Assembly (NCBI GenBank): GCA_965216155.1
Contig: CBDCFD010000007.1
Coordinates: forward strand, 528,526 to 592,525
DNA from: Dehalococcoidia bacterium
GTDB taxonomy: Bacteria > Chloroflexota > Dehalococcoidia > Lucifugimonadales > UBA3495
Length of the DNA: 64,000 nt
Direction of reading: 5' to 3'
Part shown: positions 1 to 64,000 of the stretch, piece by piece
Layout of the letters: the number at the start of each line of letters is the position of its first letter
Numbering within the stretch: the first letter of the stretch is position 1
Program-made: the position numbers and the translations under genes
The notes under the pieces: generated by a model
What the model was told of the DNA's origin: nothing
Database searches by the model: none
Seen by the model: only the letters and a program-made list of their open reading frames with translations

Positions 1-438
1 CAGCGGGTACGGACGTGTTGAAACCCGACGCTGTTGGACCATTGACGACCAGAGCAGTTGTCCTACCTGGATACCCGAGGTGATTGGCCTGGGTTGCGGA
101 GCATCGGGATGGTCACGGCGGAACGATGTAAAGGGGGCCAAGTGTCGGTGGAAACCCGCTACTACATCTCCAGTCCGGAGTCGGATGTCCGGCGGCTCTT
201 GCAGGCGACTCGAAACCATTGGGGTATCGAGAACCGGGTCCACTGGGTGCTGGACGTGTCCTTCAGGGAAGACGAAAGCCGGGTAAGAACCGTGAACGCG
301 CTGGAAAACCTGGCGATAGTCCGGCATATGGCCCTTAACCTGCTGCGCCAAGACCGGACCTCCAAAGCCTCTATCAAAGCCAAACGCAAATTGGCCGGCT
401 GGGACAATGACTACCTGCTATCCATCCTCTCCAATTAG
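1..438 (+). mobile_element. ISAs1-family transposase gene, 3' part. It runs off the window start and has an apparent frameshift near nt 50-58.
   Basis: ORF 58-438 contains WPGLRSIGMV...RYYISS...RNHWGIENRVHWVLDVSFREDESR, the ISAs1-type C-terminal signature. Nt 2-55 in another frame read GYGRVETRRCWTIDD, the segment expected just upstream. Confidence 0.8.
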
Positions 439-586
439 AATGCGTTTGCCCTGTTGTGCGGCCTTTCTTGCTGTCCGAAAATCGCCCCGGGTGGTGTAGA
501 ATGTCCTCCGTTGAATGATGCCTTTGAGGGGGAGCTAAAGAGGTGGCGATGCCAGCCCGGCCCTCGGGCCTGCTGCGAGGTGCGAT

Positions 587-1279
587 ATGACCACACCCGA
601 CATCTTCGCCAGGAAGCCCAAAGTCCAGGGCCGCTTCCGGCTGCCGGACCCGCCCGAACGCGAGCCCGACGATATGACCAGTTTCGACCAGTTAGCCATT
701 ACCGGCGGCGCCCACTACCTGGCCCAGCACCTGTGGAACCCGGAAACCACCCTGGTGGCCGGCGAGCATTACATCAGTCCCGTACCCACCGGCGATATGA
801 CCGGGCTGCGCTACCCAGACCTGTTCGTGGCCTTCGACGTGGACCCGGCTGCCTACGCCAACGGGTACGTCATCTCAGAGCAGGGCAAGCCGCCGGACTT
901 CGTGCTGGAAATCGCCTCCCGGCGCACCGGACGCATAGACGCGACGGAGAAGCGGGGGGACTACGCCGCTCTGGGCATCGGGGAATACTGGCGGTTTGAC
1001 GAGACGGGGGAGTATCACGGGGCGCGGCTGGCCGGGGAGCGGCTGGTGACGGGCGACTACGTTGCCATAGCCATCGGGGAACTCCCCGGCGGCGGCTTGC
1101 AAGGATACAGCGCGGTGCTGGATCTGCACCTGCGCTGGGAGGAGGGCGAGTTGCGTTTTTACGACCCGGCCACGGGCCGGGGTATCGCAACCCTGGCAGA
1201 CGAGCGCGCCCGGGCCGACGCCGCCGAAGCCCGAGTCCGCGAGTTGGAAGAACTGCTCCGCCGCCAGAATCCCTATTGA
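587..1279 (+). CDS. Uma2-family (DUF820) endonuclease
   Basis: 230-aa ORF with PDLFVAFDV...KPPDFVLEIASRRTGRIDATEKRGDYAALGIGEYWRFD, typical of Uma2/putative restriction endonuclease family proteins. Confidence 0.8.
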   Translation: MTTPDIFARKPKVQGRFRLPDPPEREPDDMTSFDQLAITGGAHYLAQHLWNPETTLVAGEHYISPVPTGDMTGLRYPDLFVAFDVDPAAYANGYVISEQGKPPDFVLEIASRRTGRIDATEKRGDYAALGIGEYWRFDETGEYHGARLAGERLVTGDYVAIAIGELPGGGLQGYSAVLDLHLRWEEGELRFYDPATGRGIATLADERARADAAEARVRELEELLRRQNPY

Positions 1280-1379
1280 CGGCTAACTGCGATAGCCTTC
1301 TCAGGCACTCCGGCCCGGGATGCCGCTGGCGCGTCTCTGCGAGTGAGTCAGCCTGAACGGAAACACTGGGAGTTTCGGT

Positions 1380-1630
1380 ATGATCGCCAGGATACCCTTG
1401 GTCCTGGAGCCTCAGCCCGAAGGGGGTACACCGTCACCTCTCCTTTGCTGCCGGAGTTGATAACCGAGGGCGACACAATCTCGGAGTGCCTGGTCAACGT
1501 GGACGATGCCTTTGCGGTGGTTTTGGAGATCTACGAGGACGAGGGGCGTCCCCTGCCGCCGGGTATCCACGTGGATGACGCCAACGGCCCGGTGTCCGTT
1601 GAGGCTGTCGTCACGGTTCCAGTTTCGTGA
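1380..1630 (+). pseudogene. hicB: HicB-like antitoxin, frameshifted in a G5 run (1422-1426)
   Basis: ATG at 1380 gives MIARIPLVLEPQPEGG. The ORF-track frame continues YTVTSPLLPELITEGDTISECLVNVDDAFAVVLEIYEDEGRPLP (UPF0150/HicB pattern). The two halves are in different frames. Confidence 0.65.
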
Positions 1631-1797
1631 GATACCGGGAGGCCGCCCGCAAGCTGACGAAGCTCGGATGTTTCGAGGTTCCGACACTAAGAGGCGGCTC
1701 TTATAGAAGATGGTTCAATCCTCAAACGCATTCTTCCTGCACGGCCAATTCGAAGTCTAGCACCGGGTTCGGCAGCCCCTCTTCGGAGAAAGCGTAG
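1627..1797 (+). pseudogene. hicA: HicA-like toxin remnant; only the N-terminal ~35 codons are recognisable
   Basis: GTG overlapping the hicB stop (GTGA) reads VRYREAARKLTKLGCFEVPTLRGGSYRRWFNP, similar to the HicA N-terminus. Similarity is lost where a converging ORF (1722-1913, minus) begins. Confidence 0.4.
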
Positions 1798-1985
1798 GAA
1801 GCAATTTCAACTAGCGTATCCTCATCTATGCTCAGGTAAAGAGCATCTCCCCGTGGGACCCCTTCTGCAAAGAATCTTGCTATCGCCTCATTCCACTCAA
1901 AATCAGAGGCCACGCATACACCTCGCTTTCCCGTTACAGTTCAGCACCTTAGGCGACAGGAAACGTTTGTCAAGGGCGGCGGGAT

Positions 1986-2164
1986 CGGCGTGTTGAAAAA
2001 GTCCAACTGAGGGCCAGCGCCCAAAGCTGTGAACCGAATATCGTCCTTTTTGGTCTCAACTGTTGCACAATTGTGTTATCAGTCAACATTACTTCTCGAC
2101 TTTAGACGACGCTGTAGATGGGCATCTCCCCTGCGTTCACTGCAGCAGACTTTTTTAACAGGCC
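1986..2164. mobile_element. 179-bp MITE-like insertion inside the IS21 terminal repeat
   Basis: Imperfect terminal inverted repeats (GGCGTGTTGAAAAAGTC / GACTTTTTTAACAGGCC), flanked by direct CGGGAT (1980-1985 and 2165-2170). The uninterrupted sequence GGCGGCGGGATGTTGGGCC is present at 50965-50985. Confidence 0.7.
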
Positions 2165-2196
2165 CGGGATGTTGGGCCATTGGGGCGGAGGAAAAG

Positions 2197-2345
2197 TGAG
2201 CTTGTCTCAGGAGTATTTGGCCGCACGAATGTCGTACGCAGGACGGCTTCAATATGTGGAAGTGAGCTACCATGAGAACCATCAAGCCCGTAAATCCATC
2301 CGCGTTCCGAATATAGTTATGGTGTTGGACTTCTGAGACAAGCTC
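2197..2345. mobile_element. 149-bp MITE-like insertion at the IS21 end
   Basis: Perfect 14-bp terminal inverted repeats TGAGCTTGTCTCAG / CTGAGACAAGCTCA, flanked by direct AAAG (2193-2196 and 2346-2349). The empty site GGAGGAAAAGTGTACCACC is present at 50993-51011. Confidence 0.75.
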
Positions 2346-2468
2346 AAAAGTGTACCACCAGGGGTCATCGGCCAGCGTAAAGGTCCGGCCAATTGTTCAG
2401 GGAAGATGTCACTCAGGCAGCTGTGGCAACAGCCGGGGCGGGGGAATCGGGACGGTTTCCGGGGCGGC

Positions 2469-2765
2469 CTATGCGTCGTCTGGAGCTTGAGACGCGGCGT
2501 TCTCCTTGCTGTGCTTGAGGCGGTAGCTCTCGCCGTTCATCTCGAGGATGTGGACGTGGTGGGTGAGGCGGTCCAGCAACGCGCCGGTGAGGCGCTCCGA
2601 TCCGAACACCTCGGTCCACTCGTCGAATGGGAGGTTGGTGGTCACCAGGATGGAGCCTCGCTCGTAGCGTTGGCTGAAGACATCAAAGAGCAGTTCCGCA
2701 CCGGTGCGGGAGAGTGGGACGAATCCCAGTTCGTCGACGATCAGCAGGTTGATGTTTGACGTCAA
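2469..2765 (-). pseudogene. istB: IstB (IS21 helper ATPase) C-terminal fragment, type A
   Basis: 98-aa ORF LLIVDELGFVPLSRTGAELLFDVFSQRYERGSILVTTNLPFDEWTEVFGSERLTGALLDRLTHHVHILEMNGESYRLK. It lacks the Walker A half. Confidence 0.85.
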
Positions 2766-2787
2766 CTATTTTTGCCGGTTCGGTCGA

Positions 2788-3563
2788 TTATTCTTGCCCG
2801 TTCACCTCCTGTTCCTGACCCCGCTGCTGAGCGACTCCAGTGCGGTAGCTTGGGACGTCGAATTCAAGGATGACCGAGTGGTGGACCACCCGGTCGATGG
2901 CCGCCGCAGTGACCATGGGGTCGGCAAAGATATGCTCCCACTGGGAGAATACCAGGTTGGACGTGATGCCCAGGGAGCGACGCTCGTGGCGTTCGGCGAT
3001 GAGCGTGAAGAGCACCTCGGATTCCTCGGCACCCTGGGGCAGGTAGCCCAGGTCGTCCAGCATCAGGAAGTCGTAGATGTCGAGCTTGCGTAGTTGTCGT
3101 GGGCGCCCGGTACCACTTGGCCGCCAAGAGGTCCTGCACCAGCCGGTAGGCCGGGGCGAAGAGCACCGAGCGTCCCGATTCCACCAGCCGGTGTCCGACG
3201 GCGCACAGTGCGTGGGTCTTGCCGGTGCCGGGCAGCCCAAAGGCGAGCACGTTGACGCCGCGCTCGACGAAGTTGCCGCCAGCCAGTTCACCCAGTTGCT
3301 GCTGTAGCGCCAAGGGGGCACACGGTCGCGCTCAAATGTCTCCCAGGTCTTGCCCGAGGGCAGCCTGGACTCCTTGCGGAGTTTGTTGATCCGCCGCCGC
3401 CTCTATCCTCGGCCTCCTGCTCCAGCACTTCCAGGAGGGTCTCCAGGGCGTCGCCGTGGCTGGCGGCGGTGAAGCGGTTCACCGACTGCACCCCCATGGT
3501 GGGCAGCCGGAACTGATGGCACAGCTCACCAATCCGGACCTGAATCGCCACGGTGTCGGTCAT
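2788..3563 (-). pseudogene. istB: IstB type B with at least 2 frameshifts
   Basis: Three overlapping frames carry MTDTVAIQVRIGELCHQFRLPTM..., then GLPGTGKTHALCAVGHRLVESG (Walker A), then LMLDDLGYLPQGAEESEVLFTLIAERHERRSLGITSNLVFSQWEHIF. Confidence 0.8.
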
Positions 3564-3784
3564 CAGGCCACCCCCGCCAGCAGGGAATCGTAGACCCTGA
3601 GGTCAGGCATGCTGGGCAGACTCAGCACCGGCGCCAGCGGTGGAGTTGGGTTGGCCAGTTCCTTGAGCGCGCCGTAGTCGAAGGGATCACCGGCCTCCAG
3701 CAGCAGGGCCAAGGCACTGTCCACCGTGGACTCCATGTTGTCGCTAGTTGTCGCTGCAAAGTGCAGGTTGCGCACGTACTCCAC
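3563..3784 (-). pseudogene. istA: IstA type B C-terminal fragment
   Basis: 73-aa ORF whose stop overlaps the istB start by 1 nt (TGATG), the usual IS21 arrangement. The N-terminal DDE part is missing. Confidence 0.5.
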
Positions 3785-4170
3785 GTCAGCCCGTTCGCCG
3801 CGCCACCGCTTGAGGGCGTCACAGCAGGGTTAGGGCCGAGTCCGGGCCATGCGTAGGCGAGTAACTGGGACGCCTGGGTAGGACTTGTAAGCTTATGGGG
3901 AGGCGCGTCGTCCAGAAAAAGACCGACTGAGCATTGGTGCCTGTTGCCCGTCTTACAGCATGGTCCGGGAGCCTTACGGCAGCATCATTGGTGACACTCC
4001 AATCGGGGCGCTCCCGTTCGATAGATTGTCCGAAGGTCGGAGACCCCCGCTGGCGACACGCCTACGTCAAAACGGGGGAGTAGGCGATGAGCACACCCAA
4101 CGAAGGCAGGGCAGGTCGAAAGAGCCGGGCTAGTGGCGGATTAAAGGGTTTGCCCGAGGAGTTGTCCTAG

Positions 4171-5540
4171 GTCAACCTGAACGCAGCGGGGATCGATGTG
4201 GGAGCCAGCAGTCACTTTGTGGCAGTGTCCGAAGCCCGTTCTGATAAGCCGGTGCGAGAGTTCGAAGCTTACACGTTGGACTTGCACTGTATGGCCGATT
4301 GGTTATTGCAGTACGGAGTGGAGACCGTGGCGATGGAGTCTACCGGAGTCTACTGGATACCTCTGTTCGGGGTTTTGGAAGAGCGAGGCTTGGAGGTGAT
4401 GTTGGTGGATCCCCGCCGCCTCAAGAACGTACCCGGTCGCAAGACAGACGTATCGGACTGCCAGTGGCTGCAACAGCTGCACACGTACGGACTGCTGTCA
4501 GGGGCGTTCAGACCCGACGCGGAGATACGGCGCCTTCGGAGTTACCTGCGTCAGCGGTCGATGCTTGTGGAGTATGCAGCTCATCATGTCCAACACATGC
4601 ACAGGCATTGACGCAGATGAACATCAAGCTCCAGCACGTTATCAGCGACATCACTGGGAAGACCGGTATGGAGATCATCGTAGCCATCATGAGAGGTGAA
4701 CGGGACCCACGCAAGCTGGCGCAACTCCGAGACCCCAGGATCAGGGCGGACGAGGACACGATAGCCAAGTCGCTGCGTGGACACTGGAGGGAGGAGCACA
4801 TCTTCGAGTTGACGCAGGCGCTGGAGCTCTACAAGGTGTACCACACGAAGATAGATGAGTGTGACCGGCAGATCGAAAAGCAGTTGAAGAGGTTCGAGGA
4901 TATCAGTGGCGGAGGGTCGCTGGATACGAAGCCTGGGAGCAAGCGCAGTAAGGGGAACGCGCCTCGCTTCGACGTTCGGACGCATCTGTACCGGATGACT
5001 GGCGCGGACCTGACCGAGATAGACGGAGTGGACGGCTATACGGCGCTGAAGGTGGTGAGCGAGGTGGGAACGGACATGACGAAATGGCCCACGGCTAAGC
5101 ATTTCGCCTCTTGGTTGGGGTTGAGTCCCAACAACAGGATAACAGGAGGAAAGGTGATCAGCTCACGGACGAAGCCCAACGCCAACAGGGCAGCTGCGGC
5201 GCTCCGTATGGCGGCGAGCTCACTTCACCGCTCCGACAGTGCGTTAGGAGCGTTCCTGCGCAGGAAGAAGGCACACCTGGGAGCGCCGAAGGCCATCACG
5301 GCCACGGCTCACAAGCTGGCGCGGATCATATAATCGATGCTGCGTTACGGTCAGAAGTATGTGGATGCTGGCGCGTCGTACTATGAGAGCCAGTACCGCC
5401 AGAGAGCGTTGCGCAACGCCAAGCGAAGGGCGGCGCAGTTGGGTACGAACTGGTTCCTAAATCCGATGGGCACGAACGCCCTTCATATGGTCTTCACGAA
5501 CCGGCCGTCGCCAGCACGTGAAAACTCAGTTACTCGATAG
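4171..5540 (+). pseudogene. IS110-family (DEDD) transposase. Lesions: a frameshift near 4600, an in-frame TAA at 5331-5333, and a stop just upstream of the conserved N-terminus.
   Basis: AGIDVGASSHFVAV...AMESTGVYWIPLF...KTDVSDCQWLQQLHTYGLL in one frame. MNIKLQHVISDITGKTG...WLGLSPNNRITGGKVISSRTKPNANRAAAALRMAA...AHKLARII*SMLRYGQKY in another. Confidence 0.85.
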
Positions 5541-6517
5541 CCCGGCCACTGTGAAAACCGCCCCAAAGCGATTGTGGTTCGGCGCGTCACGTCGGTACTG
5601 GTCCTGGTAAACGGCCAGATACACGCCCGCACTCACCGCAGCGGCTCCGGTCCCTCCCTTAACCCACCGCATACGCTTGACGTGTCGCACAGGTGTGACT
5701 ATTGCCGCCGCCGAATTCCCCCGACCGACTGCAACTGGACCGGCTGGGACAGGACTACAAAAATGCACCTTTCCGTTCCCGACACTTCCTGTAGGGGGCC
5801 TTCCCACCAACGTAATCGCAGTGTCCCAACCCTGTCAGACCCCAAAGACGAAACCTGGTGCATTTTGTTGCAGAACCCGCGCCTCGGCCGGTCTCCGCGC
5901 CGGACGCGCAACGCGCACGCCGTTCACCGCTTCCAGCCTGGTGACGTGCTTGACGCGTCAGGTCTGACACGTAATGACGCATGATTGCGCCGCGTTCTTG
6001 AGCCTCTCCACGTCCTCGCCTTTCTCGGCCAGCCCGTCCGTGCCGCCGTGGTCCTGCACGTCACCGCCGACGCCGAGGAATTGCGCAGGTTCGCCTGCCG
6101 CCAGGTGGGAACAACGTCGCCGGGAAAGGCTGCTGAACCCCCACGCCGTGGTCGGCCCTACCGTCGCGACCGTCCCCGCTGACTGCCCAGACCCGCCGGG
6201 CTGCGCCTTACGGCCCCGACCAACCATCCCGCCCGGCCTGATCCAAGCCGGATGGACAGGTGTCCGATTGTGTAGCTGGCGCTGTCCAACACCAGCCCCA
6301 TATCCCGCTTGACAACTGGCCGAATTTGAACGTGGTACTGTCCGACGGGGGTGGAAGCTGCTCTGGAACCCAAGTGCTCGCTGAATACGTCCTGTAAGGG
6401 ATGATTTCCCCCGATTTCACGTTTGGCTGGACAGAATTGGACAGTTGTTCACCAACTCCCAATCCCTGTACACGGGTATGACATACTTGCCGCCGCCGGA
6501 AAACCCGCGCCCTAAAA

Positions 6518-6539
6518 GGGAGGACGCGCGCGTCCTCCC
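6518..6539. repeat. Perfect 22-bp palindrome GGGAGGACGCGCGCGTCCTCCC (hairpin, terminator-like)
   Basis: Read directly. Preceded by AAAA and followed by TTAT, so it could act as a weak bidirectional terminator. Confidence 0.6.
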
Positions 6540-6664
6540 TTATGTGGCATACGCGCCGCCCGTAGGCTGGCCGGGCCGTGGAAACCATCTCCCGGCCCTC
6601 CCAACGGACCATCCGGCCCGCCGCTCCCCCATATTCCCAATGCCCCATCGCCTCCGGAATCGCC

Positions 6665-6682
6665 ATGTTCCACGTGGAACAT
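6665..6682. repeat. Perfect 18-bp palindrome ATGTTCCACGTGGAACAT
   Basis: Read directly. Contains GTTC-N6-GAAC half-sites. Confidence 0.6.
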
Positions 6683-6875
6683 TTCGTAGCTGGCCCTGCC
6701 CCATGGCCCTGGAACCAGCCCTTCCCAAAACTCGTTCACAAAATCGGCCCGCAACCCCCCGAAATCGGCCGGTTTTAGCTACGAAGCCGCATTTCTGCCC
6801 CATCCCTGCCCAAGTCCAAATTCCTGTACACTTGTACAATGTCACCCTTGGGGCGTGGCGCCTGAAACCTCAATG

Positions 6876-6916
6876 GGTAGTTCATGCATGAACCAGTGGT
6901 TCGTGGATGAACTACC
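6876..6916. repeat. 10-bp stem hairpin (GGTAGTTCAT / ATGAACTACC) enclosing two GTTC-N6-GAAC sites
   Basis: GTTCATGCATGAAC (6880-6893, perfect palindrome) and GTTCGTGGATGAAC (6899-6912), read directly. Confidence 0.6.
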
Positions 6917-7307
6917 TTATTAGGGGTTCCGGTTTGGGACCGCCCGCCTCCACACTGGACGGGAAATTACAGGTCCGGCGGGCAATTGACGCCGGGAACC
7001 GGGGGAGAGACAAGATGCGAGACAACAACTACGACAACCGCCGAAGGCCGACACTGGCATCAACACCAGGGCCGCGCCGCCGGTCTACACGGCGGGGGAG
7101 CGAAAGACGGTGCGGCAGGGGCTGCGCATCCTGGCCAAGATCATCGCCCGCGCCCACCTGCGGAGGCAGTCGGAACGGAACCGTGTAGCCGCTCCGGCCC
7201 GCCGCCGATAAGCAGGCACGATGAGCGAGCAATTCCCGAAATCGGCGGCTCTGAGTGACGGTTGCCCCTTGCGTTCTAGGTATCCGTAAAGATCCCATAA
7301 GTACGGT

Positions 7308-7685
7308 ATGGGTCAAGCTCACGACCGCGAGGGAACGGCAATGGGCAGCACGGAAGCACCGACGGCATATCCGGCCACATCGGACGAAATGACGACTGCC
7401 CTGACCGCGGCCCTGGAAGCGGGCGACCACGTATCAAGTACGGGGCAGGCTCTGGACCGGATAATGGGCACCCTGTGGCAAATGACCCGCGCCCACCGGA
7501 TGAGACGGGTCGCCCAGGAGACCGGCCTGGGACGGGAGAGTCTGTACAAGTCCATGCGGGCCGGGGCAAGCCCCGAGTTCAACACCGTGATCAAGGTTCT
7601 GCGCGCCCTGGGCTTCCGCCTCCAGGCCGTCCCCCTCGCCGAGACTGCTGACCACCACAATCGCCAAAATCCGAACCCACAATGA
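7308..7685 (+). CDS. HTH DNA-binding protein of the addiction-module antidote type (COG3636/HigA-like)
   Basis: C-terminal RVAQETGLGRESLYKSMRAGASPEFNTVIKVLRALGFRLQAVP matches the conserved core of the putative antidote family. No partner toxin ORF was found upstream. Confidence 0.7.
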   Translation: MGQAHDREGTAMGSTEAPTAYPATSDEMTTALTAALEAGDHVSSTGQALDRIMGTLWQMTRAHRMRRVAQETGLGRESLYKSMRAGASPEFNTVIKVLRALGFRLQAVPLAETADHHNRQNPNPQ

Positions 7686-8179
7686 AAGTGGGGGAAATGA
7701 GAAAACAGGTACAACCCCTCACCCCGTCGGCCCTGTATGCGAGAGTCTCCAGCGACCGCCAGGACATGAACCCCTACGTGGCCGCCCGGCTTAGGGCGCT
7801 CCGGGGCTACGCCAAAGCCAACGGTTATTCAATTGCCCGGGAGTACGTGGCCGAGAGTGGGCGCATCGCCGATAGGCCCCAGTTCCGCAAGATGATCGAC
7901 GAGGGCGGCAGGGCCACCGCCCCCTTCCAGGTGATTCTCGTCTGGAAGTTTTCGCGCTTCACACGCAAGCGGGAGCACGCCGTGGCCTTCAAGTCCATGC
8001 TCCGGCGCAAGGACATCCGCGTGGTGTCCATCACCGAACATGCCGACGACTCCCCCACCGGCAAGCTGATGGATGCCATCATCGACAGCGTGGACGAATT
8101 TCACTCGGAAAATTTGCCCTGGAAAACGCGTGTTGTTCCGGTGGTGGCCCCAATTTCGAGTGCTTTCGATTCGCCCTAA
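7682..8179 (+). pseudogene. Serine recombinase, N-terminal catalytic domain only; homology is lost after about 8115
   Basis: ALYARVSSDRQD...FQVILVWKFSRFTRKREHAVAFKSMLRRKDIRVVSITEHADDSPTGKLMDAIIDSVDEFHSENL, then unrelated sequence and a stop. The start overlaps the upstream stop (ATGA). Confidence 0.75.
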
Positions 8180-8574
8180 CTTCTGAAAGTGGGGCAGGAA
8201 AATCATTGCGAATTAAAACGCGATTGCCCTGGGTTTTCGGGTAACTGTTCAGTCTGGAGGGGATCCGAGGACCTGAAGGGCGAAAATTGGGGGCGAATCC
8301 CCGTTGCTGACGCTCAGGCTGACGGCTATCAAAGAACTTTCGCCTAATTCGACCCGCAAAGTCTGAACAGTTACGCTTTCGGTGATGATGTTCTTCCGAA
8401 TCTGTAATTTGGTATATAATTCCCCCATCAGAATCCCGATACTAGGGACTTTTCTCCCCGGTGAGACCGACCGGGGCCGCCTAAGCCGAACTGCTTCTGG
8501 AGGCCCTCAACCGTATTCTGTTCATCGGGCAGCCTCGGAGTATCCAATGCTAATGCCCGGACCGGTGGAAGGTC

Positions 8575-10323
8575 ATGTCAGAAACCATCCCCGCAGTAAG
8601 TGAAGAGACTATATCAGACTGGGTAGGCTCACGGAGTTTCCAACTCGGTCGAAGCTACTTCGAAAATGAGGCTATCTTCGACCCTCGCCGCCAAGGCAGC
8701 TCCCTCAAAGCCTGCTGCCAAGGCTCCATGCCCCAGCCTTATCGCTTGGGCGTTGCCTTCGGCGCCGAAGGCATCGAAGAGGCCAATTGTTCTTGTCCGG
8801 TGGGTGACGGTGGACATTGCAAGCACGTCGGGGCGCTCCTGCTTACCTGGTTGGACCAGCCCGACGCCTTCCGAGTGGTGGCGGAACCGGACGCCGGCCT
8901 GGAGCAACGCAGCAAAGAAGAGCTGATTGCCCTAATCAAGCAAATGCTGCGGCTTCAACCCAACTTGGAGACCCTGTTGGAAGTTGCTTTGCCCGGAGGC
9001 GACCGGCGGCGCACTCCGGTCAACTCGGAAACCTACCGTCGCCAGGTATCGTCTGCTTTTCGACGTGGCGGGAACGATTGGATGGTGTCCTGGAGAATTG
9101 CCACGGACATTGGCATTACCGTGAGTGCTGGCGACGGTTTTCTGGCCCTGGATGACTACGCCAGCGCGAGTATCGTGTACCAAGCAGTGGCCCAGGGGAT
9201 ACTGGAACATTACGAGATGATACATGACGAAGATGGGGACCTGGGCGAAGTGGTGGACCGATGCGTGGAAGGGCTGGGGTGCTGCCTGGCCGGTGCGGGT
9301 GACGACGCCGCAGCCAGGGAAAGACCCCTGCAAACCCTCTTTGAAATATACCGTTTTGATGTGGACTATGGAGGGGTTGGCTTGGGAGAAGCTGCGCTGG
9401 ACCTTATACTAGAACACGCCACCGGAGAAGAGAAGCGCGCCGTTGCCGGTTGGGTGCGGGCCGCCATGCCCGAGGGTAATAGCTGGAGCGACAACTATCA
9501 CCGCCAAGTGTACGGCCGTTTCTTGTTGGGCTTGCAGATGGCTGACTTGGACGACGCCTCCTTCCTAAGCATTTGTCGTGAGAGCGGCCGTTTGGCCGAT
9601 TTGGTGGGCCGCCTGCTGACGCTGGGGCGGTTAGACGAAGCGATATCCGAAGCCGAGCCGGCCGGGGACTACGAGTTGCTGGCCCTGGCGGACATATTCC
9701 GCGAACATGGCTACGCCCAAAGCGTGGAACCGTTGTTGGTCAAGAGGATTGAAACCAGCCAGGACCATCGCCTGGTGGAGTGGCTCAAGGAACGCCACAA
9801 AGAACGGGGAGAACTGGCTGAAGCCCTGGCCCTCGCCAAACGGCTTCTCCAAGCACGCCCCTATCTCGCCGGGTATCAAGAGGTACGAGAGATGTCCCAG
9901 CAACTTGGTGTCTGGCAGGAATTGCGTCCGGATCTGCTGGACGAGTGGTCCGCCGCTAAGCAATACGGTCTGTTAACCGACATTTACCTGGAAGAAGGTG
10001 ACATAGACCTGGCTTTGAAATCGGTGAAGCAAAGAAAGCCGGGTTTTCTATATGGCGAAGACCAGTTAATCCGAGTGGCCCAATCTGCTTCGGAGACGCA
10101 TCCCCACGCTGCCGTTGACATCTATCTGCAACAAGTGGAGAGCCTGATTGAGGCCCGGGGCCGGGACAACTACCAGCGGGCGTGTTCGCACCTGATCAAA
10201 GTGCGAGACCTATACCGGCAACTCTCGGGGGAGCCGGCGTGGACCGACTTTATCACCGAACTACGAGAACGGCATCGGCGACTGCCCGCACTGAAAGAGG
10301 AGTTGAGAAACGCTGGGCTGTAA
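8575..10323 (+). CDS. SWIM zinc-finger protein with a long helical C-terminal region
   Basis: 582-aa ORF with CSCPVGDGGHCKHVGALLLTW (CxC-x(n)-CxH SWIM motif) near the N-terminus. Confidence 0.8.
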   Translation: MSETIPAVSEETISDWVGSRSFQLGRSYFENEAIFDPRRQGSSLKACCQGSMPQPYRLGVAFGAEGIEEANCSCPVGDGGHCKHVGALLLTWLDQPDAFRVVAEPDAGLEQRSKEELIALIKQMLRLQPNLETLLEVALPGGDRRRTPVNSETYRRQVSSAFRRGGNDWMVSWRIATDIGITVSAGDGFLALDDYASASIVYQAVAQGILEHYEMIHDEDGDLGEVVDRCVEGLGCCLAGAGDDAAARERPLQTLFEIYRFDVDYGGVGLGEAALDLILEHATGEEKRAVAGWVRAAMPEGNSWSDNYHRQVYGRFLLGLQMADLDDASFLSICRESGRLADLVGRLLTLGRLDEAISEAEPAGDYELLALADIFREHGYAQSVEPLLVKRIETSQDHRLVEWLKERHKERGELAEALALAKRLLQARPYLAGYQEVREMSQQLGVWQELRPDLLDEWSAAKQYGLLTDIYLEEGDIDLALKSVKQRKPGFLYGEDQLIRVAQSASETHPHAAVDIYLQQVESLIEARGRDNYQRACSHLIKVRDLYRQLSGEPAWTDFITELRERHRRLPALKEELRNAGL

Positions 10324-11094
10324 TTTTGAGCCAGTGCCGGGAGTATGGCATCCTGGAAGGCTTGAGGTCCCCATTGAGCAATTGGTAGCTCACTCCGGTC
10401 ATCAGGTGGAGATGGTTGGCTCCGTTGGCCTCGGCGCTGCGTAGTCGTTGTGCCCAGCGTTCAGGAATCCAGATTAGGCCGATGGCGTCGCACATTTAGG
10501 CCAAGACATCCCTTGGGGAAAGTCTCACAATGCTACATGCTTTGCAGATTCCCTTTTCCTGTGCTACCCCGCCACTGCAAACCCGGCGGGGAGGGGGCTT
10601 TACGACGGCGCCGGGGAAATGCGCCGACTTGCTTGGTCCCACCTGGCCGCAAACGGGCGAAGGACACGCCGAGGAACTTCCCCTGAACCAGGTCCACCAC
10701 GCCGCCGTAACCGTCCCCGCTGGTGCTGCCGGTGGCGACTCTGCTGGCCCTGGCATTTGGGACCAGGGTGGAAGACGCCTTTGACCGGAAGATAGCCCCC
10801 GGCAGCCTGCGGTCCCCGCCCAAGTCGCTGGCTCCTACGCACCGCGGCCCCTGGCACCGGCCGGGACGGAGTGTCAGCGTAATCCATCAGGGCAGCGTCT
10901 GGCTGACCAAGTTGATGCACCGGGGCCGGCTCTGGAGCCGGGTGTGGCTGCTGCCCGAACCCTAGCCCAACCTGGAGGTCACCCGCCATGCCCCAGCTTG
11001 AAACCCCATACATACCCCTGTCAGCTTCGAACCAGGGCGATGGCATCGGCGAACATGGGGAGCGGCTGTTCAATCATCCGGCCAGTATCCGGCG

Positions 11095-12132
11095 TTAGCG
11101 GTTTCTATGCGAAATAGACCCAAAAGGCAAGGGTGGGTTTGAAACCCGCCCATCCGGTGTATCAGCACGAACAGCGTCATTAACCGGCCCGGATGCCGGG
11201 TGGTCAAAGTGGTGGCGTTCGGTGCAACCGTCCAGCGATTGCTCCATCTGTATGGTGACATGGGAGATGCCGAAATCCTGGTAGGCAATCTGTTGCAGCC
11301 GGCGTCGCAGAATTTCCAGCTCCCCCGGATAATCGGGGGCGACCAGTACGTGGGCGGTAAGTGACTCATAGCCGGAGGTAATAGTCCAAGCGTGAATATC
11401 GTGAACCAAGGTCACACCTTCCACGTTTTCCAGATCGTTGCAGAGCCGGTGCATATCCAGGTGGGCCGGCGTGCCTTCCAGCAGTACCTGAAAAACCTTG
11501 ACTACCAAACGCCAGGAACTGGCCAAGATAAGCGCCCCGATAAGCACTCCCAGAATGGGGTCGGCAATCCACCAGCCAAAGGCCAGCGCCAGGATACCGG
11601 AAATAACTACACCGATTGACCCCATCAGGTCTGCCACTACGTGCCGGAATGCGCCTTCAACGTTGAGGCTGTGCCCGGCGGAACGGCGGAGTATCCAGGC
11701 GGCAATCAGGTTGATGACAAGCCCCACACCTCCGGCAACCAGTACAATGCTGCCTTCCACCTCTGGGACTTCCCGAAAGCGGTGGTAAGCCTCGAAGAAA
11801 ATCCAGCCGGCAATCACCCACAGGCTGACGGCGTTGAACAGGGCGGCCAGCACCTCAGTGCGATAGTATCCGAAAGTGCGCTCAATTGAGGCCGGCCGGT
11901 TCGCAATCCACATCGCGAAAAGGGCCAGCCCGATGGCGGCGGCGTCGGTGAGCATATGGGCGGCGTCGGCCAGGAGGGCCAGGCTGCCGGAAAGGATGCC
12001 GGCGGCTGTCTCAACCGCCATATAGCCGGAAATCAGCGCGAGGGCAATCAGCAACCGGCGGCGGCTGGCCCCGCGGTAATCGTGGCTATGACCATCGTGG
12101 CTATTGTGCGCGTTGGGGCAGTCAGGCGTCAT
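11095..12132 (-). CDS. Cation diffusion facilitator (CzcD/ZitB-like) metal exporter
   Basis: N-terminal His-rich stretch, then SLALLADAAHMLTDAAAIGLALFAMWIANRPASIERTFGYYRTEVLAALFNA, typical of CDF TM2-TM3. Confidence 0.9.
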   Translation of the reverse strand: MTPDCPNAHNSHDGHSHDYRGASRRRLLIALALISGYMAVETAAGILSGSLALLADAAHMLTDAAAIGLALFAMWIANRPASIERTFGYYRTEVLAALFNAVSLWVIAGWIFFEAYHRFREVPEVEGSIVLVAGGVGLVINLIAAWILRRSAGHSLNVEGAFRHVVADLMGSIGVVISGILALAFGWWIADPILGVLIGALILASSWRLVVKVFQVLLEGTPAHLDMHRLCNDLENVEGVTLVHDIHAWTITSGYESLTAHVLVAPDYPGELEILRRRLQQIAYQDFGISHVTIQMEQSLDGCTERHHFDHPASGPVNDAVRADTPDGRVSNPPLPFGSISHRNR

Positions 12133-12677
12133 TTCCGGCCTCTCGGTCAGTTAGCCTGATGCGGCGCTGGTCTGTCCGGCATGCCGCCGAGCTTGAGGCG
12201 CCTGACCAGCGGGTCCAGTTCGGCATTGCGGGGCATGGATGACCTCCCGGCATCGATTCGCTGCCGAGGGCGAAGACTTCACCGGGCGGCCTGGCGAAGC
12301 GTCCCTGCTGGCGGCGGTGGTGAACCCTCCGGCGTCTCGCTTTGCTCCAGGGCCCGCACCATGATGCGCTCGACGTCAAGGGCCTTGCGTCAGGTGACGT
12401 CCAGCACTCCGGGATGAGGCGTTGTTCTGGCCGGACGAGCTTGTGTCCATGCCTGATTCCGCTCAGGGCAGGGGCACGTAGGAGAGGTATCCAAAGCGTC
12501 ATAAACGGCGTTCCGCCTGGCGCAGGATCGTAGTTGTGGCGGACGGGCCATCCGGCGGGGCGCGTCGGTCCCTTACGAATGAGATACCGCGCCAGCCAGA
12601 GCGGCGCCCCCGTTGGCCTCCGGGACGTTGTCACCGGGCGGGGCCGGAAAGGCTCCACTACCCGCTCGAAAATGGCC

Positions 12678-14045
12678 TCATTGAAGGTCCTGATGAGCCC
12701 TTCCCACCAGGACCTCGCTTCGGTAGCGCCAGGACCTTTCGGCAATTTCATCAAAGAAGTCGGCGGGGAGGCCAGACAGGGAGATCGCAACCTCAATCTC
12801 TTTGGCCAGGGTGGTGTCGAAGATTCCCGGATCGTCGCTTCCCACCACGAAGGGAACGCCCCACTCGCAGAGTTGAACAATCGGATGGTGCTCGGGCCGC
12901 GAGATGCCGCCAACACGGCGGTTCGATGTCGGACATATCTCAACGACCGAGCCTAGGGCGCTGATGCAGCCGGCCGCATACCGTTGACGAAGACGCATCT
13001 CTTTGAGCCTCTGTTCGTCGTAATGGACAGTGAGGAGGGCCTGCCGCGGCAGACTGCGCAGCCGGTCCATCTCCTGTGCAATCGCCTGATCGTCCACCGG
13101 GACGCCCAACTTGCTGAGTCCTTCCCTGTTCCGAAGATCATAGCGGAACTGGTCCATTCGTTCCGCAACGGACTCCCGGCGGCTGTGGACCCCGTACATG
13201 TCCGGGCTGACTCCCAGGGCTATGGCGTGTCCCAACCGGTGGACGCCCATCTCCGCGGCCTCGTGGACCCAGCGTACAGCGCTTTCCAGCGACTTGTCGG
13301 AGAAGCTTTCTCCAACGTGGTAAAGAATTGCCAGGGCCCGTTCCGGGTGCGCGCGGTTGAACTCCTTCACCGCTTCGAAAAATTCCCGCTGCTCTTTCGG
13401 AGGATGCCCTTCCTCCAGATAGCAAAAGTCGATCCCGGTCAACAGGTGACCACTGGGCCCAAGCGCCACCTCCCTGGTCACTTCCCATCCGGGCCAGGGA
13501 TTGTCCCTCGAAAGACTGACGGCAAGGCGTGGTTGAATGTCGGAGCCTTCATACTCCGAATAGGCGTCCAACATGGCCAGTAGCATTTGCCTGGCCTGGT
13601 CCCGGGTAAAACCGGAAGGTAGCGTCATGCGTTGCTCGGCGTAGCCAATATTCTCCGCAAGTTGTCGTTTCAGAATTTGGTGCATGAAATGGCAGACTCC
13701 ATAGACCAGGGTCGAAAAGGCGGAACCTTCTTCCCCCAAAGTCGCCCTCTTGATGCCGCAATTCAGCATGTTGTACTTGGCTTGAAACCTGGCAAAGTTG
13801 CCGCCGTCTTCGTCCTGAAATACAAAGAGCCTCCGAAACTCGTTCTCCGCTCCCGGCCTCCCCAGATTATATCGATCCAGTATTTCATGAACTGCCGGAA
13901 GTTCGCCGTAAGCTTCCCGGAATGAAAGTTCGTAAGGAGTCCAGTCCACAGAACGGTCCTTGACGAATTCAAGAAAATGTTTCCAGTGAATCGACCCGTA
14001 GAGGTGGAGGTGGATATCTGCCAGTTTCTGATTAGTGCTATCCAT
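12678..14045 (-). CDS. Adenosine/AMP-deaminase-like amidohydrolase
   Basis: ADIHLHLYGS near the N-terminus, HRLGHAIALGV, EICPTSNRRVGGI and VGSDDPGIFDTTL are metal-dependent deaminase motifs. Confidence 0.75.
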   Translation of the reverse strand: MDSTNQKLADIHLHLYGSIHWKHFLEFVKDRSVDWTPYELSFREAYGELPAVHEILDRYNLGRPGAENEFRRLFVFQDEDGGNFARFQAKYNMLNCGIKRATLGEEGSAFSTLVYGVCHFMHQILKRQLAENIGYAEQRMTLPSGFTRDQARQMLLAMLDAYSEYEGSDIQPRLAVSLSRDNPWPGWEVTREVALGPSGHLLTGIDFCYLEEGHPPKEQREFFEAVKEFNRAHPERALAILYHVGESFSDKSLESAVRWVHEAAEMGVHRLGHAIALGVSPDMYGVHSRRESVAERMDQFRYDLRNREGLSKLGVPVDDQAIAQEMDRLRSLPRQALLTVHYDEQRLKEMRLRQRYAAGCISALGSVVEICPTSNRRVGGISRPEHHPIVQLCEWGVPFVVGSDDPGIFDTTLAKEIEVAISLSGLPADFFDEIAERSWRYRSEVLVGRAHQDLQ

Positions 14046-14777
14046 GGCCGAATTCTAACACGCCGTGTTGCCGGCAACTTGCTTCCGAATCCCGGACGAA
14101 GGCCACAGAACCAACAACAGGAATGCGGATCCCAGTGCAGCAGTCCACCAACTCTTGGGTTAGTGCTGAGTTCCTGCGGAACGGTCTCACCACGACGCTG
14201 GCGGGTACCGAGTATCCCCGAGTGCATGCGCCCGTGATTCCAGGGAAAATACTGCTATTCAGCGCGCCTTCGCGGAGTTCCTGCTCCTGACCATGGAAGG
14301 AGTCAAGACGCTACCCCGGAATCAATAGACACCAAAAAGTGCGGTACTCATGGGTAGTGGATTTGCCTAGGACATAGGTTCTGACACCACGGGCCGAAGG
14401 ATGGGAAATAGCAGCGAGTGGTTCGAGTCCAGTTTGGTGGGGCTGGCCGATGCAGCCTACCTGATACTAACACGCCTGCTTTGGGTTTATGCCAGCTTTG
14501 GTTGGGGTTTCAAGTTACGTGCAGGTATTTTCCAAATAGCGAAATCTCGACTTCAACCCGCCATTGCCTGGATTCACAAACGAAGTGCAACAACAAGCTA
14601 AGGTGCTGCCATGGGAACTCGGTCCCGACGAATCCCCATCGACCAGCGGTGTGAAGTGGCACGTATTCATGACTACGCGCATGTCCCCTGCAACGTTCTC
14701 ATCTGATACTATGTCAAACTAGGCAGGCGCCACTCTCGCTGGCCAGTTTGCTCAACCTTTTCCCTGGTCGTTTGCAG

Positions 14778-14822
14778 ATGGACTTCAGCCCGCCCGGGAA
14801 ACCCACGGACAACACCTTCATC
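14778..14822 (+). pseudogene. Short relic of an IS3-family (rve) transposase
   Basis: MDFSPPGKPTDNTFI resembles the conserved LDFSRPGKPTDNAFIE segment of IS3 OrfB. Nothing else of the gene remains. Confidence 0.35.
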
Positions 14823-14870
14823 TGGCGCCAGACCAAAGAACTAGAAAATCGTTAATTCGGAGGCCTTTCA

Positions 14871-16631
14871 ATGCCAGTCAAAGGGACCACGCTAACCAGT
14901 CTTCGTCCATTGATGCAGGGGGTCAACGGCATGGTGGTAGCCAGCCACCCCAGTGCCGCCATGGCCGGTTTGGAAGTCCTGAAAAACGGTGGTAACGCGA
15001 TTGACGCCGGAGTGGCCGTCGGCTTAGCGTTGAACGTGGTGCATGTCGATGACTGCAGCTTCCTGGGCGTGGCGCCCACGGTCATATACCTGGCTGACCG
15101 GAAAGAAGTTACCACTCTTGACGGGCTCGGGGTCTGGCCTAAAGCCGCGTCGGTCGAGTACTTTCAAAAAAACCACGGCGGAAGAATTCCGGCCGGCGTG
15201 CTCTCGTCCTTAACTCCGGCCGCCGCCGATTCGTGGCTAACCTCCCTGTCCACGTTTGGCACGATGACCTTCGGAGAGGTGGCGACCGCGGCCATCGACC
15301 TGGCCGGAAACGGTTTCCCCATGTTCCGTTACCTGGCCGGCCGGTTCAAGACCGCCTTCGACCAGTACAGCGCGCACCCGTCAACCGCCGAGATTTACCT
15401 GCCTGGCGGCCGGGCCCCCAAACAGGGCGAGATGTTCTATCAGAAGGACTTGGCCGCCACCTTGGCCAAAATCGCCGATGTGGAGGCTTCCAACACCGGG
15501 AAAGGCCGGGAGGCCGCGCTCAAGGAGGCCAGAGACTACATCTACACCGGCGAACTTGGCCGCAAGATTGCCGCATACAACGGGGAGATGGGGGGTATGC
15601 TCACCGAGGAAGACCTAGCCCGGTATCATGTCCAAGTGGCTCCGCCCGTGACGGTAAACTACAAGGGCTACGACGTCTACAGCACAGGGCCGTGGGGCCA
15701 AGGACCGACGTTCCCTCAAGCCCTCAAGATCCTGGAAGGTTACGACCTGGCGTCCATGGGCCACAATTCCGCCGAGTACATCCACACCGTGAACCAGGCC
15801 TTGAATTTGGCCTTTGCCGACCGTGAGCAGTACGTGGGAGACCCGGATTTCGTGGACGTGCCGATCAATGAAATGCTGGCGGCGGAATATCTGGCTAAGC
15901 GCCGGTCTCTAATCGATCCGGACCTGGCCTGGCCGGGTACGCCCCCCGCGGGAGACCCGCGAAACGGAAAGGCGACTATCGACGGGGCCCCGCAGTCCCC
16001 CGGAGAGGCGGCGGTCCCTGTTGGCACAGCCGGAGTCAGCGGCGGCGGGACTTCTTACTTCGCCGTAATCGACCGGGATGGAAACATCTTCTCCTCCACC
16101 CCCAGCGAGGGCACCAAGAACGGCGGGCCAATAATTCCGGGCACCGGCCTGGCGTTCTCATTGCGCGGCTCCCAGTCCAAGCTCACTGAAGGCCATCCGG
16201 CGTCGGTCGCAGGGGGCAAGCGGCCCAGGCTCACTCCCGCGCCCGCTCTGGTGTTGCGCGACGGCGAGCCCGTGATGGCCCTTGGCGCCCACGGTGGCGA
16301 CCATATCCCGCAAGGCACTCTGCAACTGCTGTTGAACGTCTTGGAATTTGGCCGCGACCCTCAAGAGGCCGTGGAGGAACCCCGTTTCTATAGCTATAAC
16401 TTCCCCAGTTCCAACTGGGCGTCCAAATATGAGCCGGGGATGCTGCGGTTGGAAGGCCGTATTTCCGGTGAAGTGGCCGAGAAATTACGGCGGAAGGGCC
16501 ACACGATAGAGCAGTATCCCGATTGGTGGGAAGGTTCAGCCTTGTATTGTGTCATCACTCGCAACCCGGAGACCAAGGTGCTGCAGGGCGGCGCGGACCC
16601 GCGGTGCGAGGCCTACGCCGTCGGTTTCTAG
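14871..16631 (+). CDS. ggt: Gamma-glutamyltransferase family protein
   Basis: 586 aa, GGAGG Shine-Dalgarno upstream. GGGTSYFAVIDRDGN is the autoprocessing Thr motif, and the C-terminal GGADPR motif is present. Confidence 0.9.
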   Translation: MPVKGTTLTSLRPLMQGVNGMVVASHPSAAMAGLEVLKNGGNAIDAGVAVGLALNVVHVDDCSFLGVAPTVIYLADRKEVTTLDGLGVWPKAASVEYFQKNHGGRIPAGVLSSLTPAAADSWLTSLSTFGTMTFGEVATAAIDLAGNGFPMFRYLAGRFKTAFDQYSAHPSTAEIYLPGGRAPKQGEMFYQKDLAATLAKIADVEASNTGKGREAALKEARDYIYTGELGRKIAAYNGEMGGMLTEEDLARYHVQVAPPVTVNYKGYDVYSTGPWGQGPTFPQALKILEGYDLASMGHNSAEYIHTVNQALNLAFADREQYVGDPDFVDVPINEMLAAEYLAKRRSLIDPDLAWPGTPPAGDPRNGKATIDGAPQSPGEAAVPVGTAGVSGGGTSYFAVIDRDGNIFSSTPSEGTKNGGPIIPGTGLAFSLRGSQSKLTEGHPASVAGGKRPRLTPAPALVLRDGEPVMALGAHGGDHIPQGTLQLLLNVLEFGRDPQEAVEEPRFYSYNFPSSNWASKYEPGMLRLEGRISGEVAEKLRRKGHTIEQYPDWWEGSALYCVITRNPETKVLQGGADPRCEAYAVGF

Positions 16632-16764
16632 TCCCGCCGCAAACACTGGCAATCTTCGTGAGGACAATTTGGCAGTACGCCTGAAAATGGGCGTCGATGA
16701 GCAGATCTTCCCTAAGACCTGTAGAATTCCTTTCAAGCCAGTTTGAAGGAGGCCCACGTCCATC

Positions 16765-17817
16765 ATGAAGTTTGCCCTTTTTTTGCTGGGTTCCTGGACA
16801 GAGCAGGAGACCAGCGCCCAAAGCCGGATCTTTGGTGAAATGCTGGAACAGGTCGAATACGCCGAGGAGGTAGGCTTTGATTCGATCTGGATTGCGGAGC
16901 ATCACTCCAGCCGGTACGGCATCTGTCCCTCCCTGATGCCGCTGCTCAGCCACATCGCCGCACGTACCAGGAAGATCCGGATCGGGGCCGGCGTCAGCGT
17001 CTTGCCGTTCCACAATCCCATTTTCCTGGCTGAAGAGAGCGCAATGTTGGACGTGCTAAGCAATGGCAGGCTGGACTTCGGGGTTGGACGTGGCTCGGCA
17101 GATTACGAGTACGGTAACTTCAATATCGACTTTGACACCCGCGACGTGCGAACTCAGGAGGGCTTGGACATTATCCTGGGGTTGTGGACCCAGTCCGACT
17201 TCACTTTTCAGGGCGAATTTTATCAGGTGAAAGACCTTACAATAGCTCCCTGGCCAGTTCAACAACCCCATCCCCCGGTGTATCTGGCCGTATCCCGCAC
17301 GCCCGCCAGCGTGGACGTTGCCGTAGCGCGGGACCTGCCCATCCTGACCAGCTTTTCTACCCCGGAGGCCGACAACCTGGGCCTGTTTTCCCTTTATGCT
17401 GAACGCTGCGCCGCTGCCGGTAAGAATCTGCCTCTGGAGGAAATGCCCTACTTCCGGTTTGTCTACTTGGAGGAAGACGGACCGGCAGCCCGGGAATACC
17501 CGAGGCAGTCCCTGACCTGGGTGCGGGACCTGGGGGGTTATCGGCGCACCTTGACCCACGGCGATGAAATCAATGTGGACCTGGACCACTGGCGCCGGAC
17601 CCGCACCGTCGAACCGGCCAGCTATGAGTCGGAACTGGAGACCACCGCTTATTTCGGCACTCCAGAGCAATGTGTGCAACGAATCACCAAGTTGCGGGAC
17701 GAACACGGCATCGGGTACTTTGGCGCCAGCATGTCCTTCGGTAGTATGGAGCACTCCAGGGTATTGCGTTCAATGGAGCTTTTTGCCAAGGAAGTGATGC
17801 CCAAGTTCCGGACATAG
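16765..17817 (+). CDS. LLM-class (luciferase-like) flavin-dependent oxidoreductase
   Basis: FDSIWIAEHHSSRYGICPSLMPLLSHIAARTRKIRIGAGVSVLPFHNPIFLAEESAMLDVLSNGRLDFGVGRG. Confidence 0.9.
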   Translation: MKFALFLLGSWTEQETSAQSRIFGEMLEQVEYAEEVGFDSIWIAEHHSSRYGICPSLMPLLSHIAARTRKIRIGAGVSVLPFHNPIFLAEESAMLDVLSNGRLDFGVGRGSADYEYGNFNIDFDTRDVRTQEGLDIILGLWTQSDFTFQGEFYQVKDLTIAPWPVQQPHPPVYLAVSRTPASVDVAVARDLPILTSFSTPEADNLGLFSLYAERCAAAGKNLPLEEMPYFRFVYLEEDGPAAREYPRQSLTWVRDLGGYRRTLTHGDEINVDLDHWRRTRTVEPASYESELETTAYFGTPEQCVQRITKLRDEHGIGYFGASMSFGSMEHSRVLRSMELFAKEVMPKFRT

Positions 17818-17930
17818 GACTCCGTCACCGACTCTTACGAGTCCAGGATCTCGCTGCAGGTCATGGGGGTGTCAAACGCGAGGGTGGGAATCTACTGGAA
17901 TGAGCGCCCCTAAGTCGCGAAGGAGACACC

Positions 17931-18800
17931 ATGACCAGCGTTGGATACAATCCGGCAGGTCAATTCGACGTCGAAATTACCGATCTGGTCTACCTGGAAC
18001 GCCAGAGCGGCAGCCTCGGGGCAACCATCTACCAGCCCCAGGGCGAAGGGCCTTTCCCAGGTTTGCTGGACGTTCACGGCGGCAGATGGTTCCTGAACGA
18101 CCGTTCCCACGACCACCTCATGAACTCGGCCTTCGCGGCCAGCGGCATTGTGGTCGTCGCAATAGACTTCAGGTTGGCCCCACAACACCCCTACCCGGGA
18201 CAGGTCGTGGACACTAACTATGCTACCCGCTGGATGAAGGCCCAGTCCCGACAGCTTAATATAGACCCGGCATCGGTGGGCGCCTTGGGCTGTTCCAGCG
18301 GTGCCCACACTGTCGCGCTGAGCGGAATGCGCCCCAAGGACTCCCGCTATAGGGCGTTGCCGCTCCGCGGAGGAGCAGATGTGGACGCCTCGTTGCGTTA
18401 CATGCTGTGCTGTTGGCCCGTCCTTGACCCTCACGCGCGCTACCTCTGGGCCCGCGAAATTGGCGACCACCGGTTGATAGGCCCCACGGAGTCTTACTTT
18501 CCAGATCACGCAAGCCTCCATGAAGGCAACCCTCAGGAGGTCCTGGAACGGGGAGAGCCCGTGGAGCTGCCTCCTGCGATAATCATCCAGGGCGCCAATG
18601 ACTCAAACGTCCCCCTGTTTATTCCCCAAAAGTTCGAGGCCGCGTACCGGACCGCCGGAGGCGACATCGAGCTGGAACTGTTCGCGGGGATGCCCCACGG
18701 CTTCGGCAATATTCCCGGAGCTGAATCCGAACGGGCCATTGAGTTGATGAAGGACTTTATCGCGCGGCAATTGTCACGCCCGGCGGTGGCGCCGGTTTAA
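17931..18800 (+). CDS. Alpha/beta hydrolase (esterase/lipase, HGG type)
   Basis: HGGRW oxyanion motif, GCSSGAH nucleophile elbow, AIDFRLAPQHPYP. Confidence 0.85.
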   Translation: MTSVGYNPAGQFDVEITDLVYLERQSGSLGATIYQPQGEGPFPGLLDVHGGRWFLNDRSHDHLMNSAFAASGIVVVAIDFRLAPQHPYPGQVVDTNYATRWMKAQSRQLNIDPASVGALGCSSGAHTVALSGMRPKDSRYRALPLRGGADVDASLRYMLCCWPVLDPHARYLWAREIGDHRLIGPTESYFPDHASLHEGNPQEVLERGEPVELPPAIIIQGANDSNVPLFIPQKFEAAYRTAGGDIELELFAGMPHGFGNIPGAESERAIELMKDFIARQLSRPAVAPV

Positions 18801-18835
18801 CAGAGTTTTCAACCGGCAAGACCATTGGAGAGCCG

Positions 18836-19828
18836 TTACGAAAGGGTGCCCAGACCCGGGATAATCATCTCCCGGAAGGCGTCCACCTCGGCCCACGGCA
18901 TGTCGTAGCCACCCTCCTGGGTGTGAGTGGGAAAGATGAAGACGTGATTGATACCCGATTCGTCTCTGGCCCGCTTTAGTCTGGCTAAGCATTCCTCAGG
19001 TGTGCCGAATATTCCGAAGGCATCGCATATCTCGGCCGCCTGAGCATCGCCGATGCTCTCAGGGACGAAATCGTCGACCAGGTCGATGCCGGCCTCTCGC
19101 AGCCAGAAGAGGTTGGAATCGCTGGGGTATTTCAGGTACGGTTGGTCGGGTCGGAACCACTGTTGAGGAAAGCGACGAGCGCTCGGGCCGTCATCCGACA
19201 CCGTGGTTGGGGTGATGAAGATCGTCCGGAAACCGTCGAGGCTGCGCCCGGCCCGCACCGTTCCGATTTCCAGTCGGCGGCGGGCCGCGTCGACCGCTTT
19301 GGGATGAAGGCCGACAAGCAACAGGGCGCCGTCCGCTACTTCCCCGGCCAACTCCACCATCCTCGGACCGGCGGCGGTCATGAATACTGGCGTCGGCTGG
19401 TCGCTGAAGTTACGCAGCCGGGTTTCCACCCCGTTGAATTCCACTCGCTCGCCTCGCAGCAGACGGCGAATGGTCAGGACGCTCCGGCGCATCGCCTCCA
19501 CCGTGGCCCGGGGCCAGCCAATATTACCGACAGAGAGGTAGCCTGGGCCCACGGTCAAGCGTATCCGTTCTGGTGCGATCTCCTCCAACGAGTGGGCCAG
19601 CGAGGCTAGGACCATCGAATGGCGGGTGACCGGGTTGGTAGTTGCGGGGTAAAGGACGAGCTGAGAGGTACGCTCGGCGGCCAAGGCCAGGGTGAGAAAA
19701 ACGTCCCGCCCGCTGTGCTGATGGTCGTGGACTCCAACCCCGGAAAATCCGGCGGCCTCACATCCAGCGATGAAATCGGCAGTCTGTTGGACCGGCAGGC
19801 CGACGGGCACCCTGATATCCACGTTCAT
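18836..19828 (-). CDS. LLM-class flavin/F420-dependent oxidoreductase
   Basis: 330 aa. GFSGVGVHDHQHSGRDVFLTLALAAERTSQLVLYPATTNPVTRHSMVLASLAHSLEEIAPERIRLTVGPG. Confidence 0.85.
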   Translation of the reverse strand: MNVDIRVPVGLPVQQTADFIAGCEAAGFSGVGVHDHQHSGRDVFLTLALAAERTSQLVLYPATTNPVTRHSMVLASLAHSLEEIAPERIRLTVGPGYLSVGNIGWPRATVEAMRRSVLTIRRLLRGERVEFNGVETRLRNFSDQPTPVFMTAAGPRMVELAGEVADGALLLVGLHPKAVDAARRRLEIGTVRAGRSLDGFRTIFITPTTVSDDGPSARRFPQQWFRPDQPYLKYPSDSNLFWLREAGIDLVDDFVPESIGDAQAAEICDAFGIFGTPEECLARLKRARDESGINHVFIFPTHTQEGGYDMPWAEVDAFREMIIPGLGTLS

Positions 19829-19837
19829 CGAATACTC

Positions 19838-20764
19838 CTACTGTTCAGACCAAAGATGGGTGAACTGGCTGGCCACCACCTGCTCATAGGCCACGTCGCC
19901 GGAGAGCAGGCCGATACTCCGAGAGAACTCGTTGAGACTGGCTACGGAGTTCGGAGAAATTCCGGCGGTGTAGAAGGGAGCGTCCCGCCGGACCAGGTCC
20001 TCGACCAATGCGGCCTCATCGGGTGGGAACAGCCGTTGGCCGACCTCGGCAGCCAGAGACAGATCGGCCTGCAGCGCCCCTTGCGCCTCCACCACCGCCC
20101 GCACCGCTCCCTCCGCCGTGGCGGGAAAGTCTTCAATCAACCTGTCGGCGGTGACCAACGCCGGAAAGGTAAAGTCCCTCGCTACCGGCGGACCGAGACC
20201 TCGCCGCGGGTCAAGCACCACGTTGCCTATCCCGCTCCGCACCGCCACTTCAGCTCCCATCGCGTTGGCCCAAAACCCGTCGATTACTCCCTCCGCCAGG
20301 GCTTGGGCGGCATGGACCCCGAAGGACGCGCCGGGCCCGCCGCTGCCGGGTACCGGAGCCAACTCCACGCCGTCCCTCGTCGGGTCTAAGCCCGCCTCGG
20401 CCAGCAACCGGCGCAATGCGGCGTCGGGCCCGGGGGCCGCTCCGATACGCAGACCCTTGACCGCCGCAACATCTCCTGGCAGAACCCTTAGCCCGGAACG
20501 CAACACCAGCAACCAGAAGGTATGTTGGGACAGGGCGGCCAGCAACTTGGCGCCCTGCCAGCCGGGGAAGGCAGACAGAGTGGCGTGGGCGGGACCGGCC
20601 ACGAAGTCGACCCGGCCGTCCCGCGACGCTTCCATGGCCCTGCCCACCGGGAAGACCATCTCCAACTCCACGTCTATTCCCTGCGTCTGGAAAAACCCTA
20701 GCTCCACGGCGGCCACCGCCGGAAAGTAGGAGTTGGACACCAGGTCGGGAACGGCGATGCGCAT
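19838..20764 (-). CDS. NMT1/THI5-like ABC substrate-binding protein
   Basis: Start chosen at the ATG preceded by AAGGAG (MRIAVPDLVSNSYFPAVAAVELGFF...). The longer track ORF, extending to 20944, has an implausible N-terminus. Confidence 0.7.
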   Translation of the reverse strand: MRIAVPDLVSNSYFPAVAAVELGFFQTQGIDVELEMVFPVGRAMEASRDGRVDFVAGPAHATLSAFPGWQGAKLLAALSQHTFWLLVLRSGLRVLPGDVAAVKGLRIGAAPGPDAALRRLLAEAGLDPTRDGVELAPVPGSGGPGASFGVHAAQALAEGVIDGFWANAMGAEVAVRSGIGNVVLDPRRGLGPPVARDFTFPALVTADRLIEDFPATAEGAVRAVVEAQGALQADLSLAAEVGQRLFPPDEAALVEDLVRRDAPFYTAGISPNSVASLNEFSRSIGLLSGDVAYEQVVASQFTHLWSEQ

Positions 20765-20962
20765 TTGAGCCGTCTCCTTAGCCCTCGGGCCGGGCATTCG
20801 GGTGAGGGGTTGGGCCAAGTTTACCACCGGGTTCGTATTCAGTATCCTCTGCAGGAGGGACGCCGCAATGAAGCATGAGCGTGAAACAGCTGGCTTACAT
20901 TGAAGGACCCAGCGGCGAAGGACCCGGCCACATGTTGATAACACTTATAGGAGGCAAGCCGT

Positions 20963-22051
20963 ATGACTACGTCCTACCGTCCCAACGGATTGGTCCGGTA
21001 CCACGCTGCCGGCGCGTACCGGGGGTATACTCTCTTCTCTCCCAACGGCGGGGACGACGCCTACCTGATAGATATGGAAGGCAACTTCGTCCACCGTTGG
21101 CACTATCCTGGCGGCATCGCCTACGGCTACCTGTTGGGCAATGGCAACCTGCTTTTCCGGGACCAGGGGTCCAATCCTCCAGGCGCCGACCACATCCGGG
21201 AACTAGACTGGGACAGCCGGTTGGTCTGGGAATATTACAACTCCAGCTTGAGGCGCCACAACCGGCTTCCCAACGGGAACAACCTATTCCTGTTGCAACG
21301 GGACAGGATATCCGCCGAACTGACCCGCAGGGTCGGAGGCGGCTTTACTACCGCCAGCGACCCGGAGCAGATGTTCAGTGATCAGGTGGTGGAGGTTACG
21401 TCCGATGGGACCGAGGTGGACGTATGGCGGTCCGCAGACCACCTGGACCCGGATACGGACGTGATTTGCCCCCTGGAAAGCCGCGGTGCCTGGGGCGGCG
21501 CAAACGACCTTACTTCGTCGCCCGACGGGAGCACCTTCCTGATCAGCTTCCGCATCCTCGATACTGTGGCGTTAGTGGACCGGTCGAGGGGAGAGATTAC
21601 CTGGAAATGGGGGCCGGGTAACATATCTCATCAACACCATCCCACCTATTTGGACAACGGTCACGTGCTGTTGCTGGACAACGGTTCCCACCGCCGGGGA
21701 CTCAGCTATTCCCGGGTCATCGAGGTGGACCCATCTACCAGCGAGGTCGTGTGGCAGTACCGGGGCCTGCCGATGGTCTCCTTCTTCACCCACTTCACCG
21801 GCGGAGCGCAACGCTTGCCCAACGGGAACACTTTGATAACCGAAGGTCTTGCGGGCAGGTTGTTCGAGGTAACTCCCGGAAACGAGATCGTGTGGGAATT
21901 CGTCAGCCCCTTCTTTGTTCCGTCCCAGTTCGGCATGGCAAACGGCGTGTTCCGGGCCCACCGCTACGGCCCCGACCACCCGGCTTTACAGGGAAAGGTG
22001 TTGGACCCGGAGCGATTCGGCAACTTCAATCGGCTGTATCGGGGGAGGTAG
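20963..22051 (+). CDS. Arylsulfotransferase-like beta-propeller protein
   Basis: Repeated NGN(L/T)L motifs, HHPTYLDNGHVLLLDNG and LPNGNTLITEG, as in ASST (PF14269-type) proteins. Confidence 0.6.
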   Translation: MTTSYRPNGLVRYHAAGAYRGYTLFSPNGGDDAYLIDMEGNFVHRWHYPGGIAYGYLLGNGNLLFRDQGSNPPGADHIRELDWDSRLVWEYYNSSLRRHNRLPNGNNLFLLQRDRISAELTRRVGGGFTTASDPEQMFSDQVVEVTSDGTEVDVWRSADHLDPDTDVICPLESRGAWGGANDLTSSPDGSTFLISFRILDTVALVDRSRGEITWKWGPGNISHQHHPTYLDNGHVLLLDNGSHRRGLSYSRVIEVDPSTSEVVWQYRGLPMVSFFTHFTGGAQRLPNGNTLITEGLAGRLFEVTPGNEIVWEFVSPFFVPSQFGMANGVFRAHRYGPDHPALQGKVLDPERFGNFNRLYRGR

Positions 22052-22295
22052 GAAGAACTGTGGACGAACACTGATCGCAGCACTGACTATGTCGGCAGAC
22101 ATTGTCGTCCGTAGATTATAAATCGCGGTTGCTAATACGGCCTCCCAGGCGACCAGGCGCACTTTACAACGGTTCTGGCCTAGAGGCCAACGTGGTTTAC
22201 AGCCGGCGCTTTGCGTTGACGGCCTATGGGTTGCCGCCTATGATGGCTTGCAACCTCTGGTGAATATCGGGAGGCGGGAACCGTTGGAGGTCCCT

Positions 22296-23708
22296 ATGGT
22301 CCGGAGCGAACTTCCTCTCCACTCCGCGTCGGCACTCGCCAGCCTCATCGAAAGCAAAGAGGCGTCTCCTGTGGAGGTGGTCGAGGCCTACCTGCAACGG
22401 ATCGACGACCTCGACTTCAAGTTCAACTCCTTTATCACGGTACTTCGGCAACGGGCTCTGGAAGATGCGAGGCAGGCCGAACGGGAAATCCTGGCCGGCG
22501 CCTACCGCGGCCCGATGCACGGCATTCCGGTGGGGGTCAAAGACCAGATCTGGACCAAGGGCATCCGCACTACCGGGGGCTCGCGCATCTTGGCCAACTT
22601 TGTGCCCGGCGACGACGCCACAGTAATTTCCAACCTGAGGAACGCTGGCCCCATTCTGCTGGGCAAGACCAACCTTAGCGAATTCGCCATCACCGGTTTC
22701 ACCCACCGGTTCAGCACCCCCCGCAATCCCTGGGACCTGGACATCTCCGCCGGTGGCTCCAGCGGCGGGTCGGGAGCGGCCACGGCGGCCTTCCTCTGCG
22801 CCACCTCCTTAGGAGAGGACACCGGCGGATCGATTCGACGCCCGGCGGCTTGGTGCGGGGTCGTCGGGCTGAGGCCTGGCTGGGGACGGGTCAGACGTTA
22901 CGGGTTGATGCGGGGCGTGTGGTCGATGGACACCATAGGGCCGATCTCCCACACTGTGGAAGACGCGGCCATCACCCTGTCGGCAATCGCCGGCTACGAC
23001 CCCAAAGACCCAACCACCTGGAACACGCCGGTGCCCGATTACCGGCAAGCCTTGGACGGCGACATCAGGGGCCGGCGCGTGGGAATCGTTACGGAGTTGC
23101 TCCACAGCGACATGGTCGAGCCCGACGTAGCCAACGCCTTCACAGCCGCTGCCGGCACTCTAGCGGAACTGGGCGCCGAGGTTGAAGAGGTCTCCATTCC
23201 GTTGGCGGCCCACGCGAACGCCATCTCCGGTACGTTGCTGGCGGTCGAGCCGGCCGTCAACATGAAAGAATGGGTCCGGGAACGAATCCGCGATTTCGGC
23301 CACGATAATCGCATCGGACTGCTTACCGGCAGCCTGCTCCCGGCCCAGGCCTACTATAAGGCCCAGAAGCTCCGCTCCCTGCTGCGTGGGGATGTGCTGG
23401 AGGCTTTCCGGACCTACGACGCGCTGGTGATGCCGACCTCCGGAAGGCAGGCCGTCCCGCTCCAGGACGACCCCCCGGTGACCAGCAAGGAGACCGCGTC
23501 GCGGTTGCCGTTCATGCGCACTAATACCTTCAATCTATCGAACGCACCGGCCATTTCCGTGCCCTGCGGGTTCGGCGGAAGGGGGCTGCCGGTGGGCCTT
23601 CAAATCGCCGGGCCGCCCGGCGGGGAGGAGTTGGTGTTGAAACTGGCCCACGCCTACGAACAGAACACCCCGTGGCACACCATGATACCTCCAACCGCTG
23701 AGATATAG
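22296..23708 (+). CDS. Amidase (amidase-signature family)
   Basis: GGSSGGSGAATAA signature. Start taken at the ATG at 22296, preceded by GGAGG. Confidence 0.9.
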   Translation: MVRSELPLHSASALASLIESKEASPVEVVEAYLQRIDDLDFKFNSFITVLRQRALEDARQAEREILAGAYRGPMHGIPVGVKDQIWTKGIRTTGGSRILANFVPGDDATVISNLRNAGPILLGKTNLSEFAITGFTHRFSTPRNPWDLDISAGGSSGGSGAATAAFLCATSLGEDTGGSIRRPAAWCGVVGLRPGWGRVRRYGLMRGVWSMDTIGPISHTVEDAAITLSAIAGYDPKDPTTWNTPVPDYRQALDGDIRGRRVGIVTELLHSDMVEPDVANAFTAAAGTLAELGAEVEEVSIPLAAHANAISGTLLAVEPAVNMKEWVRERIRDFGHDNRIGLLTGSLLPAQAYYKAQKLRSLLRGDVLEAFRTYDALVMPTSGRQAVPLQDDPPVTSKETASRLPFMRTNTFNLSNAPAISVPCGFGGRGLPVGLQIAGPPGGEELVLKLAHAYEQNTPWHTMIPPTAEI

Positions 23709-23719
23709 AGGTTGATGTT

Positions 23720-24133
23720 ATGTACGACAAGCCCATGATCAGCTTGGAACAGGCCCAGAACGCGATTGCGGCCATGATCGGCGATTACAACACGAACCCT
23801 AACCGGCGCAAGGTAGACATGGCCGTGGTGGACGATGCCGGAAACCTGCTGGCCTACGCCCGGATGGACCGCTGCCTGAGGCCCACCTTCGCCATTCGCA
23901 AGGCCTACACTTCCGCGGTCCGCGCCATGGATACCGCCGCCTTCGCCGAGCAACTCAGCAGCTCGGGTAGGTCGCTTGAGTCCTTCGGCGATCCCCAGTT
24001 GATAGCCATACCAGGGGGAGTCGCCGTTTTCCTCGACGGGGCGGCAGTCGGCGCCATCGGCGTGGGCGGCCTGCCCAGCGGGCTCGACGACGAAGCCATC
24101 GCCCGGGCCGGGTTAGCGGCGTTGGGCATTTAA
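23720..24133 (+). CDS. GlcG/HbpS-like (DUF336) heme-binding protein
   Basis: 137 aa. VVDDAGNLLAYARMD...AIRKAYTSA...GGVAVF.DGAAVGAIGVGGLPSG.DDEAIARAG. Confidence 0.8.
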   Translation: MYDKPMISLEQAQNAIAAMIGDYNTNPNRRKVDMAVVDDAGNLLAYARMDRCLRPTFAIRKAYTSAVRAMDTAAFAEQLSSSGRSLESFGDPQLIAIPGGVAVFLDGAAVGAIGVGGLPSGLDDEAIARAGLAALGI

Positions 24134-24198
24134 CGGGGACGGCCCGATAGAGCGCCAACCCGTCAGCCACCGTCACGACGGTTGACTGCCTCCGACGA

Positions 24199-25365
24199 TC
24201 ACTCGTAAGGTTGCAGCTCGATTTCCTTGAGGGCCGGCAAAACTTCCCGGCCCAATAGTTGGACCGACCGCATCACCTCCTCGTGCTTAATGTTGCCGTC
24301 GCTTCCTATTAGGATCAGGTAGCCCGGATTGAGGCTCTCGATGGTCTGGGTCAACTTCTTCGTCACGGTTTCGGGACTGCCCACCACAATCGCGCCCACT
24401 TCCTGAAGCTGCTCGTACGTCATTCGCGAGTCGGGGCCCCCGGCACGCCTCCTGCTTAGCCGGGCGGCCACCGCCGATTGGTAACCCGGAGGATCGTTAT
24501 GCTCCCTGGGCCCACGCATCCGGTGATCGCCGTTCCACAGGAAACCCTTTCCGATTTCTTGGGCTTTTTCGTCGGTGTCGGCGACAACCGCCCGTATTTG
24601 ATAGCCGAAGTGTTCCGGCCCCGGCTTGAACCCGGCCTCATTGGCGGTATCTATGTATACCTGTTTCAACTCGAGGGTCAGGTCCATCAACGCCCCGAGG
24701 TTCACGTAAGTATAGCCGCGGCTTGCCGCCCAAATAACGCTTTCAGGGCTGCTCCCGCCGGGGAACCATATAGCGGGATGGGGCTGCTGCACCGGCAGCA
24801 CCCACGGGTTGACCACCCGGTGGTGGTAGTACGTCCCTTCCCAGCGGAAGGGTCCCGGCTCCGTCCAGCACTTGATGATCAGGTCGTGGGCCTCCTCGAA
24901 CCGTTCGCGGTTCTCGGTGGGGTCGAGGCCGGCCATCAAGGTCTCCACCGCTCCTCCCCTTACGAACCCGGAGACCAGCCGTCCTCCGGAATAGCAGTCC
25001 AGCATAGCCAGTTCCTCGGCCATTCGCACCGGGTCGTTCACCGGGATGATGTTGCCCAGGATGGCTATCTTGGCGTTCTTTGTCACCTTGCTGATAACCG
25101 CTGCATCCAGGTTGGCCGAGGGTTTCATGTTCCAGTAAGAGGCGTGATGCTCGTTGGTCATTATCCCGTCGATGCCTTCTTCGTCGGCCAGGGCGTACTG
25201 CTCGTGGTACTGGTTGTACAGCACATGTGCCTTTTCCGGGTCGAAGTACGTGTTCGGGAAGTCGATTCTGCCCGACTTGTACTGGGAGATTTCCTCCTCT
25301 TTGATGTATGTGTAGGGTTGTTGCGAGTGAAAGTACAGCTCTATGGTGTCTTTCGTTTCAGCCAT
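24199..25365 (-). CDS. LLM-class flavin-dependent oxidoreductase
   Basis: 388 aa. IDGIMTNEHHASYWNMKPSANLDAAVISKVTKNAKIAILGNIIPVNDPVRMAEELAMLDCYSGGRLVSGFVRG. Confidence 0.85.
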   Translation of the reverse strand: MAETKDTIELYFHSQQPYTYIKEEEISQYKSGRIDFPNTYFDPEKAHVLYNQYHEQYALADEEGIDGIMTNEHHASYWNMKPSANLDAAVISKVTKNAKIAILGNIIPVNDPVRMAEELAMLDCYSGGRLVSGFVRGGAVETLMAGLDPTENRERFEEAHDLIIKCWTEPGPFRWEGTYYHHRVVNPWVLPVQQPHPAIWFPGGSSPESVIWAASRGYTYVNLGALMDLTLELKQVYIDTANEAGFKPGPEHFGYQIRAVVADTDEKAQEIGKGFLWNGDHRMRGPREHNDPPGYQSAVAARLSRRRAGGPDSRMTYEQLQEVGAIVVGSPETVTKKLTQTIESLNPGYLILIGSDGNIKHEEVMRSVQLLGREVLPALKEIELQPYE

Positions 25366-25706
25366 GGATTCCTCCTGAGGCTTTATTTTTAAGCCTATTC
25401 TGGAAGCGGCCGGTTAACCTGTAAAGGGGATCTCAACTCTCGTCCATCAGTCTACGTGCAAGGGATAACAGCATCAAGTCGCCGCCCCAGCGGGCGGCCA
25501 GGGACAGAAGTGAAGCTGACTTCGCCATGCCTTTCCTCTATGACTATGACCCTCGCCTCACCTCGTTTGACTACCGCAACATCAATGCCACGGGTAGGCT
25601 CGACAGCCACTGCCGTATCGAGAACAGCCTGCACTAGTACTCAGTCAACTTAGTTTGAGCTAATATTTAATAAATCGGACAATTACGCTATCCTGCCTGG
25701 TGGGAA

Positions 25707-26350
25707 GTGTCGATGGTGGGGGTGGCAGTGATGGTCAGGGACAAATACGCAGTGCGGCCGGAGCCGGAACAAAAGGAAGAACTCCAGCATTTGATTCGGG
25801 GCGAGAAAAGCTCCGCCCGAGTGACGGCCCGAGCCCGGATTCTACTCAAGAGCGACGATGGTTGGGCGGCTCCCCAGGTGGCGGAAGCCCTGGATGTGGC
25901 GTTGGGCACCGTGTACCGGATCAAGCAGCGTTTTACCGGGGAGGGACTGGCTGGGGCCCTGTGGGACCGCCGCCAGGCCAACCGGCATCGGAAGCTGGAC
26001 GACCGGGGCGAAGCCCACCTGGTCGCCTTGGCCTGCAGCCCAGCGCCGGAGGGCCATGACCACTGGACCCTGCGCCTGCTGGCTGGAAAGGTGGTGGAAT
26101 TGGGGTTGGCGTCCTCCATGTCCCACGAAGGAGTGAGAAAGCGGCTCAAAAAAACGCCCTCAAGCCTTGGCAGAAGAAGGAATGGTGCATCCCCCAAGTG
26201 AGCGCCGAGTTCGTGGCCAACATGGATGACCTGCTGGACCTCTACGCCGAACCCTATAACCCAAAGCGGCCGGTGGTCTGCTTTGACGAGACCTCCACCC
26301 AGTTGTTGGCCGAGACCCGGCCGCCGCTGCCGGCCCAGCCGGGACGCCCG
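25707..26350 (+). mobile_element. IS630-family transposase gene, 5' fragment (HTH part plus start of the DDE part), truncated near 26350
   Basis: ARILLKSDDGWAAPQVAEALDVALGTVYRIKQRF...HWTLRLLAGKVVELG..., then after a -1 shift KKNALKPWQKKEWCIPQVSAEFVANMDDLLDLYAEPYNPKRPVVCFDETS. Homology ends at QPGRP. Confidence 0.8.
26148..26154 (+). promoter_or_regulatory. A7 slippery run, a candidate programmed -1 frameshift site of the IS630 fragment
   Basis: The reading frame changes from orfA (frame of 25707) to orfB (frame of 26198) exactly across CTCAAAAAAACG. Confidence 0.5.
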
Positions 26351-26400
26351 CACAGTCTCCTAAAAGAATTTTACTCCAGCACACCTTCCCGATACCCGGC

Positions 26401-26775
26401 AGGCCACGCGCAGGAACCAAGCAGACCAAACGCGCCAGGAAGAAACTCCCCAAGCCGAAACCCAGAGGTGACGGGAAGAGACCTCCCGCCACCAGGGCCA
26501 AGGACCCAGAAACCGCGAGGGAAGCGCGCCGGGAGTACGAACGGGCCAGGAACAGGACACCGGAGCGCAGGGAGTACCGGCTGCGCCACGCTGAGGAACA
26601 GAGACAGAAGGCCAAGCAGCTTGGCAAGTGCCAGAACTGCAGCAAGCCGGCGATTCCCCGCCAATCGCGATGCCCCACCTGCGCCGAGGCCAACCGGCAG
26701 TCCCGCAGGCGCAGCGACGCCAGGCGGAGGGCCGCGGCCAGACAAACGGCAACGACGGACAAAGCAGACCAGTGA
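26401..26775 (+). CDS. Small basic zinc-ribbon protein, left copy. The 5' end is unresolved and possibly truncated at the IS630 junction.
   Basis: Open frame without ATG: ...KRARKKLPKPKPRGDGKRPPATRAKDPETAREARREYERARNRTPERREYRLRHAEEQRQKAKQLGKCQNCSKPAIPRQSRCPTCAEANRQSRRRSDARRRAAARQ. Paralogous to 35707-36048 and 36075-36650. Confidence 0.55.
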   Translation, partial: RPRAGTKQTKRARKKLPKPKPRGDGKRPPATRAKDPETAREARREYERARNRTPERREYRLRHAEEQRQKAKQLGKCQNCSKPAIPRQSRCPTCAEANRQSRRRSDARRRAAARQTATTDKADQ

Positions 26776-26788
26776 GCGGCGAACAGAG

Positions 26789-26794
26789 TATAAT
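26789..26794 (+). promoter_or_regulatory. TATAAT -10-like box 7 nt upstream of the GTG at 26802
   Basis: GTATAATCC is conserved at the same distance before the ATG of the paralogous copy (36664-36669). Confidence 0.45.
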
Positions 26795-26801
26795 CCTCAC
26801 C

Positions 26802-27407
26802 GTGACGACCATCAACTCCCTCGACGACTTCCTCCGAGCCCTCGACGCCAACCCATCCTGGCGGGAGGCTGTCCGAACACGCATCCTGGGCGAGGAACTG
26901 CTTCAACTCCCGGTCAAGTTCGACGCCTTTGTCCAAGAGCAGAGGACGAGTCATGCGAACATAGACGCCCGGCTGGACCGCATAGAGAGCGACACCGGCA
27001 CCCTCAAGGGGGACTTCGCCAGGACCCGGGCCATCCAGGACGCCCAAGGGGTAACGTCCGACATGGGTCTAGCGTTCGTCCGGACCCTCAGCGCCACGGA
27101 CCTGAGCGACATGTCAGGGAACGCCCTTCCCAGGGACATCGGACGCAGCTTCAGGAGCGCAGATCTGGTGATCGAGGCAACGGACGGGACCGGCACCCGC
27201 TACATAGCGATGGAAATATCCTTCACCGCGGACCGGAGGGACTGCGACCGGGCTATCCGGAACGCCGGGCTCATCACCCGGTTCACCGGGAAACCGGCGC
27301 AGGCCGCCGTCGCAAGCGTCAGGAACGACCGGGACGCAACGGAGGCAGTGAAGTCCGAGGCAGTGTACTGGCACCCGCTGGAGGACCGGACGCCGAGTCC
27401 TGAGTAG
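26802..27407 (+). CDS. Coiled-coil plus PD-(D/E)xK-like (DUF3782-like) protein, left copy, intact
   Basis: TTINSLDDFLRALDANPSWREAVRTRILGEELLQLPVKFDAF..., helical middle, then SADLVIEATDGTGTRYIAMEISFTADRRDCDRAIRNAGLITRFTGKPAQAA. An alternative GTG start at 26772 overlaps the upstream stop. Confidence 0.65.
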   Translation: MTTINSLDDFLRALDANPSWREAVRTRILGEELLQLPVKFDAFVQEQRTSHANIDARLDRIESDTGTLKGDFARTRAIQDAQGVTSDMGLAFVRTLSATDLSDMSGNALPRDIGRSFRSADLVIEATDGTGTRYIAMEISFTADRRDCDRAIRNAGLITRFTGKPAQAAVASVRNDRDATEAVKSEAVYWHPLEDRTPSPE

Positions 27408-27542
27408 TTTCTTCAGAGCTACCCTGGGACACACACCAAGACCCTCAAGTCTCCTCCGAGACGAACGTCTCACGCTTGACGCCCTGTGCGGGCAGTAATA
27501 ATCTTGCGGAGGCAGTCACGAACCAACCAGCAGGAATAGGAA

Positions 27543-28016
27543 GTGACGACCTCAGCAAGCCCGCTACTGCCCAGTCCCACTGACCCAGTCAGGCAACCCA
27601 TCATCAATTCCCCGTACCATCCACCCGAGTACCACTGGGACCTGGACTACAGCGTCAAGGCCATCGACAACGTGCTTGATGGGAGGCGTGGGTCCCAGAA
27701 CATCCCTCCTGTCGCGGGATCGAGGAGGACCAGGGGGCGAGTACTGCTTCCCGGCCAGTTCGGCGCAGTCTGGACCCCGCTGGACCTGGTCAATGACATC
27801 CGGGAGGCCGTCAGCGCATGGCAGGCCACTGGATACCCCGGCATCACTCAGACCAGCAGGGACCTCATCAACCACTGGACGGACGAGGAAGCCTGCCAAC
27901 CCTACTTCGCCCAGATTAACGCGGTCCTGACCCACATCTACCTCCTGCGGGCCGGAGGGACGCCAATCAGAGCACGACTGCTGATTCGGAAGACCGGGAC
28001 AATTCTATGGCCTTGA
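27543..28016 (+). pseudogene. N-terminal fragment of a type III restriction res-like (DEAD/DEAH helicase-nuclease) protein
   Basis: PIINSPYHPPEYHWDLD...LVNDIREAVSAWQATGYPGITQTSRDLINHWTDEE...YFAQINAVLTHIYLL matches the N-terminal ~150 aa of ~900-aa enzymes. The helicase motifs are absent. Confidence 0.6.
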
Positions 28017-28957
28017 AGAGCGACATACAATACCCCATAGCCTACCAGCCACCATTCGAGGTCATCCACTTCGGAGATGCGGCAATAGGAGCAAGATACC
28101 TCTGCCTTGGATGCGATGAAGAGATGATCCCGCGCAAGGGCCAGATCAAGAGGCACCACTTCGCCCACAATGCAGGATCGGAAGAGTGCAACCCCGACAA
28201 CGCCCTGGACGAGACGGCAAAGGCTGCAATATGCCAAGGATTCATGAGCGCCGTCCAACTGGGAGAGAAATACCTCGTCCAGTTCCCCTGTTCAAGGTGC
28301 CGCCAACCAATCGGGGTGAACGTAGCATCCCAGGGTGCCACCATCGCAACAGAGAGGAGCGTTATTCAGGGTACCAGGTCCGACCTGGTCATAACGAAAG
28401 TGGACGGGAAGAGTCCCAGAGTCATCATCGAAATCGTAGTCCACCACGACATAGAAGAGCCCACTGGGGAGAGATACAGAGACTCCAGTATACCGGTGAT
28501 TAAGGTCAGACCGACATGGGAAACGGTCGACAGACTAACCAAGCGGGCCTACGGCGAAGAATCCCTGAACGTCGAAGACAAAATATGCAGAAGATGCAAG
28601 GAAACCAGCCAGGCCCACAGACAGTGGCTTGAGGGAACAAGAGAAAGGCTGAAGGATGCCCTACGGGCAGCGCAGGGAAACCCGGATAGACCCTTACCAA
28701 TCAGGCAGGATAGATACGGCTCATTCTTGAGGCGAGATACACGGGATCGAGTAAACGCAAACGCCAGAAGGCTGGCGGCAACGGGATTCATGCAACAGCC
28801 CAGCAGGCCCACCCTGTTTCGCGTACAAGCTGACGGCTGGACAGTCTACGCAGACCTGGACAGCACGGAGGTGATGAGGATATGGGAGGTGGACTGCGCT
28901 CCCGGGCTATACGCCTTTCCAGAAGACACGGAGCCCCCGAGGTGCAGAGAATGCGTC

Positions 28958-30052
28958 CTAGTGTCCTGTATTCAAAGTTCGCTGGCAAAAGCGGGCGACG
29001 TTGGCCAGGATTTGGTCGGCGGTCTTGGTCCAGACAAAAGGTTTGGGGTCTTCGTTGGTGACGTCCAGGTAGCGGTAGATGGCAGTCTCCAGTTCGGCGC
29101 TGCTCTGATGCACGCCGCGGCGCAACTGCTTTTCGGTGAGCAGACCGAACCAGCGCTCCACCAGGTTCAGCCAGGAGGCGCTGGTGGGTGTGAAGTGCAT
29201 ATGGAAGCGGGGCCGCTTGGCAAACCAGTTCCGGATCAGCGCCGTCTTGTGGGTGGCGTAGTTGTCCGCGATCAGGTGGACGTCGAGGTCGGCGGGCACC
29301 TCGGCCTCGATGGTATCGAGGAATTTGCGGAACTCCACGGCCCGGCGCCGTTGGTGGCAACGACCAATCACCTTGCCGGTCCTGGTGTCTAAGGCGGCGA
29401 ACAGCGAAGTGGCGCCGTGACGCAGGTAATCATGGGTGCGCCGTTCCACTTGTCCCGGGCGCATGGGCAATAGCGGACGGGTGCGATCCAACGCCTGGAT
29501 CTGGGACTTCTCGTCCACGCACAGGACCAACGCCCGATCCGGTGGATTCAGGTATAGCCCTACAACGTCCCTGACCTTCTCGATGAAGAAGGGGTCCGAC
29601 GACAACTTGAAGGTCTCCGTGCGGTGGGGCTGCAATCCGAAGGCCCGCCAGATGCGGCTGACCGTGTTGTGGCTCAGCCCGCTGCGCTGGGCCATGGACC
29701 GGGTGCTCCAATGGGTCGCGTCCCGGGGCGCGGTCTCCAGCGTCAGCGTAATAACACGCTCCACGTCGTCATCGGTAACCGCTCGAGGCCGTCCGCTGCG
29801 CGGTTCGTCCGGCAGTCCGTCCAGCCTCCGTTCCAGGAAGCGAGAACCCCACTTCCCCACCGTCTCATCGGACACTCCCAGGTCGGTGCCCACCGTGGTA
29901 TTGCTGCGGCCTTCGGCACAGCCCAAAATCATTCTGGCCCGCAGCGCCAAAGCTTGCGCCGTTTTCGGACGACGAACCCACCGTTCCAAGGTTTCACGCT
30001 CCACGTCATCCAAAATTAGCGGCGGCATTGGTCGTCCGATTGCCATGGTCAT
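28958..30052 (-). CDS. IS630-family DDE transposase
   Basis: 364-aa intact ORF: HTH region, LCVDEKSQIQAL, HLIADNYATHK, FTPTSASWLNLVERWF. Confidence 0.9.
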   Translation of the reverse strand: MTMAIGRPMPPLILDDVERETLERWVRRPKTAQALALRARMILGCAEGRSNTTVGTDLGVSDETVGKWGSRFLERRLDGLPDEPRSGRPRAVTDDDVERVITLTLETAPRDATHWSTRSMAQRSGLSHNTVSRIWRAFGLQPHRTETFKLSSDPFFIEKVRDVVGLYLNPPDRALVLCVDEKSQIQALDRTRPLLPMRPGQVERRTHDYLRHGATSLFAALDTRTGKVIGRCHQRRRAVEFRKFLDTIEAEVPADLDVHLIADNYATHKTALIRNWFAKRPRFHMHFTPTSASWLNLVERWFGLLTEKQLRRGVHQSSAELETAIYRYLDVTNEDPKPFVWTKTADQILANVARFCQRTLNTGH

Positions 30053-30125
30053 CCTCCTCTGGGCTGCTAACCCGGAGGATACCTCATCGCGAATACTATT
30101 ACAATGAACTTCAGTTACACCACAC
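28961..30125 (-). mobile_element. IS630-family insertion sequence, complete, with a TA target duplication
   Basis: Imperfect terminal inverted repeats GTGTCCTGTATTCAAAGTTC / GTGTGGTGTAACTGAAGTTC (14 of 20 matching). Flanking TA at 28959-28960 and 30126-30127. Confidence 0.85.
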
Positions 30126-30534
30126 TAGACATAGTGGGGGAAACTCTGGAACAGAACGGGGTGGAGATCAGGCGGTACTTCATGGACCACGGGATGCACA
30201 ACCACTGGGCACCGAATAACGAGGAGGAGACATGAGCCGCAGCGGCCGGAAGCGAACAGCCCAGGAATCCACAACCATAAAAACCAAACCTGCACAAAAA
30301 ATGGGGGATTAAAATCAATTTTGTGCAAAGCCCCCACCATGCATATTTCAGCAACGAAATTGATTTGGATCTTGCCCGCCGGAACTCGCGTTCTTTTCGC
30401 CGCCTGTGCCACGCGGTGGAACAGTTAGTAGATGCCATGGACCAGGCCGTTCTCTCATAGCCCTAGCTGATTTCATCCCTGAGGGGCGTTCCGCACCCAT
30501 AATCCTTCCACGGCTTGCTGAATGACACCACTCT

Positions 30535-32006
30535 ATGCCCAAGGATCGCGCCATGAAGCAGATAGGACAACTCGGGGCACCATTGCTTAGTTATGAGGGG
30601 GTAGGAGACGTCACAGTCGAGGAAGACGGCAACAGACTGGAAAGCCGGGGGTACTTTGAGGCATCCCATCTTTCGTCCGGTCGAGTGGCCGTGGGTTTCG
30701 TTCCAAATGACCGCAGGCGTACTTCACGGATTGAACTCCAGACTGATCCCAATTGCGAGCTTTCATTTATTGGACAAGACTTCGACGGCTGGAATCTCAA
30801 GACCATAGGCCCAACGCTATTCTCGAGGGTAAGCCGGCTGCCCAAGGATCGCGCCATTAGGACAACGGCTGGAATCTCAAGACCATAGGCCCAACGCTAT
30901 TCTCGAGGGTAAGCCGGCTGTTTATGCCTGTAGCTGTACGCCCCACTGCGCTCAATTTCAGTGCTCAATACATCGAAGCTTCGCGTAGGGAAGCATCGGC
31001 AGCTGGCTACCACAAGTCCCGTTTCTTAGTTTCGAACCTGCTTTGGGACAACAACTCTGGGCAGGAACCAGAACCCTTTAATCTTGAGGTTCCCGACTTC
31101 GAAGTAGAAATCATGCCTGTCGATGACTATACAGAAGTCGCCCATCGACTACGGAATATGCATGGCGTAGGGCCAACCGCTCATGTTTGGATCAGGAGTT
31201 AACATGAAGAACTCCTGCCATTGCAAAGCTACAGGGGCTTCCTGGACAACCTTATGTACGTCTTTCGCTTGGTTACTGGAAACCAAGTCAACTGGTACTA
31301 CGGAGAGGCCATCGACGAAAAATCTATGAGACCGGTAGAGAGGGTTCACAAGTATGCCTTGACCCGCCCATATTCCAATACCATCAGATTTCGACCCTTG
31401 GAAAGCGGCATGATGAGCGCGGTCCCAAAGTTGAGCCCGTCCGAGCTCGCGAGGGCATTCTTCGGAGATTCCAGACAAAACCTAGACCAAACAGCGGTGA
31501 AGGTGTTGATAGACCAATTTACCATGGGTTGCGACGAGACCTCATATTTGGAATCGAAAGGGCTATTAGCATCAAGTCTAACTGAGTTGATAGCTTCCAA
31601 AATCGCAAATGCCAATGGCGATTCTGACGCCATTTCTCATCGTAACTTCGTTACCGAGACGTTACCGATATTGAGAGAGGCGGTCGAGAACACCAAATTG
31701 CCAAAAGAAATCAAGGAACACGTCAAGAACCAATTGCAAGGTGCATATCGGAACACGTTTCGCCACAAGCTCAAGTCGCTGAATGACCGCCTCGAACTCG
31801 GTCTGAACAGTTCCGAGATTGGCCGAGTCGTTGACGTAAGAAACTCCTTGGTCCACGAAGGAACGTATCGGTCAAATTTCGATGATGGGGGATGGGTCAA
31901 CGACTATCAATTCACGACATGGGTGAACTTTAAAGCTATTTGCCGACTCTTGGGTTACGACGGAGAACTGCCAGTTTTCGGATATGGCCAATGGCCGGAA
32001 GTCTAA
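30535..32006 (+). pseudogene. Two-domain gene with a C-terminal Rx4H (HEPN-like) helical domain. It is disrupted by an 80-nt duplication and an in-frame TAA.
   Basis: ORFs 30535-30888, 30924-31202 and 31221-32006. Removing 30841-30920 fuses the first two in frame. The second and third share a frame and are separated only by the TAA at 31200-31202. The motif VVDVRNSLVHEG lies near the C-terminus. Confidence 0.55.
30787..30920 (+). repeat. Tandem duplication (54-nt unit at 30787-30840 and 30867-30920) with a 26-nt filler
   Basis: The filler CCCAAGGATCGCGCCATTAGGACAAC copies the 5' end of the same gene (30539-30572) minus 8 nt. Confidence 0.8.
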
Positions 32007-32236
32007 ACGGTCTCTCCCTTCGCAAGCCGTCTTTCTGTCGGAGTGTGCGTCGCATTTATGCATCTACCGCCCACCAAACGGCCCGAACGCTTCTCCACGA
32101 AATCGTTCGCCTCCTCTGTGTTCTCCCTCCAAGCCGTCTACACCTCGATCATCTTGTCGCTCTCCCACCCAGCGACGAGCCTGATATAAAGGCGCGGCAG
32201 TTTCTGCAGAACCGTCATCGTAGAGAAGGAGTAGCG

Positions 32237-33021
32237 ATGGATGTGCATGACGTCCACCACCTTAACCCCGGCCTGGCGGCACAGTCGAGTGATTTGGAGG
32301 CCAGCACCGGAGGAGACCGTCCTGGCCAAGTACGCCGATTACTTCTCACTGAACCAGCACGACCTGGACCGGAACGGCGTCCAGACGGCCCTCTACAGGC
32401 CAAGATGATCCGGGACGTGACCCAGGGCATCGTCCCCCAGCGCCAGTGCGTGAACGGAACGGGCCCCTTCAACCTGATGAAGTCCGAGCAACTCGTCTGG
32501 GTAATCTAAACTAATATCAAGGTGAAATGCGCAGATAGTGGATGTCAAGCAGCGGCGCCGGACCATCCTCCAAGTATGTATGAGAGGTCTTCACTGGCGC
32601 AACCAGGCCAATCTTCATCGTCCCTCGAATGTACATCCCGCCTTGGCTTAGGTTTAGGATGTCGACTACATAGAGACCGTGGTCCGTCGGGAGCGCCGCG
32701 GCACCTCCCACGGCGTGCAGCATCCGGGTGGCACGGGGCCTGTACTACCGGCCCAACACCTTCCGGAGCCGCCCCATAGAATGGGAGGAGTCGGCCCACG
32801 CCGACACCGGGATGCTGGGCCTCACCACCAGGCACATCTACTTCGCCGGGAGCCGGAAGCGGTTCCGGGTAAGGTATGACCGCATCGTGGCCTTCGACCC
32901 CTACGACGACGGGTTCGGAACCATGCGTGACGCGCAGACGGCCAGGCCCCAGAGCTTCCGGACCGGGGACGGCTGGTCCGCCTACAACCTAGCGGTCAAC
33001 CTGGCACAGGTCCAGGGGTGA
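32237..33021 (+). pseudogene. Gene with a C-terminal bacterial PH-like domain, disrupted by a MITE and frameshifts
   Basis: ...GPFNLMKSEQLVWVI before the MITE. After it, DVDYIETVVRRERRGTSHGV, then (shifted frame) RVARGLYYRPNTFRSRPIEWEESAHADTGMLGLTTRHIYFAGSRKRFRVRYDRIVAFDPYDDGFG. Confidence 0.5.
32506..32657. mobile_element. 152-bp MITE, copy A
   Basis: CTAAACTAATATCAAGGTG...CCTTGGCTTAGGTTTAG. Homologous along its length to 40934-41085, with unrelated flanks. Confidence 0.75.
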
Positions 33022-33265
33022 ACCACCAACTCCCCGCCCGTCTCCTTCCCCGCCAGGGGTCGCCAGCAAGACCTCGCCACGACGAAGCCCATGGGTCTCA
33101 TCCGGCCGGAAACTCCGGCCACAGGCAGGCAGCCTCCATGCCGTATTCCGGCGGCGGGATACCGCCGTCTTCGAGTCCGCAGTGGCCCAGTGGAACCAAG
33201 CCGGGCTCGCCAGGGGGACCGCCATTTGAGTGGGCGGCAAAGCCCCGCGAGAGCACACCCGGGGA

Positions 33266-33508
33266 TCAGCCGCCCACCGGCCTGAGGCGGCGCGCCAGGG
33301 CCTCAAGACCGGCGGTCCCGAGCGTCATGAGCAACACGGCCCCCAGGGTGAAGGGAGCCGTCATCATCGCCGTCAGCGCAAAGGCCTCGGGCTGAATTCC
33401 CCCAACCGGGACGTCCAGGACCCGGACCACCGCCACGAACCCGGCCCAGAGGGCCAGGAGACCCAGCCCCGCCAGGGCCACACGCGCCGTCCAACGATAA
33501 CCCTTCAT
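33266..33508 (-). CDS. Small two-TM membrane protein
   Basis: MKGYRWTARVALAGLGLLALWAGFVAVVRVL...FALTAMMTAPFTLGAVLLMTLGTAGLEALARRLRPVGG. A truncated paralogue lies at 51677-51800. Confidence 0.5.
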   Translation of the reverse strand: MKGYRWTARVALAGLGLLALWAGFVAVVRVLDVPVGGIQPEAFALTAMMTAPFTLGAVLLMTLGTAGLEALARRLRPVGG

Positions 33509-33777
33509 GCTTTCACCACCTGCGGACCATCTTGCGGTAATCCCCGCAGGGAGATTGTAGCAGGAAGGAAATGCGGGCTGGAACTGGTACAGACGGCCGG
33601 TCCGCCGAAAGCCAGGCAAAATCCGGACAGCAAAACGGACCTGCCGAGAGCATCAACAGCATCCAGGTGGTGAACCGACGCCGCGCCGCAGCCTTCCATC
33701 TCACCCCTGTTGCTGTGCAAGCTCCGAAAGCACGAGGGCGGTCCTCCGACAGGGTACAGGGGATCATGGCACACTGG

Positions 33778-33931
33778 GCAAGCCCCGCAGAAGCGGGGAT
33801 GGACCACCTGTCCCTCGCGTGACCGCGGACAACCACGAGGAAAAACCCGCGGGCGCGGGGATAAACCATGCCGAAAGACAACCTCAGGCCAGAGCCCTCA
33901 CGCTCCCCAAACCCCGCGGCAAACACAACCA
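33778..33931 (+). CRISPR. Degenerate type I-E-like mini-array: two good 29-nt repeats plus one decayed unit
   Basis: GCAAGCCCCGCAGAAGCGGGGATGGACCA (33778-33806) and GAAAAACCCGCGGGCGCGGGGATAAACCA (33840-33868) are 62 nt apart. A decayed unit ends at about 33931. Compare the E. coli-type repeat GAGTTCCCCGCGCCAGCGGGGATAAACCG. Confidence 0.5.
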
Positions 33932-34176
33932 CAGCTCCGAGGGATCCGAAACCAGCACGCAACCCGACGGCGCGAGCCAGGACACCCCGCAGGGGAGAAG
34001 AAGACGCCGCGGGGGCCGAAGGCCAAACTGCCATCCCCAAGGGATACACTCAACCGGTCCCGCACGTGCCGCACCTCGAGGAAACCCGCAGAAGGGCAGC
34101 TGGAACAGGGGAGAAAACAACAGCCCCGGGAGTAAAATCACCCGGAGCAGACCCAGCAGAGGAGGCCGGAGCAGAG

Positions 34177-35478
34177 ATGACCGGACACAGACCGGGGGCG
34201 GACCAGAGTCCGGACTCCAACGACCCCTTCGGGGTATCCAAGTTCTCGCCAAGACGCAACACCGTCCAGATAACCCTATGCCTGGCCCTCATCCTAGGAC
34301 TGCTGGCCTGGACGACGATTCACGCCGCCCTCACGGGCAGCCCAACCGCCACCCTGGTCCCGGCCGCCGCCCTGGCGGTCGCGCTCGTCATGATCATCAT
34401 CCTAGTGCGGGTGAGCATCCGCACCGTCCAGGGGGAAATCTGGATCCGCCGGATGGGAATGGGAGACCTGGAGTACCGGGTGGAACCGACGGGCAACGAC
34501 GAGATCACCAAGGCGCTGGAGGCGCTGGAGACGCTCCGGCAGAGCTCCCTGAGGGCCATCCAGCTGGACCAAGTCCGGCTGCTATCCCAGGAGCTGCAGG
34601 AGAAGAACGTCGAGCTGGAGAGCACTCTGGAGACGCTCAGGAAAACCCAGGACCGGATCATCAGCCAGCAGAAGCTGGCGGAGCTGGGCGAGCTGTCAGC
34701 CGGCGTGGCCCACGAGATGCGCAACCCCCTCCAGTTCATCAAGAACTTCTCCATCTCCTCGGACCTGCTCATCAGAGAGCTGGAGCCCCTGCTGGAGCAG
34801 CCGGACGAGGCCAGCCGCGAGGAGGCCAGGGAACTCATCCAGGAAATATCAGAGAACCTGGAACGCGTGAACCACCACAGCGAACGGGCCAACGGGATAG
34901 TGTCGGGGATGCTGACCCTAGACCGGGGGAGCGGCGGGGGATTCAGACCGGTGGACCTCAACCAGCTGGCGGCCGAGCAGACCAACCGGGGCCATCAGGC
35001 AGTGCAGGTCCATGAACCGGGGTTCAGCGCCCGGGTGACGATGGAGGCGGACCCGGACCTGGGGGAGATCACCCTGGTGCCCGAGGACGTAGCCAGGGTG
35101 ATAGCCAACCTGGTCACCAACGCCTGCCAGGCAATGGCCGAGAAGGCCCGGGGGGCCGGCGGGGACTACACGCCCGAGCTGCTGGTCAGGACGTCGGGGA
35201 CCGGGGACGGCGTGACCATCACGGTCCTGGACAACGGACCGGGCGTCACGCCGGAGATTGAACAGAAGATGTTCAACCCGTTCTTCACGACGAGGGACAC
35301 GGGCCGGAACACCGGCCTGGGGCTCAGCCTAGCCCACGACATCGCCCGGGAGCACGGGGGGGACATCGAGGTGAGATCCGAGCCCGGAGAGTACACGGAG
35401 ATGAGGGTATTCCTGCCGGACGGACCGCCGCCCCAGCGGGAACCAGCCCTGACGGAGCCAGCCGACACGGGACCCTGA
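34177..35478 (+). CDS. Sensor histidine kinase (2 TM, HAMP, HisKA, HATPase), orphan
   Basis: Start taken at the ATG preceded by GGAGG. LAELGELSAGVAHEMRNPLQFI (H-box), NLVTNACQAM (N-box), DNGPGV, GLGLSLAHDIAREHGG. Confidence 0.85.
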   Translation: MTGHRPGADQSPDSNDPFGVSKFSPRRNTVQITLCLALILGLLAWTTIHAALTGSPTATLVPAAALAVALVMIIILVRVSIRTVQGEIWIRRMGMGDLEYRVEPTGNDEITKALEALETLRQSSLRAIQLDQVRLLSQELQEKNVELESTLETLRKTQDRIISQQKLAELGELSAGVAHEMRNPLQFIKNFSISSDLLIRELEPLLEQPDEASREEARELIQEISENLERVNHHSERANGIVSGMLTLDRGSGGGFRPVDLNQLAAEQTNRGHQAVQVHEPGFSARVTMEADPDLGEITLVPEDVARVIANLVTNACQAMAEKARGAGGDYTPELLVRTSGTGDGVTITVLDNGPGVTPEIEQKMFNPFFTTRDTGRNTGLGLSLAHDIAREHGGDIEVRSEPGEYTEMRVFLPDGPPPQREPALTEPADTGP

Positions 35479-35706
35479 GCCGCCGCAGAGGGGAGGAGCA
35501 CCGCCCAGGGGTCCCGTGATAACCGACAGGAGGATAGACCCCGGCCCCGCAGGCGCGTGGATGGACCCCGGTGGAACAACACCTAGCCGGTACTCCTGCA
35601 GGAAACCCCGCGTCTACGTGCAGTAGGCCGAACTCCAGGCCGTACCTTCGAGGTCACCTTCCCGCTGCCGGAACCGAGCAACGCAGGCGGCCGTCCTCCC
35701 AGCAGG

Positions 35707-36048
35707 GTGAAACAGGCGAGGAAGACACCACGAAAAGGCTCCGCCAGTATACCTCCCAAGAAGACGACTCCAAAGGCCCAACAGACGAAGCCCAGACCTG
35801 AACCGGTTCAAGCCGGGGAGAGTCGTCGCGAGTACGAACGCCGGAGGAAACAGACTCCAGAGCGCAGGGAGCAGCGCCGCCTCCAGGAACAGGAACGACG
35901 CCGGAAGGTGAAAGAACAGGGACTCTGTGTGATCTGCCGCTTACCGGCCATACCGGACCAGAGCCGCTGCTCGACGTGCGCCGAAAAGCACAGGGCATCC
36001 CGAAGGAGGTGGCAGGCCCAACGGAGAAGCAAGAACAAGAAGAGCTAA
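35707..36048 (+). CDS. Small basic zinc-ribbon protein, paralogue R1
   Basis: 113 aa. ESRREYERRRKQTPERREQRRLQEQERRRKVKEQGLCVICRLPAIPDQSRCSTCAEKHRASRRR. Confidence 0.6.
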   Translation: MKQARKTPRKGSASIPPKKTTPKAQQTKPRPEPVQAGESRREYERRRKQTPERREQRRLQEQERRRKVKEQGLCVICRLPAIPDQSRCSTCAEKHRASRRRWQAQRRSKNKKS

Positions 36049-36074
36049 GAAAAGAGCCGCCCAGCAAAGGGACC

Positions 36075-36650
36075 ATGCCTACGGGCAGACCACGTCCCTC
36101 TGACAACACCCCAGACCCAAGCCGCGGACCCGTCGGGATAGACCCACCAGAAACACATACTTTTTTGCAGACCATCCTGTTACCGGAGCCCATACGCAAG
36201 GGCAAGAAGGCCAAAGGCCGACCACGTCCTGAGAAAGTCAAACAGCCAGTACGAAAGGCGCGAAAGCCGAAAGAGCCTCGCAAACCCTCCACAGATCCCT
36301 CTCTCAAGAAGGAAAAACCGGACCACCCGCCGCAACCCGATGAGAACGGGCAGGAAACCAACATTGGTGGCCCGGCAGCGCATGAAGCCAAGCTACTGCA
36401 ACGCCGTGAGTACGACCGGATAAAGAACAAGAGCCCGGAGCGCAGGGAGTACCAGCGGCAACTTGCCCAGGAACAGAGACAGAGGGCCAAGGAACTCGGC
36501 AGGTGCCGGAACTGCAGCAAGCCTGCCATCCTTGGCCAAACGCGATGCCCCACCTGCGCCGAGAATCACCGGCAGTCCCGCAGGCGCAGCGACGCCAACA
36601 GAAGGGCCGCGGCTGAAGAAACAGCACCAACGGGCCAAGCAGACCAATGA
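36075..36650 (+). CDS. Basic K/P/E-rich protein with a C-terminal zinc ribbon, paralogue R2
   Basis: ...LLQRREYDRIKNKSPERREYQRQLAQEQRQRAKELGRCRNCSKPAILGQTRCPTCAENHRQSRRRSDANRRAAA. The start is uncertain; the track ORF begins at 35976. Confidence 0.55.
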   Translation: MPTGRPRPSDNTPDPSRGPVGIDPPETHTFLQTILLPEPIRKGKKAKGRPRPEKVKQPVRKARKPKEPRKPSTDPSLKKEKPDHPPQPDENGQETNIGGPAAHEAKLLQRREYDRIKNKSPERREYQRQLAQEQRQRAKELGRCRNCSKPAILGQTRCPTCAENHRQSRRRSDANRRAAAEETAPTGQADQ

Positions 36651-36663
36651 GAAGGGAACGGCG

Positions 36664-36669
36664 TATAAT
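36664..36669 (+). promoter_or_regulatory. TATAAT -10-like box 7 nt upstream of the ATG at 36677
   Basis: Same box and spacing as at 26789-26794. Confidence 0.45.
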
Positions 36670-36676
36670 CCGCGCC

Positions 36677-37280
36677 ATGACGACCATCAACAACCAGGAC
36701 GATTTCCTCGAGGCGCTCAGGAACAACCCCCAGTGGAGGGACGCCGTCCGGGCCCAGATACTGGGCGAGGACCTGCTGAAGCTCCCGGTCAAGTTCGACG
36801 CGTTCGCCCGAGATCAGAACACGCGGGCCACCAACCTCGAGGAGCGCGTGGGCCGCATAGAGAGATACCGGCACCCTCAAGGGGGACTCCGCCAGGACTC
36901 GAGCCATCCAGGATGCCCAGGGGGGTAGCGTCCGACATGGGCCTGGAGTTCGTCCGGACCCTCAGCGCCACGGACCTGAGCGATATGGCCGAAAGCAGCC
37001 TGCCCCGGGACCCCCACCGCAGCTTCAGGAACACCGACCTGGTGATCGAAGCGACGGACGGCGCGGACACCCGTTACATAGCGATGGAGGTCTCCTTCAC
37101 GGCGGACCGGAGGGACTGCGACCGGGCCCTCCGGAACGCCGGGCTCATCACCCGGTTCACCGGCAAGCCGGCGCAGGCCGCCATAGCCAGCGTCAGGAAC
37201 GACAGGGAAGCAGCGGAGGCGGTGGAGTCCGGAGCGGTGTACTGGCCCCGCTGGAGGACCGGACGCGGAGTCCCAAGTGA
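36677..37280 (+). pseudogene. Coiled-coil plus PD-(D/E)xK-like protein, right copy, with at least 3 indels
   Basis: MTTINNQDDFLEALRNNPQWRDAVRAQILGEDLLKLPVKFDAF..., then frame changes near 36865, at the G6 run 36920-36925 and near 37240. DLVIEATDGADTRYIAMEVSFTADRRDCDRALRNAGLITRFTGKPAQAA is in another frame. Confidence 0.7.
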
Positions 37281-37354
37281 ACTGCGAAGGAGCCGCCCGC
37301 AACCCTCGCTAACCGAAAGAAAAACCTCATGCCAGAAATAGAACGGACACAACC

Positions 37355-38383
37355 ATGAAACAGACTTCGCTCCTCGCTGTTCTGATTCTGATCGGCTTGG
37401 TTTTCACAGCCTCGTTTCTCCTGGCAGTCGTCTGTGACGCATCCACCCCCAACCCCGAGGTCCATACGGCGGCAGTAACCAAAGCCCCTGCCACGCCAAC
37501 CCTGGAGCCCACCAACACGCCGAGCAAGCCGCCCTACGACGACCCATATGGGCTGCGTCTACTAGGGGGCGGAGACCATATAGGCGAGTTTGGAGGGTTC
37601 CTCAACAAAGGCAGCGAGAAACACGTCTATATCACCCGCGGAAACTTCGACCCCGCGCTTCACCAGGGCGCCAGAGACAGATTCGACGAGATTTACCGCC
37701 GAGACCCAAGCCAGAAAATAGTCATCCATGAGGCCAAATACACATGGGGCCAGCTTCAAGAGTGGAAACAAACGATAGGCAATGTAATGCACAAGCACGA
37801 CAGGACCGGCATCTACAGTTGGGGCATCAGCCACCGCTTCCGGCAGGTACACCTTAACGCCTCACCAATGCGAGGCAACCGTGAACGGATAGAAGCAATG
37901 CTGGCAACTACAGACGTTCCACGAGACACTGTCCGCGTCAACATAGGATGCGGCGACTATATCCCTCCCGATCATACAACGGAGAACATTCCTCCCGGCT
38001 TCAGCGACATCTTCGCCTACTCGGTCGAAGCGCCGGCCCAGGTCCAACACGGCAAGACCGTGGACCTGAAACTTATCATCCAAAACCTTACACCCACACC
38101 GGCACACATCTACGGAGGCACCAACAGCGTCGACTTCGCTATAACCAACAAGGCCGGCGAGAACCTATGGTACTGGCAATGCGGAAAGGTCAACCAGATG
38201 GACCTCCGCAGCCAAAACGTCTCGCCGTCCGAACCGCTGGAATTCACCGGGCACTGGGAACAGATCGACACCAAAGGGTATCCAGTCCCGCCCGGCGTCT
38301 ATCTGATCAAAGGAGTCCTCGATATGGAATACCCGGAGAAACTAGTAACAGCCCCAATCTCAATCGAGATACTGCCCCCATGA
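37355..38383 (+). CDS. Secreted or membrane-anchored protein with a C-terminal BsuPI-like Ig-fold domain
   Basis: N-terminal signal/TM (LLAVLILIGLVFTASFLLAVV), P/T-rich linker, and a C-terminal segment VDFAITNKAGENLWYWQCGK...PLEFTGHWEQ resembling the intracellular proteinase inhibitor fold. Confidence 0.5.
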   Translation: MKQTSLLAVLILIGLVFTASFLLAVVCDASTPNPEVHTAAVTKAPATPTLEPTNTPSKPPYDDPYGLRLLGGGDHIGEFGGFLNKGSEKHVYITRGNFDPALHQGARDRFDEIYRRDPSQKIVIHEAKYTWGQLQEWKQTIGNVMHKHDRTGIYSWGISHRFRQVHLNASPMRGNRERIEAMLATTDVPRDTVRVNIGCGDYIPPDHTTENIPPGFSDIFAYSVEAPAQVQHGKTVDLKLIIQNLTPTPAHIYGGTNSVDFAITNKAGENLWYWQCGKVNQMDLRSQNVSPSEPLEFTGHWEQIDTKGYPVPPGVYLIKGVLDMEYPEKLVTAPISIEILPP

Positions 38384-38450
38384 TCAAGGTCAGAGTCATA
38401 CTCAGCCTCTCCCTCGTCATCAACGGCGCTATTGTGTTCATCTTCGTCCC

Positions 38451-39740
38451 TGTAATCGGCAGAGTTAAATTGGACCACGTGGGCGGATAAATCGCTGACG
38501 ATTGGCGGTTGAATTCCGTACGGCCTTCCGCCATCCATAGGGTCATTTTCGACCCCATGGAAGGTGCCAAGGATGTACCAAGTGGAATCGTATCTGCGGG
38601 TCTGCCGGGCGGTGATGGTGGAAGGCATGAGCATCCGGGAGGCTTCCCGGGTGTTCGGGTTGCACCGGGACACGGTGCGCAAGATGCTGGCCTACTCGGT
38701 CCCTCCGGGCTACCGGAGACAGACCAAGCCCCGGCGCCCCAAGCCGGAGCCCTTCACCGGCGTCATCGACCGGATCCTTGAAGAGGACCTCAGGCTTCCC
38801 AGGAAGCAACGCCACACGGCCAAACGCATCTTCGAGAGGCTCAGGGACGAGTACGGATTCGATGGTGTATCCACCATCGTCAAGGATTACGTGCGGGAAA
38901 ATCGCCGCCAGACCAGGGAGATGTTCGTGCCGCTGTCCCATCCGCCGGGCCACGCCCAGTGCGACTTCGGCGAGGCCCTGGCGGTCATCGGCGGCGTGGA
39001 GCAGAAGGCCCACTGCTTCGTCCTGGACCTGCCCCACAGCGAGGGCTACTTCGTCAATGCCTATCCGGGGGAGACCACCGAGGCCTTCCTGGGCGGAGTG
39101 CCCCGGAGCATCCTCTGCGACAATACCAGGCTGGCGGTGGCGAAGATACTGGAGGGCGGGCGCCGCCAGCGCACCCGCGGCTTCACCGAGCTTCAGTCCC
39201 ACTACCTGTTCAAGGAACGGTTCGGGCGTCCCGGCAAGGGCAATGACAAGGGTAAAGTGGAGGGCTTGGTGGGATACGTGCGGCGCAACTCCCTGGTGCC
39301 CATTCCGTCCTTCGAGAGCTTCGATGCCCTGAATGCCTGCCTGGAGCGGCTCTGCCTGGACCGGATGGATGCCAGGCTCAGGGGCCACACTGAGACCATC
39401 GGCCAGCGGATGGAGCGGGACCTGGAGGCCCTCCTGCCGTTGCCGGACACGCCCTACGACGCCTGCGACCAGCAGACCGGTCGGATCGTTCACTGTCCCC
39501 GGTGCGCTACCGCACCAACGACTACCCGGCGCCGGTGGCCTACGGACACCGGGAGGTGGTGGTGTGGGGCTACGTGGACCAGGTGGTCATCAGCTGCGGC
39601 GCCGAGGTCATCCCCCGACACCCTCGCTCTTACTAGAAGGACGATTTTGTCTTCGACCCCATCCACTACCTAGCGCTGTTGGAGCAGAAGACGGCGGCCC
39701 TGGACCAGGCCGCTCCGTTGCAAGGGTGGGAACTGCATGA
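38451..39740 (+). mobile_element. istA: IS21 type A, fragment 2 (left terminal repeat plus 5' two-thirds of istA). It has an internal 30-nt deletion, a frameshift and a stop, and is truncated near 39740.
   Basis: TGTAATCGGCAGAGTTAAATTGGACC matches the reverse complement of 62041-62067. The IstA sequence is collinear with 60447-61958, except that AFLDGHVSAFAFLGGVP is reduced to AFLGGVP and the frame changes near 39485. Confidence 0.85.
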
Positions 39741-40003
39741 GGAGAGCCAAGGAGAGGGTAGGGGGCCATGCGAAACCCCTCTCGGATTATCTGTTAAACG
39801 ATTTCGGTAGATGTGGAACGGGCAGCAGGGTCCATTGGCTGGTTCTGCCACTTTCGCCTGGCCCGCAGCTATACTGTCATACGCCTAGACCCGTTAATCT
39901 GACCAGAAAAGGCAGTAGTGTAGACTCAGGCGCAACTTCGGCAACTCCTGGATGGCATTGCTTTTTCGGGGTCAGACTCACACGGAGGAATGAGAAATCA
40001 TCC

Positions 40004-40699
40004 TTGGCGCTTCAACCGGATGCCCTTCGCCGAACAGCTCTTATTCTGGTGTTGGCCGGTCTGCTATGGAACCTGGTAGAGGCAGGAGTTTCGTTTTGGG
40101 CAGGCGCTCAGGCTGGGAGTGTGGCCCTACTGGCTTTCGGATTGGACAGCATCGTCGAGCTTCTCGCTGGCGGGGTCCTGGTGTGGCGATTGACTGGAGA
40201 GCGGGAGGGAGTGGAGGAAGAGTCCGCCGAGAGGAGGGCACGAAAACTGCTGGGGCTCAGCTTCTTCTTGCTCGCCGCATACATTGCCATTCATTCCGGG
40301 GCTAACCTGCTGGGTTGGTTGCCTGAGCCGCAGCCGAGCCTTGTAGGTGTTGTGATCGTGGTTGCGAGCGCTGTTGTGATGAGCGCCCTCTACGTGGGCA
40401 AGATGCGCATCGCCACCCGGATGCAGTCCCGGTCGTTGAGGGCGGAGGCCATCGAAAGCCTGTTCTGCGACCTTCAAGACCTGACCATCCTGGTAGGCCT
40501 GGGGCTCAACGCGTTACTTTCCTGGTGGTGGGCCGACCCGGTGTCAGCCCTGGTCTTGGTCCCCTTTCTGATCAAGGAGGGCAGGGAGAACTTCTCAGAT
40601 GATGAGGAAGAACATGAAGACCATGAACGCCAAGTCTGCTTTTGCCACAATTGTTTCTACGGCCTGAGGACCTGTCGGGCGACATGCTGCGAAGCGTAG
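40004..40699 (+). CDS. Cation-efflux-like membrane protein with a Cys-rich C-terminal tail
   Basis: Six predicted TM segments, with FGLDSIVELLAG and RAEAIESLFCDLQD acidic motifs. The tail is CFCHNCFYGLRTCRATCCEA. The start is uncertain (in-frame TTG at 40004; there is no in-frame ATG). Confidence 0.55.
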   Translation: MALQPDALRRTALILVLAGLLWNLVEAGVSFWAGAQAGSVALLAFGLDSIVELLAGGVLVWRLTGEREGVEEESAERRARKLLGLSFFLLAAYIAIHSGANLLGWLPEPQPSLVGVVIVVASAVVMSALYVGKMRIATRMQSRSLRAEAIESLFCDLQDLTILVGLGLNALLSWWWADPVSALVLVPFLIKEGRENFSDDEEEHEDHERQVCFCHNCFYGLRTCRATCCEA

Positions 40700-40709
40700 A
40701 CATGTATAT

Positions 40710-40937
40710 ATGAGGTACTTAACCCGGGATCCGGGCACCCCCGCCGCGGAACGGATGGCCCCCGACCTGCTCATAGCCTTCGATGCCGGCCCGGAGGCAT
40801 ACAATGACAACAACGCCTACATAATCTCCGTGCAGGGGAAGCCGCCCGACTTCGTCATGGAGATGGCATCCCGGAGCACCGGCAGGCAGGACGTCGAGGA
40901 AAAGAGGACAGCCTATGCCGCCCTGGCTATCCCCTAA
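40710..40937 (+). pseudogene. Uma2-family endonuclease fragment, terminated at a MITE insertion
   Basis: APDLLIAFDAGPEAYNDNNAYIISVQGKPPDFVMEMASRSTGRQDVEEKRTAYAALAIP* stops where the paralogue at 587-1279 continues with GEYWRFD. Confidence 0.7.
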
Positions 40938-41085
40938 ACTAATACCAAGGTGAAATACGCATATGGAGGAAGTCATCGGCGGCGACGGACCACCCTCCAG
41001 GTACAGGTGAAGAGCTTCACCTGTGGCGGCTGAGCCAATCTTCATCGCCCCGCAAATGTAGCTTCCACCTTGGCTTTGGTTTAGC
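40934..41085. mobile_element. 152-bp MITE, copy B
   Basis: CTAAACTAATACCAAGGTG...CCTTGGCTTTGGTTTAG. Same length and ends as 32506-32657. Confidence 0.75.
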
Positions 41086-41431
41086 ATTCTACCCCTACAC
41101 CAACACACGTCGGGAATACCAATTCCGGCTTGCTATTGACAATAAGACAGCGAGGTTATCTCCGTTGACCAACTAACCCAAGTGGTGCACTCTGGCGCCG
41201 CCCCGGTCGTCTAACATGTCTCCGCCATTGACACGTGCCTGAGGTGCGGCGAGCGGCATCCAGTTAGAGCAGGCGCCCGGGTACTCCCCGGAGCCTTACA
41301 CGGATGAGGGGGGCTTGTGCTACCCGAAACAGAAGGAGTCGACGAACTTGAACCGCGCTGACCGGGGCAGTTGCCCGAGAAAGGAGTATGGGTGACGCAA
41401 ATCCAGGAAAGGAATCGGGCTTTCCCCGGTC

Positions 41432-42736
41432 CTAACCGGCTTGGTCGGGCCGCCGGTCACTCCCGACGCGCGTCGTAGCGGCGGCTACGCCGGCCGTGTC
41501 GTAGTACGCTTCTACCGGCCGCCACACTAACGGCGTCAACAAGACCACCGGCAGCATCAAAAGCAGGCCCACGCCGGCGTTAATGCCTATGGCCAATGAG
41601 ATGCTGAATGCCCGGGCTATGACCCCGATTTCCACCCCTCCGATCAAGTGGCCCAGGCCGTTGACCAACCCCTGGGACCCCATTATCCGCCCTCGCATTT
41701 CGGCCGGTGACGAAAGCAGCAGGATGGTGCTCTGCATGGTGCTGAATCCTGACTGACCAACACCGGCGCTGAAGAGCAACAAGAAGGAAATCAGGAACCA
41801 GGGCGACCAGGCCACCGCGGCCACTCCCACGGCCACAATCATGGCGCCTATCACGAAGTACCGCCCGTGAAACGTGTAGTTCCGGCGCGTGGCAATGATT
41901 ATCGCCCCCATGAGCGTACCAACACCTTCCGCCGAGCCTATCACGCCCCCCAGCGCGGGCCCCACTTTCAATACGTCGGTGGCGATGACCGGTATGAAGT
42001 ATTGCAGTGGCAGCACCATGCCGTTCATCACTAACGATATGGAAAGCACCCCCAGCACAAACTTATTTGAGAAAGAATGGCCGATGCCTGACTTGATTCC
42101 CTGCGAGAACACCCTGTCCCTGCCCACCACCGACGCCGCTTTCGGCAGCCGCATCTTGAACATCAGGCAGGCCGCGATCAGGTCCAGGGTCACCAGGACC
42201 ACAAAAGCCCCGGTGTACCCATAGAAGGCAATCAACAGCCCGCCAGCTAATGGGCCCATGATCTTGCCTCCGTTGTTGGTGATGGTCTCCAGGGACATAG
42301 CATGGGCGATTCGGGCTTCCCCGGCCAGGTCGAAAAGCGCCGCCCGCCGGGTGGGGTCATCCAGGACCTTGGCCGTGCCCTGCAATAGTATGGCAAGGAA
42401 AACATACCAGGGATGAATGAGTCCCAGAATCAAGAGAGTCAGCAGTCCCAATGCGACAAGCAAATAGAAGGTGTGGATACAGGTCAGAATGCGCCACCGG
42501 TCCAGCCGGTCGGCCAGCATTCCCGCCACCAACGACAAAGGCGGGCGCGGGCCATTCAGGAAAACGGAAATTAGTCCGACTTGAAAGGCCGAGTCGGTCA
42601 GCTCGTAAATGAGGTATCCCAGCACCAGGAGTTCCATGCGGCGCGAGATTTCGTGGACCCACCGAGCCGCCCACATCAGGCGGAAGTCGGGGTTTTGCAG
42701 GATCACCAGGACAGGAATGTTGGAAAGTGGAGGCAA
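41432..42736 (-). CDS. MFS transporter
   Basis: 434 aa with about 12 hydrophobic segments. LADRLDRWRIL is an MFS loop 2-3 motif. Confidence 0.85.
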   Translation of the reverse strand: MPPLSNIPVLVILQNPDFRLMWAARWVHEISRRMELLVLGYLIYELTDSAFQVGLISVFLNGPRPPLSLVAGMLADRLDRWRILTCIHTFYLLVALGLLTLLILGLIHPWYVFLAILLQGTAKVLDDPTRRAALFDLAGEARIAHAMSLETITNNGGKIMGPLAGGLLIAFYGYTGAFVVLVTLDLIAACLMFKMRLPKAASVVGRDRVFSQGIKSGIGHSFSNKFVLGVLSISLVMNGMVLPLQYFIPVIATDVLKVGPALGGVIGSAEGVGTLMGAIIIATRRNYTFHGRYFVIGAMIVAVGVAAVAWSPWFLISFLLLFSAGVGQSGFSTMQSTILLLSSPAEMRGRIMGSQGLVNGLGHLIGGVEIGVIARAFSISLAIGINAGVGLLLMLPVVLLTPLVWRPVEAYYDTAGVAAATTRVGSDRRPDQAG

Positions 42737-43044
42737 AGGGTTTTCCCTCGTTGAATACCGTCCAACGCCACCAACTACGGGTACTATTCCCGCCGTGCCT
42801 GCCGTGCCGGGGCGCCCACTTCAGCAGCCTGGTTCAGGTCGCCAACATACGCCGCAAGGCTGCGGGAAGTCAACAGAGGAAGCGGCCAACCCGGAGACCA
42901 CCGGGGGCACATTGGGGGCTTAAGCCCCCAATCGCAGTTTGGCGGGCATCAGCGGCGCAATTTGCGCCAGGTGGAGGTTTGGCGGGATAATTGGCCCATC
43001 CTTAAAAGGGTCAACCAGGAGGTGTTGCTTTGTCCAAGATAAAC

Positions 43045-43505
43045 ATGATCCACCACATCAACATCCAGATTACCGACCGGGAACGGACCTAGGAGTGGTA
43101 CGAGCGCGTGCTGGGAGCCGAGTTTCTCGACCGTGGACCGGCTTTGAACCGCCGTCAACTCCAGTTGCGGTTGGGGACAGGAGAAATCCACACCTCCGAC
43201 ACCAACGACCCCATCAAGGCGCCGCGGGTCCACTTCGCCATCGAAGTTGAGGACTTCGACGCCATGCTAGCCCACCTGGACACCCAGGGAGTTCCCTACA
43301 CCAGGACGGGTGGCGGCGCTTTCACCGGTACGGGCGGCGAGGGCCCCCGCCAGGGAACAAGGGAAGAACCGGGGAGCGTTACACTTACATCAGTGATCCC
43401 GACGACAACCTCATCGAGTTGGTGTACCACCCCAAGGGCCTGGAAAGCTCTTCGGGAGAGGCCATAGAGCTGACCCGCGACGCCAATAACGTCCGCTGGA
43501 CTTAG
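43045..43505 (+). pseudogene. VOC (glyoxalase/bleomycin-resistance/dioxygenase) family gene with an in-frame TAG (43090-43092) and a 3' frameshift
   Basis: MIHHINIQITDRERT*EWYERVLGAEF...VHFAIEVEDFDAMLAHLD... The C-terminal GERYTYISDPDDNLIELVYHP is in another frame. Confidence 0.7.
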
Positions 43506-43675
43506 ATCGAGGGGTTCGTTGAAGCCGCCTACGCCGATGAGCAGGTGTCCTTTGGTTAGCACTGGCGAATAATCTGGCTCAGGTAATTCGAAAGCCCGGC
43601 AGGTAGCCGATTCCTTGGACTGATCGGCAAGCTTTACGCCAGCAACTCAGAAATACCGCCTAAGGAGTACGCGTC

Positions 43676-44773
43676 ATGGCAAACAAGATACGCCTGGGGT
43701 TCGTGGGTGCGAACGTAAACGCGACCTGGGCCGCTCAGTCGCACTACCCGGCGATACTGGCCAGTCCGGACGTCGAGTTCACCGCAGTTTGCACCACCCG
43801 GCCCGAGAGCGCGGAAGAGGCTCGGCAAGCCTTTGGAGCGAAGCTCGCCTTCCATGATTTCCGGGCAATGGCAGTGTCGCCGGAGATCGACGCGGTGGCT
43901 GTGGTTGTGCGGGTTCCATCGCACTATGAGCCAACGAAGGCCGCCATCGAAGCTGGCAAGCACGTCTTCACCGAGTGGCCTTTGGGACAGAATACCGCCG
44001 AAGCCGAGGAACTCGCAACTCTGGCCCGGGACAAGGGTGTGCAAACCGCAGTAGGTCTGCAATCGCGAGTTAGTCCCGCGTTGCTGTATGTCAAGGAACA
44101 AATCGAGGCCGGCTATGTGGGCGAGGTGCTCTCGTGTCACGTGACCACCATGCGCGATGGCGCGTTGGAACGCCCTTCCAGCGGCACCTGGCAGCGCGAT
44201 GCCAGCCTGGGCGCAAACACCCTGACCATCGCCAACGGACACGTCATTGACGCCCTTCGCTTCGTGGCTGGCAACTTCACCCGGGTGGCGTGCATGGTCA
44301 GCACCCAAGCAAAGCAATGGTATGAGACCGATACCCAGCAGTTTGTGGAGGTCACATCCCCGGACAACGTGCGAGTCAGCGGACAGTTGGAGAGCGGCGC
44401 GGCAGCGTCGGTCCATGTCGGAGCTGTCCCGTGGGCCGGGAGCGGCTTTCGAATGGAGATCTACGGGCGGGAAGGCACGCTGGTCACCACCGGGAGCGTC
44501 TCGTCGCAGCGCGGTGAGATGCTGCGGGTGCGCGGCGCGCGGAGAAGCCGTGAGTTGCAGGACCTGGATATACCTGAGCGTTTCGTTTATGTGCCGTCCG
44601 ACTTCCCCCGCGGCGATCCCTTCAACGTCGGGCAGTTGTATACCCTGTTCGCCGAGGCGGTACGGACCGGACAGAACCGCCTGCCGACGTTCGATGTAGC
44701 AGTTGACCTGCATCGTTTCATCGATACCATCAATCAGGCGTCGGACAAGGGCCGGGAGTTGCCGGTTGCCTGA
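43676..44773 (+). CDS. Gfo/Idh/MocA-family oxidoreductase
   Basis: IRLGFVGANVNATWAAQSHYPAI (Rossmann N-terminus) and KHVFTEWPLG. Confidence 0.85.
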   Translation: MANKIRLGFVGANVNATWAAQSHYPAILASPDVEFTAVCTTRPESAEEARQAFGAKLAFHDFRAMAVSPEIDAVAVVVRVPSHYEPTKAAIEAGKHVFTEWPLGQNTAEAEELATLARDKGVQTAVGLQSRVSPALLYVKEQIEAGYVGEVLSCHVTTMRDGALERPSSGTWQRDASLGANTLTIANGHVIDALRFVAGNFTRVACMVSTQAKQWYETDTQQFVEVTSPDNVRVSGQLESGAAASVHVGAVPWAGSGFRMEIYGREGTLVTTGSVSSQRGEMLRVRGARRSRELQDLDIPERFVYVPSDFPRGDPFNVGQLYTLFAEAVRTGQNRLPTFDVAVDLHRFIDTINQASDKGRELPVA

Positions 44774-44832
44774 GGCGGACCGGTGAACTGGACTAGAAGC
44801 TGATCTGACAGCCCAAAAAGGAGACGCAACTG

Positions 44833-46035
44833 GTGGTCATTCTCGAGAAACCTCTAAACGTAGGCGTAATTGGCGCCGGCATCCTGGGCGCCGCAATCAG
44901 CTGGCGTCTGGCCCAGCGCGGCGTCCAAGTGATCGTCATCGACAAGGGCCAGCCTGGGCACGGCGCGTCGAGCCACAGCTTCGCCTGGATCAACGCCGGG
45001 GCGAAAGAACCCATCGGCTATCATGACCTGAACCGCCGTTCCTTGGAGATGTGGCCCCGTTTTGCTGCCGACATCGGAGAGCATAGAGATCCGGACAGCG
45101 TCGGCCTCCGCTGGGGCGGCAAGGTTTCCTGGGTATCCGACCCGGTGGCCGCCGAAGGGTTTGTGGCCCGGGTGCGGTAGCTCCAATCCTGGGGGTACCC
45201 GACCCGTCTGATCGACGCCGACGAGCTGAAGCGTCTGGAACCGGCGCTGGACGTTGGCCCGGTGGCCGCTGCAGAGTACAGTCCCAACGAAGGCCAGGTG
45301 GAGCCGCAAATGGTGGTTGATGCCTGCCTGCGGCGCCTTCAGGAAATGGGTCGTGAGATTTATGCCGGCACGGAAGTTCATGGATTTGAGCAGTATGATG
45401 ATGGCCGGATATATAGCCTGGCAACCTCCTCGGGCCCCCGGGATGTGGATGCAGTGGTCATCGCCGCGGGCACCGGGACCACTCGCTTGGCGGCCCTGGC
45501 CGGCGTCAACGTGCCTCAGGCGGAAAGTCCCGGCGTCGTGATACGCACGAACCCGCTGCCGCGCTTGCTCTACAACGTGCCGGTGGTGTACGTGCCGCCC
45601 CTGGGCGATGGCCGCCGGGAGATTCATTTGCGCCAGTGCGCCGACGGTCGCCTGATGATCGGCGAAGGTGACCAGGAGAGTCTGGCCGAAGACGACACCC
45701 AGGCCCATGCCGACGACCTGATAGCCCGGGCCCGCCACTATCTGCCGGGACTCACCGGTGCACAGGCCGTTCCGGTCCCGGTGGGCTGGCGTCCCATGCC
45801 ATTGGACGGCTATCCGGTGATGGGGTTTGCGTCCGAGGCGCCCAACCTGTACGTGGCCCTTACCCACAGCGGCGTTACCCTGGCTCCGGCGTTGAGCCAG
45901 TTGGCCGCCCAGGAAATCTGCGACGGGATGTCGGCAGACGCGGTGCTGGGGCCCTATCGCCCGCAACGGTTTGCCGGTCTGACGCCCGAGGAAGTGGCGG
46001 CGGCCACCCACCCCCGCGCGGATAAAATCCGCTAA
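44833..46035 (+). pseudogene. FAD-dependent (DAO-family) oxidoreductase with one in-frame TAG (45178-45180)
   Basis: VGVIGAGILGAAISWRLAQRGVQVIVID (GxGxxG). ORFs 44833-45180 and 45262-46035 are in the same frame, and the sequence between them reads through as LQSWGYPTRLIDADELKRLEPAL. Confidence 0.75.
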
Positions 46036-46238
46036 CCTACAAAGCACCCGACCCCCACCACATTAGATGATCCCAACGTGGTGATCCTGGACTGCAACAA
46101 CAGCGATGCCTGGCAGCTAGGCGACATCCCCGGCGCGAGATGGTTATTAAGAAACTATCTCAAATTGGGGTTTCAGATAGTAGTTAACGGGTGAAGGTCG
46201 TCGCTAGGATTGTTCCCAAAGGCGGGTGGAGGTGAATC

Positions 46239-46690
46239 GTGGTGGAGTGGAAACCGTTACCTACTATATGGGATGTTCCGGACGACCTTTGGGAGCGAAT
46301 CGGACCGGTGATACTGGAGTTGGACCCGCCCAAATCGAAGGGGCGCAAACGGGTGGACCAGCGGAAGATGCTGGAAGGGATTATCTTTCGGCTGCGAAGC
46401 GGCTGCCAGTGGAACCACTTACCCAAGGAGTTGGGAGACGATAGCACCATCCTTGGACCTTCCAACGCTGGGTAGGGTGTGGGGTGTTGGAGGGCATCTG
46501 GGCGGTCCTGATAGAAGAATGCCAGGAGTTGAGCGGCGTGAACTGGGAATGGCAGTCGACGGATTGCTCTATAGGCAAAGCGCGTTTTGGGGGGCGCCAT
46601 TGGACGAAATCCCACCGACCGGGGCAAAGCCGGGAGCAAGAAGAGCATCCTGGTCGACGCAGCAGGCGCCCCTCATGATAGCGCCGGGTA
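46239..46690 (+). mobile_element. IS5-family transposase gene fragment (5' part, frameshifted, truncated)
   Basis: PDDLWERIGPVILELDPPKSKGRKRVDQRKMLEGIIFRLRSGCQWNHLPKELG (DUF4096-type N-terminus). Then GVLEGIWAVLIEECQELSGVNWEWQSTD and NPTDRGKAGSKKSILVDAAG in other frames. Confidence 0.75.
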
Positions 46691-46969
46691 TGGGATGGGC
46701 CCCCGGCCTACGCACGTGTACCCTGTTTTCGCCATAGGTCGCCATCCAGACATTGATCAGGCGGGGATTGATCTTCAGGCAGTCTCCCAATCGACTTGGA
46801 GACGCTCCGGAACGCCGAGGCGAAAGTTGTGCGAGAGAACATCAGCCTCGGCGATGAGCTTATGGACGACCTCTTTTCCCTCGGGGGTCTGAAGGTCAAC
46901 CTGGATGCCTTCCTTGCCAGCGTAGGGATGCGCCTCGGAGTCACAGCACCCCGCCGGCGTCTCTGACAC
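46680..46969 (-). pseudogene. Family III CoA-transferase (CaiB/BaiF-like) internal fragment
   Basis: GKEGIQVDLQTPEGKEVVHKLIAEADVLSHNFRLGVPERLQVDWE, then (shifted) LKINPRLI. It lacks both ends. Confidence 0.55.
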
Positions 46970-47025
46970 ACCACATCGTGGGAAAGTGCCCGGGAACGCG
47001 CACAGATGTGGAAGCGCGCAGGCGC

Positions 47026-48024
47026 CTACAAGTTAATTGAGGGTTCTTCGTAATCCTTTAGCTTGTTATAGATTTGAAGCCGGTGCCGGTAGGACTCCAA
47101 AACTATGATCCGGTCGTCGGCGTCAACGTTGACAGCCACCGGTCGCCGGAACCGCCATTCAGGCTCCAGATCTGTCCGCCGCCTGGCTTTGATGATATCC
47201 GGATTGGCGTCGATGTAGGTCTGGGTCCAGGGCGAAGGCTCTTGGGCGTCACCGACCAGCGCTGTAATATATTGGCCGTCGGCGGCGTAGATCTGGACGC
47301 GGTGGTTCCCCCAGTCAGTTACGTATACATCCCCATCTGAGTCCACAGCTACACCAGATGGCCCTTTGAGAGAGCCCACCCCGGTGCTGGAGCATTCGAA
47401 CTTAACGAGCAACTCTCCAGTGGGGGCGAATTTTTGCACCCGGTTATTTCCCCAATCCGCGACGTAGATGTTGTCCTGACGGTCGATGCAGATGCCCCAT
47501 GGCATCTCCAGATCTCCGTCACCGCCACCTCGCTTCCCGAACTTGGACTGAAACTCACCGATCTGGCTGAAACTTTGCACCCGGTGATTCAAGCTGTCCA
47601 CCACCCAAATGGTTCCGCGGGAATCGAAAGCAATTCCTGACGGTCCGTTTAGCTGCCCGTCTTCGCTGCCGGACCTGCCCCAATGATAACGATAAGCACC
47701 CTCTTCATCGTATATGGTTATCCGGTTGACATACTCGTCCGAAACGAACACTCGTCCGTGACAGTCTAAATCAATTGACCGGGGCCAAACAAAGCGCCCG
47801 TCTTCCGCGCCGACGGAGCCGAACTGGCCTTGAAACTCGTGGTCAAAGTTGATCTTACTGACACGCTGACCCAATTGTTCCGCACCGCGGCTCAACACAT
47901 AAATTCGACCGTTCGATCCCAGGACGAAATCTTGGGGATCCCAAAATCCCCGGCCGGACTGACTGTACATGCCTATGCAGTAGCTGTAGTCATACACCCG
48001 GCCGGCGGCGACGGTGGTCAGCAT
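47026..48024 (-). CDS. NHL-repeat beta-propeller protein
   Basis: Six repeats of the pattern P.G(I/V)A.D..G..(Y/W)V.D..N.R(I/V)Q.(F/Y). Confidence 0.8.
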   Translation of the reverse strand: MLTTVAAGRVYDYSYCIGMYSQSGRGFWDPQDFVLGSNGRIYVLSRGAEQLGQRVSKINFDHEFQGQFGSVGAEDGRFVWPRSIDLDCHGRVFVSDEYVNRITIYDEEGAYRYHWGRSGSEDGQLNGPSGIAFDSRGTIWVVDSLNHRVQSFSQIGEFQSKFGKRGGGDGDLEMPWGICIDRQDNIYVADWGNNRVQKFAPTGELLVKFECSSTGVGSLKGPSGVAVDSDGDVYVTDWGNHRVQIYAADGQYITALVGDAQEPSPWTQTYIDANPDIIKARRRTDLEPEWRFRRPVAVNVDADDRIIVLESYRHRLQIYNKLKDYEEPSINL

Positions 48025-48060
48025 ATCCGCTCTCCCGTGAACGAAATTGGGATCATAAAG

Positions 48061-49203
48061 CTACACGAAGGACATTTGCTCGAAGTTTCCGCCGACGATA
48101 GGTACCGGGTCGAGTCCCAACCATTTGTCCGCCAAAGTGGAGTAGAAGCCACGGAAATCGTAGTTGGGCGCCAGGTCTCCCTGAGTGAGATCCCCCGGTT
48201 TCAACGACGGATAGGTCCCGTACATTCCACCATTTACCCGGTCGCCGATGGCGAACGCTACCCCAGCCGCTCCGTGGTCGGTACCGGTGCCGTTATCGCG
48301 GACGCGGCGTCCAAACTCGCTGAACAACATAATGACCACCTCGTCTGAGGCGTCGTGCTCACGCAGGTCGGCGAAGAAGTCGTGCATGGCAGCGGAAACG
48401 TCCATCCAAAGTTTGGTATGTGATCCCATCTGGTCATAATGGGTGTCGAAGGGCCCGTAGGACGTGTAAAAGACCTGGGTACCCAGGCCAGCCAGATGCA
48501 CCTGGGCCACGTCTCTGAGGCGCCTCGCGATGGGATTATTGGCGTACTCTACGTTTGAAGAATAGGTTTCGGGAGCAACCCGGATGATGTCGGCTCCTCT
48601 CAACGCATCCCGTCCTGCCTGTCCCAGATATTCCATGGTCGGTCCGGTGCCGATGGCGGGAGCGTACATGCGGGCGAAGCTGTCCAATAACTGGATCCGC
48701 TCCTGCTCGGACGCGATTCCCGGATTTGATGAGAGCACGCCGTATGTAGGAAGGTGGTTGACAGAAGTAACAGGAACCCCGCGCATGGTTAGCGCCCGGG
48801 GCAAACCCTGGCCTAAGCTCACTCCCTTTAGCACGTTCTCGCCGCCAGGATCCAAGTCCCGGATGACCTTGGCGAGCCAGCCGTTAATCCCGATGGAATC
48901 CGGCTCGCAGGTATGCCAGATGTCCATGGCACGAAAGTGCGAACGGGGTGAATTTTCAAATCCGATTCCGTGAATGATTGCCATGTTGCCCTTGTCGTAG
49001 ATATCTTTCAACGGCTCCGTATCAGACCGGAATGCCAGTTCGTCATCTATGAGCAGTAATTGGTCTTCAGCGATATGAACCTTGGGCCGGTTATCCCAAT
49101 ACAGAGGATTGCTATAAGGAACGATCGTATTGAGGTAATCGTTGGCCCCGGTAAGCTCTAATACGACCAGCACGGGGTCTTTATGGGTTGATGCCATTTT
49201 CAT
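48061..49203 (-). CDS. DUF1501 domain protein (sulfatase-like fold)
   Basis: VLELTGANDYLNTIVPY...FSEFGRRVRDNGTGTDHGAAG, typical of DUF1501. Confidence 0.85.
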   Translation of the reverse strand: MKMASTHKDPVLVVLELTGANDYLNTIVPYSNPLYWDNRPKVHIAEDQLLLIDDELAFRSDTEPLKDIYDKGNMAIIHGIGFENSPRSHFRAMDIWHTCEPDSIGINGWLAKVIRDLDPGGENVLKGVSLGQGLPRALTMRGVPVTSVNHLPTYGVLSSNPGIASEQERIQLLDSFARMYAPAIGTGPTMEYLGQAGRDALRGADIIRVAPETYSSNVEYANNPIARRLRDVAQVHLAGLGTQVFYTSYGPFDTHYDQMGSHTKLWMDVSAAMHDFFADLREHDASDEVVIMLFSEFGRRVRDNGTGTDHGAAGVAFAIGDRVNGGMYGTYPSLKPGDLTQGDLAPNYDFRGFYSTLADKWLGLDPVPIVGGNFEQMSFV

Positions 49204-49234
49204 ATCCTTCTATACATTAGTTGTAAGCGCTTGC

Positions 49235-50731
49235 CTAGGCAAACTGATAGTCTCGTGAGGCGGCGATCAGGGTCAATATCTTGCTCACATTCCGAATCGT
49301 AGCACTGAGTTCTTCATTGGTGCTCCAGGCCAGATCGCCACATTTTTCGGCATGGACCATCAATTCAGAGTGGGTCGCCTCACTGACTTCCAACGGTCCC
49401 ATCGCATCAAGACAAGCTGCCACCATCGCCTGAGGGGAAAGATTCCCTTGCACATTCACCAGCACCCGTTTAATGATAGCCTGCACGCCGGGTAGCGAGG
49501 TGTCTCCAAATATCCCCGCGGCAAAATTCACCCGGCGCATCAAAACGCCAGGGTCGATCCATTCGGAGCCTGTGTGCCAACCCTCCACGCTGGGAGGATT
49601 CAGAAGCTCCTGTCCCTGCCAACTGCACTCCAACGCCAGATTGTTGAATCCTGGCGTGAAGCCGTTATAGTTGCCCGCCATACGCACAGTGCCAACGATC
49701 AATTCAGCCGGGCTTTTAACCCGGGCGAAGCGGGCATTCTTGAAGAACTCTGAGTTGAACAATGCTCGTAAAATAGACCGGATGTCACCACCGGATTCAT
49801 TGTAGGCATCCACCAACAACTCGATGGCTTCAGGATCAATGGGTGGTGTAATGTTCCAACTGGCCACATGGGGCTCGTCGGCGACGAAGAATCTGTAGAG
49901 GTGGCGGGCCAGGAACCGGGCCGTAGCCGGCTGATCCACAATAATGTCCACGATGTCTTCGCCATTGAAGTTCCCGGTATACCCTAGGAAGGTCTTCTCC
50001 CGATCGTCGTGGTCCTCAGGTTTGTACTCGAATTGCCAGTAGAAACGGCCTAAAGGATTACGGGGAATCTTGGGCGCAATCGTCCATCCGGTAAAAGCCC
50101 TGGCTGCTTCCCTGATATCATCCTCTGAGTAGTTTCCGACTCCGAGGGAGAAAAGCTCCAACAGCTCCCGCCCCCAGTTTTCATTTATGGCACCGTCATG
50201 ATTTCCGTGGTTGTCCAACCAGAAGATCATGGCTGGTGACTTTGCAACCTCTACCAGCAGGTCACGGTAAGTGCCCAATCCGTATTCACGGAAAATGGCA
50301 ATCTGGCGAGTCAGCTCCGGTGGATTGTCCACCTTGGAGTTGCTGGTGGCGAACAACTGATGCCAGAAGAGGGCCATCTTCTCTTCCAGAGGCCGTTTGG
50401 TGTTGATCATCCGGAAAACCCAATCGGCCTGATTAATTGGCGGCGCCCCGGCCCCCTCATAACCCGGGAAGAACCGGTACAGCAGTTCGTCGTCTATGGC
50501 CGGCTGCCGCTCTGGATACAGAAGCTCCTCGACCACGGCTTCGTAGCCTTTGGAGGCACGCTCCTCTAGTTCCTCACGGGGATCACCGAATCCCGCGCGT
50601 CTCATCAAGTGGGCCATCAATCGAATGTCTTCTTGGTGGGGCATTACCACCTCTCCGTTTATCGAGCCCGAAGCACTAAGCCAGGCGCCCATTGACGATA
50701 TCTTAGGATCGGCCAAAGCGAGTGTCAACAA
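49235..50731 (-). CDS. DUF1800 domain protein
   Basis: HLMRRAGFG...ALFWHQLFATS...WLDNHGN... motifs. This is the usual upstream partner of DUF1501. The true start may be the internal ATG near 50647. Confidence 0.8.
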   Translation of the reverse strand: MLTLALADPKISSMGAWLSASGSINGEVVMPHQEDIRLMAHLMRRAGFGDPREELEERASKGYEAVVEELLYPERQPAIDDELLYRFFPGYEGAGAPPINQADWVFRMINTKRPLEEKMALFWHQLFATSNSKVDNPPELTRQIAIFREYGLGTYRDLLVEVAKSPAMIFWLDNHGNHDGAINENWGRELLELFSLGVGNYSEDDIREAARAFTGWTIAPKIPRNPLGRFYWQFEYKPEDHDDREKTFLGYTGNFNGEDIVDIIVDQPATARFLARHLYRFFVADEPHVASWNITPPIDPEAIELLVDAYNESGGDIRSILRALFNSEFFKNARFARVKSPAELIVGTVRMAGNYNGFTPGFNNLALECSWQGQELLNPPSVEGWHTGSEWIDPGVLMRRVNFAAGIFGDTSLPGVQAIIKRVLVNVQGNLSPQAMVAACLDAMGPLEVSEATHSELMVHAEKCGDLAWSTNEELSATIRNVSKILTLIAASRDYQFA

Positions 50732-50958
50732 AAGCCAGGCAACGTGATAGTTCAGGGTTTATGTATCTTTCCTGCCCCCAGCCCGTCATTCTGGGCTTGA
50801 CCCGGAATCCAGAAGCGTTTGGAACCAGCAACGGTCCGTATCATTGGCATTTCCGGAGTCCCGCCTTCGGAGACCTTCGAACGAGTGGATGGGCCGGTCA
50901 CTGGATGTGGGACCCGGGGGGTAGCCCATGTTGGCTCCGGGGGTCTCCATCCCCCCTT

Positions 50959-51614
50959 TGTCAAGGGCGGCGGGATGTTGGGCCATCAGGGCGGAGGAAA
51001 AGTGTACCACCCGGGTTGTTGACGTTCAGCGAAAAGGTCCGGGCTAACTGGCCAGCATAAATGTCCGTGACAGTTGTTGGTGGGAACGTGACGCAGACAG
51101 GTGTCCAGTACACCAGGGCAGGAGGAGGACGGTTTCTGGTGCGACCTACCCGTCGTCTTTGTTGTCTGGAACCTGGGACGCAGCGCTCTCCCTGCTTCGC
51201 TTGAGGCGGTAGCTCTCGCCGTTCATCTCCAGGATGTGGACGTGGTGGGTGAGCCGGTCCAGCAACGCTCCGATCAGCCGCTCCGAGCCGAAGACCTCGG
51301 TCCACTCGTCGAAGGGAAGGTTGGTGGTGACCATGATGGAGCCCCGTTCGTAGCGCTGGCTGAAGACCTCGAAGAGCAGTTCCGCCCCGGTGCGGGATAG
51401 TGGCACGAAGCCCAACTCGTCGCCGATCAGCAGCTTGAGCCGGGACAGTTGCCGCTGCAGGTTGAGCAGCCGCCTCTCATCCCTGGCCTCCATCAGCTCG
51501 TGCACCAGGCCGGCGGCGGTGGTGAAGCCCACCGGCATTCCCCGCTGGCAGGCGGCGAGGCCCAGCCCCTGGGCCACGTGGGTCTTGCCAGCGCCGCTGT
51601 TGCCGACGGCGATA
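50959..51614 (-). mobile_element. istB: IS21 type A, fragment 3 (terminal repeat plus 3' two-thirds of istB), truncated inside the Walker A region
   Basis: The end TGTCAAGGGCGGCGGGATGTTGGGCC is uninterrupted here. The IstB ORF 51146-51577 extends upstream to GNSGAGKTHV, and homology stops at about 51614. Confidence 0.85.
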
Positions 51615-51676
51615 GTGAAAGAACTCCACCGGCCGCGTGGACACAGAGCCCCGGAGCTGAAGAGCGCCCCGGGGGA

Positions 51677-51800
51677 TCAGCCGCCCGCCGACCTGAGGGC
51701 GGCGCACCAGGACCTCAAGACCGGCGGTCACAAACGTCACGAGCAACACGGCCCCCGTCCCGGACCGGACCACACTCACAGGAGCCGCATGGAAACTCAT
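51677..51800 (-). pseudogene. Truncated paralogue of the small membrane protein at 33266-33508
   Basis: About 88 nt (51668-51755) align with 33245-33330 (mostly identical by eye). It encodes ...GAVLLVTFVTAGLEVLVRR..., with a 1-nt difference removing the stop. Confidence 0.45.
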
Positions 51801-53039
51801 CAACGAACTACCCCTGGAGAAAAGGGCCGGAGCAGACGACAGGAAACTGTCGGAAGAACTGGATGCCGGCATCCTGGCAATCCTGGCCCCCCGCGTCCTC
51901 CGGAAAATGGGAAACAGACTCACGCCCGGGGGAAAACTGGAATGGTGGAACCAGGACGACGGGGCCAGGCCCCTGACCCTGGACTGGTACAACCCGGCTG
52001 CAGCGCCGGCGGAACTCCTTGAGGATCTGAGAAGGACGAACCCGGGAGCCCTGGCCTGGGTCTTCCACTTTGGCAGAACGCCCGAGGAAATCAGGCACCC
52101 CGAGCAGTTCATAGTGGAAGCCCGCAGGAGCATGGCCGAACACGGGATGGAAGGCAGGAACTGGAAATACGCCGCAGCCCTGCCCACGGACATTGCCTGG
52201 AGCGCCTTCGAGGGGCTGGGGCCTCGGCAGGCCGCCATGATGACGGACGGGATGGCCCGGGCCGGACACTACCCGGAAGAGAAATCGCCCAGCACTGCGC
52301 TGAGGCAGTCGTCAAGAACGGGACCATGGGGGAATGGGAACCGAGCCGGACGAGAGAGCAGAACGTCAGGACGGCAATCACCCTCTTCCTGCGGGAGGCG
52401 GAGGGGGCGGGCCGGGAAAAACTCTTTGAAATCAGACAGGACACACACGACATAATCGACTACGTCCGGAACGCTTCGAGAAGAAACGAGAGCGTGGGGG
52501 CGAAGACCTGGGGAGGACTCCGCAAGGCGTCAGAGAGATGGCACCGGGAACAGGCTGCGTTCTGGGCCGACGTGAGAAGGGCAAACCGGAAGGGCGGGAT
52601 ACTCGCGTGGAACTCCCTGCTGGGAGAGAACGAGGCCCTCGGGTTCCAACTCATACCCCTGACCGACGAGTGGCAACTCCTGGAGGAATCGGAGGAGATG
52701 GACCACTGCGTGGCGGACTACGGGCCGGGCTGCGCATCAGGACATTCCCGGATATTCAGCATCCGGCAGGACGGAAAGAGAGTGGCGGCGACGCAGATAG
52801 CCAACTGGGGCAGCGGCAGTTGGAGAGTGCAGCAGACCCGGGGCAGGAACAACGGTCCGGTGGGAGGGAAAGTCGGGCAGGCGGCGCTCAGCGCCGCCTC
52901 GGCATACACGAAACTGTGGAAACAGGAAGGAGCCGAACACAGATCCTGGACGGGGGGGAAACCCGGACCGGAACAGCACGGACCGGAACAGCACGGACCG
53001 GAACAGCACGGAGCGGAAGGGCCGGGGGAGAACGAGTGA
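51789..53039 (+). pseudogene. PcfJ-like (plasmid/conjugative-element-type) protein gene, apparently frameshifted
   Basis: C-terminal half: WNSLLGENEALGFQLIPLTDEWQLLEESEEMDHCVADYGPGCASGHSRIFSIRQDGKRVAATQI...QTRGRNN (PcfJ-type core). The N-terminal part lies in ORF 51907-52455, and an ATG at 51789 lies in yet another frame. Confidence 0.55.
52965..53009 (+). repeat. Perfect 15-nt tandem repeat x3 (GGACCGGAACAGCAC), encoding GPEQH x3
   Basis: Read directly at the 3' end of the PcfJ-like ORF. Confidence 0.9.
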
Positions 53040-53095
53040 GGAAGGAAGAACACGAGGACCGGACCGGGCAACCCCCGTCTGGGGCCAGACCGAGA

Positions 53096-53306
53096 GGGGA
53101 CCCCGCCCACGCGGGGATAGACCCCTGGACCACTTACCCGCGCCGGTGGACACCGCGGTTCCCCCGCTCCGGCGGGGATGAACCCTCGCCGCAAACGGCT
53201 CAAGGAATGGCAGATCAACAGACCCCGCAGGGCGGGGATGAACCTTTGCAGATCTGGCTCCGGCGGAGGGACTGTCCGCAGACCCCACTCCTGTGGGGAT
53301 GAATTC
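53096..53306 (+). CRISPR. Degenerate type I-E-like CRISPR mini-array: 4 repeats of 29 nt and 3 spacers of 31-32 nt
   Basis: R1 GGGGACCCCGCCCACGCGGGGATAGACCC, R2 GGTTCCCCCGCTCCGGCGGGGATGAACCC, R3 AACAGACCCCGCAGGGCGGGGATGAACCT, R4 GCAGACCCCACTCCTGTGGGGATGAATTC, starting at 53096, 53157, 53217 and 53278. Confidence 0.6.
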
Positions 53307-53736
53307 ACGGGCTGGACCCCGGTCTCCGGAACTGTGGTGCCCGATGGGTGGGGGGACGCGCATCAAGCCTGATGGCGCGTCCCAGGCCAGTGGCGTGTCA
53401 CCTGGAGCGTGACTCCAGATTGTGGTTGACTCCCGTGAAAGAGACGGCGGCACCAGGCTTGAGCGCGTAGTTGTCACTACAGACGCCGGCAATCGCCGCT
53501 GACATCAGCAGTGCGGCTGTAGTATCAGGGCCGGGGCTTGCCAGCGAGGTTGGCGATGCTCTCGTCGTTGAGGGTGGGGGCCATGTCCAGGATGCCCTTG
53601 ACAGGCTGTACGAAACGGAGCCGGATACCTGCTATCTGATTCTCCGGATGCGATGGCCGGGAGTGGAGCAGGCCCAGGCGCCTCTGCGGCAGATTGAGCT
53701 TGCGGGAGACAAGGTGGTTACCCGGGTGAAGCCGCG

Positions 53737-55665
53737 CTAGATTGACCGGGCCAGGCTGGCATCCTCGGAGTAAACAATCTGCCCGTCGGCCATGACCACC
53801 CCGTCCTCGCATTCGCACTCCAGCAGCCCGCCCTGGAACTGCTGGTGGTACAGGTCATGATACAGGCCGCCCCGGGCCACCAGTTCCCCGTGTGTCCCCT
53901 GCTCGACGATTCGCCCCCGGTCAACGGCGAAGATGACGTCGGCGGCCATGATGGTGGACAAGCGGTGTGCGATGGCGATGGTGGTCCGCCCCTCCATCAG
54001 GGGGCGCAGGGCGGCCTGGACCAGCCGTTCACTGGCGGTGTCCAGGGCCGACGTGGCCTCGTCCAGGACCAGGATCCGGGGCTGGTGGAGAATCACCCGG
54101 GCAATGGACAGCCGTTGGCGTTCCCCTCCCGATAGCCGGTAACCCCGTTCCCCCACCACGGTATCGTAGCCGTCGGTGAAGTCCATGATCCTGTCGTGGA
54201 TGTTGGCGGCCCGGGCGGCCTCGTAGACCTCATCGTCGGTGGCGTCGGGCCTGCCGTAGAGCAGGTTGTCCCTGACGCTGGCGTGGAACAGGTAGCTTTC
54301 CTGGGAAACGTAGCCGATGATGCTTGCCAGCGCCCGCTGCTTCAACCGGCGGACGTCCAGACCGTCAATCTTCACGGAACCCTCGCTGGCATCGTACAGG
54401 CGGGGGATGAGGTACGAGATGGTGGTCTTGCCGGCGCCGCTGGGACCCACGAAGGCCGCCAACTGGCCGGGCTGCACCTGGAAGCTGACCCCGTCCAGAG
54501 CGTAGCGGGGGGAGCCGGGAACCCGGTCGGCTTCCTCCCGGGGCCGCGCCGTACCGTAGTTCACCCGCACGCGGTCGAACTTGATGGAGCCGGCGATGGT
54601 CCGCGGGTTGACGTCCACCGCGTCGGGGGCGTCCACGATGTCAGGCCGGGTGTCCAGGTAACCGAAAATGCGCTCGAAGAGGGCCAGCGATGCCTGGAGT
54701 TCCACGGACACCCTCAGCAGGGTTCCGATGGGGAAGTATAGACGGGCCTGGAGGGTGGTGAAGGCCACCATGGTGCCGGGGGAGATTCCTCCTTCCCCCA
54801 GGCCGAGGAGCAGGTAACCGGCGATGACGTACACCATCACCGGGGACAGGGAGAAGAAGGCCTGCATGATGGACCAGACGGTCTGACCGGTCATCTGACG
54901 CCGGATTTCCAGGTCGGAAAGCCGCTGGTTTTCCTGATGGAACCGCTCAACCTCCTGGTCCTGCCGCCCGAAGAGCTTGGTCAGCATTATGCCGGAGACG
55001 GACAGGGTCTCCTGGGTAATGGCAGTCATCTCGGCATTGGACTCCTGCACCAGGCGGGAAACGGCCCGTCGTTTCTCCCCCACCTTCTTGCTGATAAAGG
55101 CGAAAAGGGGCACCACCCCCACGGCCACCAGGGTCAATTCCCAGGAGAGGACGGCCATGGCCACCACGGTGCTGACCAAAATCACCACGTTGGAGACCAC
55201 GTCGGTGACGGTGGTGGTGACCACGTTGCGCACCCCTCCCACGTCGTTGGCCACCCGGGACTGGACCTCCCCGGTGCGGGTGCCGGTGAAGAAGTTGAGT
55301 GACAGGCTCTGGAGATGGCGGAACAGCCGGTCCCGCAGGTCTCTCATGACCCGCTGGCCGACGCTGTTGGTGAGGTAGGTCTGGAGGATGCCGGTGCCGC
55401 TGGTGACGGCGATGACGCCCGCCATGAGGGCGGCAAGCTTCCGCAGCAGGTCGAGGTCGGGGACTCCGGAGGCGGGGAACAGGGCCCGGTCGAAAACCAC
55501 CTGGACCAACAGGGGGTTGATTACTCCCAACCCTGCGGAGAAGAGGATCAGCAGACCGACCAGAAGGACCTGGGGCAGGTAGGGCCGGAAGGATGCGGCG
55601 ATGCGTGCGAAGAGCCGGTGGGTGGACCGGACCGGGAGGGGAGTTCCGGTTGCATTCAAGGCCAT
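53737..55665 (-). CDS. ABC transporter, fused permease/ATPase (MsbA-like exporter)
   Basis: 642 aa with six TM segments. GPSGAGKTT (Walker A), LSGGERQRLSIAR (signature), ILVLDEATSALD (Walker B). Confidence 0.9.
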   Translation of the reverse strand: MALNATGTPLPVRSTHRLFARIAASFRPYLPQVLLVGLLILFSAGLGVINPLLVQVVFDRALFPASGVPDLDLLRKLAALMAGVIAVTSGTGILQTYLTNSVGQRVMRDLRDRLFRHLQSLSLNFFTGTRTGEVQSRVANDVGGVRNVVTTTVTDVVSNVVILVSTVVAMAVLSWELTLVAVGVVPLFAFISKKVGEKRRAVSRLVQESNAEMTAITQETLSVSGIMLTKLFGRQDQEVERFHQENQRLSDLEIRRQMTGQTVWSIMQAFFSLSPVMVYVIAGYLLLGLGEGGISPGTMVAFTTLQARLYFPIGTLLRVSVELQASLALFERIFGYLDTRPDIVDAPDAVDVNPRTIAGSIKFDRVRVNYGTARPREEADRVPGSPRYALDGVSFQVQPGQLAAFVGPSGAGKTTISYLIPRLYDASEGSVKIDGLDVRRLKQRALASIIGYVSQESYLFHASVRDNLLYGRPDATDDEVYEAARAANIHDRIMDFTDGYDTVVGERGYRLSGGERQRLSIARVILHQPRILVLDEATSALDTASERLVQAALRPLMEGRTTIAIAHRLSTIMAADVIFAVDRGRIVEQGTHGELVARGGLYHDLYHQQFQGGLLECECEDGVVMADGQIVYSEDASLARSI

Positions 55666-56374
55666 GAATGCATTATATCAACGAGTTCGAGGCGAGTGAG
55701 GAAGGGAGGCAGGTACACTTACAGCTTTTCACCGATGGGGGGAGTGACAACGCCCTCGGTGATTGGCTGAGGGTCTTGGGGTGGATTTTGGACCCTGGGC
55801 ACGGGGAGAGGCGTCAACAGAAGATCCCCGCCAGCGAACCAATCAGACGTCCGCGAAGTTGTTGGCGTCGAGGGCGAATTGGCGATTGGAGGAAAACTGA
55901 ATGCGGAAGCAGGGCAGCAGCTTGGAACAGTGGGGTGCAGCGTAAGTCTGGGTCGGTAGTGTGGGTGACGGGACGAGGATGATACAGTACGAGTTCGGCG
56001 CATACTATCGGGTGCGCATGGGAGGGTTTTGCCGGGGTGTCCTGGGTGTGTGGACGTTACGGCAAAGGACAACCGGCAGTTCGTGAAGTTGTCCGTGGGT
56101 GCTGCGGAGCAGGGCACAATGGAAAGACATGCACGCCGGGTCAGGCAGATGTAAAAGCGCCCACAACCACTTCGCCCGCTAGGCAAAGATTGGCTTGACT
56201 GTTGATTCGCCTTTGTCTGGGTTTAGTTTGCAAACACGTCCCAGTACCACAGCCGCAGATCCACCGGTAAGGAGGTTCCATCCGTGCGCCAGAGACGACT
56301 CGAACCCGATCAAGAAAGGGACGGCGGCATCGGGCCATAGCCGGTACTGCAACGATGAACGCCAGTTGACCGTT

Positions 56375-57106
56375 CTGGCTGTCATGTGCGACTGTGGTAC
56401 TAAGGGAACTGGGCATGCCGCTGGTGCACGACCTGCCGAGCGTAGGCCAGAACCTGCGGTACCATCCGGGAGTAAGGGTGTCTCTGCGAGTGAAAGACGG
56501 CGTTGTCCCGGACCCCAATGGCCCCTGGACCGACCTCACCCTTCGTTACACGGCTTCCGGGTCCCAGAGAACGGAATGACATCAAGACCAGCCAAGCCTA
56601 TCCTTCCGCCCCGCCCTGCGGAGTCGTTTCGGCAGATGGCGACCTTCGGATCGTCTGCTTCCTGGAGCTTCCCAAAGGGTCGGGGGAGCTGCGGCTGGAG
56701 TCGGATGACCCCCGCGTATACCCCCTGCTCGACTACCGGTACATGGAAGACCCCTGGGACCGGCAGAGGATGAGTGAGAGAGGGAGTACGTTTGTGCCTG
56801 AAGCAACTGGAGCACCCGGCGTACCAGACGTACATCGAACGGCGCATCAACCTGTTCGACGCAGACCTGAGCAGCTACGAATCGCTAGACGCCTGGATAT
56901 TGGGGAACCTGACCCCGGCGACCCACATGTCGGGCACCTGCAAGATGGGCCCGGCGTCTGACCCGATGGCGGTGATAGACCGATACTGCCGGGTGCACGG
57001 GCTGGCAGGGCTGCGGGTGGTAGAAACTTCCGTCATGCCCGAAGTGGTGAGGGCCAACGCCACGGCGATAATGATCGGCGAACGGGTCGCCGACCGGTCC
57101 AAGTAA
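56375..57106 (+). pseudogene. GMC-family oxidoreductase, C-terminal part only, with several frameshifts
   Basis: LRELGMPLVHDLPSVGQNLRYHPG; PKGSGELRLESDDPRVYPLLDYRYMEDPWDRQRM; ATHMSGTCKMGPASDPMAVIDRYCRVHGLAGLRVVETSVMPEVVRANATAIMIGERVAD. These lie in three frames. Confidence 0.75.
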
Positions 57107-57118
57107 GAGGGTTATTGT

Positions 57119-57823
57119 ATGGCCGACCATTCCCTGGAAAGGGTCAAGTTCCTTACTTTCGACATATTCGGCACCGTCATGGACCTGACGGGAAGCTTGG
57201 CCGGCCCGGCCGGGGACTTCCTGGCGGCCAATGGGTCGGACATGACCGGGCAAGCCTTCTATGCGGACTGGAGGGAACGCCAGCGCATCGAGCAGTACCA
57301 GGACAGCCTGCTGATGCTGGGTCACAGCGGCTACCTGGAGACCTGCCGCCGCGCCTTTGTCTACTGCTTGAAGAAACACAACGTGAACTATACGGCCGAC
57401 GGTGTGCGGGAGTTTATGCAGGTCTACATAGACCTGCGACCCTATGCGGACGCCATCGAAGGCCTGAAGTCACTGGGCAGCCGATACAAGCTGGTGGCGC
57501 TGTCCAACGGGGAGCAGTGGTACTTGGAGAAGCTGCTGGTCAGCAACGTGCCGGTGGAGTTCGACGCGATTATATCGGTGGACCAGGTGGGGGCGTTCAA
57601 GCCCGCCCCGGGAATTTACCGTAAAGCGGTGCAGCGGCTGGGGTGCGAGCCCGGGGAGATAATGATGGTCGCGGCACACGCCTTCGACATACTGGGCGCC
57701 CAAGCCTGTGGCTTCAGGGCGGCCTATGTCAACCGCTACAAACTGCCCACCGAGGACTCGGAGTACCAGCCCGACATTATCGTAGACGACTTTGTCGCGT
57801 TGGCCGAGCGCCTGTTGCCATGA
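57119..57823 (+). CDS. Haloacid dehalogenase type II (HAD superfamily)
   Basis: FLTFDIFGTVMD (motif I), ALSNG (motif II), VGAFKPAPGIY, MMVAAHAFDILGA. Confidence 0.8.
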   Translation: MADHSLERVKFLTFDIFGTVMDLTGSLAGPAGDFLAANGSDMTGQAFYADWRERQRIEQYQDSLLMLGHSGYLETCRRAFVYCLKKHNVNYTADGVREFMQVYIDLRPYADAIEGLKSLGSRYKLVALSNGEQWYLEKLLVSNVPVEFDAIISVDQVGAFKPAPGIYRKAVQRLGCEPGEIMMVAAHAFDILGAQACGFRAAYVNRYKLPTEDSEYQPDIIVDDFVALAERLLP

Positions 57824-57849
57824 TGAAAGGCATTGGCCAGTGGGCCGGC

Positions 57850-58560
57850 TTGGAATAGTCGTTTACCATGGCATAGACGGCAGCGAGGAACCGCGGCGGG
57901 CCGGGAGCGCCGGGTTCGGACCGCTGTGGGTAACGAAGCGGTATTGTTACGAGGAGACCATTTTCCTTACACTCGCAACGCGGTACTGCTGGCCATGTCC
58001 ACCGCCACCCTCGGGCGGATGTCCGGCGGGAGGCCGTGCTTGGGGTTGGGGCCGGAGCGAAAGTGGGATCATCCAAGGCAGGATGGGGATGCCCTACGGC
58101 GGCCCCTTGAAGGTCATGGAGACTGTGGTCGCCACCCTCCGGGATTTGCTGACGGGAGAAGCGGCAACGACTACCGATGGATCGTCCCGGTTGACCAACG
58201 TCCGGCTGGCTATTATGCCGAGCAAGCTGATGCCACACATTGCCTGGCGGCCATCGGCCCCAAGGCGCTGCCTCTGGCTGGCGCGATAGCCGACGGGGTG
58301 CTGTTGAACGCCTGCACGCCGGTTGACCATGTGAAATACGCGGCGGACGGGGTGCGGAAGGCGGCACGGGAGACCGGGCGCGGCCCTGATTCGGTGGACA
58401 TAGCCTGCATGTTGGTGATGCGGCAGACCGACGAACCGGAGCGGTTCCGCCCTGACTTGGAAAGTCGGATCGGGAGCCTGCTGGAAGAACCCCCCGTGGG
58501 CGGGATATTGCTGGAAGAAGGGCGGGTTCGGTCCGTCAATCCTCAAGCCGTTGCTGCTGC
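57850..58560 (+). pseudogene. LLM-class oxidoreductase remnant (frameshifted; boundaries approximate)
   Basis: GMPYGGPLKVMETVVATLRDLLTGE in one frame. IGPKALPLAGAIADGVLLNACTPVDHVKYAADGVRKAARETGRGPDSVDIACMLVMR in another. Confidence 0.6.
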
Positions 58561-58813
58561 CCAGGCTGGAAGACTTTCAGGAGGTAGCGCAAGCCCACGG
58601 GAGACAACGGGCAGGCCATGTGCAACGTCGCGGGAGCTAATCCAACAGTTCGCAGTCATTCCGGCGCAGGCGGGAATCCAGAGTCATTGCACAGACCCTG
58701 AAGGAGCTAGCGATTGAGGAGTGAGGGGTTTATCATCGGATCGTCAGTCCGTCCCTCCTGATTTACATTAGGTAACCGTCGCTTCCGGCAAAACAGTCCA
58801 AAGGAGTCGAGAA

Positions 58814-59398
58814 ATGACCACCAGCCCCATCGACCCCAACCGGGTATTGCTCACCGGGGAAAACCCGTACATCAGGCTCAGCGAGACCGACGACGGGCCG
58901 GTCACCACCGACGCCAGCTTCTGGCGAATACTGTTTTCTCCCGGCGGCCCAGGCCACGTGCTGTTCCTTCAGAGCGAGCTGACCGGTAACGAGCCGAGGA
59001 TTTACACCGACAACATCCAGATGACGCGCTGGCTGCAGGGCGAAATACAGGGCAGAATCAACGCCACGTTTGGGAATCTGGAAATATGGGCCCGAGACGC
59101 GTCCTTCCGAAGCTCCGGCGACCTGAGGTCCTATTGGACAGAGTCAGTGAATGCCAGCGGTGAAGAAATCGCCCTGACGTGGTACGACCTTGGGGAGCCG
59201 TTCCTGAGCCACAGTTTTCCCAGCGGCAACCCGGAACGGCCTCACGGAGTGGCAACGGTGCTGATACCGGCCAACGGCGCTCGTCTTACCATCAACGGGA
59301 ATTTCGCCAAGGGGTGGCCTTTCCCCCGGCAACGGGACGCCCGGACGCACAGCACCTGCGCGTTGGCCTTCTCCGAGTCGTGGATGCTGCCTTACTAA
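58814..59398 (+). CDS. Hypothetical protein (194 aa)
   Basis: Clean ORF with a protein-like composition. No family recognised. Confidence 0.45.
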   Translation: MTTSPIDPNRVLLTGENPYIRLSETDDGPVTTDASFWRILFSPGGPGHVLFLQSELTGNEPRIYTDNIQMTRWLQGEIQGRINATFGNLEIWARDASFRSSGDLRSYWTESVNASGEEIALTWYDLGEPFLSHSFPSGNPERPHGVATVLIPANGARLTINGNFAKGWPFPRQRDARTHSTCALAFSESWMLPY

Positions 59399-59670
59399 AG
59401 TGGGGAAAGCCGGGCGGTCCGTTTCCAATACTGCGGCCTCGGATTAACGATATAGAATAAGCCACTATCCGGTGATGAGGTGTGGCGGTGGCAGGACTCA
59501 GGGATGAAGTGGCGCAAGTGGCCCGTTGGTCCGATGGCATTAAAGGTGTCAATGGCGCTGACAAGTTGGGCCACTGGGGCGGTGGAATCGTGTACCACTG
59601 GCCTGATGACTGTCAGCAGTAAATTGGTCGGAGTGGGGACGTTACAGGAGGAGGGAGCGTTGACGGTGCG

Positions 59671-60450
59671 TTATGCGTCGTCCGGTTCGTCTGACAGATG
59701 GGAGGGGGCGGTCTCCCTACTGCGTTTGAGCCTGTAGCTCTCGCCGTTCATCTCCAGGATGTGGACGTGGTGGGTGAGCCGGTCCAGCAGCGCTCCGGTG
59801 AGCCGTTCCGAGCCGAAGACCTCGGTCCACTCGTCGAAAGGGAGATTAGTGGTTACCATGATGGAGCCCCGCTCGTAGCGCTGGCTGAAGACCTCGAAGA
59901 GCAGTTCCGCGCCGGTCCTGGAAAGTGGGACGAAGCCCAGCTCGTCGATGATCAGCAGATTCACCCGTGACAGTTGCCGCTGCAGGTTGAGCCGCCGCCT
60001 TTCGTCTCTGGCCTCCATCAACTCGTGGACCAGGGCGGCGGCGGTGAACCCCACCGACATGCCCCGCTGGCAGGCGGCCAGGCCCAGCCCCAGGGCCACA
60101 TGGGTCTTGCCGGTGCCGCTGTTGCCGGCGGCGATGACGTTTTCACGGCGCTGGATGTATTCACACCGGGCCAGTTCCATCACCAGGGCCTTGTTCAGCG
60201 ATGGGATGGCTGGAAAGTCGAAAGTGTCTGGACTCTTGACTGCGGGAAAGCGGGCGGCCCGGATCCGCCGTTCCACCATGCGCTGGTGGCGGTCGATGAG
60301 CTCCAGTTCGGCGAGGCGCAGCAGGTACTCCGGGCGGTCCACACCCTCGACGGCGCACTGCGCTGCCATCTTCCCGTATTCCCTGAGAAAACTGGGCAGC
60401 TTCAGCTCCTTCAGGTTGTGTTCCAGCAGCAGCGTCGACCGGTCGTTCAT
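59671..60450 (-). CDS. istB: IstB helper ATPase
   Basis: MNDRSTLLLEHNLKELKLPSFLREY...GNSGTGKTHVALGLGLAA...LLIIDELGFVPL... intact. The start overlaps the istA stop. Confidence 0.9.
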   Translation of the reverse strand: MNDRSTLLLEHNLKELKLPSFLREYGKMAAQCAVEGVDRPEYLLRLAELELIDRHQRMVERRIRAARFPAVKSPDTFDFPAIPSLNKALVMELARCEYIQRRENVIAAGNSGTGKTHVALGLGLAACQRGMSVGFTAAALVHELMEARDERRRLNLQRQLSRVNLLIIDELGFVPLSRTGAELLFEVFSQRYERGSIMVTTNLPFDEWTEVFGSERLTGALLDRLTHHVHILEMNGESYRLKRSRETAPSHLSDEPDDA

Positions 60451-61958
60451 GCCGCTCTCCCCGACAGCAAGGTCATGTAGTCCCCGGCGGACGCGGTGCT
60501 CACACGGACCCGGGGCATGTAGGGATAGATCTCCAGGTCCAGCCTGGGCGGCCGCCCCTCCAGCCGGCACAGCACCAAGTGTTTCACGGCGTCGAAGCTG
60601 ATGGCTCCCTGCCGGAGGGCATCCTTTACCGCTGCAGCCACCTCCTGCTGGGAGAAGGCCTCCAAGAGCCTCAGCACCTGGACGAATTCCCGCTTGCCCC
60701 GTCGTCCCATCCTGGATTCCAGCAGCAGCTGCAGCGTGTCGAACTCATCGGGCAGAGCCCAGCCCTGCAACGGCGCGGCCTGGTCCAGAGCTCCCGGCTT
60801 GCGCTCCAGGAGCGGCAGGTAGTGGACGGGGTCGTAGACGAAGTCGTCCCGATCGTATGATCGGGGGTGTCTGGCGATGACCTCAGACCCGCAGCTGATG
60901 ACCACCTCATCAACGTAGCCCCGAACCAGGACGTCCCGGTGTCCGTAGGCCGCCGGCACGGAGTAGTCGTTGGTCCTGTACCTTACCAGCGACAGGGAAA
61001 TCACCCGGCCCGACTGCCTCTCGCAGGCGTCGTAGGCTACTGGCGGCAGCGGCAACAGGGCGTCCAGGTCCCGCTCCATCCGATGGCCGATGGTCTCCGT
61101 ATGTCCCCTGAGCTTGGCGTCCATTCGTTCCAGGCAACGTCGCTCCAGGTAGGTATTGAGCGCATCGAAGCTCTCGAAGGACGGCACCGGCACCAGGACG
61201 TTTCGGCGCATTTATCCCACCAGGCCCTCCACCTTGCCTTTGTCGTTGCCCTTGCCGGGGCGTCCGAACCGGTCCTCGAACAGGTAGTGAGACTGCAGCT
61301 CGGTGAAGGCGCGGGTGCGTTGACGCCGGCCGTCTCCCAGGATCCTGGCCACGGCCAGCTTGGTATTGTCGTAGAGGATGCTCTGGGGCACCCCGCCCAG
61401 GAAGGCGAACGCTGATACGTGCCCGTCCAGGAAGGCCTCGGTGGTCTCCGCCGGGTAGGCCTTCACGAAGCAGCCGTCGCTGTGGGGCAGGTCCAGTATG
61501 AAGCAGTGGGCCTTGCGCTCCACCCCGCCGATGACCCATAGGGCCTCGCCGAAGTCGCACTGGGCGTGTCCCGGCGGATGGGACAGCGGCACGAACATCT
61601 CCTTGGTCTGGCGGCGATGCTCTCTTACATAGTCCTTGACTATGGTGTAATGACCGTCGAATTCGTACTCGTCCCTGAGGCGCTCGAAGATGCGCTTGGC
61701 GGTGTGGCGCTGCTTCCTGACCACACGCTGGTCCTCTTCAAGGATACGGTCGATGACGCCGGTGAAGGGCTCCAGCTTGGGACGCCGGGGGGTAGTCTGC
61801 CTCCGGTAACCCGGAGGCACGGAGTAGGCCAGCATCTTGCGCACCGTGTCCCGGTGCAGACCGAATGTCCGCGCAGTCTCCCGGATGCTCATCCCCTCCA
61901 CCATCACCGCCCTTCGGACCCGCAGATATACGTCCACTCTGTACATCCATCGCACCAT
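60447..61958 (-). pseudogene. istA: IstA transposase with one in-frame TAA (61212-61214)
   Basis: ORFs 61212-61958 and 60447-61211 are contiguous in one frame. VEGLVG*MRRN corresponds to VEGLVGYVRRN in the copy at 38564. Confidence 0.85.
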
Positions 61959-62487
61959 CCATGGGGTCGGCTACAACCCTATGAATGATGGAGGGCGGCA
62001 TAGTATTCAGTCGCCGATACTCAGCAATCTTCCGCCCACGCGGTCCAATTTACCTCCGCCGTTTACACTCTGCCACAGGGAATATCTTCTTACTTTGGTC
62101 AATCATTGCTTTTGCTCCTCCATATCTGTTTGGTCCGTCGCACCACCCTGTGGCAGACGTTTTTAACCCGGGCAGTGCGACTCACCGACTCCTCACCCCT
62201 GGGCTTTCGATCCACCCTCTTGTTACATTACTGCTTTGATATTACCTCACTAGGTTGATGATTATCTCCTCGTTTACGGGACGGTCGTGCCTGCGCAAAG
62301 TCTCTGGGGCGGCCTTTCCGCGGGAAAACGTTTCGGCAGGGGTTTCCGCGAGGTCCTGCGGTAGCTGGCCGAGCTCGCCGGCGTCGTGCAGCTCGTCCCC
62401 CGCGGAAAGTGCCCGTTTTAGGCAGGGTTGAGAATCGCTCAGAATCGCAAAATCTCGGACTGCGGGGAATGAGCCCTGAAAAGGCGT

Positions 62488-62519
62488 GGAGGCCCTGCTT
62501 TTCAAGACTCAGGGCCTCC
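62488..62519 (-). terminator. 10-bp GC-rich hairpin downstream of the ASCH gene
   Basis: GGAGGCCCTG / CAGGGCCTCC with a 12-nt loop, 30 nt after the distal stop at 62550. On the minus strand it is followed by ACGCCTTTTC, a weak U tract. Confidence 0.45.
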
Positions 62520-62549
62520 AGCGTAGACAATTTGCTGTGGGCCAGGCCG

Positions 62550-63062
62550 CTATTGCGCGGGATCCCATTCCCAGAAGCCCTGCCTCCCGACAGCGTTCGC
62601 TGGGCAAGGAAGCTGGGTCACATCCGCAAGCTCCCACAGATGCCGGCCCCTGCTGAAGTCCCCGAAGCGGTCAACCCGAAGCATCCTTTCGACGGCGGCG
62701 TTCCATCCGTGGACTTGGCCATCCATCACCTAGGAGTCCACCTGCCAGACGGCCACCAACCGTGCAGTACAGAGCACTTTCCCGAAGGGCGTCGTCTTGG
62801 TGGGGGAGACCACGCCTGCCGGATCACGTTGATACCCCTCGGGTACGGGGTCGATCTCTTGGAGCACGCGAAGGTCCTCTTTCGTGGGCCTTCGTTTTGC
62901 TGCGTGGATTGCGATGGTGCAGCCGACCAATAGCTTGGGAGGCCGCCAGTTCCTCATTTCAAGCGTCTTGTGGCCCGAAGCAATCAGAGACGCCCACGGT
63001 TCGTGCAAGCTAATGGCTTTCAATACTTGCTCCTCGGTTCGGACAAGCCCCATTATGCCCAT
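62550..63062 (-). pseudogene. ASCH-domain protein gene with an in-frame TAG (62730-62732)
   Basis: AISLHEPWASLIASGHKTLEMRNW... up to the TAG. The same frame continues ...FGDFSRGRHLWELADVTQLPCPANAVGRQGFWEWDP, the expected ASCH C-terminus. Confidence 0.7.
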
Positions 63063-63087
63063 GGTTTACCCCAAGCCCCGAACGCAG

Positions 63088-63163
63088 TGGTAGTCCCGCA
63101 GGGATTCGAACCCGGGTCGCCGGCTTGAAGCGCCGGAGTGCTGAACCGCTGCACCACGAGACC
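63088..63163 (-). tRNA. tRNA-Glu(UUC)-like gene with an encoded CCA and a non-canonical anticodon loop (C33)
   Basis: The reverse complement GGTCTCGTGGTGCAGCGGTTCAGCACTCCGGCGCTTCAAGCCGGCGACCCGGGTTCGAATCCCTGCGGGACTACCA folds as a cloverleaf: 7-bp acceptor stem with two G-U pairs, D stem GTGC/GCAC, anticodon stem CCGGC/GCCGG with loop GCTTCAA, and a T arm with one C-U mismatch. Confidence 0.7.
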
Positions 63164-63525
63164 TCACAAATTTCTTAGAGGAGCTCCGCAGGTCGGAACT
63201 CCATACCGAGGCGGCGCTCACTGTCGTCGGTACTCTCCTTCTCCCCGGCTACTTGGATTACAAGCGTCCGCCGGGGAATTTCACCCAAGTTCGGTTGCAC
63301 AACCCCGGTTACGTCACCCCGGCCCGACACCCTGGCAAAACCGGCCCCAAGCAGAAATCCCCCGTTTGGGCAACAAGAGTAGGGTGTCGTTGGTGCAAGG
63401 TTAGCGAGCGAACGGCCTTGGACGGCAAGGGCTTGTCAAGTGACAGCAGGAAGAGAGGTTGTCGGCAGGCCCAGGATAGCGGCTAATGCCGGGCCCAACG
63501 GACAAGATTCAGACGCCCGGCGAAC

Positions 63526-64000
63526 CTACTGTTCGTACCAGCCCGAAGCAAAGATGTAGCCGTCGTGAAGTACCGCGAAGGTGTGCTTCCTTTGGTTCTC
63601 GCCGGTTTCAGGGTTGACTATCACGTACTCCACCCAACGTCCGGCTTCGGTAGCCCCCAGTAAGTCATCGCCATAGAAGTAGCCTGTCGGATCCACCCGC
63701 AGGCTGGGATCCCTTCCTCTCAACACGGGGTTGTGGTGGGCAATGGTAAAGCCGCTTTCACCATCGATGATGAAGGCGTACCACTGGCCGTCCACATTCT
63801 CCCCGGTGTTGTAGTAGTCAACGGTGTCCTCCAAGCCCACCGCTTCGTAGAGATTAATGGCCTGCTGCACTACGGCCTCCGTGTAGGCCGGGGCGTCGGT
63901 CTTCCGCGGCCCTTCCTCGTACCAGCCGGACCCGAAGGTAATCCCGTCGTGAATTACCATCCACGAATGTTTGGTCTCCACCGAGTCCGTGGCAGGGTTG
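63526..64000 (-). CDS. Cache-like (sCache_2-type) repeat protein, C-terminal part. The gene continues beyond the window end.
   Basis: Two repeats of the pattern ...YYN.GEN.DGQWY.F.ID.. / HDGY(I/T)F(A/G)SGWYE. The ORF is open to the window edge. Confidence 0.55.
   Translation of the reverse strand, partial: NPATDSVETKHSWMVIHDGITFGSGWYEEGPRKTDAPAYTEAVVQQAINLYEAVGLEDTVDYYNTGENVDGQWYAFIIDGESGFTIAHHNPVLRGRDPSLRVDPTGYFYGDDLLGATEAGRWVEYVIVNPETGENQRKHTFAVLHDGYIFASGWYEQ

Follow-up and report, generated by a model that had tools for sequence, protein, structure and literature searches.

We found that the locus studied here, in a 64,000-nt stretch of DNA (the window), combines two separate genes. It occurs twice, as diverged and partly decayed paralogues, and the chromosomal region that holds both copies, in a Dehalococcoidia-type genome, is rich in IS elements. 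One gene encodes a zinc-ribbon protein and lies behind a type I-E CRISPR repeat; this repeat may close a real array, stand alone, or belong to a mini-array. The other, hereafter gene 2, is nuclease-like and a stand-alone member of a large unnamed family. The two are not an obligate pair, gene 2 being found mostly without a ribbon gene. Only remnant repeats are left of the arrays in the window, where the left ribbon gene no longer has a start and frameshifts disrupt the right nuclease gene.

Two diverged copies and their surroundings

All features lie on the plus strand unless otherwise indicated. The initial annotation described the same two genes, in the same order and strand, twice in the window and about four-fifths identical. 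Both statements are borne out by a blastn alignment of 875 nt between 26527-27400 and 36402-37273 (80.7% identity, 4 gaps), and the duplication agrees with families D1, D2, D3, and D5 of the repeat search. In each copy, indeed, a ribbon ORF with CxxC-x10-CxxC at its end precedes a gene whose product begins with MTTIN. The dN/dS between the copies is 0.23-0.43, which indicates that they evolved as genes and are diverged paralogues, so that an assembly duplicate is excluded, as had been concluded. The proposal that these direct repeats could mediate excision or rearrangement is not supported, since recombination between copies with 81% identity and a longest exact match of only 36 nt is unlikely.

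The left gene 2 (26802-27407, 201 aa) is intact, as first described. The right one (36677-37280), for which at least 3 indels had been noticed, is a pseudogene requiring three frame changes (frames 1, 2, 0, 2), and the gene caller splits it into pieces of 93 and 134 aa.

The left ribbon gene remnant (26347-26775), recognized by tblastn to ribbon family members down to E 4e-63, opens with CCCGCA, the 5' arm of a CRISPR repeat, the loop, 3' arm, and ATG being deleted; its homology with locus L002 begins exactly at CCCGCACAGTCTCC. From the stop before it (26286) to the one that ends it (26775), its frame has no ATG, GTG, or TTG, and the public gene call omits it. Probably, this gene is no longer functional or begins at a non-canonical start. 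The right ribbon gene (36075-36650; P0121 is 100% identical) has an ATG at 36075 that reads through a degenerate repeat, whereas the gene caller starts it at GTG 35976. The third paralogue, previously placed at 35707-36048, is confirmed by tblastn against the other two ribbons (E 1e-9 to 1e-18) and extends over 35638-36048, its conserved N-terminal motif, GRTFEVTFPLPEP, beginning at 35638, upstream of the first canonical start codon at 35707. Finally, a fragment at 33868-33992 resembles a ribbon 5' end in a weak tblastn match (P0203 residues 49-93, E 0.003); its ATG directly follows a repeat, and the fragment continues in frame into the upstream part of a histidine kinase ORF.

The ribbon proteins are very basic, as noted initially (pI 10.3-11.6, 23-33% K+R), and comprise a short N-terminal motif of strand-like character, a linker rich in K and P, a helix, and a C4 zinc ribbon. 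Their charge and zinc ribbon suggest that they may bind nucleic acid. The family is small, with about 106 clusters.

In line with the defence-type island described initially, the surroundings are rich in defence and mobile elements. An IS630-type transposase N-terminal fragment (25707-26346, a called gene with HTH_23, HTH_29, and HTH_32 domains) is cut at the beginning of the left unit, where the ORF starting at 26198 reads as transposase sequence and then changes character. The left gene 2 is followed by an N-terminal fragment of a BPTD_3080-family restriction endonuclease (27543-28016; NCBIfam NF046055, E 8.6e-27, profile positions 2-127 of 970) and by a CoiA_N/DUF7830-like ORF (28007-28960; Pfam CoiA_N E 4.7e-8), which is apparently interrupted by an IS630 element with a DDE_3 transposase on the minus strand (28958-30052). 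An ORF at 31221-32006 shows a weak HEPN-type match (Pfam HEPN_Apea E 0.0018, below the curated cut-off; PADLOC PbeC E 0.0013).

Gene 2 belongs to a large family with a nuclease-type fold

Gene 2 has 945 close relatives, and its family comprises 2,214 clusters at 50% identity (E<=1e-3), about 20 times more than the ribbon family. In these proteins, a conserved helical hairpin at the N-terminus is followed by a coiled-coil stalk and, C-terminally, by a PD-(D/E)xK-fold domain. Core lengths follow 201+7n aa, the stalk varying in heptad (7-residue) steps, and 21-nt and 42-nt tandem repeats are seen at the DNA level within the stalk region. The nuclease-type fold proposed earlier is supported by the AlphaFold2 model (pLDDT 96, pTM 0.79), whose best Foldseek matches in the PDB are the PD-(D/E)xK nucleases 2VLD and 5GKJ (NucS/EndoMS), MspJI, BbvCI, PaqCI, Hjc, and SgrAI, even if the best E-value, 1.7e-3, is weak. 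All 85 homologues compared have D121, E138, and S140 (D...E-x-S). Catalysis is only putative, since a serine occupies the canonical lysine position.

The best structural match, the C-terminal nuclease domain of NucS/EndoMS, aligns with probability 1.00 and an rmsd of 2.7 Å over 75 columns, at 9-16% sequence identity and with no match found at the sequence level. The N-terminal domains differ: that of NucS is a DNA-binding beta-barrel, whereas gene 2 has a helical hairpin with a coiled coil. Shedu (SduA, DUF4263) is a single-gene defence nuclease with a NucS-like C-terminal PD-(D/E)xK domain and a variable regulatory N-terminal part, found in defence islands. Gene 2 resembles it in being a stand-alone gene with such a C-terminal domain, but several paralogues are possible per contig, which is unusual for Shedu, and neither the Pfam DUF4263 nor the PADLOC Shedu models match.

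The likeness to DUF3782 suggested initially was not confirmed, as the window protein has no Pfam match at E<=1, to DUF3782 or any PD-(D/E)XK model, and these models are all absent among the 25 most often matched of the 137 families that 85 diverse members match. DUF3782 corresponds to the coiled-coil parts of coiled-coil-stalk PD-(D/E)XK endonucleases (Hartmann et al. 2016, eLife, PMC4786415). Like these, gene 2 products are prokaryotic proteins of unknown function with many paralogues, in which an N-terminal coiled-coil stalk of variable length precedes a PD-(D/E)xK-fold domain. They differ in the N-terminal helical hairpin (MTTIN..), the strict heptad steps, and D...E-x-S in place of D...(D/E)xK.

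The conserved two-gene module of the initial annotation is not upheld by co-occurrence: a ribbon gene is missing from 10 of the 11 genome loci with gene 2, and gene 2 from all seven ribbon loci chosen irrespective of it. Adjacency is confined to one close subclade (both window copies, L002, L016, L017, and L018). Gene 2 has its own TATAAT or TAnAAT (-10) box in 16 loci. In the window, a TATAAT box is found 7 nt before the start of both the left gene (26789-26794, within the ribbon gene 3' end) and the right one (36664-36669), and the distance is constant in these two copies and in L001, L002, L007, L016, L017, and L018.

A type I-E CRISPR repeat precedes the ribbon gene

The duplication of the earlier reading is confirmed and its nuclease fold supported, but its obligate module is not; what it missed is the tie of the ribbon gene to type I-E repeats. 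The sample is small: besides those of the window, it has 12 ribbon loci, which all stem from a small number of related metagenomes. In these relatives, the ribbon gene is found next to the trailer of real I-E arrays or behind solitary or mini-array repeats, oriented as crRNA transcription; where it is intact, the AUG (or GUG) within the 8-nt 5' handle of the repeat serves as its start codon. The ribbon ATG is inside the last repeat of a 20-repeat array with a 61-nt period in L014, and a GTG is inside the last of 22 repeats of another I-E variant in L015. With only two repeats (L024), the ribbon ATG is again the handle ATG; with a solitary repeat (L026, L018), the start is ATGAACC, giving MNPPKR, and the handle reads GTGAACC in L025. 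In L016, a 41-repeat array is followed by a solitary repeat, the ribbon gene, and gene 2, while in L009 cas6e-cas1-cas2 (Pfam) and 35 repeats precede a gene 2 fragment in the same orientation. Many ribbon proteins begin with MNP, MNH, or MSP, or have an upstream in-frame ..AGAG(M/V/I)(N/D)(P/H).. stretch. What lies downstream of the ribbon differs among loci: gene 2 in some, in others a Type ISP or MmeI-type restriction enzyme or Uma2 with BrxC/PglY.

The window itself holds seven matches to the repeat pattern, compared to 0.22 expected, and none of 100 shuffles reaches seven. Six are on the ribbon strand, three of these adjoining ribbon sequences; the seventh is the reverse-strand reading of the palindromic stem at 33783. 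The ribbon-associated repeats persist only as remnants. Two lie 62 nt apart (33783-33805, no mismatch; 33845-33867, one mismatch), with a hairpin predicted for the second. A solitary repeat (35545-35567, one mismatch) lies 70 nt upstream of the third ribbon's N-terminal motif, with its ATG out of frame with that motif. The last, at 36122-36145 (CCGCGGACCCGTCGGG plus handle ATAGACCC), is degenerate, has lost its hairpin, and directly precedes the ETHTF motif of the right ribbon. No cas genes were found in the window. Outside the studied region, there is also a degenerate mini-array of four repeats of the same type with a ~61-nt period (53095-53306), likewise without cas genes nearby.

Solitary CRISPR repeats outside arrays are also a feature of RNA anti-CRISPRs, which are phage- or plasmid-encoded decoys (Camara-Wilpert et al. 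2023, PMC10651486). In contrast to these, several repeats here terminate long chromosomal arrays with cas genes (L009), and the ribbon family was not found in IMG/VR.

Interpretation of the locus

The explanation that we favour overall, tentatively and at slightly less than an even chance, is that of two separate genes in decayed copies, a repeat-led ribbon gene and a stand-alone nuclease-like gene 2. A joint proposal for their function is possible but rather unlikely as a whole. As the anatomy suggests, the ribbon mRNA would be produced by read-through from the CRISPR array, and Cas6e, whose type I-E cleavage site is GGGG^AUAAACCG, would cut at GGGG^AUG to release a leaderless mRNA beginning at the start codon. 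The basic ribbon protein might then bind nucleic acid and control the downstream nuclease or restriction gene, gene 2 acting in defence as a multimeric, stalk-mounted DNA nuclease. The first 20 ribbon codons differ between L018, L026, and L014 by mostly synonymous or conservative changes, which argues that they are translated. Nevertheless, Cas6e products bear a 5'-OH, reportedly poor for leaderless translation in E. coli. The ribbon subclade with KRILFQHTF (left window copy, L002, L016), in which the repeat is internally deleted and no start is obvious, also counts against the explanation. In several solitary-repeat loci the hairpin has decayed and the ribbon ORF is intact, so that the copies in L018 and at 36122 cannot depend on Cas6e.

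It is unlikely, though consistent with those decayed hairpins (L018, L026, and the window), that the association is historical only, the ribbon gene having flanked the trailer of I-E arrays in this lineage, with arrays collapsing to one repeat by repeat-repeat recombination and the handle ATG being accidental and devoid of regulatory meaning. Trailer-end repeats are generally degenerate (e.g. L014, L016), and a handle ATG is common to many I-E repeats anyway. An accident accounts poorly, however, for a start codon in the handle or stem at at least six loci with three repeat variants, and for a conserved N-terminal motif 3-4 codons past that start with no alternative start. Tandem ribbon units each have their own repeat (33.8-36.7 kb of the window; L017), and units also occur far from any array.

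We consider it improbable that the repeat-led ribbon unit, alone or together with gene 2, forms a cassette that is mobile or prone to recombination and spreads by recombining at CRISPR repeats or repeat-like sequences. The left window copy and L002 do share a left boundary inside the repeat, next to unrelated, truncated upstream genes (the IS630 transposase in the window; in L002, a UvrD-like ORF by eye from its translation). In P0152 and P0185, resolvase and DUF772-transposase fragments are fused by read-through to ribbon ORFs, a microhomology junction joins the last repeat to the interior of gene 2 in L009, and the surroundings are IS-rich. Yet the repeat search found no terminal inverted repeats, homology ends on the right at the gene 2 stop codon with no repeat or target duplication, the unit carries no transposase or integrase, and no relatives were found in IMG/VR viral contigs.

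Still less probable is the view of the initial annotation, an obligate toxin-antitoxin- or defence-like module in which the ribbon protein neutralizes or represses the nuclease. The ribbon protein is small and basic, the genes lie in the order ribbon, gene 2, 26-40 nt apart, wherever they are adjacent, and ~50 nt of a ribbon 3' end remain upstream of gene 2 in L001. The co-occurrence counts, the difference in family size, and the -10 box of gene 2 oppose it, as does the intact left nuclease beside a start-less ribbon gene, an arrangement that would be lethal for a real toxin-antitoxin pair.

In CreTA, CrePA, CreR, and mini-arrays, Cascade is guided to a promoter by a pseudo-spacer lying between repeats (PMC8501985, PMC9458426, bioRxiv 10.1101/2023.03.03.530964, 10.1101/2024.01.05.574328). 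Ribbon units are similar in that ectopic or degenerate type I repeats occur outside arrays beside toxin, regulator, or defence cargo, and both suggest a functional tie of CRISPR-Cas with neighbouring genes; they differ in that the repeat is fused, at the trailer end, to a protein-coding gene whose start codon it supplies. That the repeat and the next 32 nt form a CreA/CreR-like guide RNA, by which Cascade represses a nearby gene, with the ribbon ORF incidental, is very improbable: two-repeat mini-arrays directly upstream (L024, 33783/33845), a 17-nt inverted copy of the ribbon start in the L020-23 pseudo-spacer, and known precedents (PMC8501985, PMC9458426, bioRxiv 10.1101/2023.03.03.530964) are outweighed by the lack of any match of at least 9 nt to the first pseudo-spacer bases within ±4 kb in 10 loci, by a conserved peptide with mostly synonymous differences encoded in the 32 nt, and by the absence of a second downstream repeat in most loci.

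For the favoured reading, a repeat-led ribbon gene separate from gene 2, the ribbon start within the last I-E repeat in related genomes suggests a hitherto undescribed connection of CRISPR arrays with adjacent defence genes. If the read-through proposal were true, ribbon control would tie downstream nuclease or restriction genes to CRISPR-Cas activity.

Ribbon genes behind type I-E CRISPR repeats

The part of the finding worth following is the ribbon gene, which encodes a small basic zinc-ribbon protein and is led by a CRISPR repeat. This link, absent from the initial annotation, first emerged when the ORFs preceding ribbon genes were translated. The CRISPR repeats themselves were defined from direct repeats; at gathering thresholds, Rfam gave no CRISPR-DR family for either the window or 8 loci. 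Among the related genome and metagenome loci compared with the window (L001-L026), L014 has 20 repeats (CCCCGCCGGCGCGGGGATGAACC) with a 61-nt period that degenerate towards the ribbon gene, whose ATG is supplied by the last repeat (GGGG followed directly by ATGAGTCC). L015 has a different I-E variant in 22 repeats, the last of which contains the ribbon GTG, and in L024, with two repeats 61 nt apart, the ribbon start is the ATG of the 8-nt 5' handle of the repeat. A solitary repeat is found in L026 and L018, with ATGAACC read as Met-Asn-Pro, and the handle of L025 is GTGAACC. L017 has a degenerate repeat 26 nt upstream of the ribbon and a mutated handle, CTGAACC, within the ORF, and in L016 a 41-repeat array is separated by 1.3 kb from a solitary repeat, behind which come the ribbon and gene 2, a coiled-coil nuclease-like gene. 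The record name of L018 (129 kb) suggests a putative circular, high-coverage replicon.

The features of a type I-E array, namely 29-nt palindromic repeats, a 61-nt period and cas6e-cas1-cas2, are all present in L009, and arrays also occur in L014, L015, and L016. More specifically, L009 (36-4360) encodes Cas6e (PF08798), Cas1 (PF01867), and Cas2 (PF09707), as identified with Pfam, then carries 35 repeats; immediately beyond the final one, and with unchanged orientation, comes gene 2 from about codon 83 onwards. This layout places the ribbon and gene 2 at the trailer end, co-oriented with crRNA transcription. The repeat/gene 2 junction shows GGGGA..GAC microhomology and looks like the product of a deletion that took out the ribbon gene together with codons 1-82 of gene 2.

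Many ribbon proteins begin with MNP, MNH or MSP, and other ribbon ORFs have ..AGAG(M/V/I)(N/D)(P/H).. in frame upstream. The first 20 ribbon codons of L018, L026, and L014 differ mainly by synonymous or conservative changes, indicating that the N-terminus is translated; as read from these sequences, the AUG of the handle is the only ribbon start available in the three loci. The predicted repeat hairpin is intact in L014, L024, and the window repeat at 33845, and lost in L018 and the window repeat at 36122.

At L020:4870-5020, and identically in L021-L023, a ribbon gene of the MEGRTFEF class is preceded by a degenerate repeat end (GGCGGATAGAAC). Within the next 32 nt lies GGAAGGAAGTTCGTCCTTCCAC, in which the ribbon start GTGGAAGGACGAACTT recurs as an inverted copy of 17 nt that could be a start-hiding hairpin or a self-directed pseudo-spacer.

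Repeat remnants and duplicated units in the window

The pattern CCCCGC-N4-GCGGGGATRRACC, with at most 3 mismatches, has 7 matches in the window against 0.22 expected, and none of 100 shuffled sequences reached this number. The repeats at 33783 and 33845 are followed by an ATG at 33868 and a weak ribbon-5'-like stretch, the repeat at 35545 lies 70 nt before the motif of a third ribbon paralogue, and a mini-array at 53095-53306 comprises four degenerate type I-E-like repeats with a period of about 61 nt and no cas genes nearby. The seventh match, on the minus strand (33776-33798), is the reverse reading of the palindromic 33783 stem and not a separate site. A more degenerate repeat (36122-36145, handle ATAGACCC) occurs directly before the ETHTF motif of the right ribbon. 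No cas genes were found in the window, which keeps solitary repeats and mini-arrays only.

Several other features accompany these repeats. The ATG directly after the CRISPR-like repeat opens a long histidine kinase ORF (33868-35478) whose first 100 or so residues, rich in K, P, R, and T, precede the kinase proper; the gene caller places the kinase start at about 34177. Ribbon-type sequence of this K/P/R/T-rich kind underlies the strong A-over-T skew seen at 33-38 kb. The mini-array is located directly after a PcfJ-like ORF (52326-53039).

The duplication of the ribbon and gene 2 described in the initial annotation is confirmed: 26527-27400 and 36402-37273 share 80.7% identity over 875 nt with 4 gaps (blastn), in agreement with the repeat search, and both copies contain a ribbon ORF with the C-terminal motif ...C..C-x10-C..C...HRQSRRR, then a gene starting with MTTIN. 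As first described, the left gene 2 (26802-27407, 201 aa) is intact and the right one (36677-37280) is broken, since it requires three frame changes to be read and is split in the public gene call; the third ribbon paralogue is also present, at 35638-36048. The N-terminal parts of the two copies belong to two different sub-lineages, both recurring among homologues, which indicates old paralogues rather than a recent local duplication; dN/dS between the copies is 0.23-0.43. In contrast to the excision proposed at first, recombination between the copies is unlikely, given 81% identity and a longest exact match of only 36 nt. A transposon was considered for the unit and rejected, as there are no inverted repeats and the homology ends at the stop codon.

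The left ribbon is not called as a gene in the public annotation, and its frame has no ATG, GTG or TTG from the preceding stop (26286) to its own stop. The left copy and L002 both start at CCCCGCA, the 5' arm of a repeat lacking the loop, the 3' arm, and the ATG, and it is this deletion that leaves the left ribbon without a start codon.

The window, which belongs to a metagenomic contig of 525,741 bp, is dense in insertion sequences (4299-5333, 25707-26346, 28958-30052, 38564-39673, 51146-51577, and 59671-61958), which include IS110-type, an IS630 fragment and an intact IS630, IS21 istA/istB, and Mu-like/rve elements; this density fits the decay of the duplicated units. A short fragment at 50719-50826 resembles the zinc-ribbon part of the ribbon family (tblastn E 2.7e-4) and, by this similarity, is a putative further decayed ribbon copy, distant from the others. 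Where the ORFs 30535-30888 and 30924-31202 meet, 56 nt are repeated exactly and in direct orientation (30785-30840 and 30865-30920; period 80 nt), probably as a recent tandem duplication disrupting a gene.

The ribbon family and its downstream genes

The ribbon family comprises 106 clusters, unnamed except for one 'hypothetical protein', and Pfam, NCBIfam, PADLOC, and PDB sequence-profile searches gave no relative. The proteins have a pI of 10.3-11.6 and show four parts: an N-terminal motif x-(T/V)-F-x-x-(S/T)-(F/I)-x-(L/F), a K/P-rich linker, a segment REY.R.RN.TPERREY...AQEQRQKAKELG, and a C4 ribbon followed by HRQSRRR.

The gene downstream of the ribbon is gene 2 in both window copies, L002, L016, L017, and L018, a Type ISP restriction enzyme in L024 (5825-9166) and L026 (6504-9815), an HTH protein with an MmeI-type enzyme in L014 (2271-6215), Uma2 and BrxC/PglY in L025, and other genes in L013, L015, and L020. 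This variety indicates that the ribbon is a repeat-led gene placed before changing defence-type cargo, with gene 2 as one possible neighbour. L014, L024, and L026 are three unrelated contigs with a large restriction-modification enzyme in the place of gene 2.

Gene 2 as an independent unit

A TATAAT box ends 7 nt before the gene 2 start in both window copies and in L001, L002, L007, L016, L017, and L018, and distant homologues have a TAnAAT box at most 45 nt from the start. This spacing suggests a leaderless gene 2 mRNA. A sigma-70 consensus scan of 33.6-37.5 kb gave no full promoter. Homology among gene 2 copies begins about 70 nt before the start codon and ends at the stop codon, and the neighbours vary between loci; they include genes which, from reading ORF translations, we take to be NadA-, DnaE-, TrpD-, Uma2-, and TnpB-like. 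Ten of the 11 gene 2 genome loci have no upstream ribbon gene, and gene 2 is present at none of 7 ribbon loci picked independently of it. Gene 2 is thus its own transcription unit, usually standing alone. These counts do not support the conserved two-gene module of the initial annotation, of which the nuclease-type fold was retained (AlphaFold2 and Foldseek) and the conserved co-occurrence was not.

In L001 (3049-3924), gene 2 shares 91% identity with the left window copy and directly follows an ORF that is presumably TnpB-like from its translation. The ribbon gene was lost in this locus, which keeps just about 50 nt of its 3' end upstream of gene 2.

Gene 2 has 945 close relatives, and at 50% identity its family numbers 2,214 clusters with E<=1e-3, 912 of them below 1e-10. 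The nearest relatives are all in Dehalococcoidia MAGs. No model of Pfam, NCBIfam or PADLOC matched gene 2, and the cluster look-up gave no informative name, one member being just 'hypothetical protein'. Scans of IMG/VR found neither the gene 2 nor the ribbon family. The scan of JGI metagenome contigs gave one locus, and neighbourhoods were therefore taken from exact-protein look-ups.

Among homologues P0001-P0120, the core lengths follow 201+7n residues (201, 208, 215, up to 292), and the variable part of the stalk consists of tandem 7- or 14-residue units. The corresponding DNA is repeated 6.2 times in 21-nt units with 95% identity in L011 (4193-4323), and 2.3 times in 42-nt units in L002 (4128-4224). 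Such near-identical repeats indicate recent expansion and contraction that keeps the heptad register.

Fold of gene 2 and relation to known nucleases

The AlphaFold2 model of gene 2, built from an 85-sequence alignment (pLDDT 96.0, pTM 0.79) used instead of an earlier run with 11 close sequences (pLDDT 56), shows two short helices, a long helix (36-87), and an alpha/beta domain with the predicted elements E91-96, H98-118, E122-127, E132-139, H145-162, and E166-172. The model has the alpha-beta-beta-beta-alpha-beta fold of the PD-(D/E)xK core, with weak Foldseek E-values. The top PDB match is NucS/EndoMS 2VLD (E 1.7e-3, prob 1.00, rmsd 2.7 A over 75 columns), with 5GKJ (also NucS/EndoMS), then MspJI, BbvCI, PaqCI, Hjc, and SgrAI as other matches; all are PD-(D/E)xK nucleases, which is consistent although the E-values are weak.

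D121, E138, and S140 are invariant in the 85 sequences, and R150, R153, and N154, in the helix after strand 3, are nearly so. From the model, we infer that D121 before strand 2 and E138-x-S140 ending strand 3 occupy the canonical D...(D/E)xK place, with an invariant serine, S140, at the third position where the canonical motif has lysine. The conserved residues thus agree with the fold only in part.

Gene 2 shares its architecture, an N-terminal coiled-coil stalk with a C-terminal PD-(D/E)xK domain, with a prokaryotic endonuclease family, the coiled coils of which fall under DUF3782 in Pfam (Hartmann et al., PMC4786415). The DUF3782-type resemblance suggested at first did not hold at the level of the Pfam model: in hmmscan, the window gene 2 matched neither DUF3782 nor any family at E<=1, and for the 85 diverse members (E<=0.01) DUF3782 is absent from the 25 most matched of 137 families, these 25 being generic coiled-coil models. 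In the model, the nuclease domain is NucS-like, but NucS/EndoMS has an N-terminal DNA-binding beta-barrel, whereas the N-terminal half of gene 2 is predicted to be all-helical, and a profile search of PDB sequences gave coiled-coil noise only and no sequence similarity to NucS/EndoMS. The DUF4263 domain of Shedu (SduA) was absent from gene 2 according to Pfam and PADLOC. Gene 2 has an architecture of a known kind but matches no model of coiled-coil PD-(D/E)XK endonucleases or of NucS. Its family of nucleases is unnamed and represents a new variation on this known architecture.

Discussion

In type I-E systems, the repeat hairpin is cleaved by Cas6e at its 3' base (GGGG^AUAAACCG). A read-through transcript of the array, cut in this way, would yield an RNA starting with the ribbon AUG. 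The stem and the AUG leave no room for a Shine-Dalgarno sequence between them. Leaderless translation would suit the ribbon, and gene 2 appears to be translated in this way too. The ribbon product, a basic protein, would then bind nucleic acid and control the gene downstream. From this anatomy, Cas6e release of a leaderless ribbon mRNA, together with ribbon control of the downstream gene, is a tentative proposal. Against it, solitary repeats with decayed hairpins adjoin intact ribbon ORFs, Cas6e products carry a 5'-OH, one ribbon subclade has no visible start, and the locus sample is small and phylogenetically narrow.

Somewhat more doubtful is the extension in which the ribbon is cargo at the spacer position, acting as a CRISPR-Cas-licensed regulator that couples other defence genes to the CRISPR state. 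Cas6e would cut the last or solitary repeat to give an mRNA with the handle AUG as its first three bases, and the coupled genes would be the coiled-coil PD-(D/E)xK nuclease and the Type ISP or MmeI restriction enzymes. Such a regulator would be a protein-based counterpart of CreTA-type guarding.

The main rival, that the repeat is a mere relic of array collapse beside a trailer-flanking gene, is about as doubtful as this extension. A repeat-directed cassette is less likely than either Cas6e release or a relic, and an obligate toxin-antitoxin pair, although ribbon and gene 2 adjoin in the window, is improbable from the co-occurrence of the two genes: a ribbon at one of 11 gene 2 loci. A CreA-like guide RNA is very improbable: two-repeat units like those of CreTA/CreR do occur in L024 and in the window (33783/33845), and the pseudo-spacer of L020-L023 holds the inverted ribbon start, but the 32 nt after the handle show no seed match, none of at least 9 nt being found for the pseudo-spacer start within +-4 kb in 10 loci.

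Ectopic CRISPR repeats are now understood as guide-like RNAs (CreA, CreR, mini-arrays) or decoys (Racr). In the comparison with RNA anti-CRISPRs, IMG/VR contained no ribbon relatives. The nearest systems to the ribbon-repeat arrangement are CreTA, CrePA, CreR, and mini-arrays, which are ectopic repeat elements with cargo genes (PMC8501985, PMC9458426, bioRxiv 10.1101/2023.03.03.530964, 10.1101/2024.01.05.574328), and solitary repeat units (PMC10651486) are also near. In all of these the repeat makes a guide-like or decoy RNA; in none does a trailer-end protein gene take its start codon from the repeat, as the ribbon gene does in the intact cases. If true, this would be a different use of a CRISPR repeat.

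Gene 2 represents a family of more than 2,000 clusters outside the models of Pfam, NCBIfam, and PADLOC, and its confident fold model and exact heptad steps make it well suited to the question of whether a molecular distance is set by the length of the stalk. The presence of one ribbon gene before different defence genes suggests a shared regulatory adaptor in the defence islands of Chloroflexota.

Follow-up and report, generated by a model that had tools for sequence, protein, structure and literature searches.

A degenerate type I-E-like CRISPR mini-array in a Dehalococcoidia chromosome, probably the relic of a mobile-element-borne array

Overview

The degenerate repeat array at positions 53096–53306 of the window (the whole 64-kb stretch analysed here, part of a Dehalococcoidia MAG chromosome) is probably the relic of a type I-E-like CRISPR array that was carried by a mobile element, and the window copy, made up of the four units R1–R4, is most likely inert. 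It is read as a relic and not as a working array because its repeats diverge from one another, no cas gene is associated with it and its spacers have no match. R1–R4 would be the remains of one of the several I-E-like arrays that a mobile-element family of the Dehalococcoidia appears to carry. The array itself is of modest interest; the element family to which it points is the more interesting result. A tentative reading, which we hold to be possible rather than probable, is that the intact element contains the guide-making half of a type I-E system only, namely a predicted-active Cas6e and at least four leader-bearing, acquiring arrays, and that it borrows Cascade, Cas3 and Cas1–Cas2 from its host for use against rivals; such an element would be of a previously undescribed kind.

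The window array and its units

The array and the sequence immediately before it contain the following features.

53040–53067, + strand: possible decayed leader remnant, GGAAGAACACGAGGACCGGACCG; weak similarity, common to array 3 of the related element locus L088
53068–53092 (approximate), + strand: relic unit R0, partly deleted, GCAACCCCCGTCTGGGGCCAGACCG; from alignment and upstream comparison
53096–53124, + strand: unit R1, GGGGACCCCGCCCACGCGGGGATAGACCC; CCCCGC/GCGGGG stem, CCAC loop, ATAGACCC tail; covariance model 31.6 bits
53157–53185, + strand: unit R2, GGTTCCCCCGCTCCGGCGGGGATGAACCC; TCCG loop; covariance model 32 bits
53217–53245, + strand: unit R3, AACAGACCCCGCAGGGCGGGGATGAACCT; 3-nt AGG loop; covariance model 37 bits
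53278–53306, + strand: unit R4, GCAGACCCCACTCCTGTGGGGATGAATTC; CCCCAC/GTGGGG stem, ATGAATTC tail; covariance model 33 bits
53125–53156, 53186–53216 and 53246–53277, + strand: spacers 1–3, interleaved with R2 and R3

The four units were found where the initial annotation had placed them. They are 28–29 nt in length, start 61, 60 and 61 nt apart and are separated by spacers of 31–32 nt, and all of them have the hairpin and handle that had been described, with a CCCCRC/GYGGGG stem followed by a GGGGAT(A/G)(A/G)A(C/T)(C/T) tail and with a loop of 3 nt in R3. The double change in the stem of R4 is indeed compensatory, a C–G pair having become U–A with pairing kept. The pattern CCCCRC-N3–5-GYGGGG occurs five times in the 64-kb window against an expectation of 0.55, four of the five being R1–R4, and this count was reached in none of 100 shuffles of the window, so that a chance origin of the units was rejected; the tail pattern is also enriched in the window in the pattern scan. 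The repeats of about 29 nt, the spacers of about 32 nt and the hairpin with its handle are as in type I-E arrays. The mean pairwise identity of R1–R4 is 0.66, compared with 0.92 in the core of array 2 of L088, and thus falls short of the near-identical repeats of a type I-E array.

The 56 nt 5′ of R1 are 68% G+C, in agreement with the earlier statement that no AT-rich leader is present, and the only leader-like stretch in the window is GGAAGAACACGAGGACCGG, about 20 nt before R0, which weakly resembles the leader of active arrays, TGAAGAATATCACGCCCGAAGG. No sigma-70-like promoter was found in 51.5–53.8 kb, a pattern from which Chloroflexota promoters may differ. The genes that neighbour the array are without known relatives, and no CRISPR-DR family of Rfam was found on the array at the gathering threshold or with E values up to 10. 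A search with the three window spacers, as had been proposed, was negative against GenBank phages, against the plasmids of PLSDB and against some 1.9 Mb of related loci, so that in these sequences the array lacks the protospacer matches expected of a type I-E array. An exact search for R4 in JGI metagenomes likewise gave no match.

A covariance model was built from 32 aligned units, in which 92% of the stem cells are paired versus about 50% when the partner is slid; covariation is modest, with three compensatory cells. When it was run over the window with filters off, only seven units scored above 28 bits, all on the + strand: R1–R4 and three more.

33778–33806 and 33840–33868, + strand: second mini-array, units A1 and A2, 62 nt apart; 36 and 33.4 bits
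35540–35568, + strand: solitary degenerate unit B1; 28.7 bits; tail fragments at 35505–35535

A1 and A2 are intergenic, upstream of a histidine-kinase gene and inside a second thymine-poor segment, and B1 lies between the histidine-kinase gene and a zinc-ribbon gene. Because this zinc-ribbon gene is homologous to the gene that comes after cas6e and a 3-unit array in the related locus L090, B1 is regarded as the positional ortholog of that array. All seven units lie within two segments that are thymine-poor on the + strand, at about 33.0–38.4 kb and at 51.6–53.28 kb, both with an AT skew of 0.2–0.55; the former is a second element remnant. Elsewhere, in 1.63 Mb of loci both related and unrelated, nothing but copies of R4 scored above 21 bits. 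A dispersed REP-like family, against which the initial annotation had asked for a check, was excluded by the restriction of the units to two segments and by the lack of strong units, copies of R4 aside, across the 1.63 Mb.

The statement that the window contains no cas gene was borne out by the gene and Pfam tables for 4.9–64 kb and by tblastn with Cas6e. In the first 4.3 kb, Pfam was applied to two of the three ORFs of at least 150 aa, 587..1279 and 2788..3321; the third, 454..999, overlaps 587..1279 in another frame.

A decayed element stump around the array

Three features precede the array.

51119–51613, − strand: IS21 IstB fragment, which bounds the element stump on the left side
51742–52423, + strand: remnant of a 766-aa gene (g766), truncated and frameshifted; from tblastn and tblastx
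52326–53039, + strand: PcfJ-like ORF; Pfam PF14284, E 1e-5, 25.8 bits against a cut-off of 25

The PcfJ-like ORF ends 56 nt before R1, the distance that had been given originally. Between 52416 and 52970 it is 80% identical in amino acids and 86% identical in nucleotides to the PcfJ gene of L088, and its product has only four homologs among 5.8 billion proteins, the closest being in the contig L082/L088, with no relatives in IMG/VR. The PcfJ loci L083 and L084, at 38–41% identity, have no units, and the link between PcfJ and the units is therefore seen only in the close relative. The g766 remnant represents the last third of the gene, split over three frames. In a tblastx comparison with L088, run with a bit-score filter, homology was confined to 51742–53028. 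Given this partial homology, the truncated g766, the abutting IS21 IstB fragment and the lack of any Cas6e homolog in the window by tblastn, the segment from 51.6 to 53.28 kb is interpreted as a decayed 1.7-kb stump of a mobile element. The earlier proposal that the array lies on mobile-element DNA is upheld, the thymine-poor segment being orthologous to part of the L088 element.

The intact relative and its arrays

The locus L088 (20.6 kb read) is part of L082/L088, a 3.38-Mb contig. From the left, it comprises a class II ribonucleotide reductase, a stand-alone cas6e and array 1 (about 27 units), followed by five genes without known relatives, array 2 (about 18 units), the 766-aa gene and the PcfJ gene, and then by array 3 (seven units), genes without known relatives, an 826-aa C5 methylase, an HTH gene and array 4 (six units). 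All called genes except two small ones are on the + strand, which contains 10.5% T. When ten proteins of L082/L088 were compared with PHROGs and Pfam, only the methylase was matched. The four arrays contain about 58 units in total, with 32-nt spacers; the three arrays other than array 3 have the canonical repeat GCAGACCCCGCGCCAGCGGGGATGAACC, and core repeats are 92% identical pairwise. The core of this repeat of intact relatives, CCCCGCGCCAGCGGGGAT, is the repeat quoted in the initial annotation, and the assignment to the type I-E family was further supported by a Cas6e that passes TIGR01907.

Array 3 of L088 consists of seven degenerate units with a period of 59–62 nt, located after the PcfJ gene and an alignable intergenic stretch. 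Since the PcfJ genes are 86% identical in nucleotides, the stretch from the stop codon to the first unit aligns and a degenerate array comes next in both, array 3 is considered to be the ortholog of the window array, and R0 is orthologous to its first unit. Although the flanks are 86% identical, the two arrays have no spacer in common, with identity at the random level, and every loop differs too. Decay in place alone does not seem to explain these differences in spacers and loops.

Stand-alone Cas6e and the element family

The nearest relatives of the L088 Cas6e are found in L094 (98% identity), L090 (84%), L089 (80%) and L091 (about 50%), in neighbourhoods that contain NrdR, the reductase, giant PcfJ-domain proteins, a stand-alone cas6e, an array and the methylase; L091 has the stand-alone cas6e with no array detected. 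In L088, L089, L090 and L094 the array follows cas6e directly. Besides the reductase, which is of class II, the elements encode PcfJ-domain proteins, a C5 DNA methylase of large size and many genes without known relatives. Their coding is on one strand, of which thymine makes up only 10–13%. The genes of the family are almost all on the + strand (in L090, up to about 10 kb), and thymine was measured at 10–16% for L089 beyond about 2 kb, for L090 as far as about 10 kb and for L091.

PF08798 covers the whole of the L088 Cas6e (E 1e-29), and with TIGR01907, for which the cut-off is 45.2, the protein scores 62 bits. When it is aligned to annotated CasE proteins, a candidate catalytic histidine and a glycine-rich loop prove invariant, the histidine being at the position that we take to be catalytic in E. 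coli and Thermus CasE; against the PDB, the C-terminal half alone was aligned. A profile of the element Cas6e found no relatives in IMG/VR, and neither Cas6e nor the 766-aa protein had a match in GenBank phages. No other cas gene was seen within 6–10 kb on either side of cas6e in L094, L090, L089 and L091, and across the element loci none besides cas6e was found within the 20–24 kb examined; Cascade, Cas3 and Cas1–Cas2 were found neither in any element locus read nor in the window.

Leaders, spacer turnover and a target

A leader of the form TGAAGAATATCACGCC(C/A)GAAGG is conserved in L088, L094, L089 and L090 and abuts the first repeat. No difference separates L094 from L088 along the end of cas6e and the leader (100% identity), and none of the first three spacers is the same in the two; spacer 4 of L094 recurs deeper in L088. 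This pattern bears the signature of ongoing, leader-polarised spacer uptake. The spacer that comes first after the leader of array 2 in L088 agrees in 30 of its 32 positions with a gene without known relatives that adjoins a ParB-methylase gene on another mobile element, in a sister genome of the window; it is the one spacer with a protospacer match out of about 54 in L088. Because leader-proximal spacers differ between near-identical elements and one spacer matches another element, the arrays of the family behave as real guide-encoding CRISPR arrays aimed at other mobile elements.

Proposed function of the intact element

The arrays of an intact element are intergenic and run in gene direction, and they would probably be co-transcribed with the neighbouring genes. 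Cleavage by Cas6e at the 3′ base of every CCCCGC/GCGGGG hairpin would yield guide RNAs of about 61 nt, with a AUGAACCN 5′ handle and a 3′ hairpin. A type I-E Cascade, provided by the host or encoded in an unseen part of the element, would take up these guides and be directed by them against rival mobile elements. Of such an element the window retains only the 1.7-kb stump, cut by IS21, with a frameshifted gene and without cas6e, and the array there is most likely inert. The stems and handles of the window units still look processable if a Cas6e were provided in trans.

Repeat decay, unit exchange and the decoy reading

When the window units and array 3 of L088 are compared with the canonical repeat, 69–83% of loop positions are changed, which is essentially random, and 35–49% of the 5′ flank, versus 4–12% of the stems and 4–14% of the ATGAACC tail. 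The difference between loop and stem or tail is significant by Fisher's test, both for R1–R4 alone (p ~1e-6) and pooled (2e-27), and ascertainment bias is limited because an intact hairpin is present at every 61-nt lattice position. The features for Cas6e binding, together with the 5′ handle, have been kept in the degenerate units. A similar course of decay is found in L087 (JGI contig Ga0207700_10002036), an unrelated long I-E array used as a comparator only, which was the sole JGI match to CAGACCCCGC-N4-GCGGGGATGAACC; the same search in IMG/VR gave no match. At the old end of this ordinary long array the CCCCGC/GCGGGG stem is kept while the loop and flanks drift, as in the window array, although the latter is short, degenerate throughout and located in an element stump, whereas L087 is long and has a canonical leader-proximal part. 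Because the old end of L087 shows it too, stem-preserving decay is by itself no pointer to a mimic; it argues, as a pattern of change, for past function as guide units and not specifically for mimicry. The initial argument for selection on the RNA hairpin therefore stands in that structure is kept beyond uniform decay, but it does not extend to mimicry.

Loops of the types AGGC, AGAC and AGG(G) are met repeatedly in different arrays and elements, and the core of R3, CAGACCCCGCAGGGCGGGGATGAACC, is identical to one repeat copy in L089. One complete I-E locus, L092/L093, was found in the same sample series, and its repeat, GGTTCCCCCGCACGCGCGGGGATAGACC, differs from the canonical repeat of the elements; the 5′ half of R2, GGTTCCCCCGC, and the tail of R1 are identical to it. 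This sharing of repeat parts by R1, R2 and R3 suggests that whole repeat–spacer units may have been exchanged between arrays.

The initial annotation put forward repeat mimics as the more interesting of its two readings. As decoys of the RNA anti-CRISPR (Racr) type, transcribed by the element, the units would bind host Cas6e, Cas5 and Cas7 in dead-end complexes and so lower the I-E immunity of the host towards the element. PcfJ-like genes and large orphan methylases are typical neighbours of anti-restriction functions; the window units lie on mobile-element DNA beside a PcfJ-like gene, and a large orphan methylase is present in the relatives. The conserved stem and 5′-handle part with randomized loops, and the resemblance of R1 and R2 to the repeat of the complete I-E locus, would also fit such a role. 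Racrs of type I-E are demonstrably functional (PMC10651486), and the array shares with them its mobile-element location, here in the thymine-poor stump orthologous to L088, and hairpins that keep the features recognized by Cas6 and by the proteins that bind the 5′ handle. However, a Racr as described consists of one repeat, in many cases directly behind a promoter and close to acr genes (Camara-Wilpert et al. 2023, PMC10651486), whereas R1–R4 are in repeat–spacer register with 31–32-nt spacers and no promoter was found; B1 is nearly solitary but orthologous to the 3-unit array of L090. The family moreover has its own cas6e, bona fide active arrays with leaders, spacer turnover and a protospacer match, ordinary old array ends decay in the same stem-preserving way and the window copy lies in a pseudogenized stump. 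Mimicry is therefore unneeded, the repeats of the relatives forming long, regular, leader-bearing guide arrays, and we consider it unlikely.

Alternative origins and roles of the units

Another possibility is that the units are RNA-processing punctuation, with Cas6e cutting one-strand transcripts at intergenic hairpins and thereby setting message stability or translation, the spacers being filler. Units or arrays fill many of the larger intergenic gaps, always in gene direction, the only Cas protein seen is the RNA endonuclease, the degenerate arrays keep only the features needed for recognition by Cas6e and L091 has a stand-alone cas6e without a detectable array. A single hairpin would suffice for this purpose, however, and arrays of 16–27 units with strict 32-nt spacers exist, with a conserved leader and polarized spacer turnover, which are features of adaptive arrays. 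In type I-E systems the ATGAACC tail is the 5′ handle in Cascade and is dispensable for cutting by Cas6e, yet here it is conserved. A role as punctuation is thus very unlikely.

It is also highly improbable that R1–R4 are a decayed orphan array of the host chromosome, placed by chance beside an inserted gene. The lack of a cas gene in the window, the degenerate repeats (66% mean pairwise identity) and the occurrence of R4 in sister genomes would agree with this, but the array, the stretch upstream of it and the PcfJ gene are jointly orthologous to a segment of the L088 element and the base composition is that of the element. The ABC-transporter gene that adjoins the array assigns the window to the chromosome of a Dehalococcoidia MAG; near-identical and 84–92% related MAGs exist, and the array is missing from more distant relatives in which the ABC-transporter neighbourhood is preserved, which also speaks against a host origin. 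The decaying orphan array that had been offered as a second reading therefore comes closest for the window copy, but as the relic of an array borne by an element and not by the host.

Homology to the sister genomes L002 and L003 starts exactly at 53283, the first base of the R4 hairpin, and the three left flanks at this point (window, L002 and L003) are unrelated, one of them being another thymine-poor element; the junction may reflect recombination at repeats or a site-specific event. That the hairpin units serve as recombination or attachment sites of the element, with R4 as a hybrid junction, is suggested by this start at the first C of the hairpin but is scarcely credible, since no integrase or recombinase adjoins the units, the left flanks have no common end sequence, the element boundaries in L089 and L090 contain no unit and the abundant IS21 copies (many IS21 and other transposase fragments are present in the window) can explain rearrangements.

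Comparison with known systems

The relic of an element-borne array, which remains the preferred reading of R1–R4, can be placed against the type I-E arrays of E. coli and Thermus, which have the repeat GAGTTCCCCGCGCCAGCGGGGATAAACCG. Repeats of 28–29 nt, spacers of 32 nt, a period of 61 nt and a 6-bp GC stem with a 4-nt loop are shared, the canonical core CCCCGCGCCAGCGGGGAT of the family being identical, as are the 3′ ATNNACC part, which becomes the 5′ handle of the guide RNA, and, in intact relatives, a Cas6e of the CasE/Cse3 family. In contrast to such arrays, the window array has no nearby cas genes, 66% repeat identity and at most a decayed leader, and the element family shows Cas6e alone, with several arrays per element interleaved with genes.

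Already known are mobile elements that have arrays without cas genes, viruses with an isolated Cas4 or Cas2 gene and single-repeat RNA decoys. From these the element family differs by its own processing enzyme, Cas6e, by its many arrays among genes with signs of ongoing spacer uptake and by the absence of effector and adaptation genes within about 24 kb. The nearest likeness is to virus-borne mini-CRISPR arrays, which serve inter-virus conflicts (Medvedeva et al. 2019, PMC6858448), including those of Bathyarchaeia viruses (PMC10541130): in both cases a mobile element carries a cas-less array whose repeats fit a cellular system, another mobile element is matched by at least one of the family's spacers and reliance on host effector and adaptation proteins is presumed. 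Virus-borne mini-arrays contain one spacer or two and lack a processing enzyme (PMC6858448; PMC10541130), whereas in the intact elements an array can reach about 27 units, the arrays number at least four and a Cas6e of their own is encoded, and the hosts here are bacteria (Dehalococcoidia). Our literature search found no report of stand-alone Cas6 or Cas6e with arrays on mobile elements, which is absence of evidence only.

If the host supplies the missing proteins, the family would be a case of a mobile element taking over host adaptive immunity with its own guide factory, and a natural test of the swapping of Cas6e and repeat variants between Cascades. For the window itself, the lesson is that a degenerate mini-array with preserved hairpins can be the relic of an element instead of a functioning mimic.

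Minor observations

R0, the units at 33778, 33840 and 35540 and the thymine-poor, mobile-element-like setting had been overlooked in the initial annotation. On the coding strand of the elements, thymine is depleted to about 10%. L083, a PcfJ locus of the same composition, contains two tRNA-Arg genes. The C-terminus of the PcfJ-like ORF contains a 15-nt tandem repeat, and a near-identical contig differs from the window by a 10-nt indel in this repeat and by one base in spacer 2.

Homology junction at the fourth repeat unit and IS21 copies

The first base of the hairpin of R4, the fourth type I-E-like repeat unit of the array that follows the PcfJ-like ORF, is window position 53283, and homology with two sister-genome loci starts at exactly this base (position 12382 in L002 and 12383 in L003). 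The left flanks at the junction are mutually unrelated in the three sequences, and that of L003 is another thymine-poor element, which includes a zinc-ribbon gene. The junction could have arisen by recombination at the repeat, or else it could be a site-specific junction. The ABC-transporter block is present in duplicate in one sister genome (L003 and L039 belong to a single MAG). Further units of the R1–R4 repeat family, IS21 (IstA/IstB) copies and fragments, and zinc-ribbon ORFs were located in the window as follows.

33778–33868: two-unit mini-array, upstream of the histidine-kinase gene (called start 34177)
35540–35568: lone degenerate unit, downstream of the histidine-kinase gene
2370–2752, 38451–39744, 51119–51613, 59645–60135 and 61585–62071: IS21 copies and fragments
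35707–36048 and 35976–36650: two overlapping, paralogous zinc-ribbon ORFs with the common motif RREYER...C..C....P....RC..C

Marginal matches to the covariance model of the repeat were also obtained in the window at 36124–36145 and 33238–33272. Two of the IS21 copies or fragments border the thymine-poor element remnants, and homologs of the zinc-ribbon ORFs are found after the cas6e array in the related element locus L090 and before R4 in L003.

Thymine depletion and related elements

In the remnants (33.0–38.4 kb and 51.6–53.28 kb) and in L083, L088, L089, L090 and L091, the coding strand contains approximately 10–13% T versus 22–27% A across tens of kilobases, an extreme strand asymmetry; the array spacers, with 16% T, are less T-depleted than the surrounding coding strand. 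Spacers are duplicated inside the arrays of L088 (2855–2951, 3042/3289) and L089 (11011/11316, 11559/11633), a pattern that points to duplication of repeat–spacer units or their recombination within the arrays. The more distant element L091 (ERZ25766727 ctg343966) carries a stand-alone cas6e at 10001–10705, with a product that is 50% identical. The ribonucleotide reductase of this element contains an intein, and two of its proteins, each about 950 amino acids long, have a PcfJ domain; no array was detectable within 10 kb downstream of this cas6e. The thymine-poor, PcfJ-bearing element L083 contains two tRNA genes, consistent with a phage-like nature.

L083, 7405–7478 and 11466–11541: tRNA-Arg genes (anticodons TCT and TCG)

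Complete type I-E operons with the repeat GGTTCCCCCGCACGCGCGGGGATAGACC are present in two loci from the same sample series, L092 (12145–15226) and L093 (12146–15717). The L093 array has a regular 61-nt period; the L092 array lacks this regularity and contains truncated units, apparently a long-read assembly error.

Tandem repeat in the PcfJ-like ORF

At its 3' end, at window positions 52964–53018, the PcfJ-like ORF carries 3.7 copies of a 15-nt tandem repeat encoding PEQHG repeats. A 10-nt deletion in this tandem repeat shifts the frame in the near-identical contig L001, and the ORF is therefore called there as running into the array.
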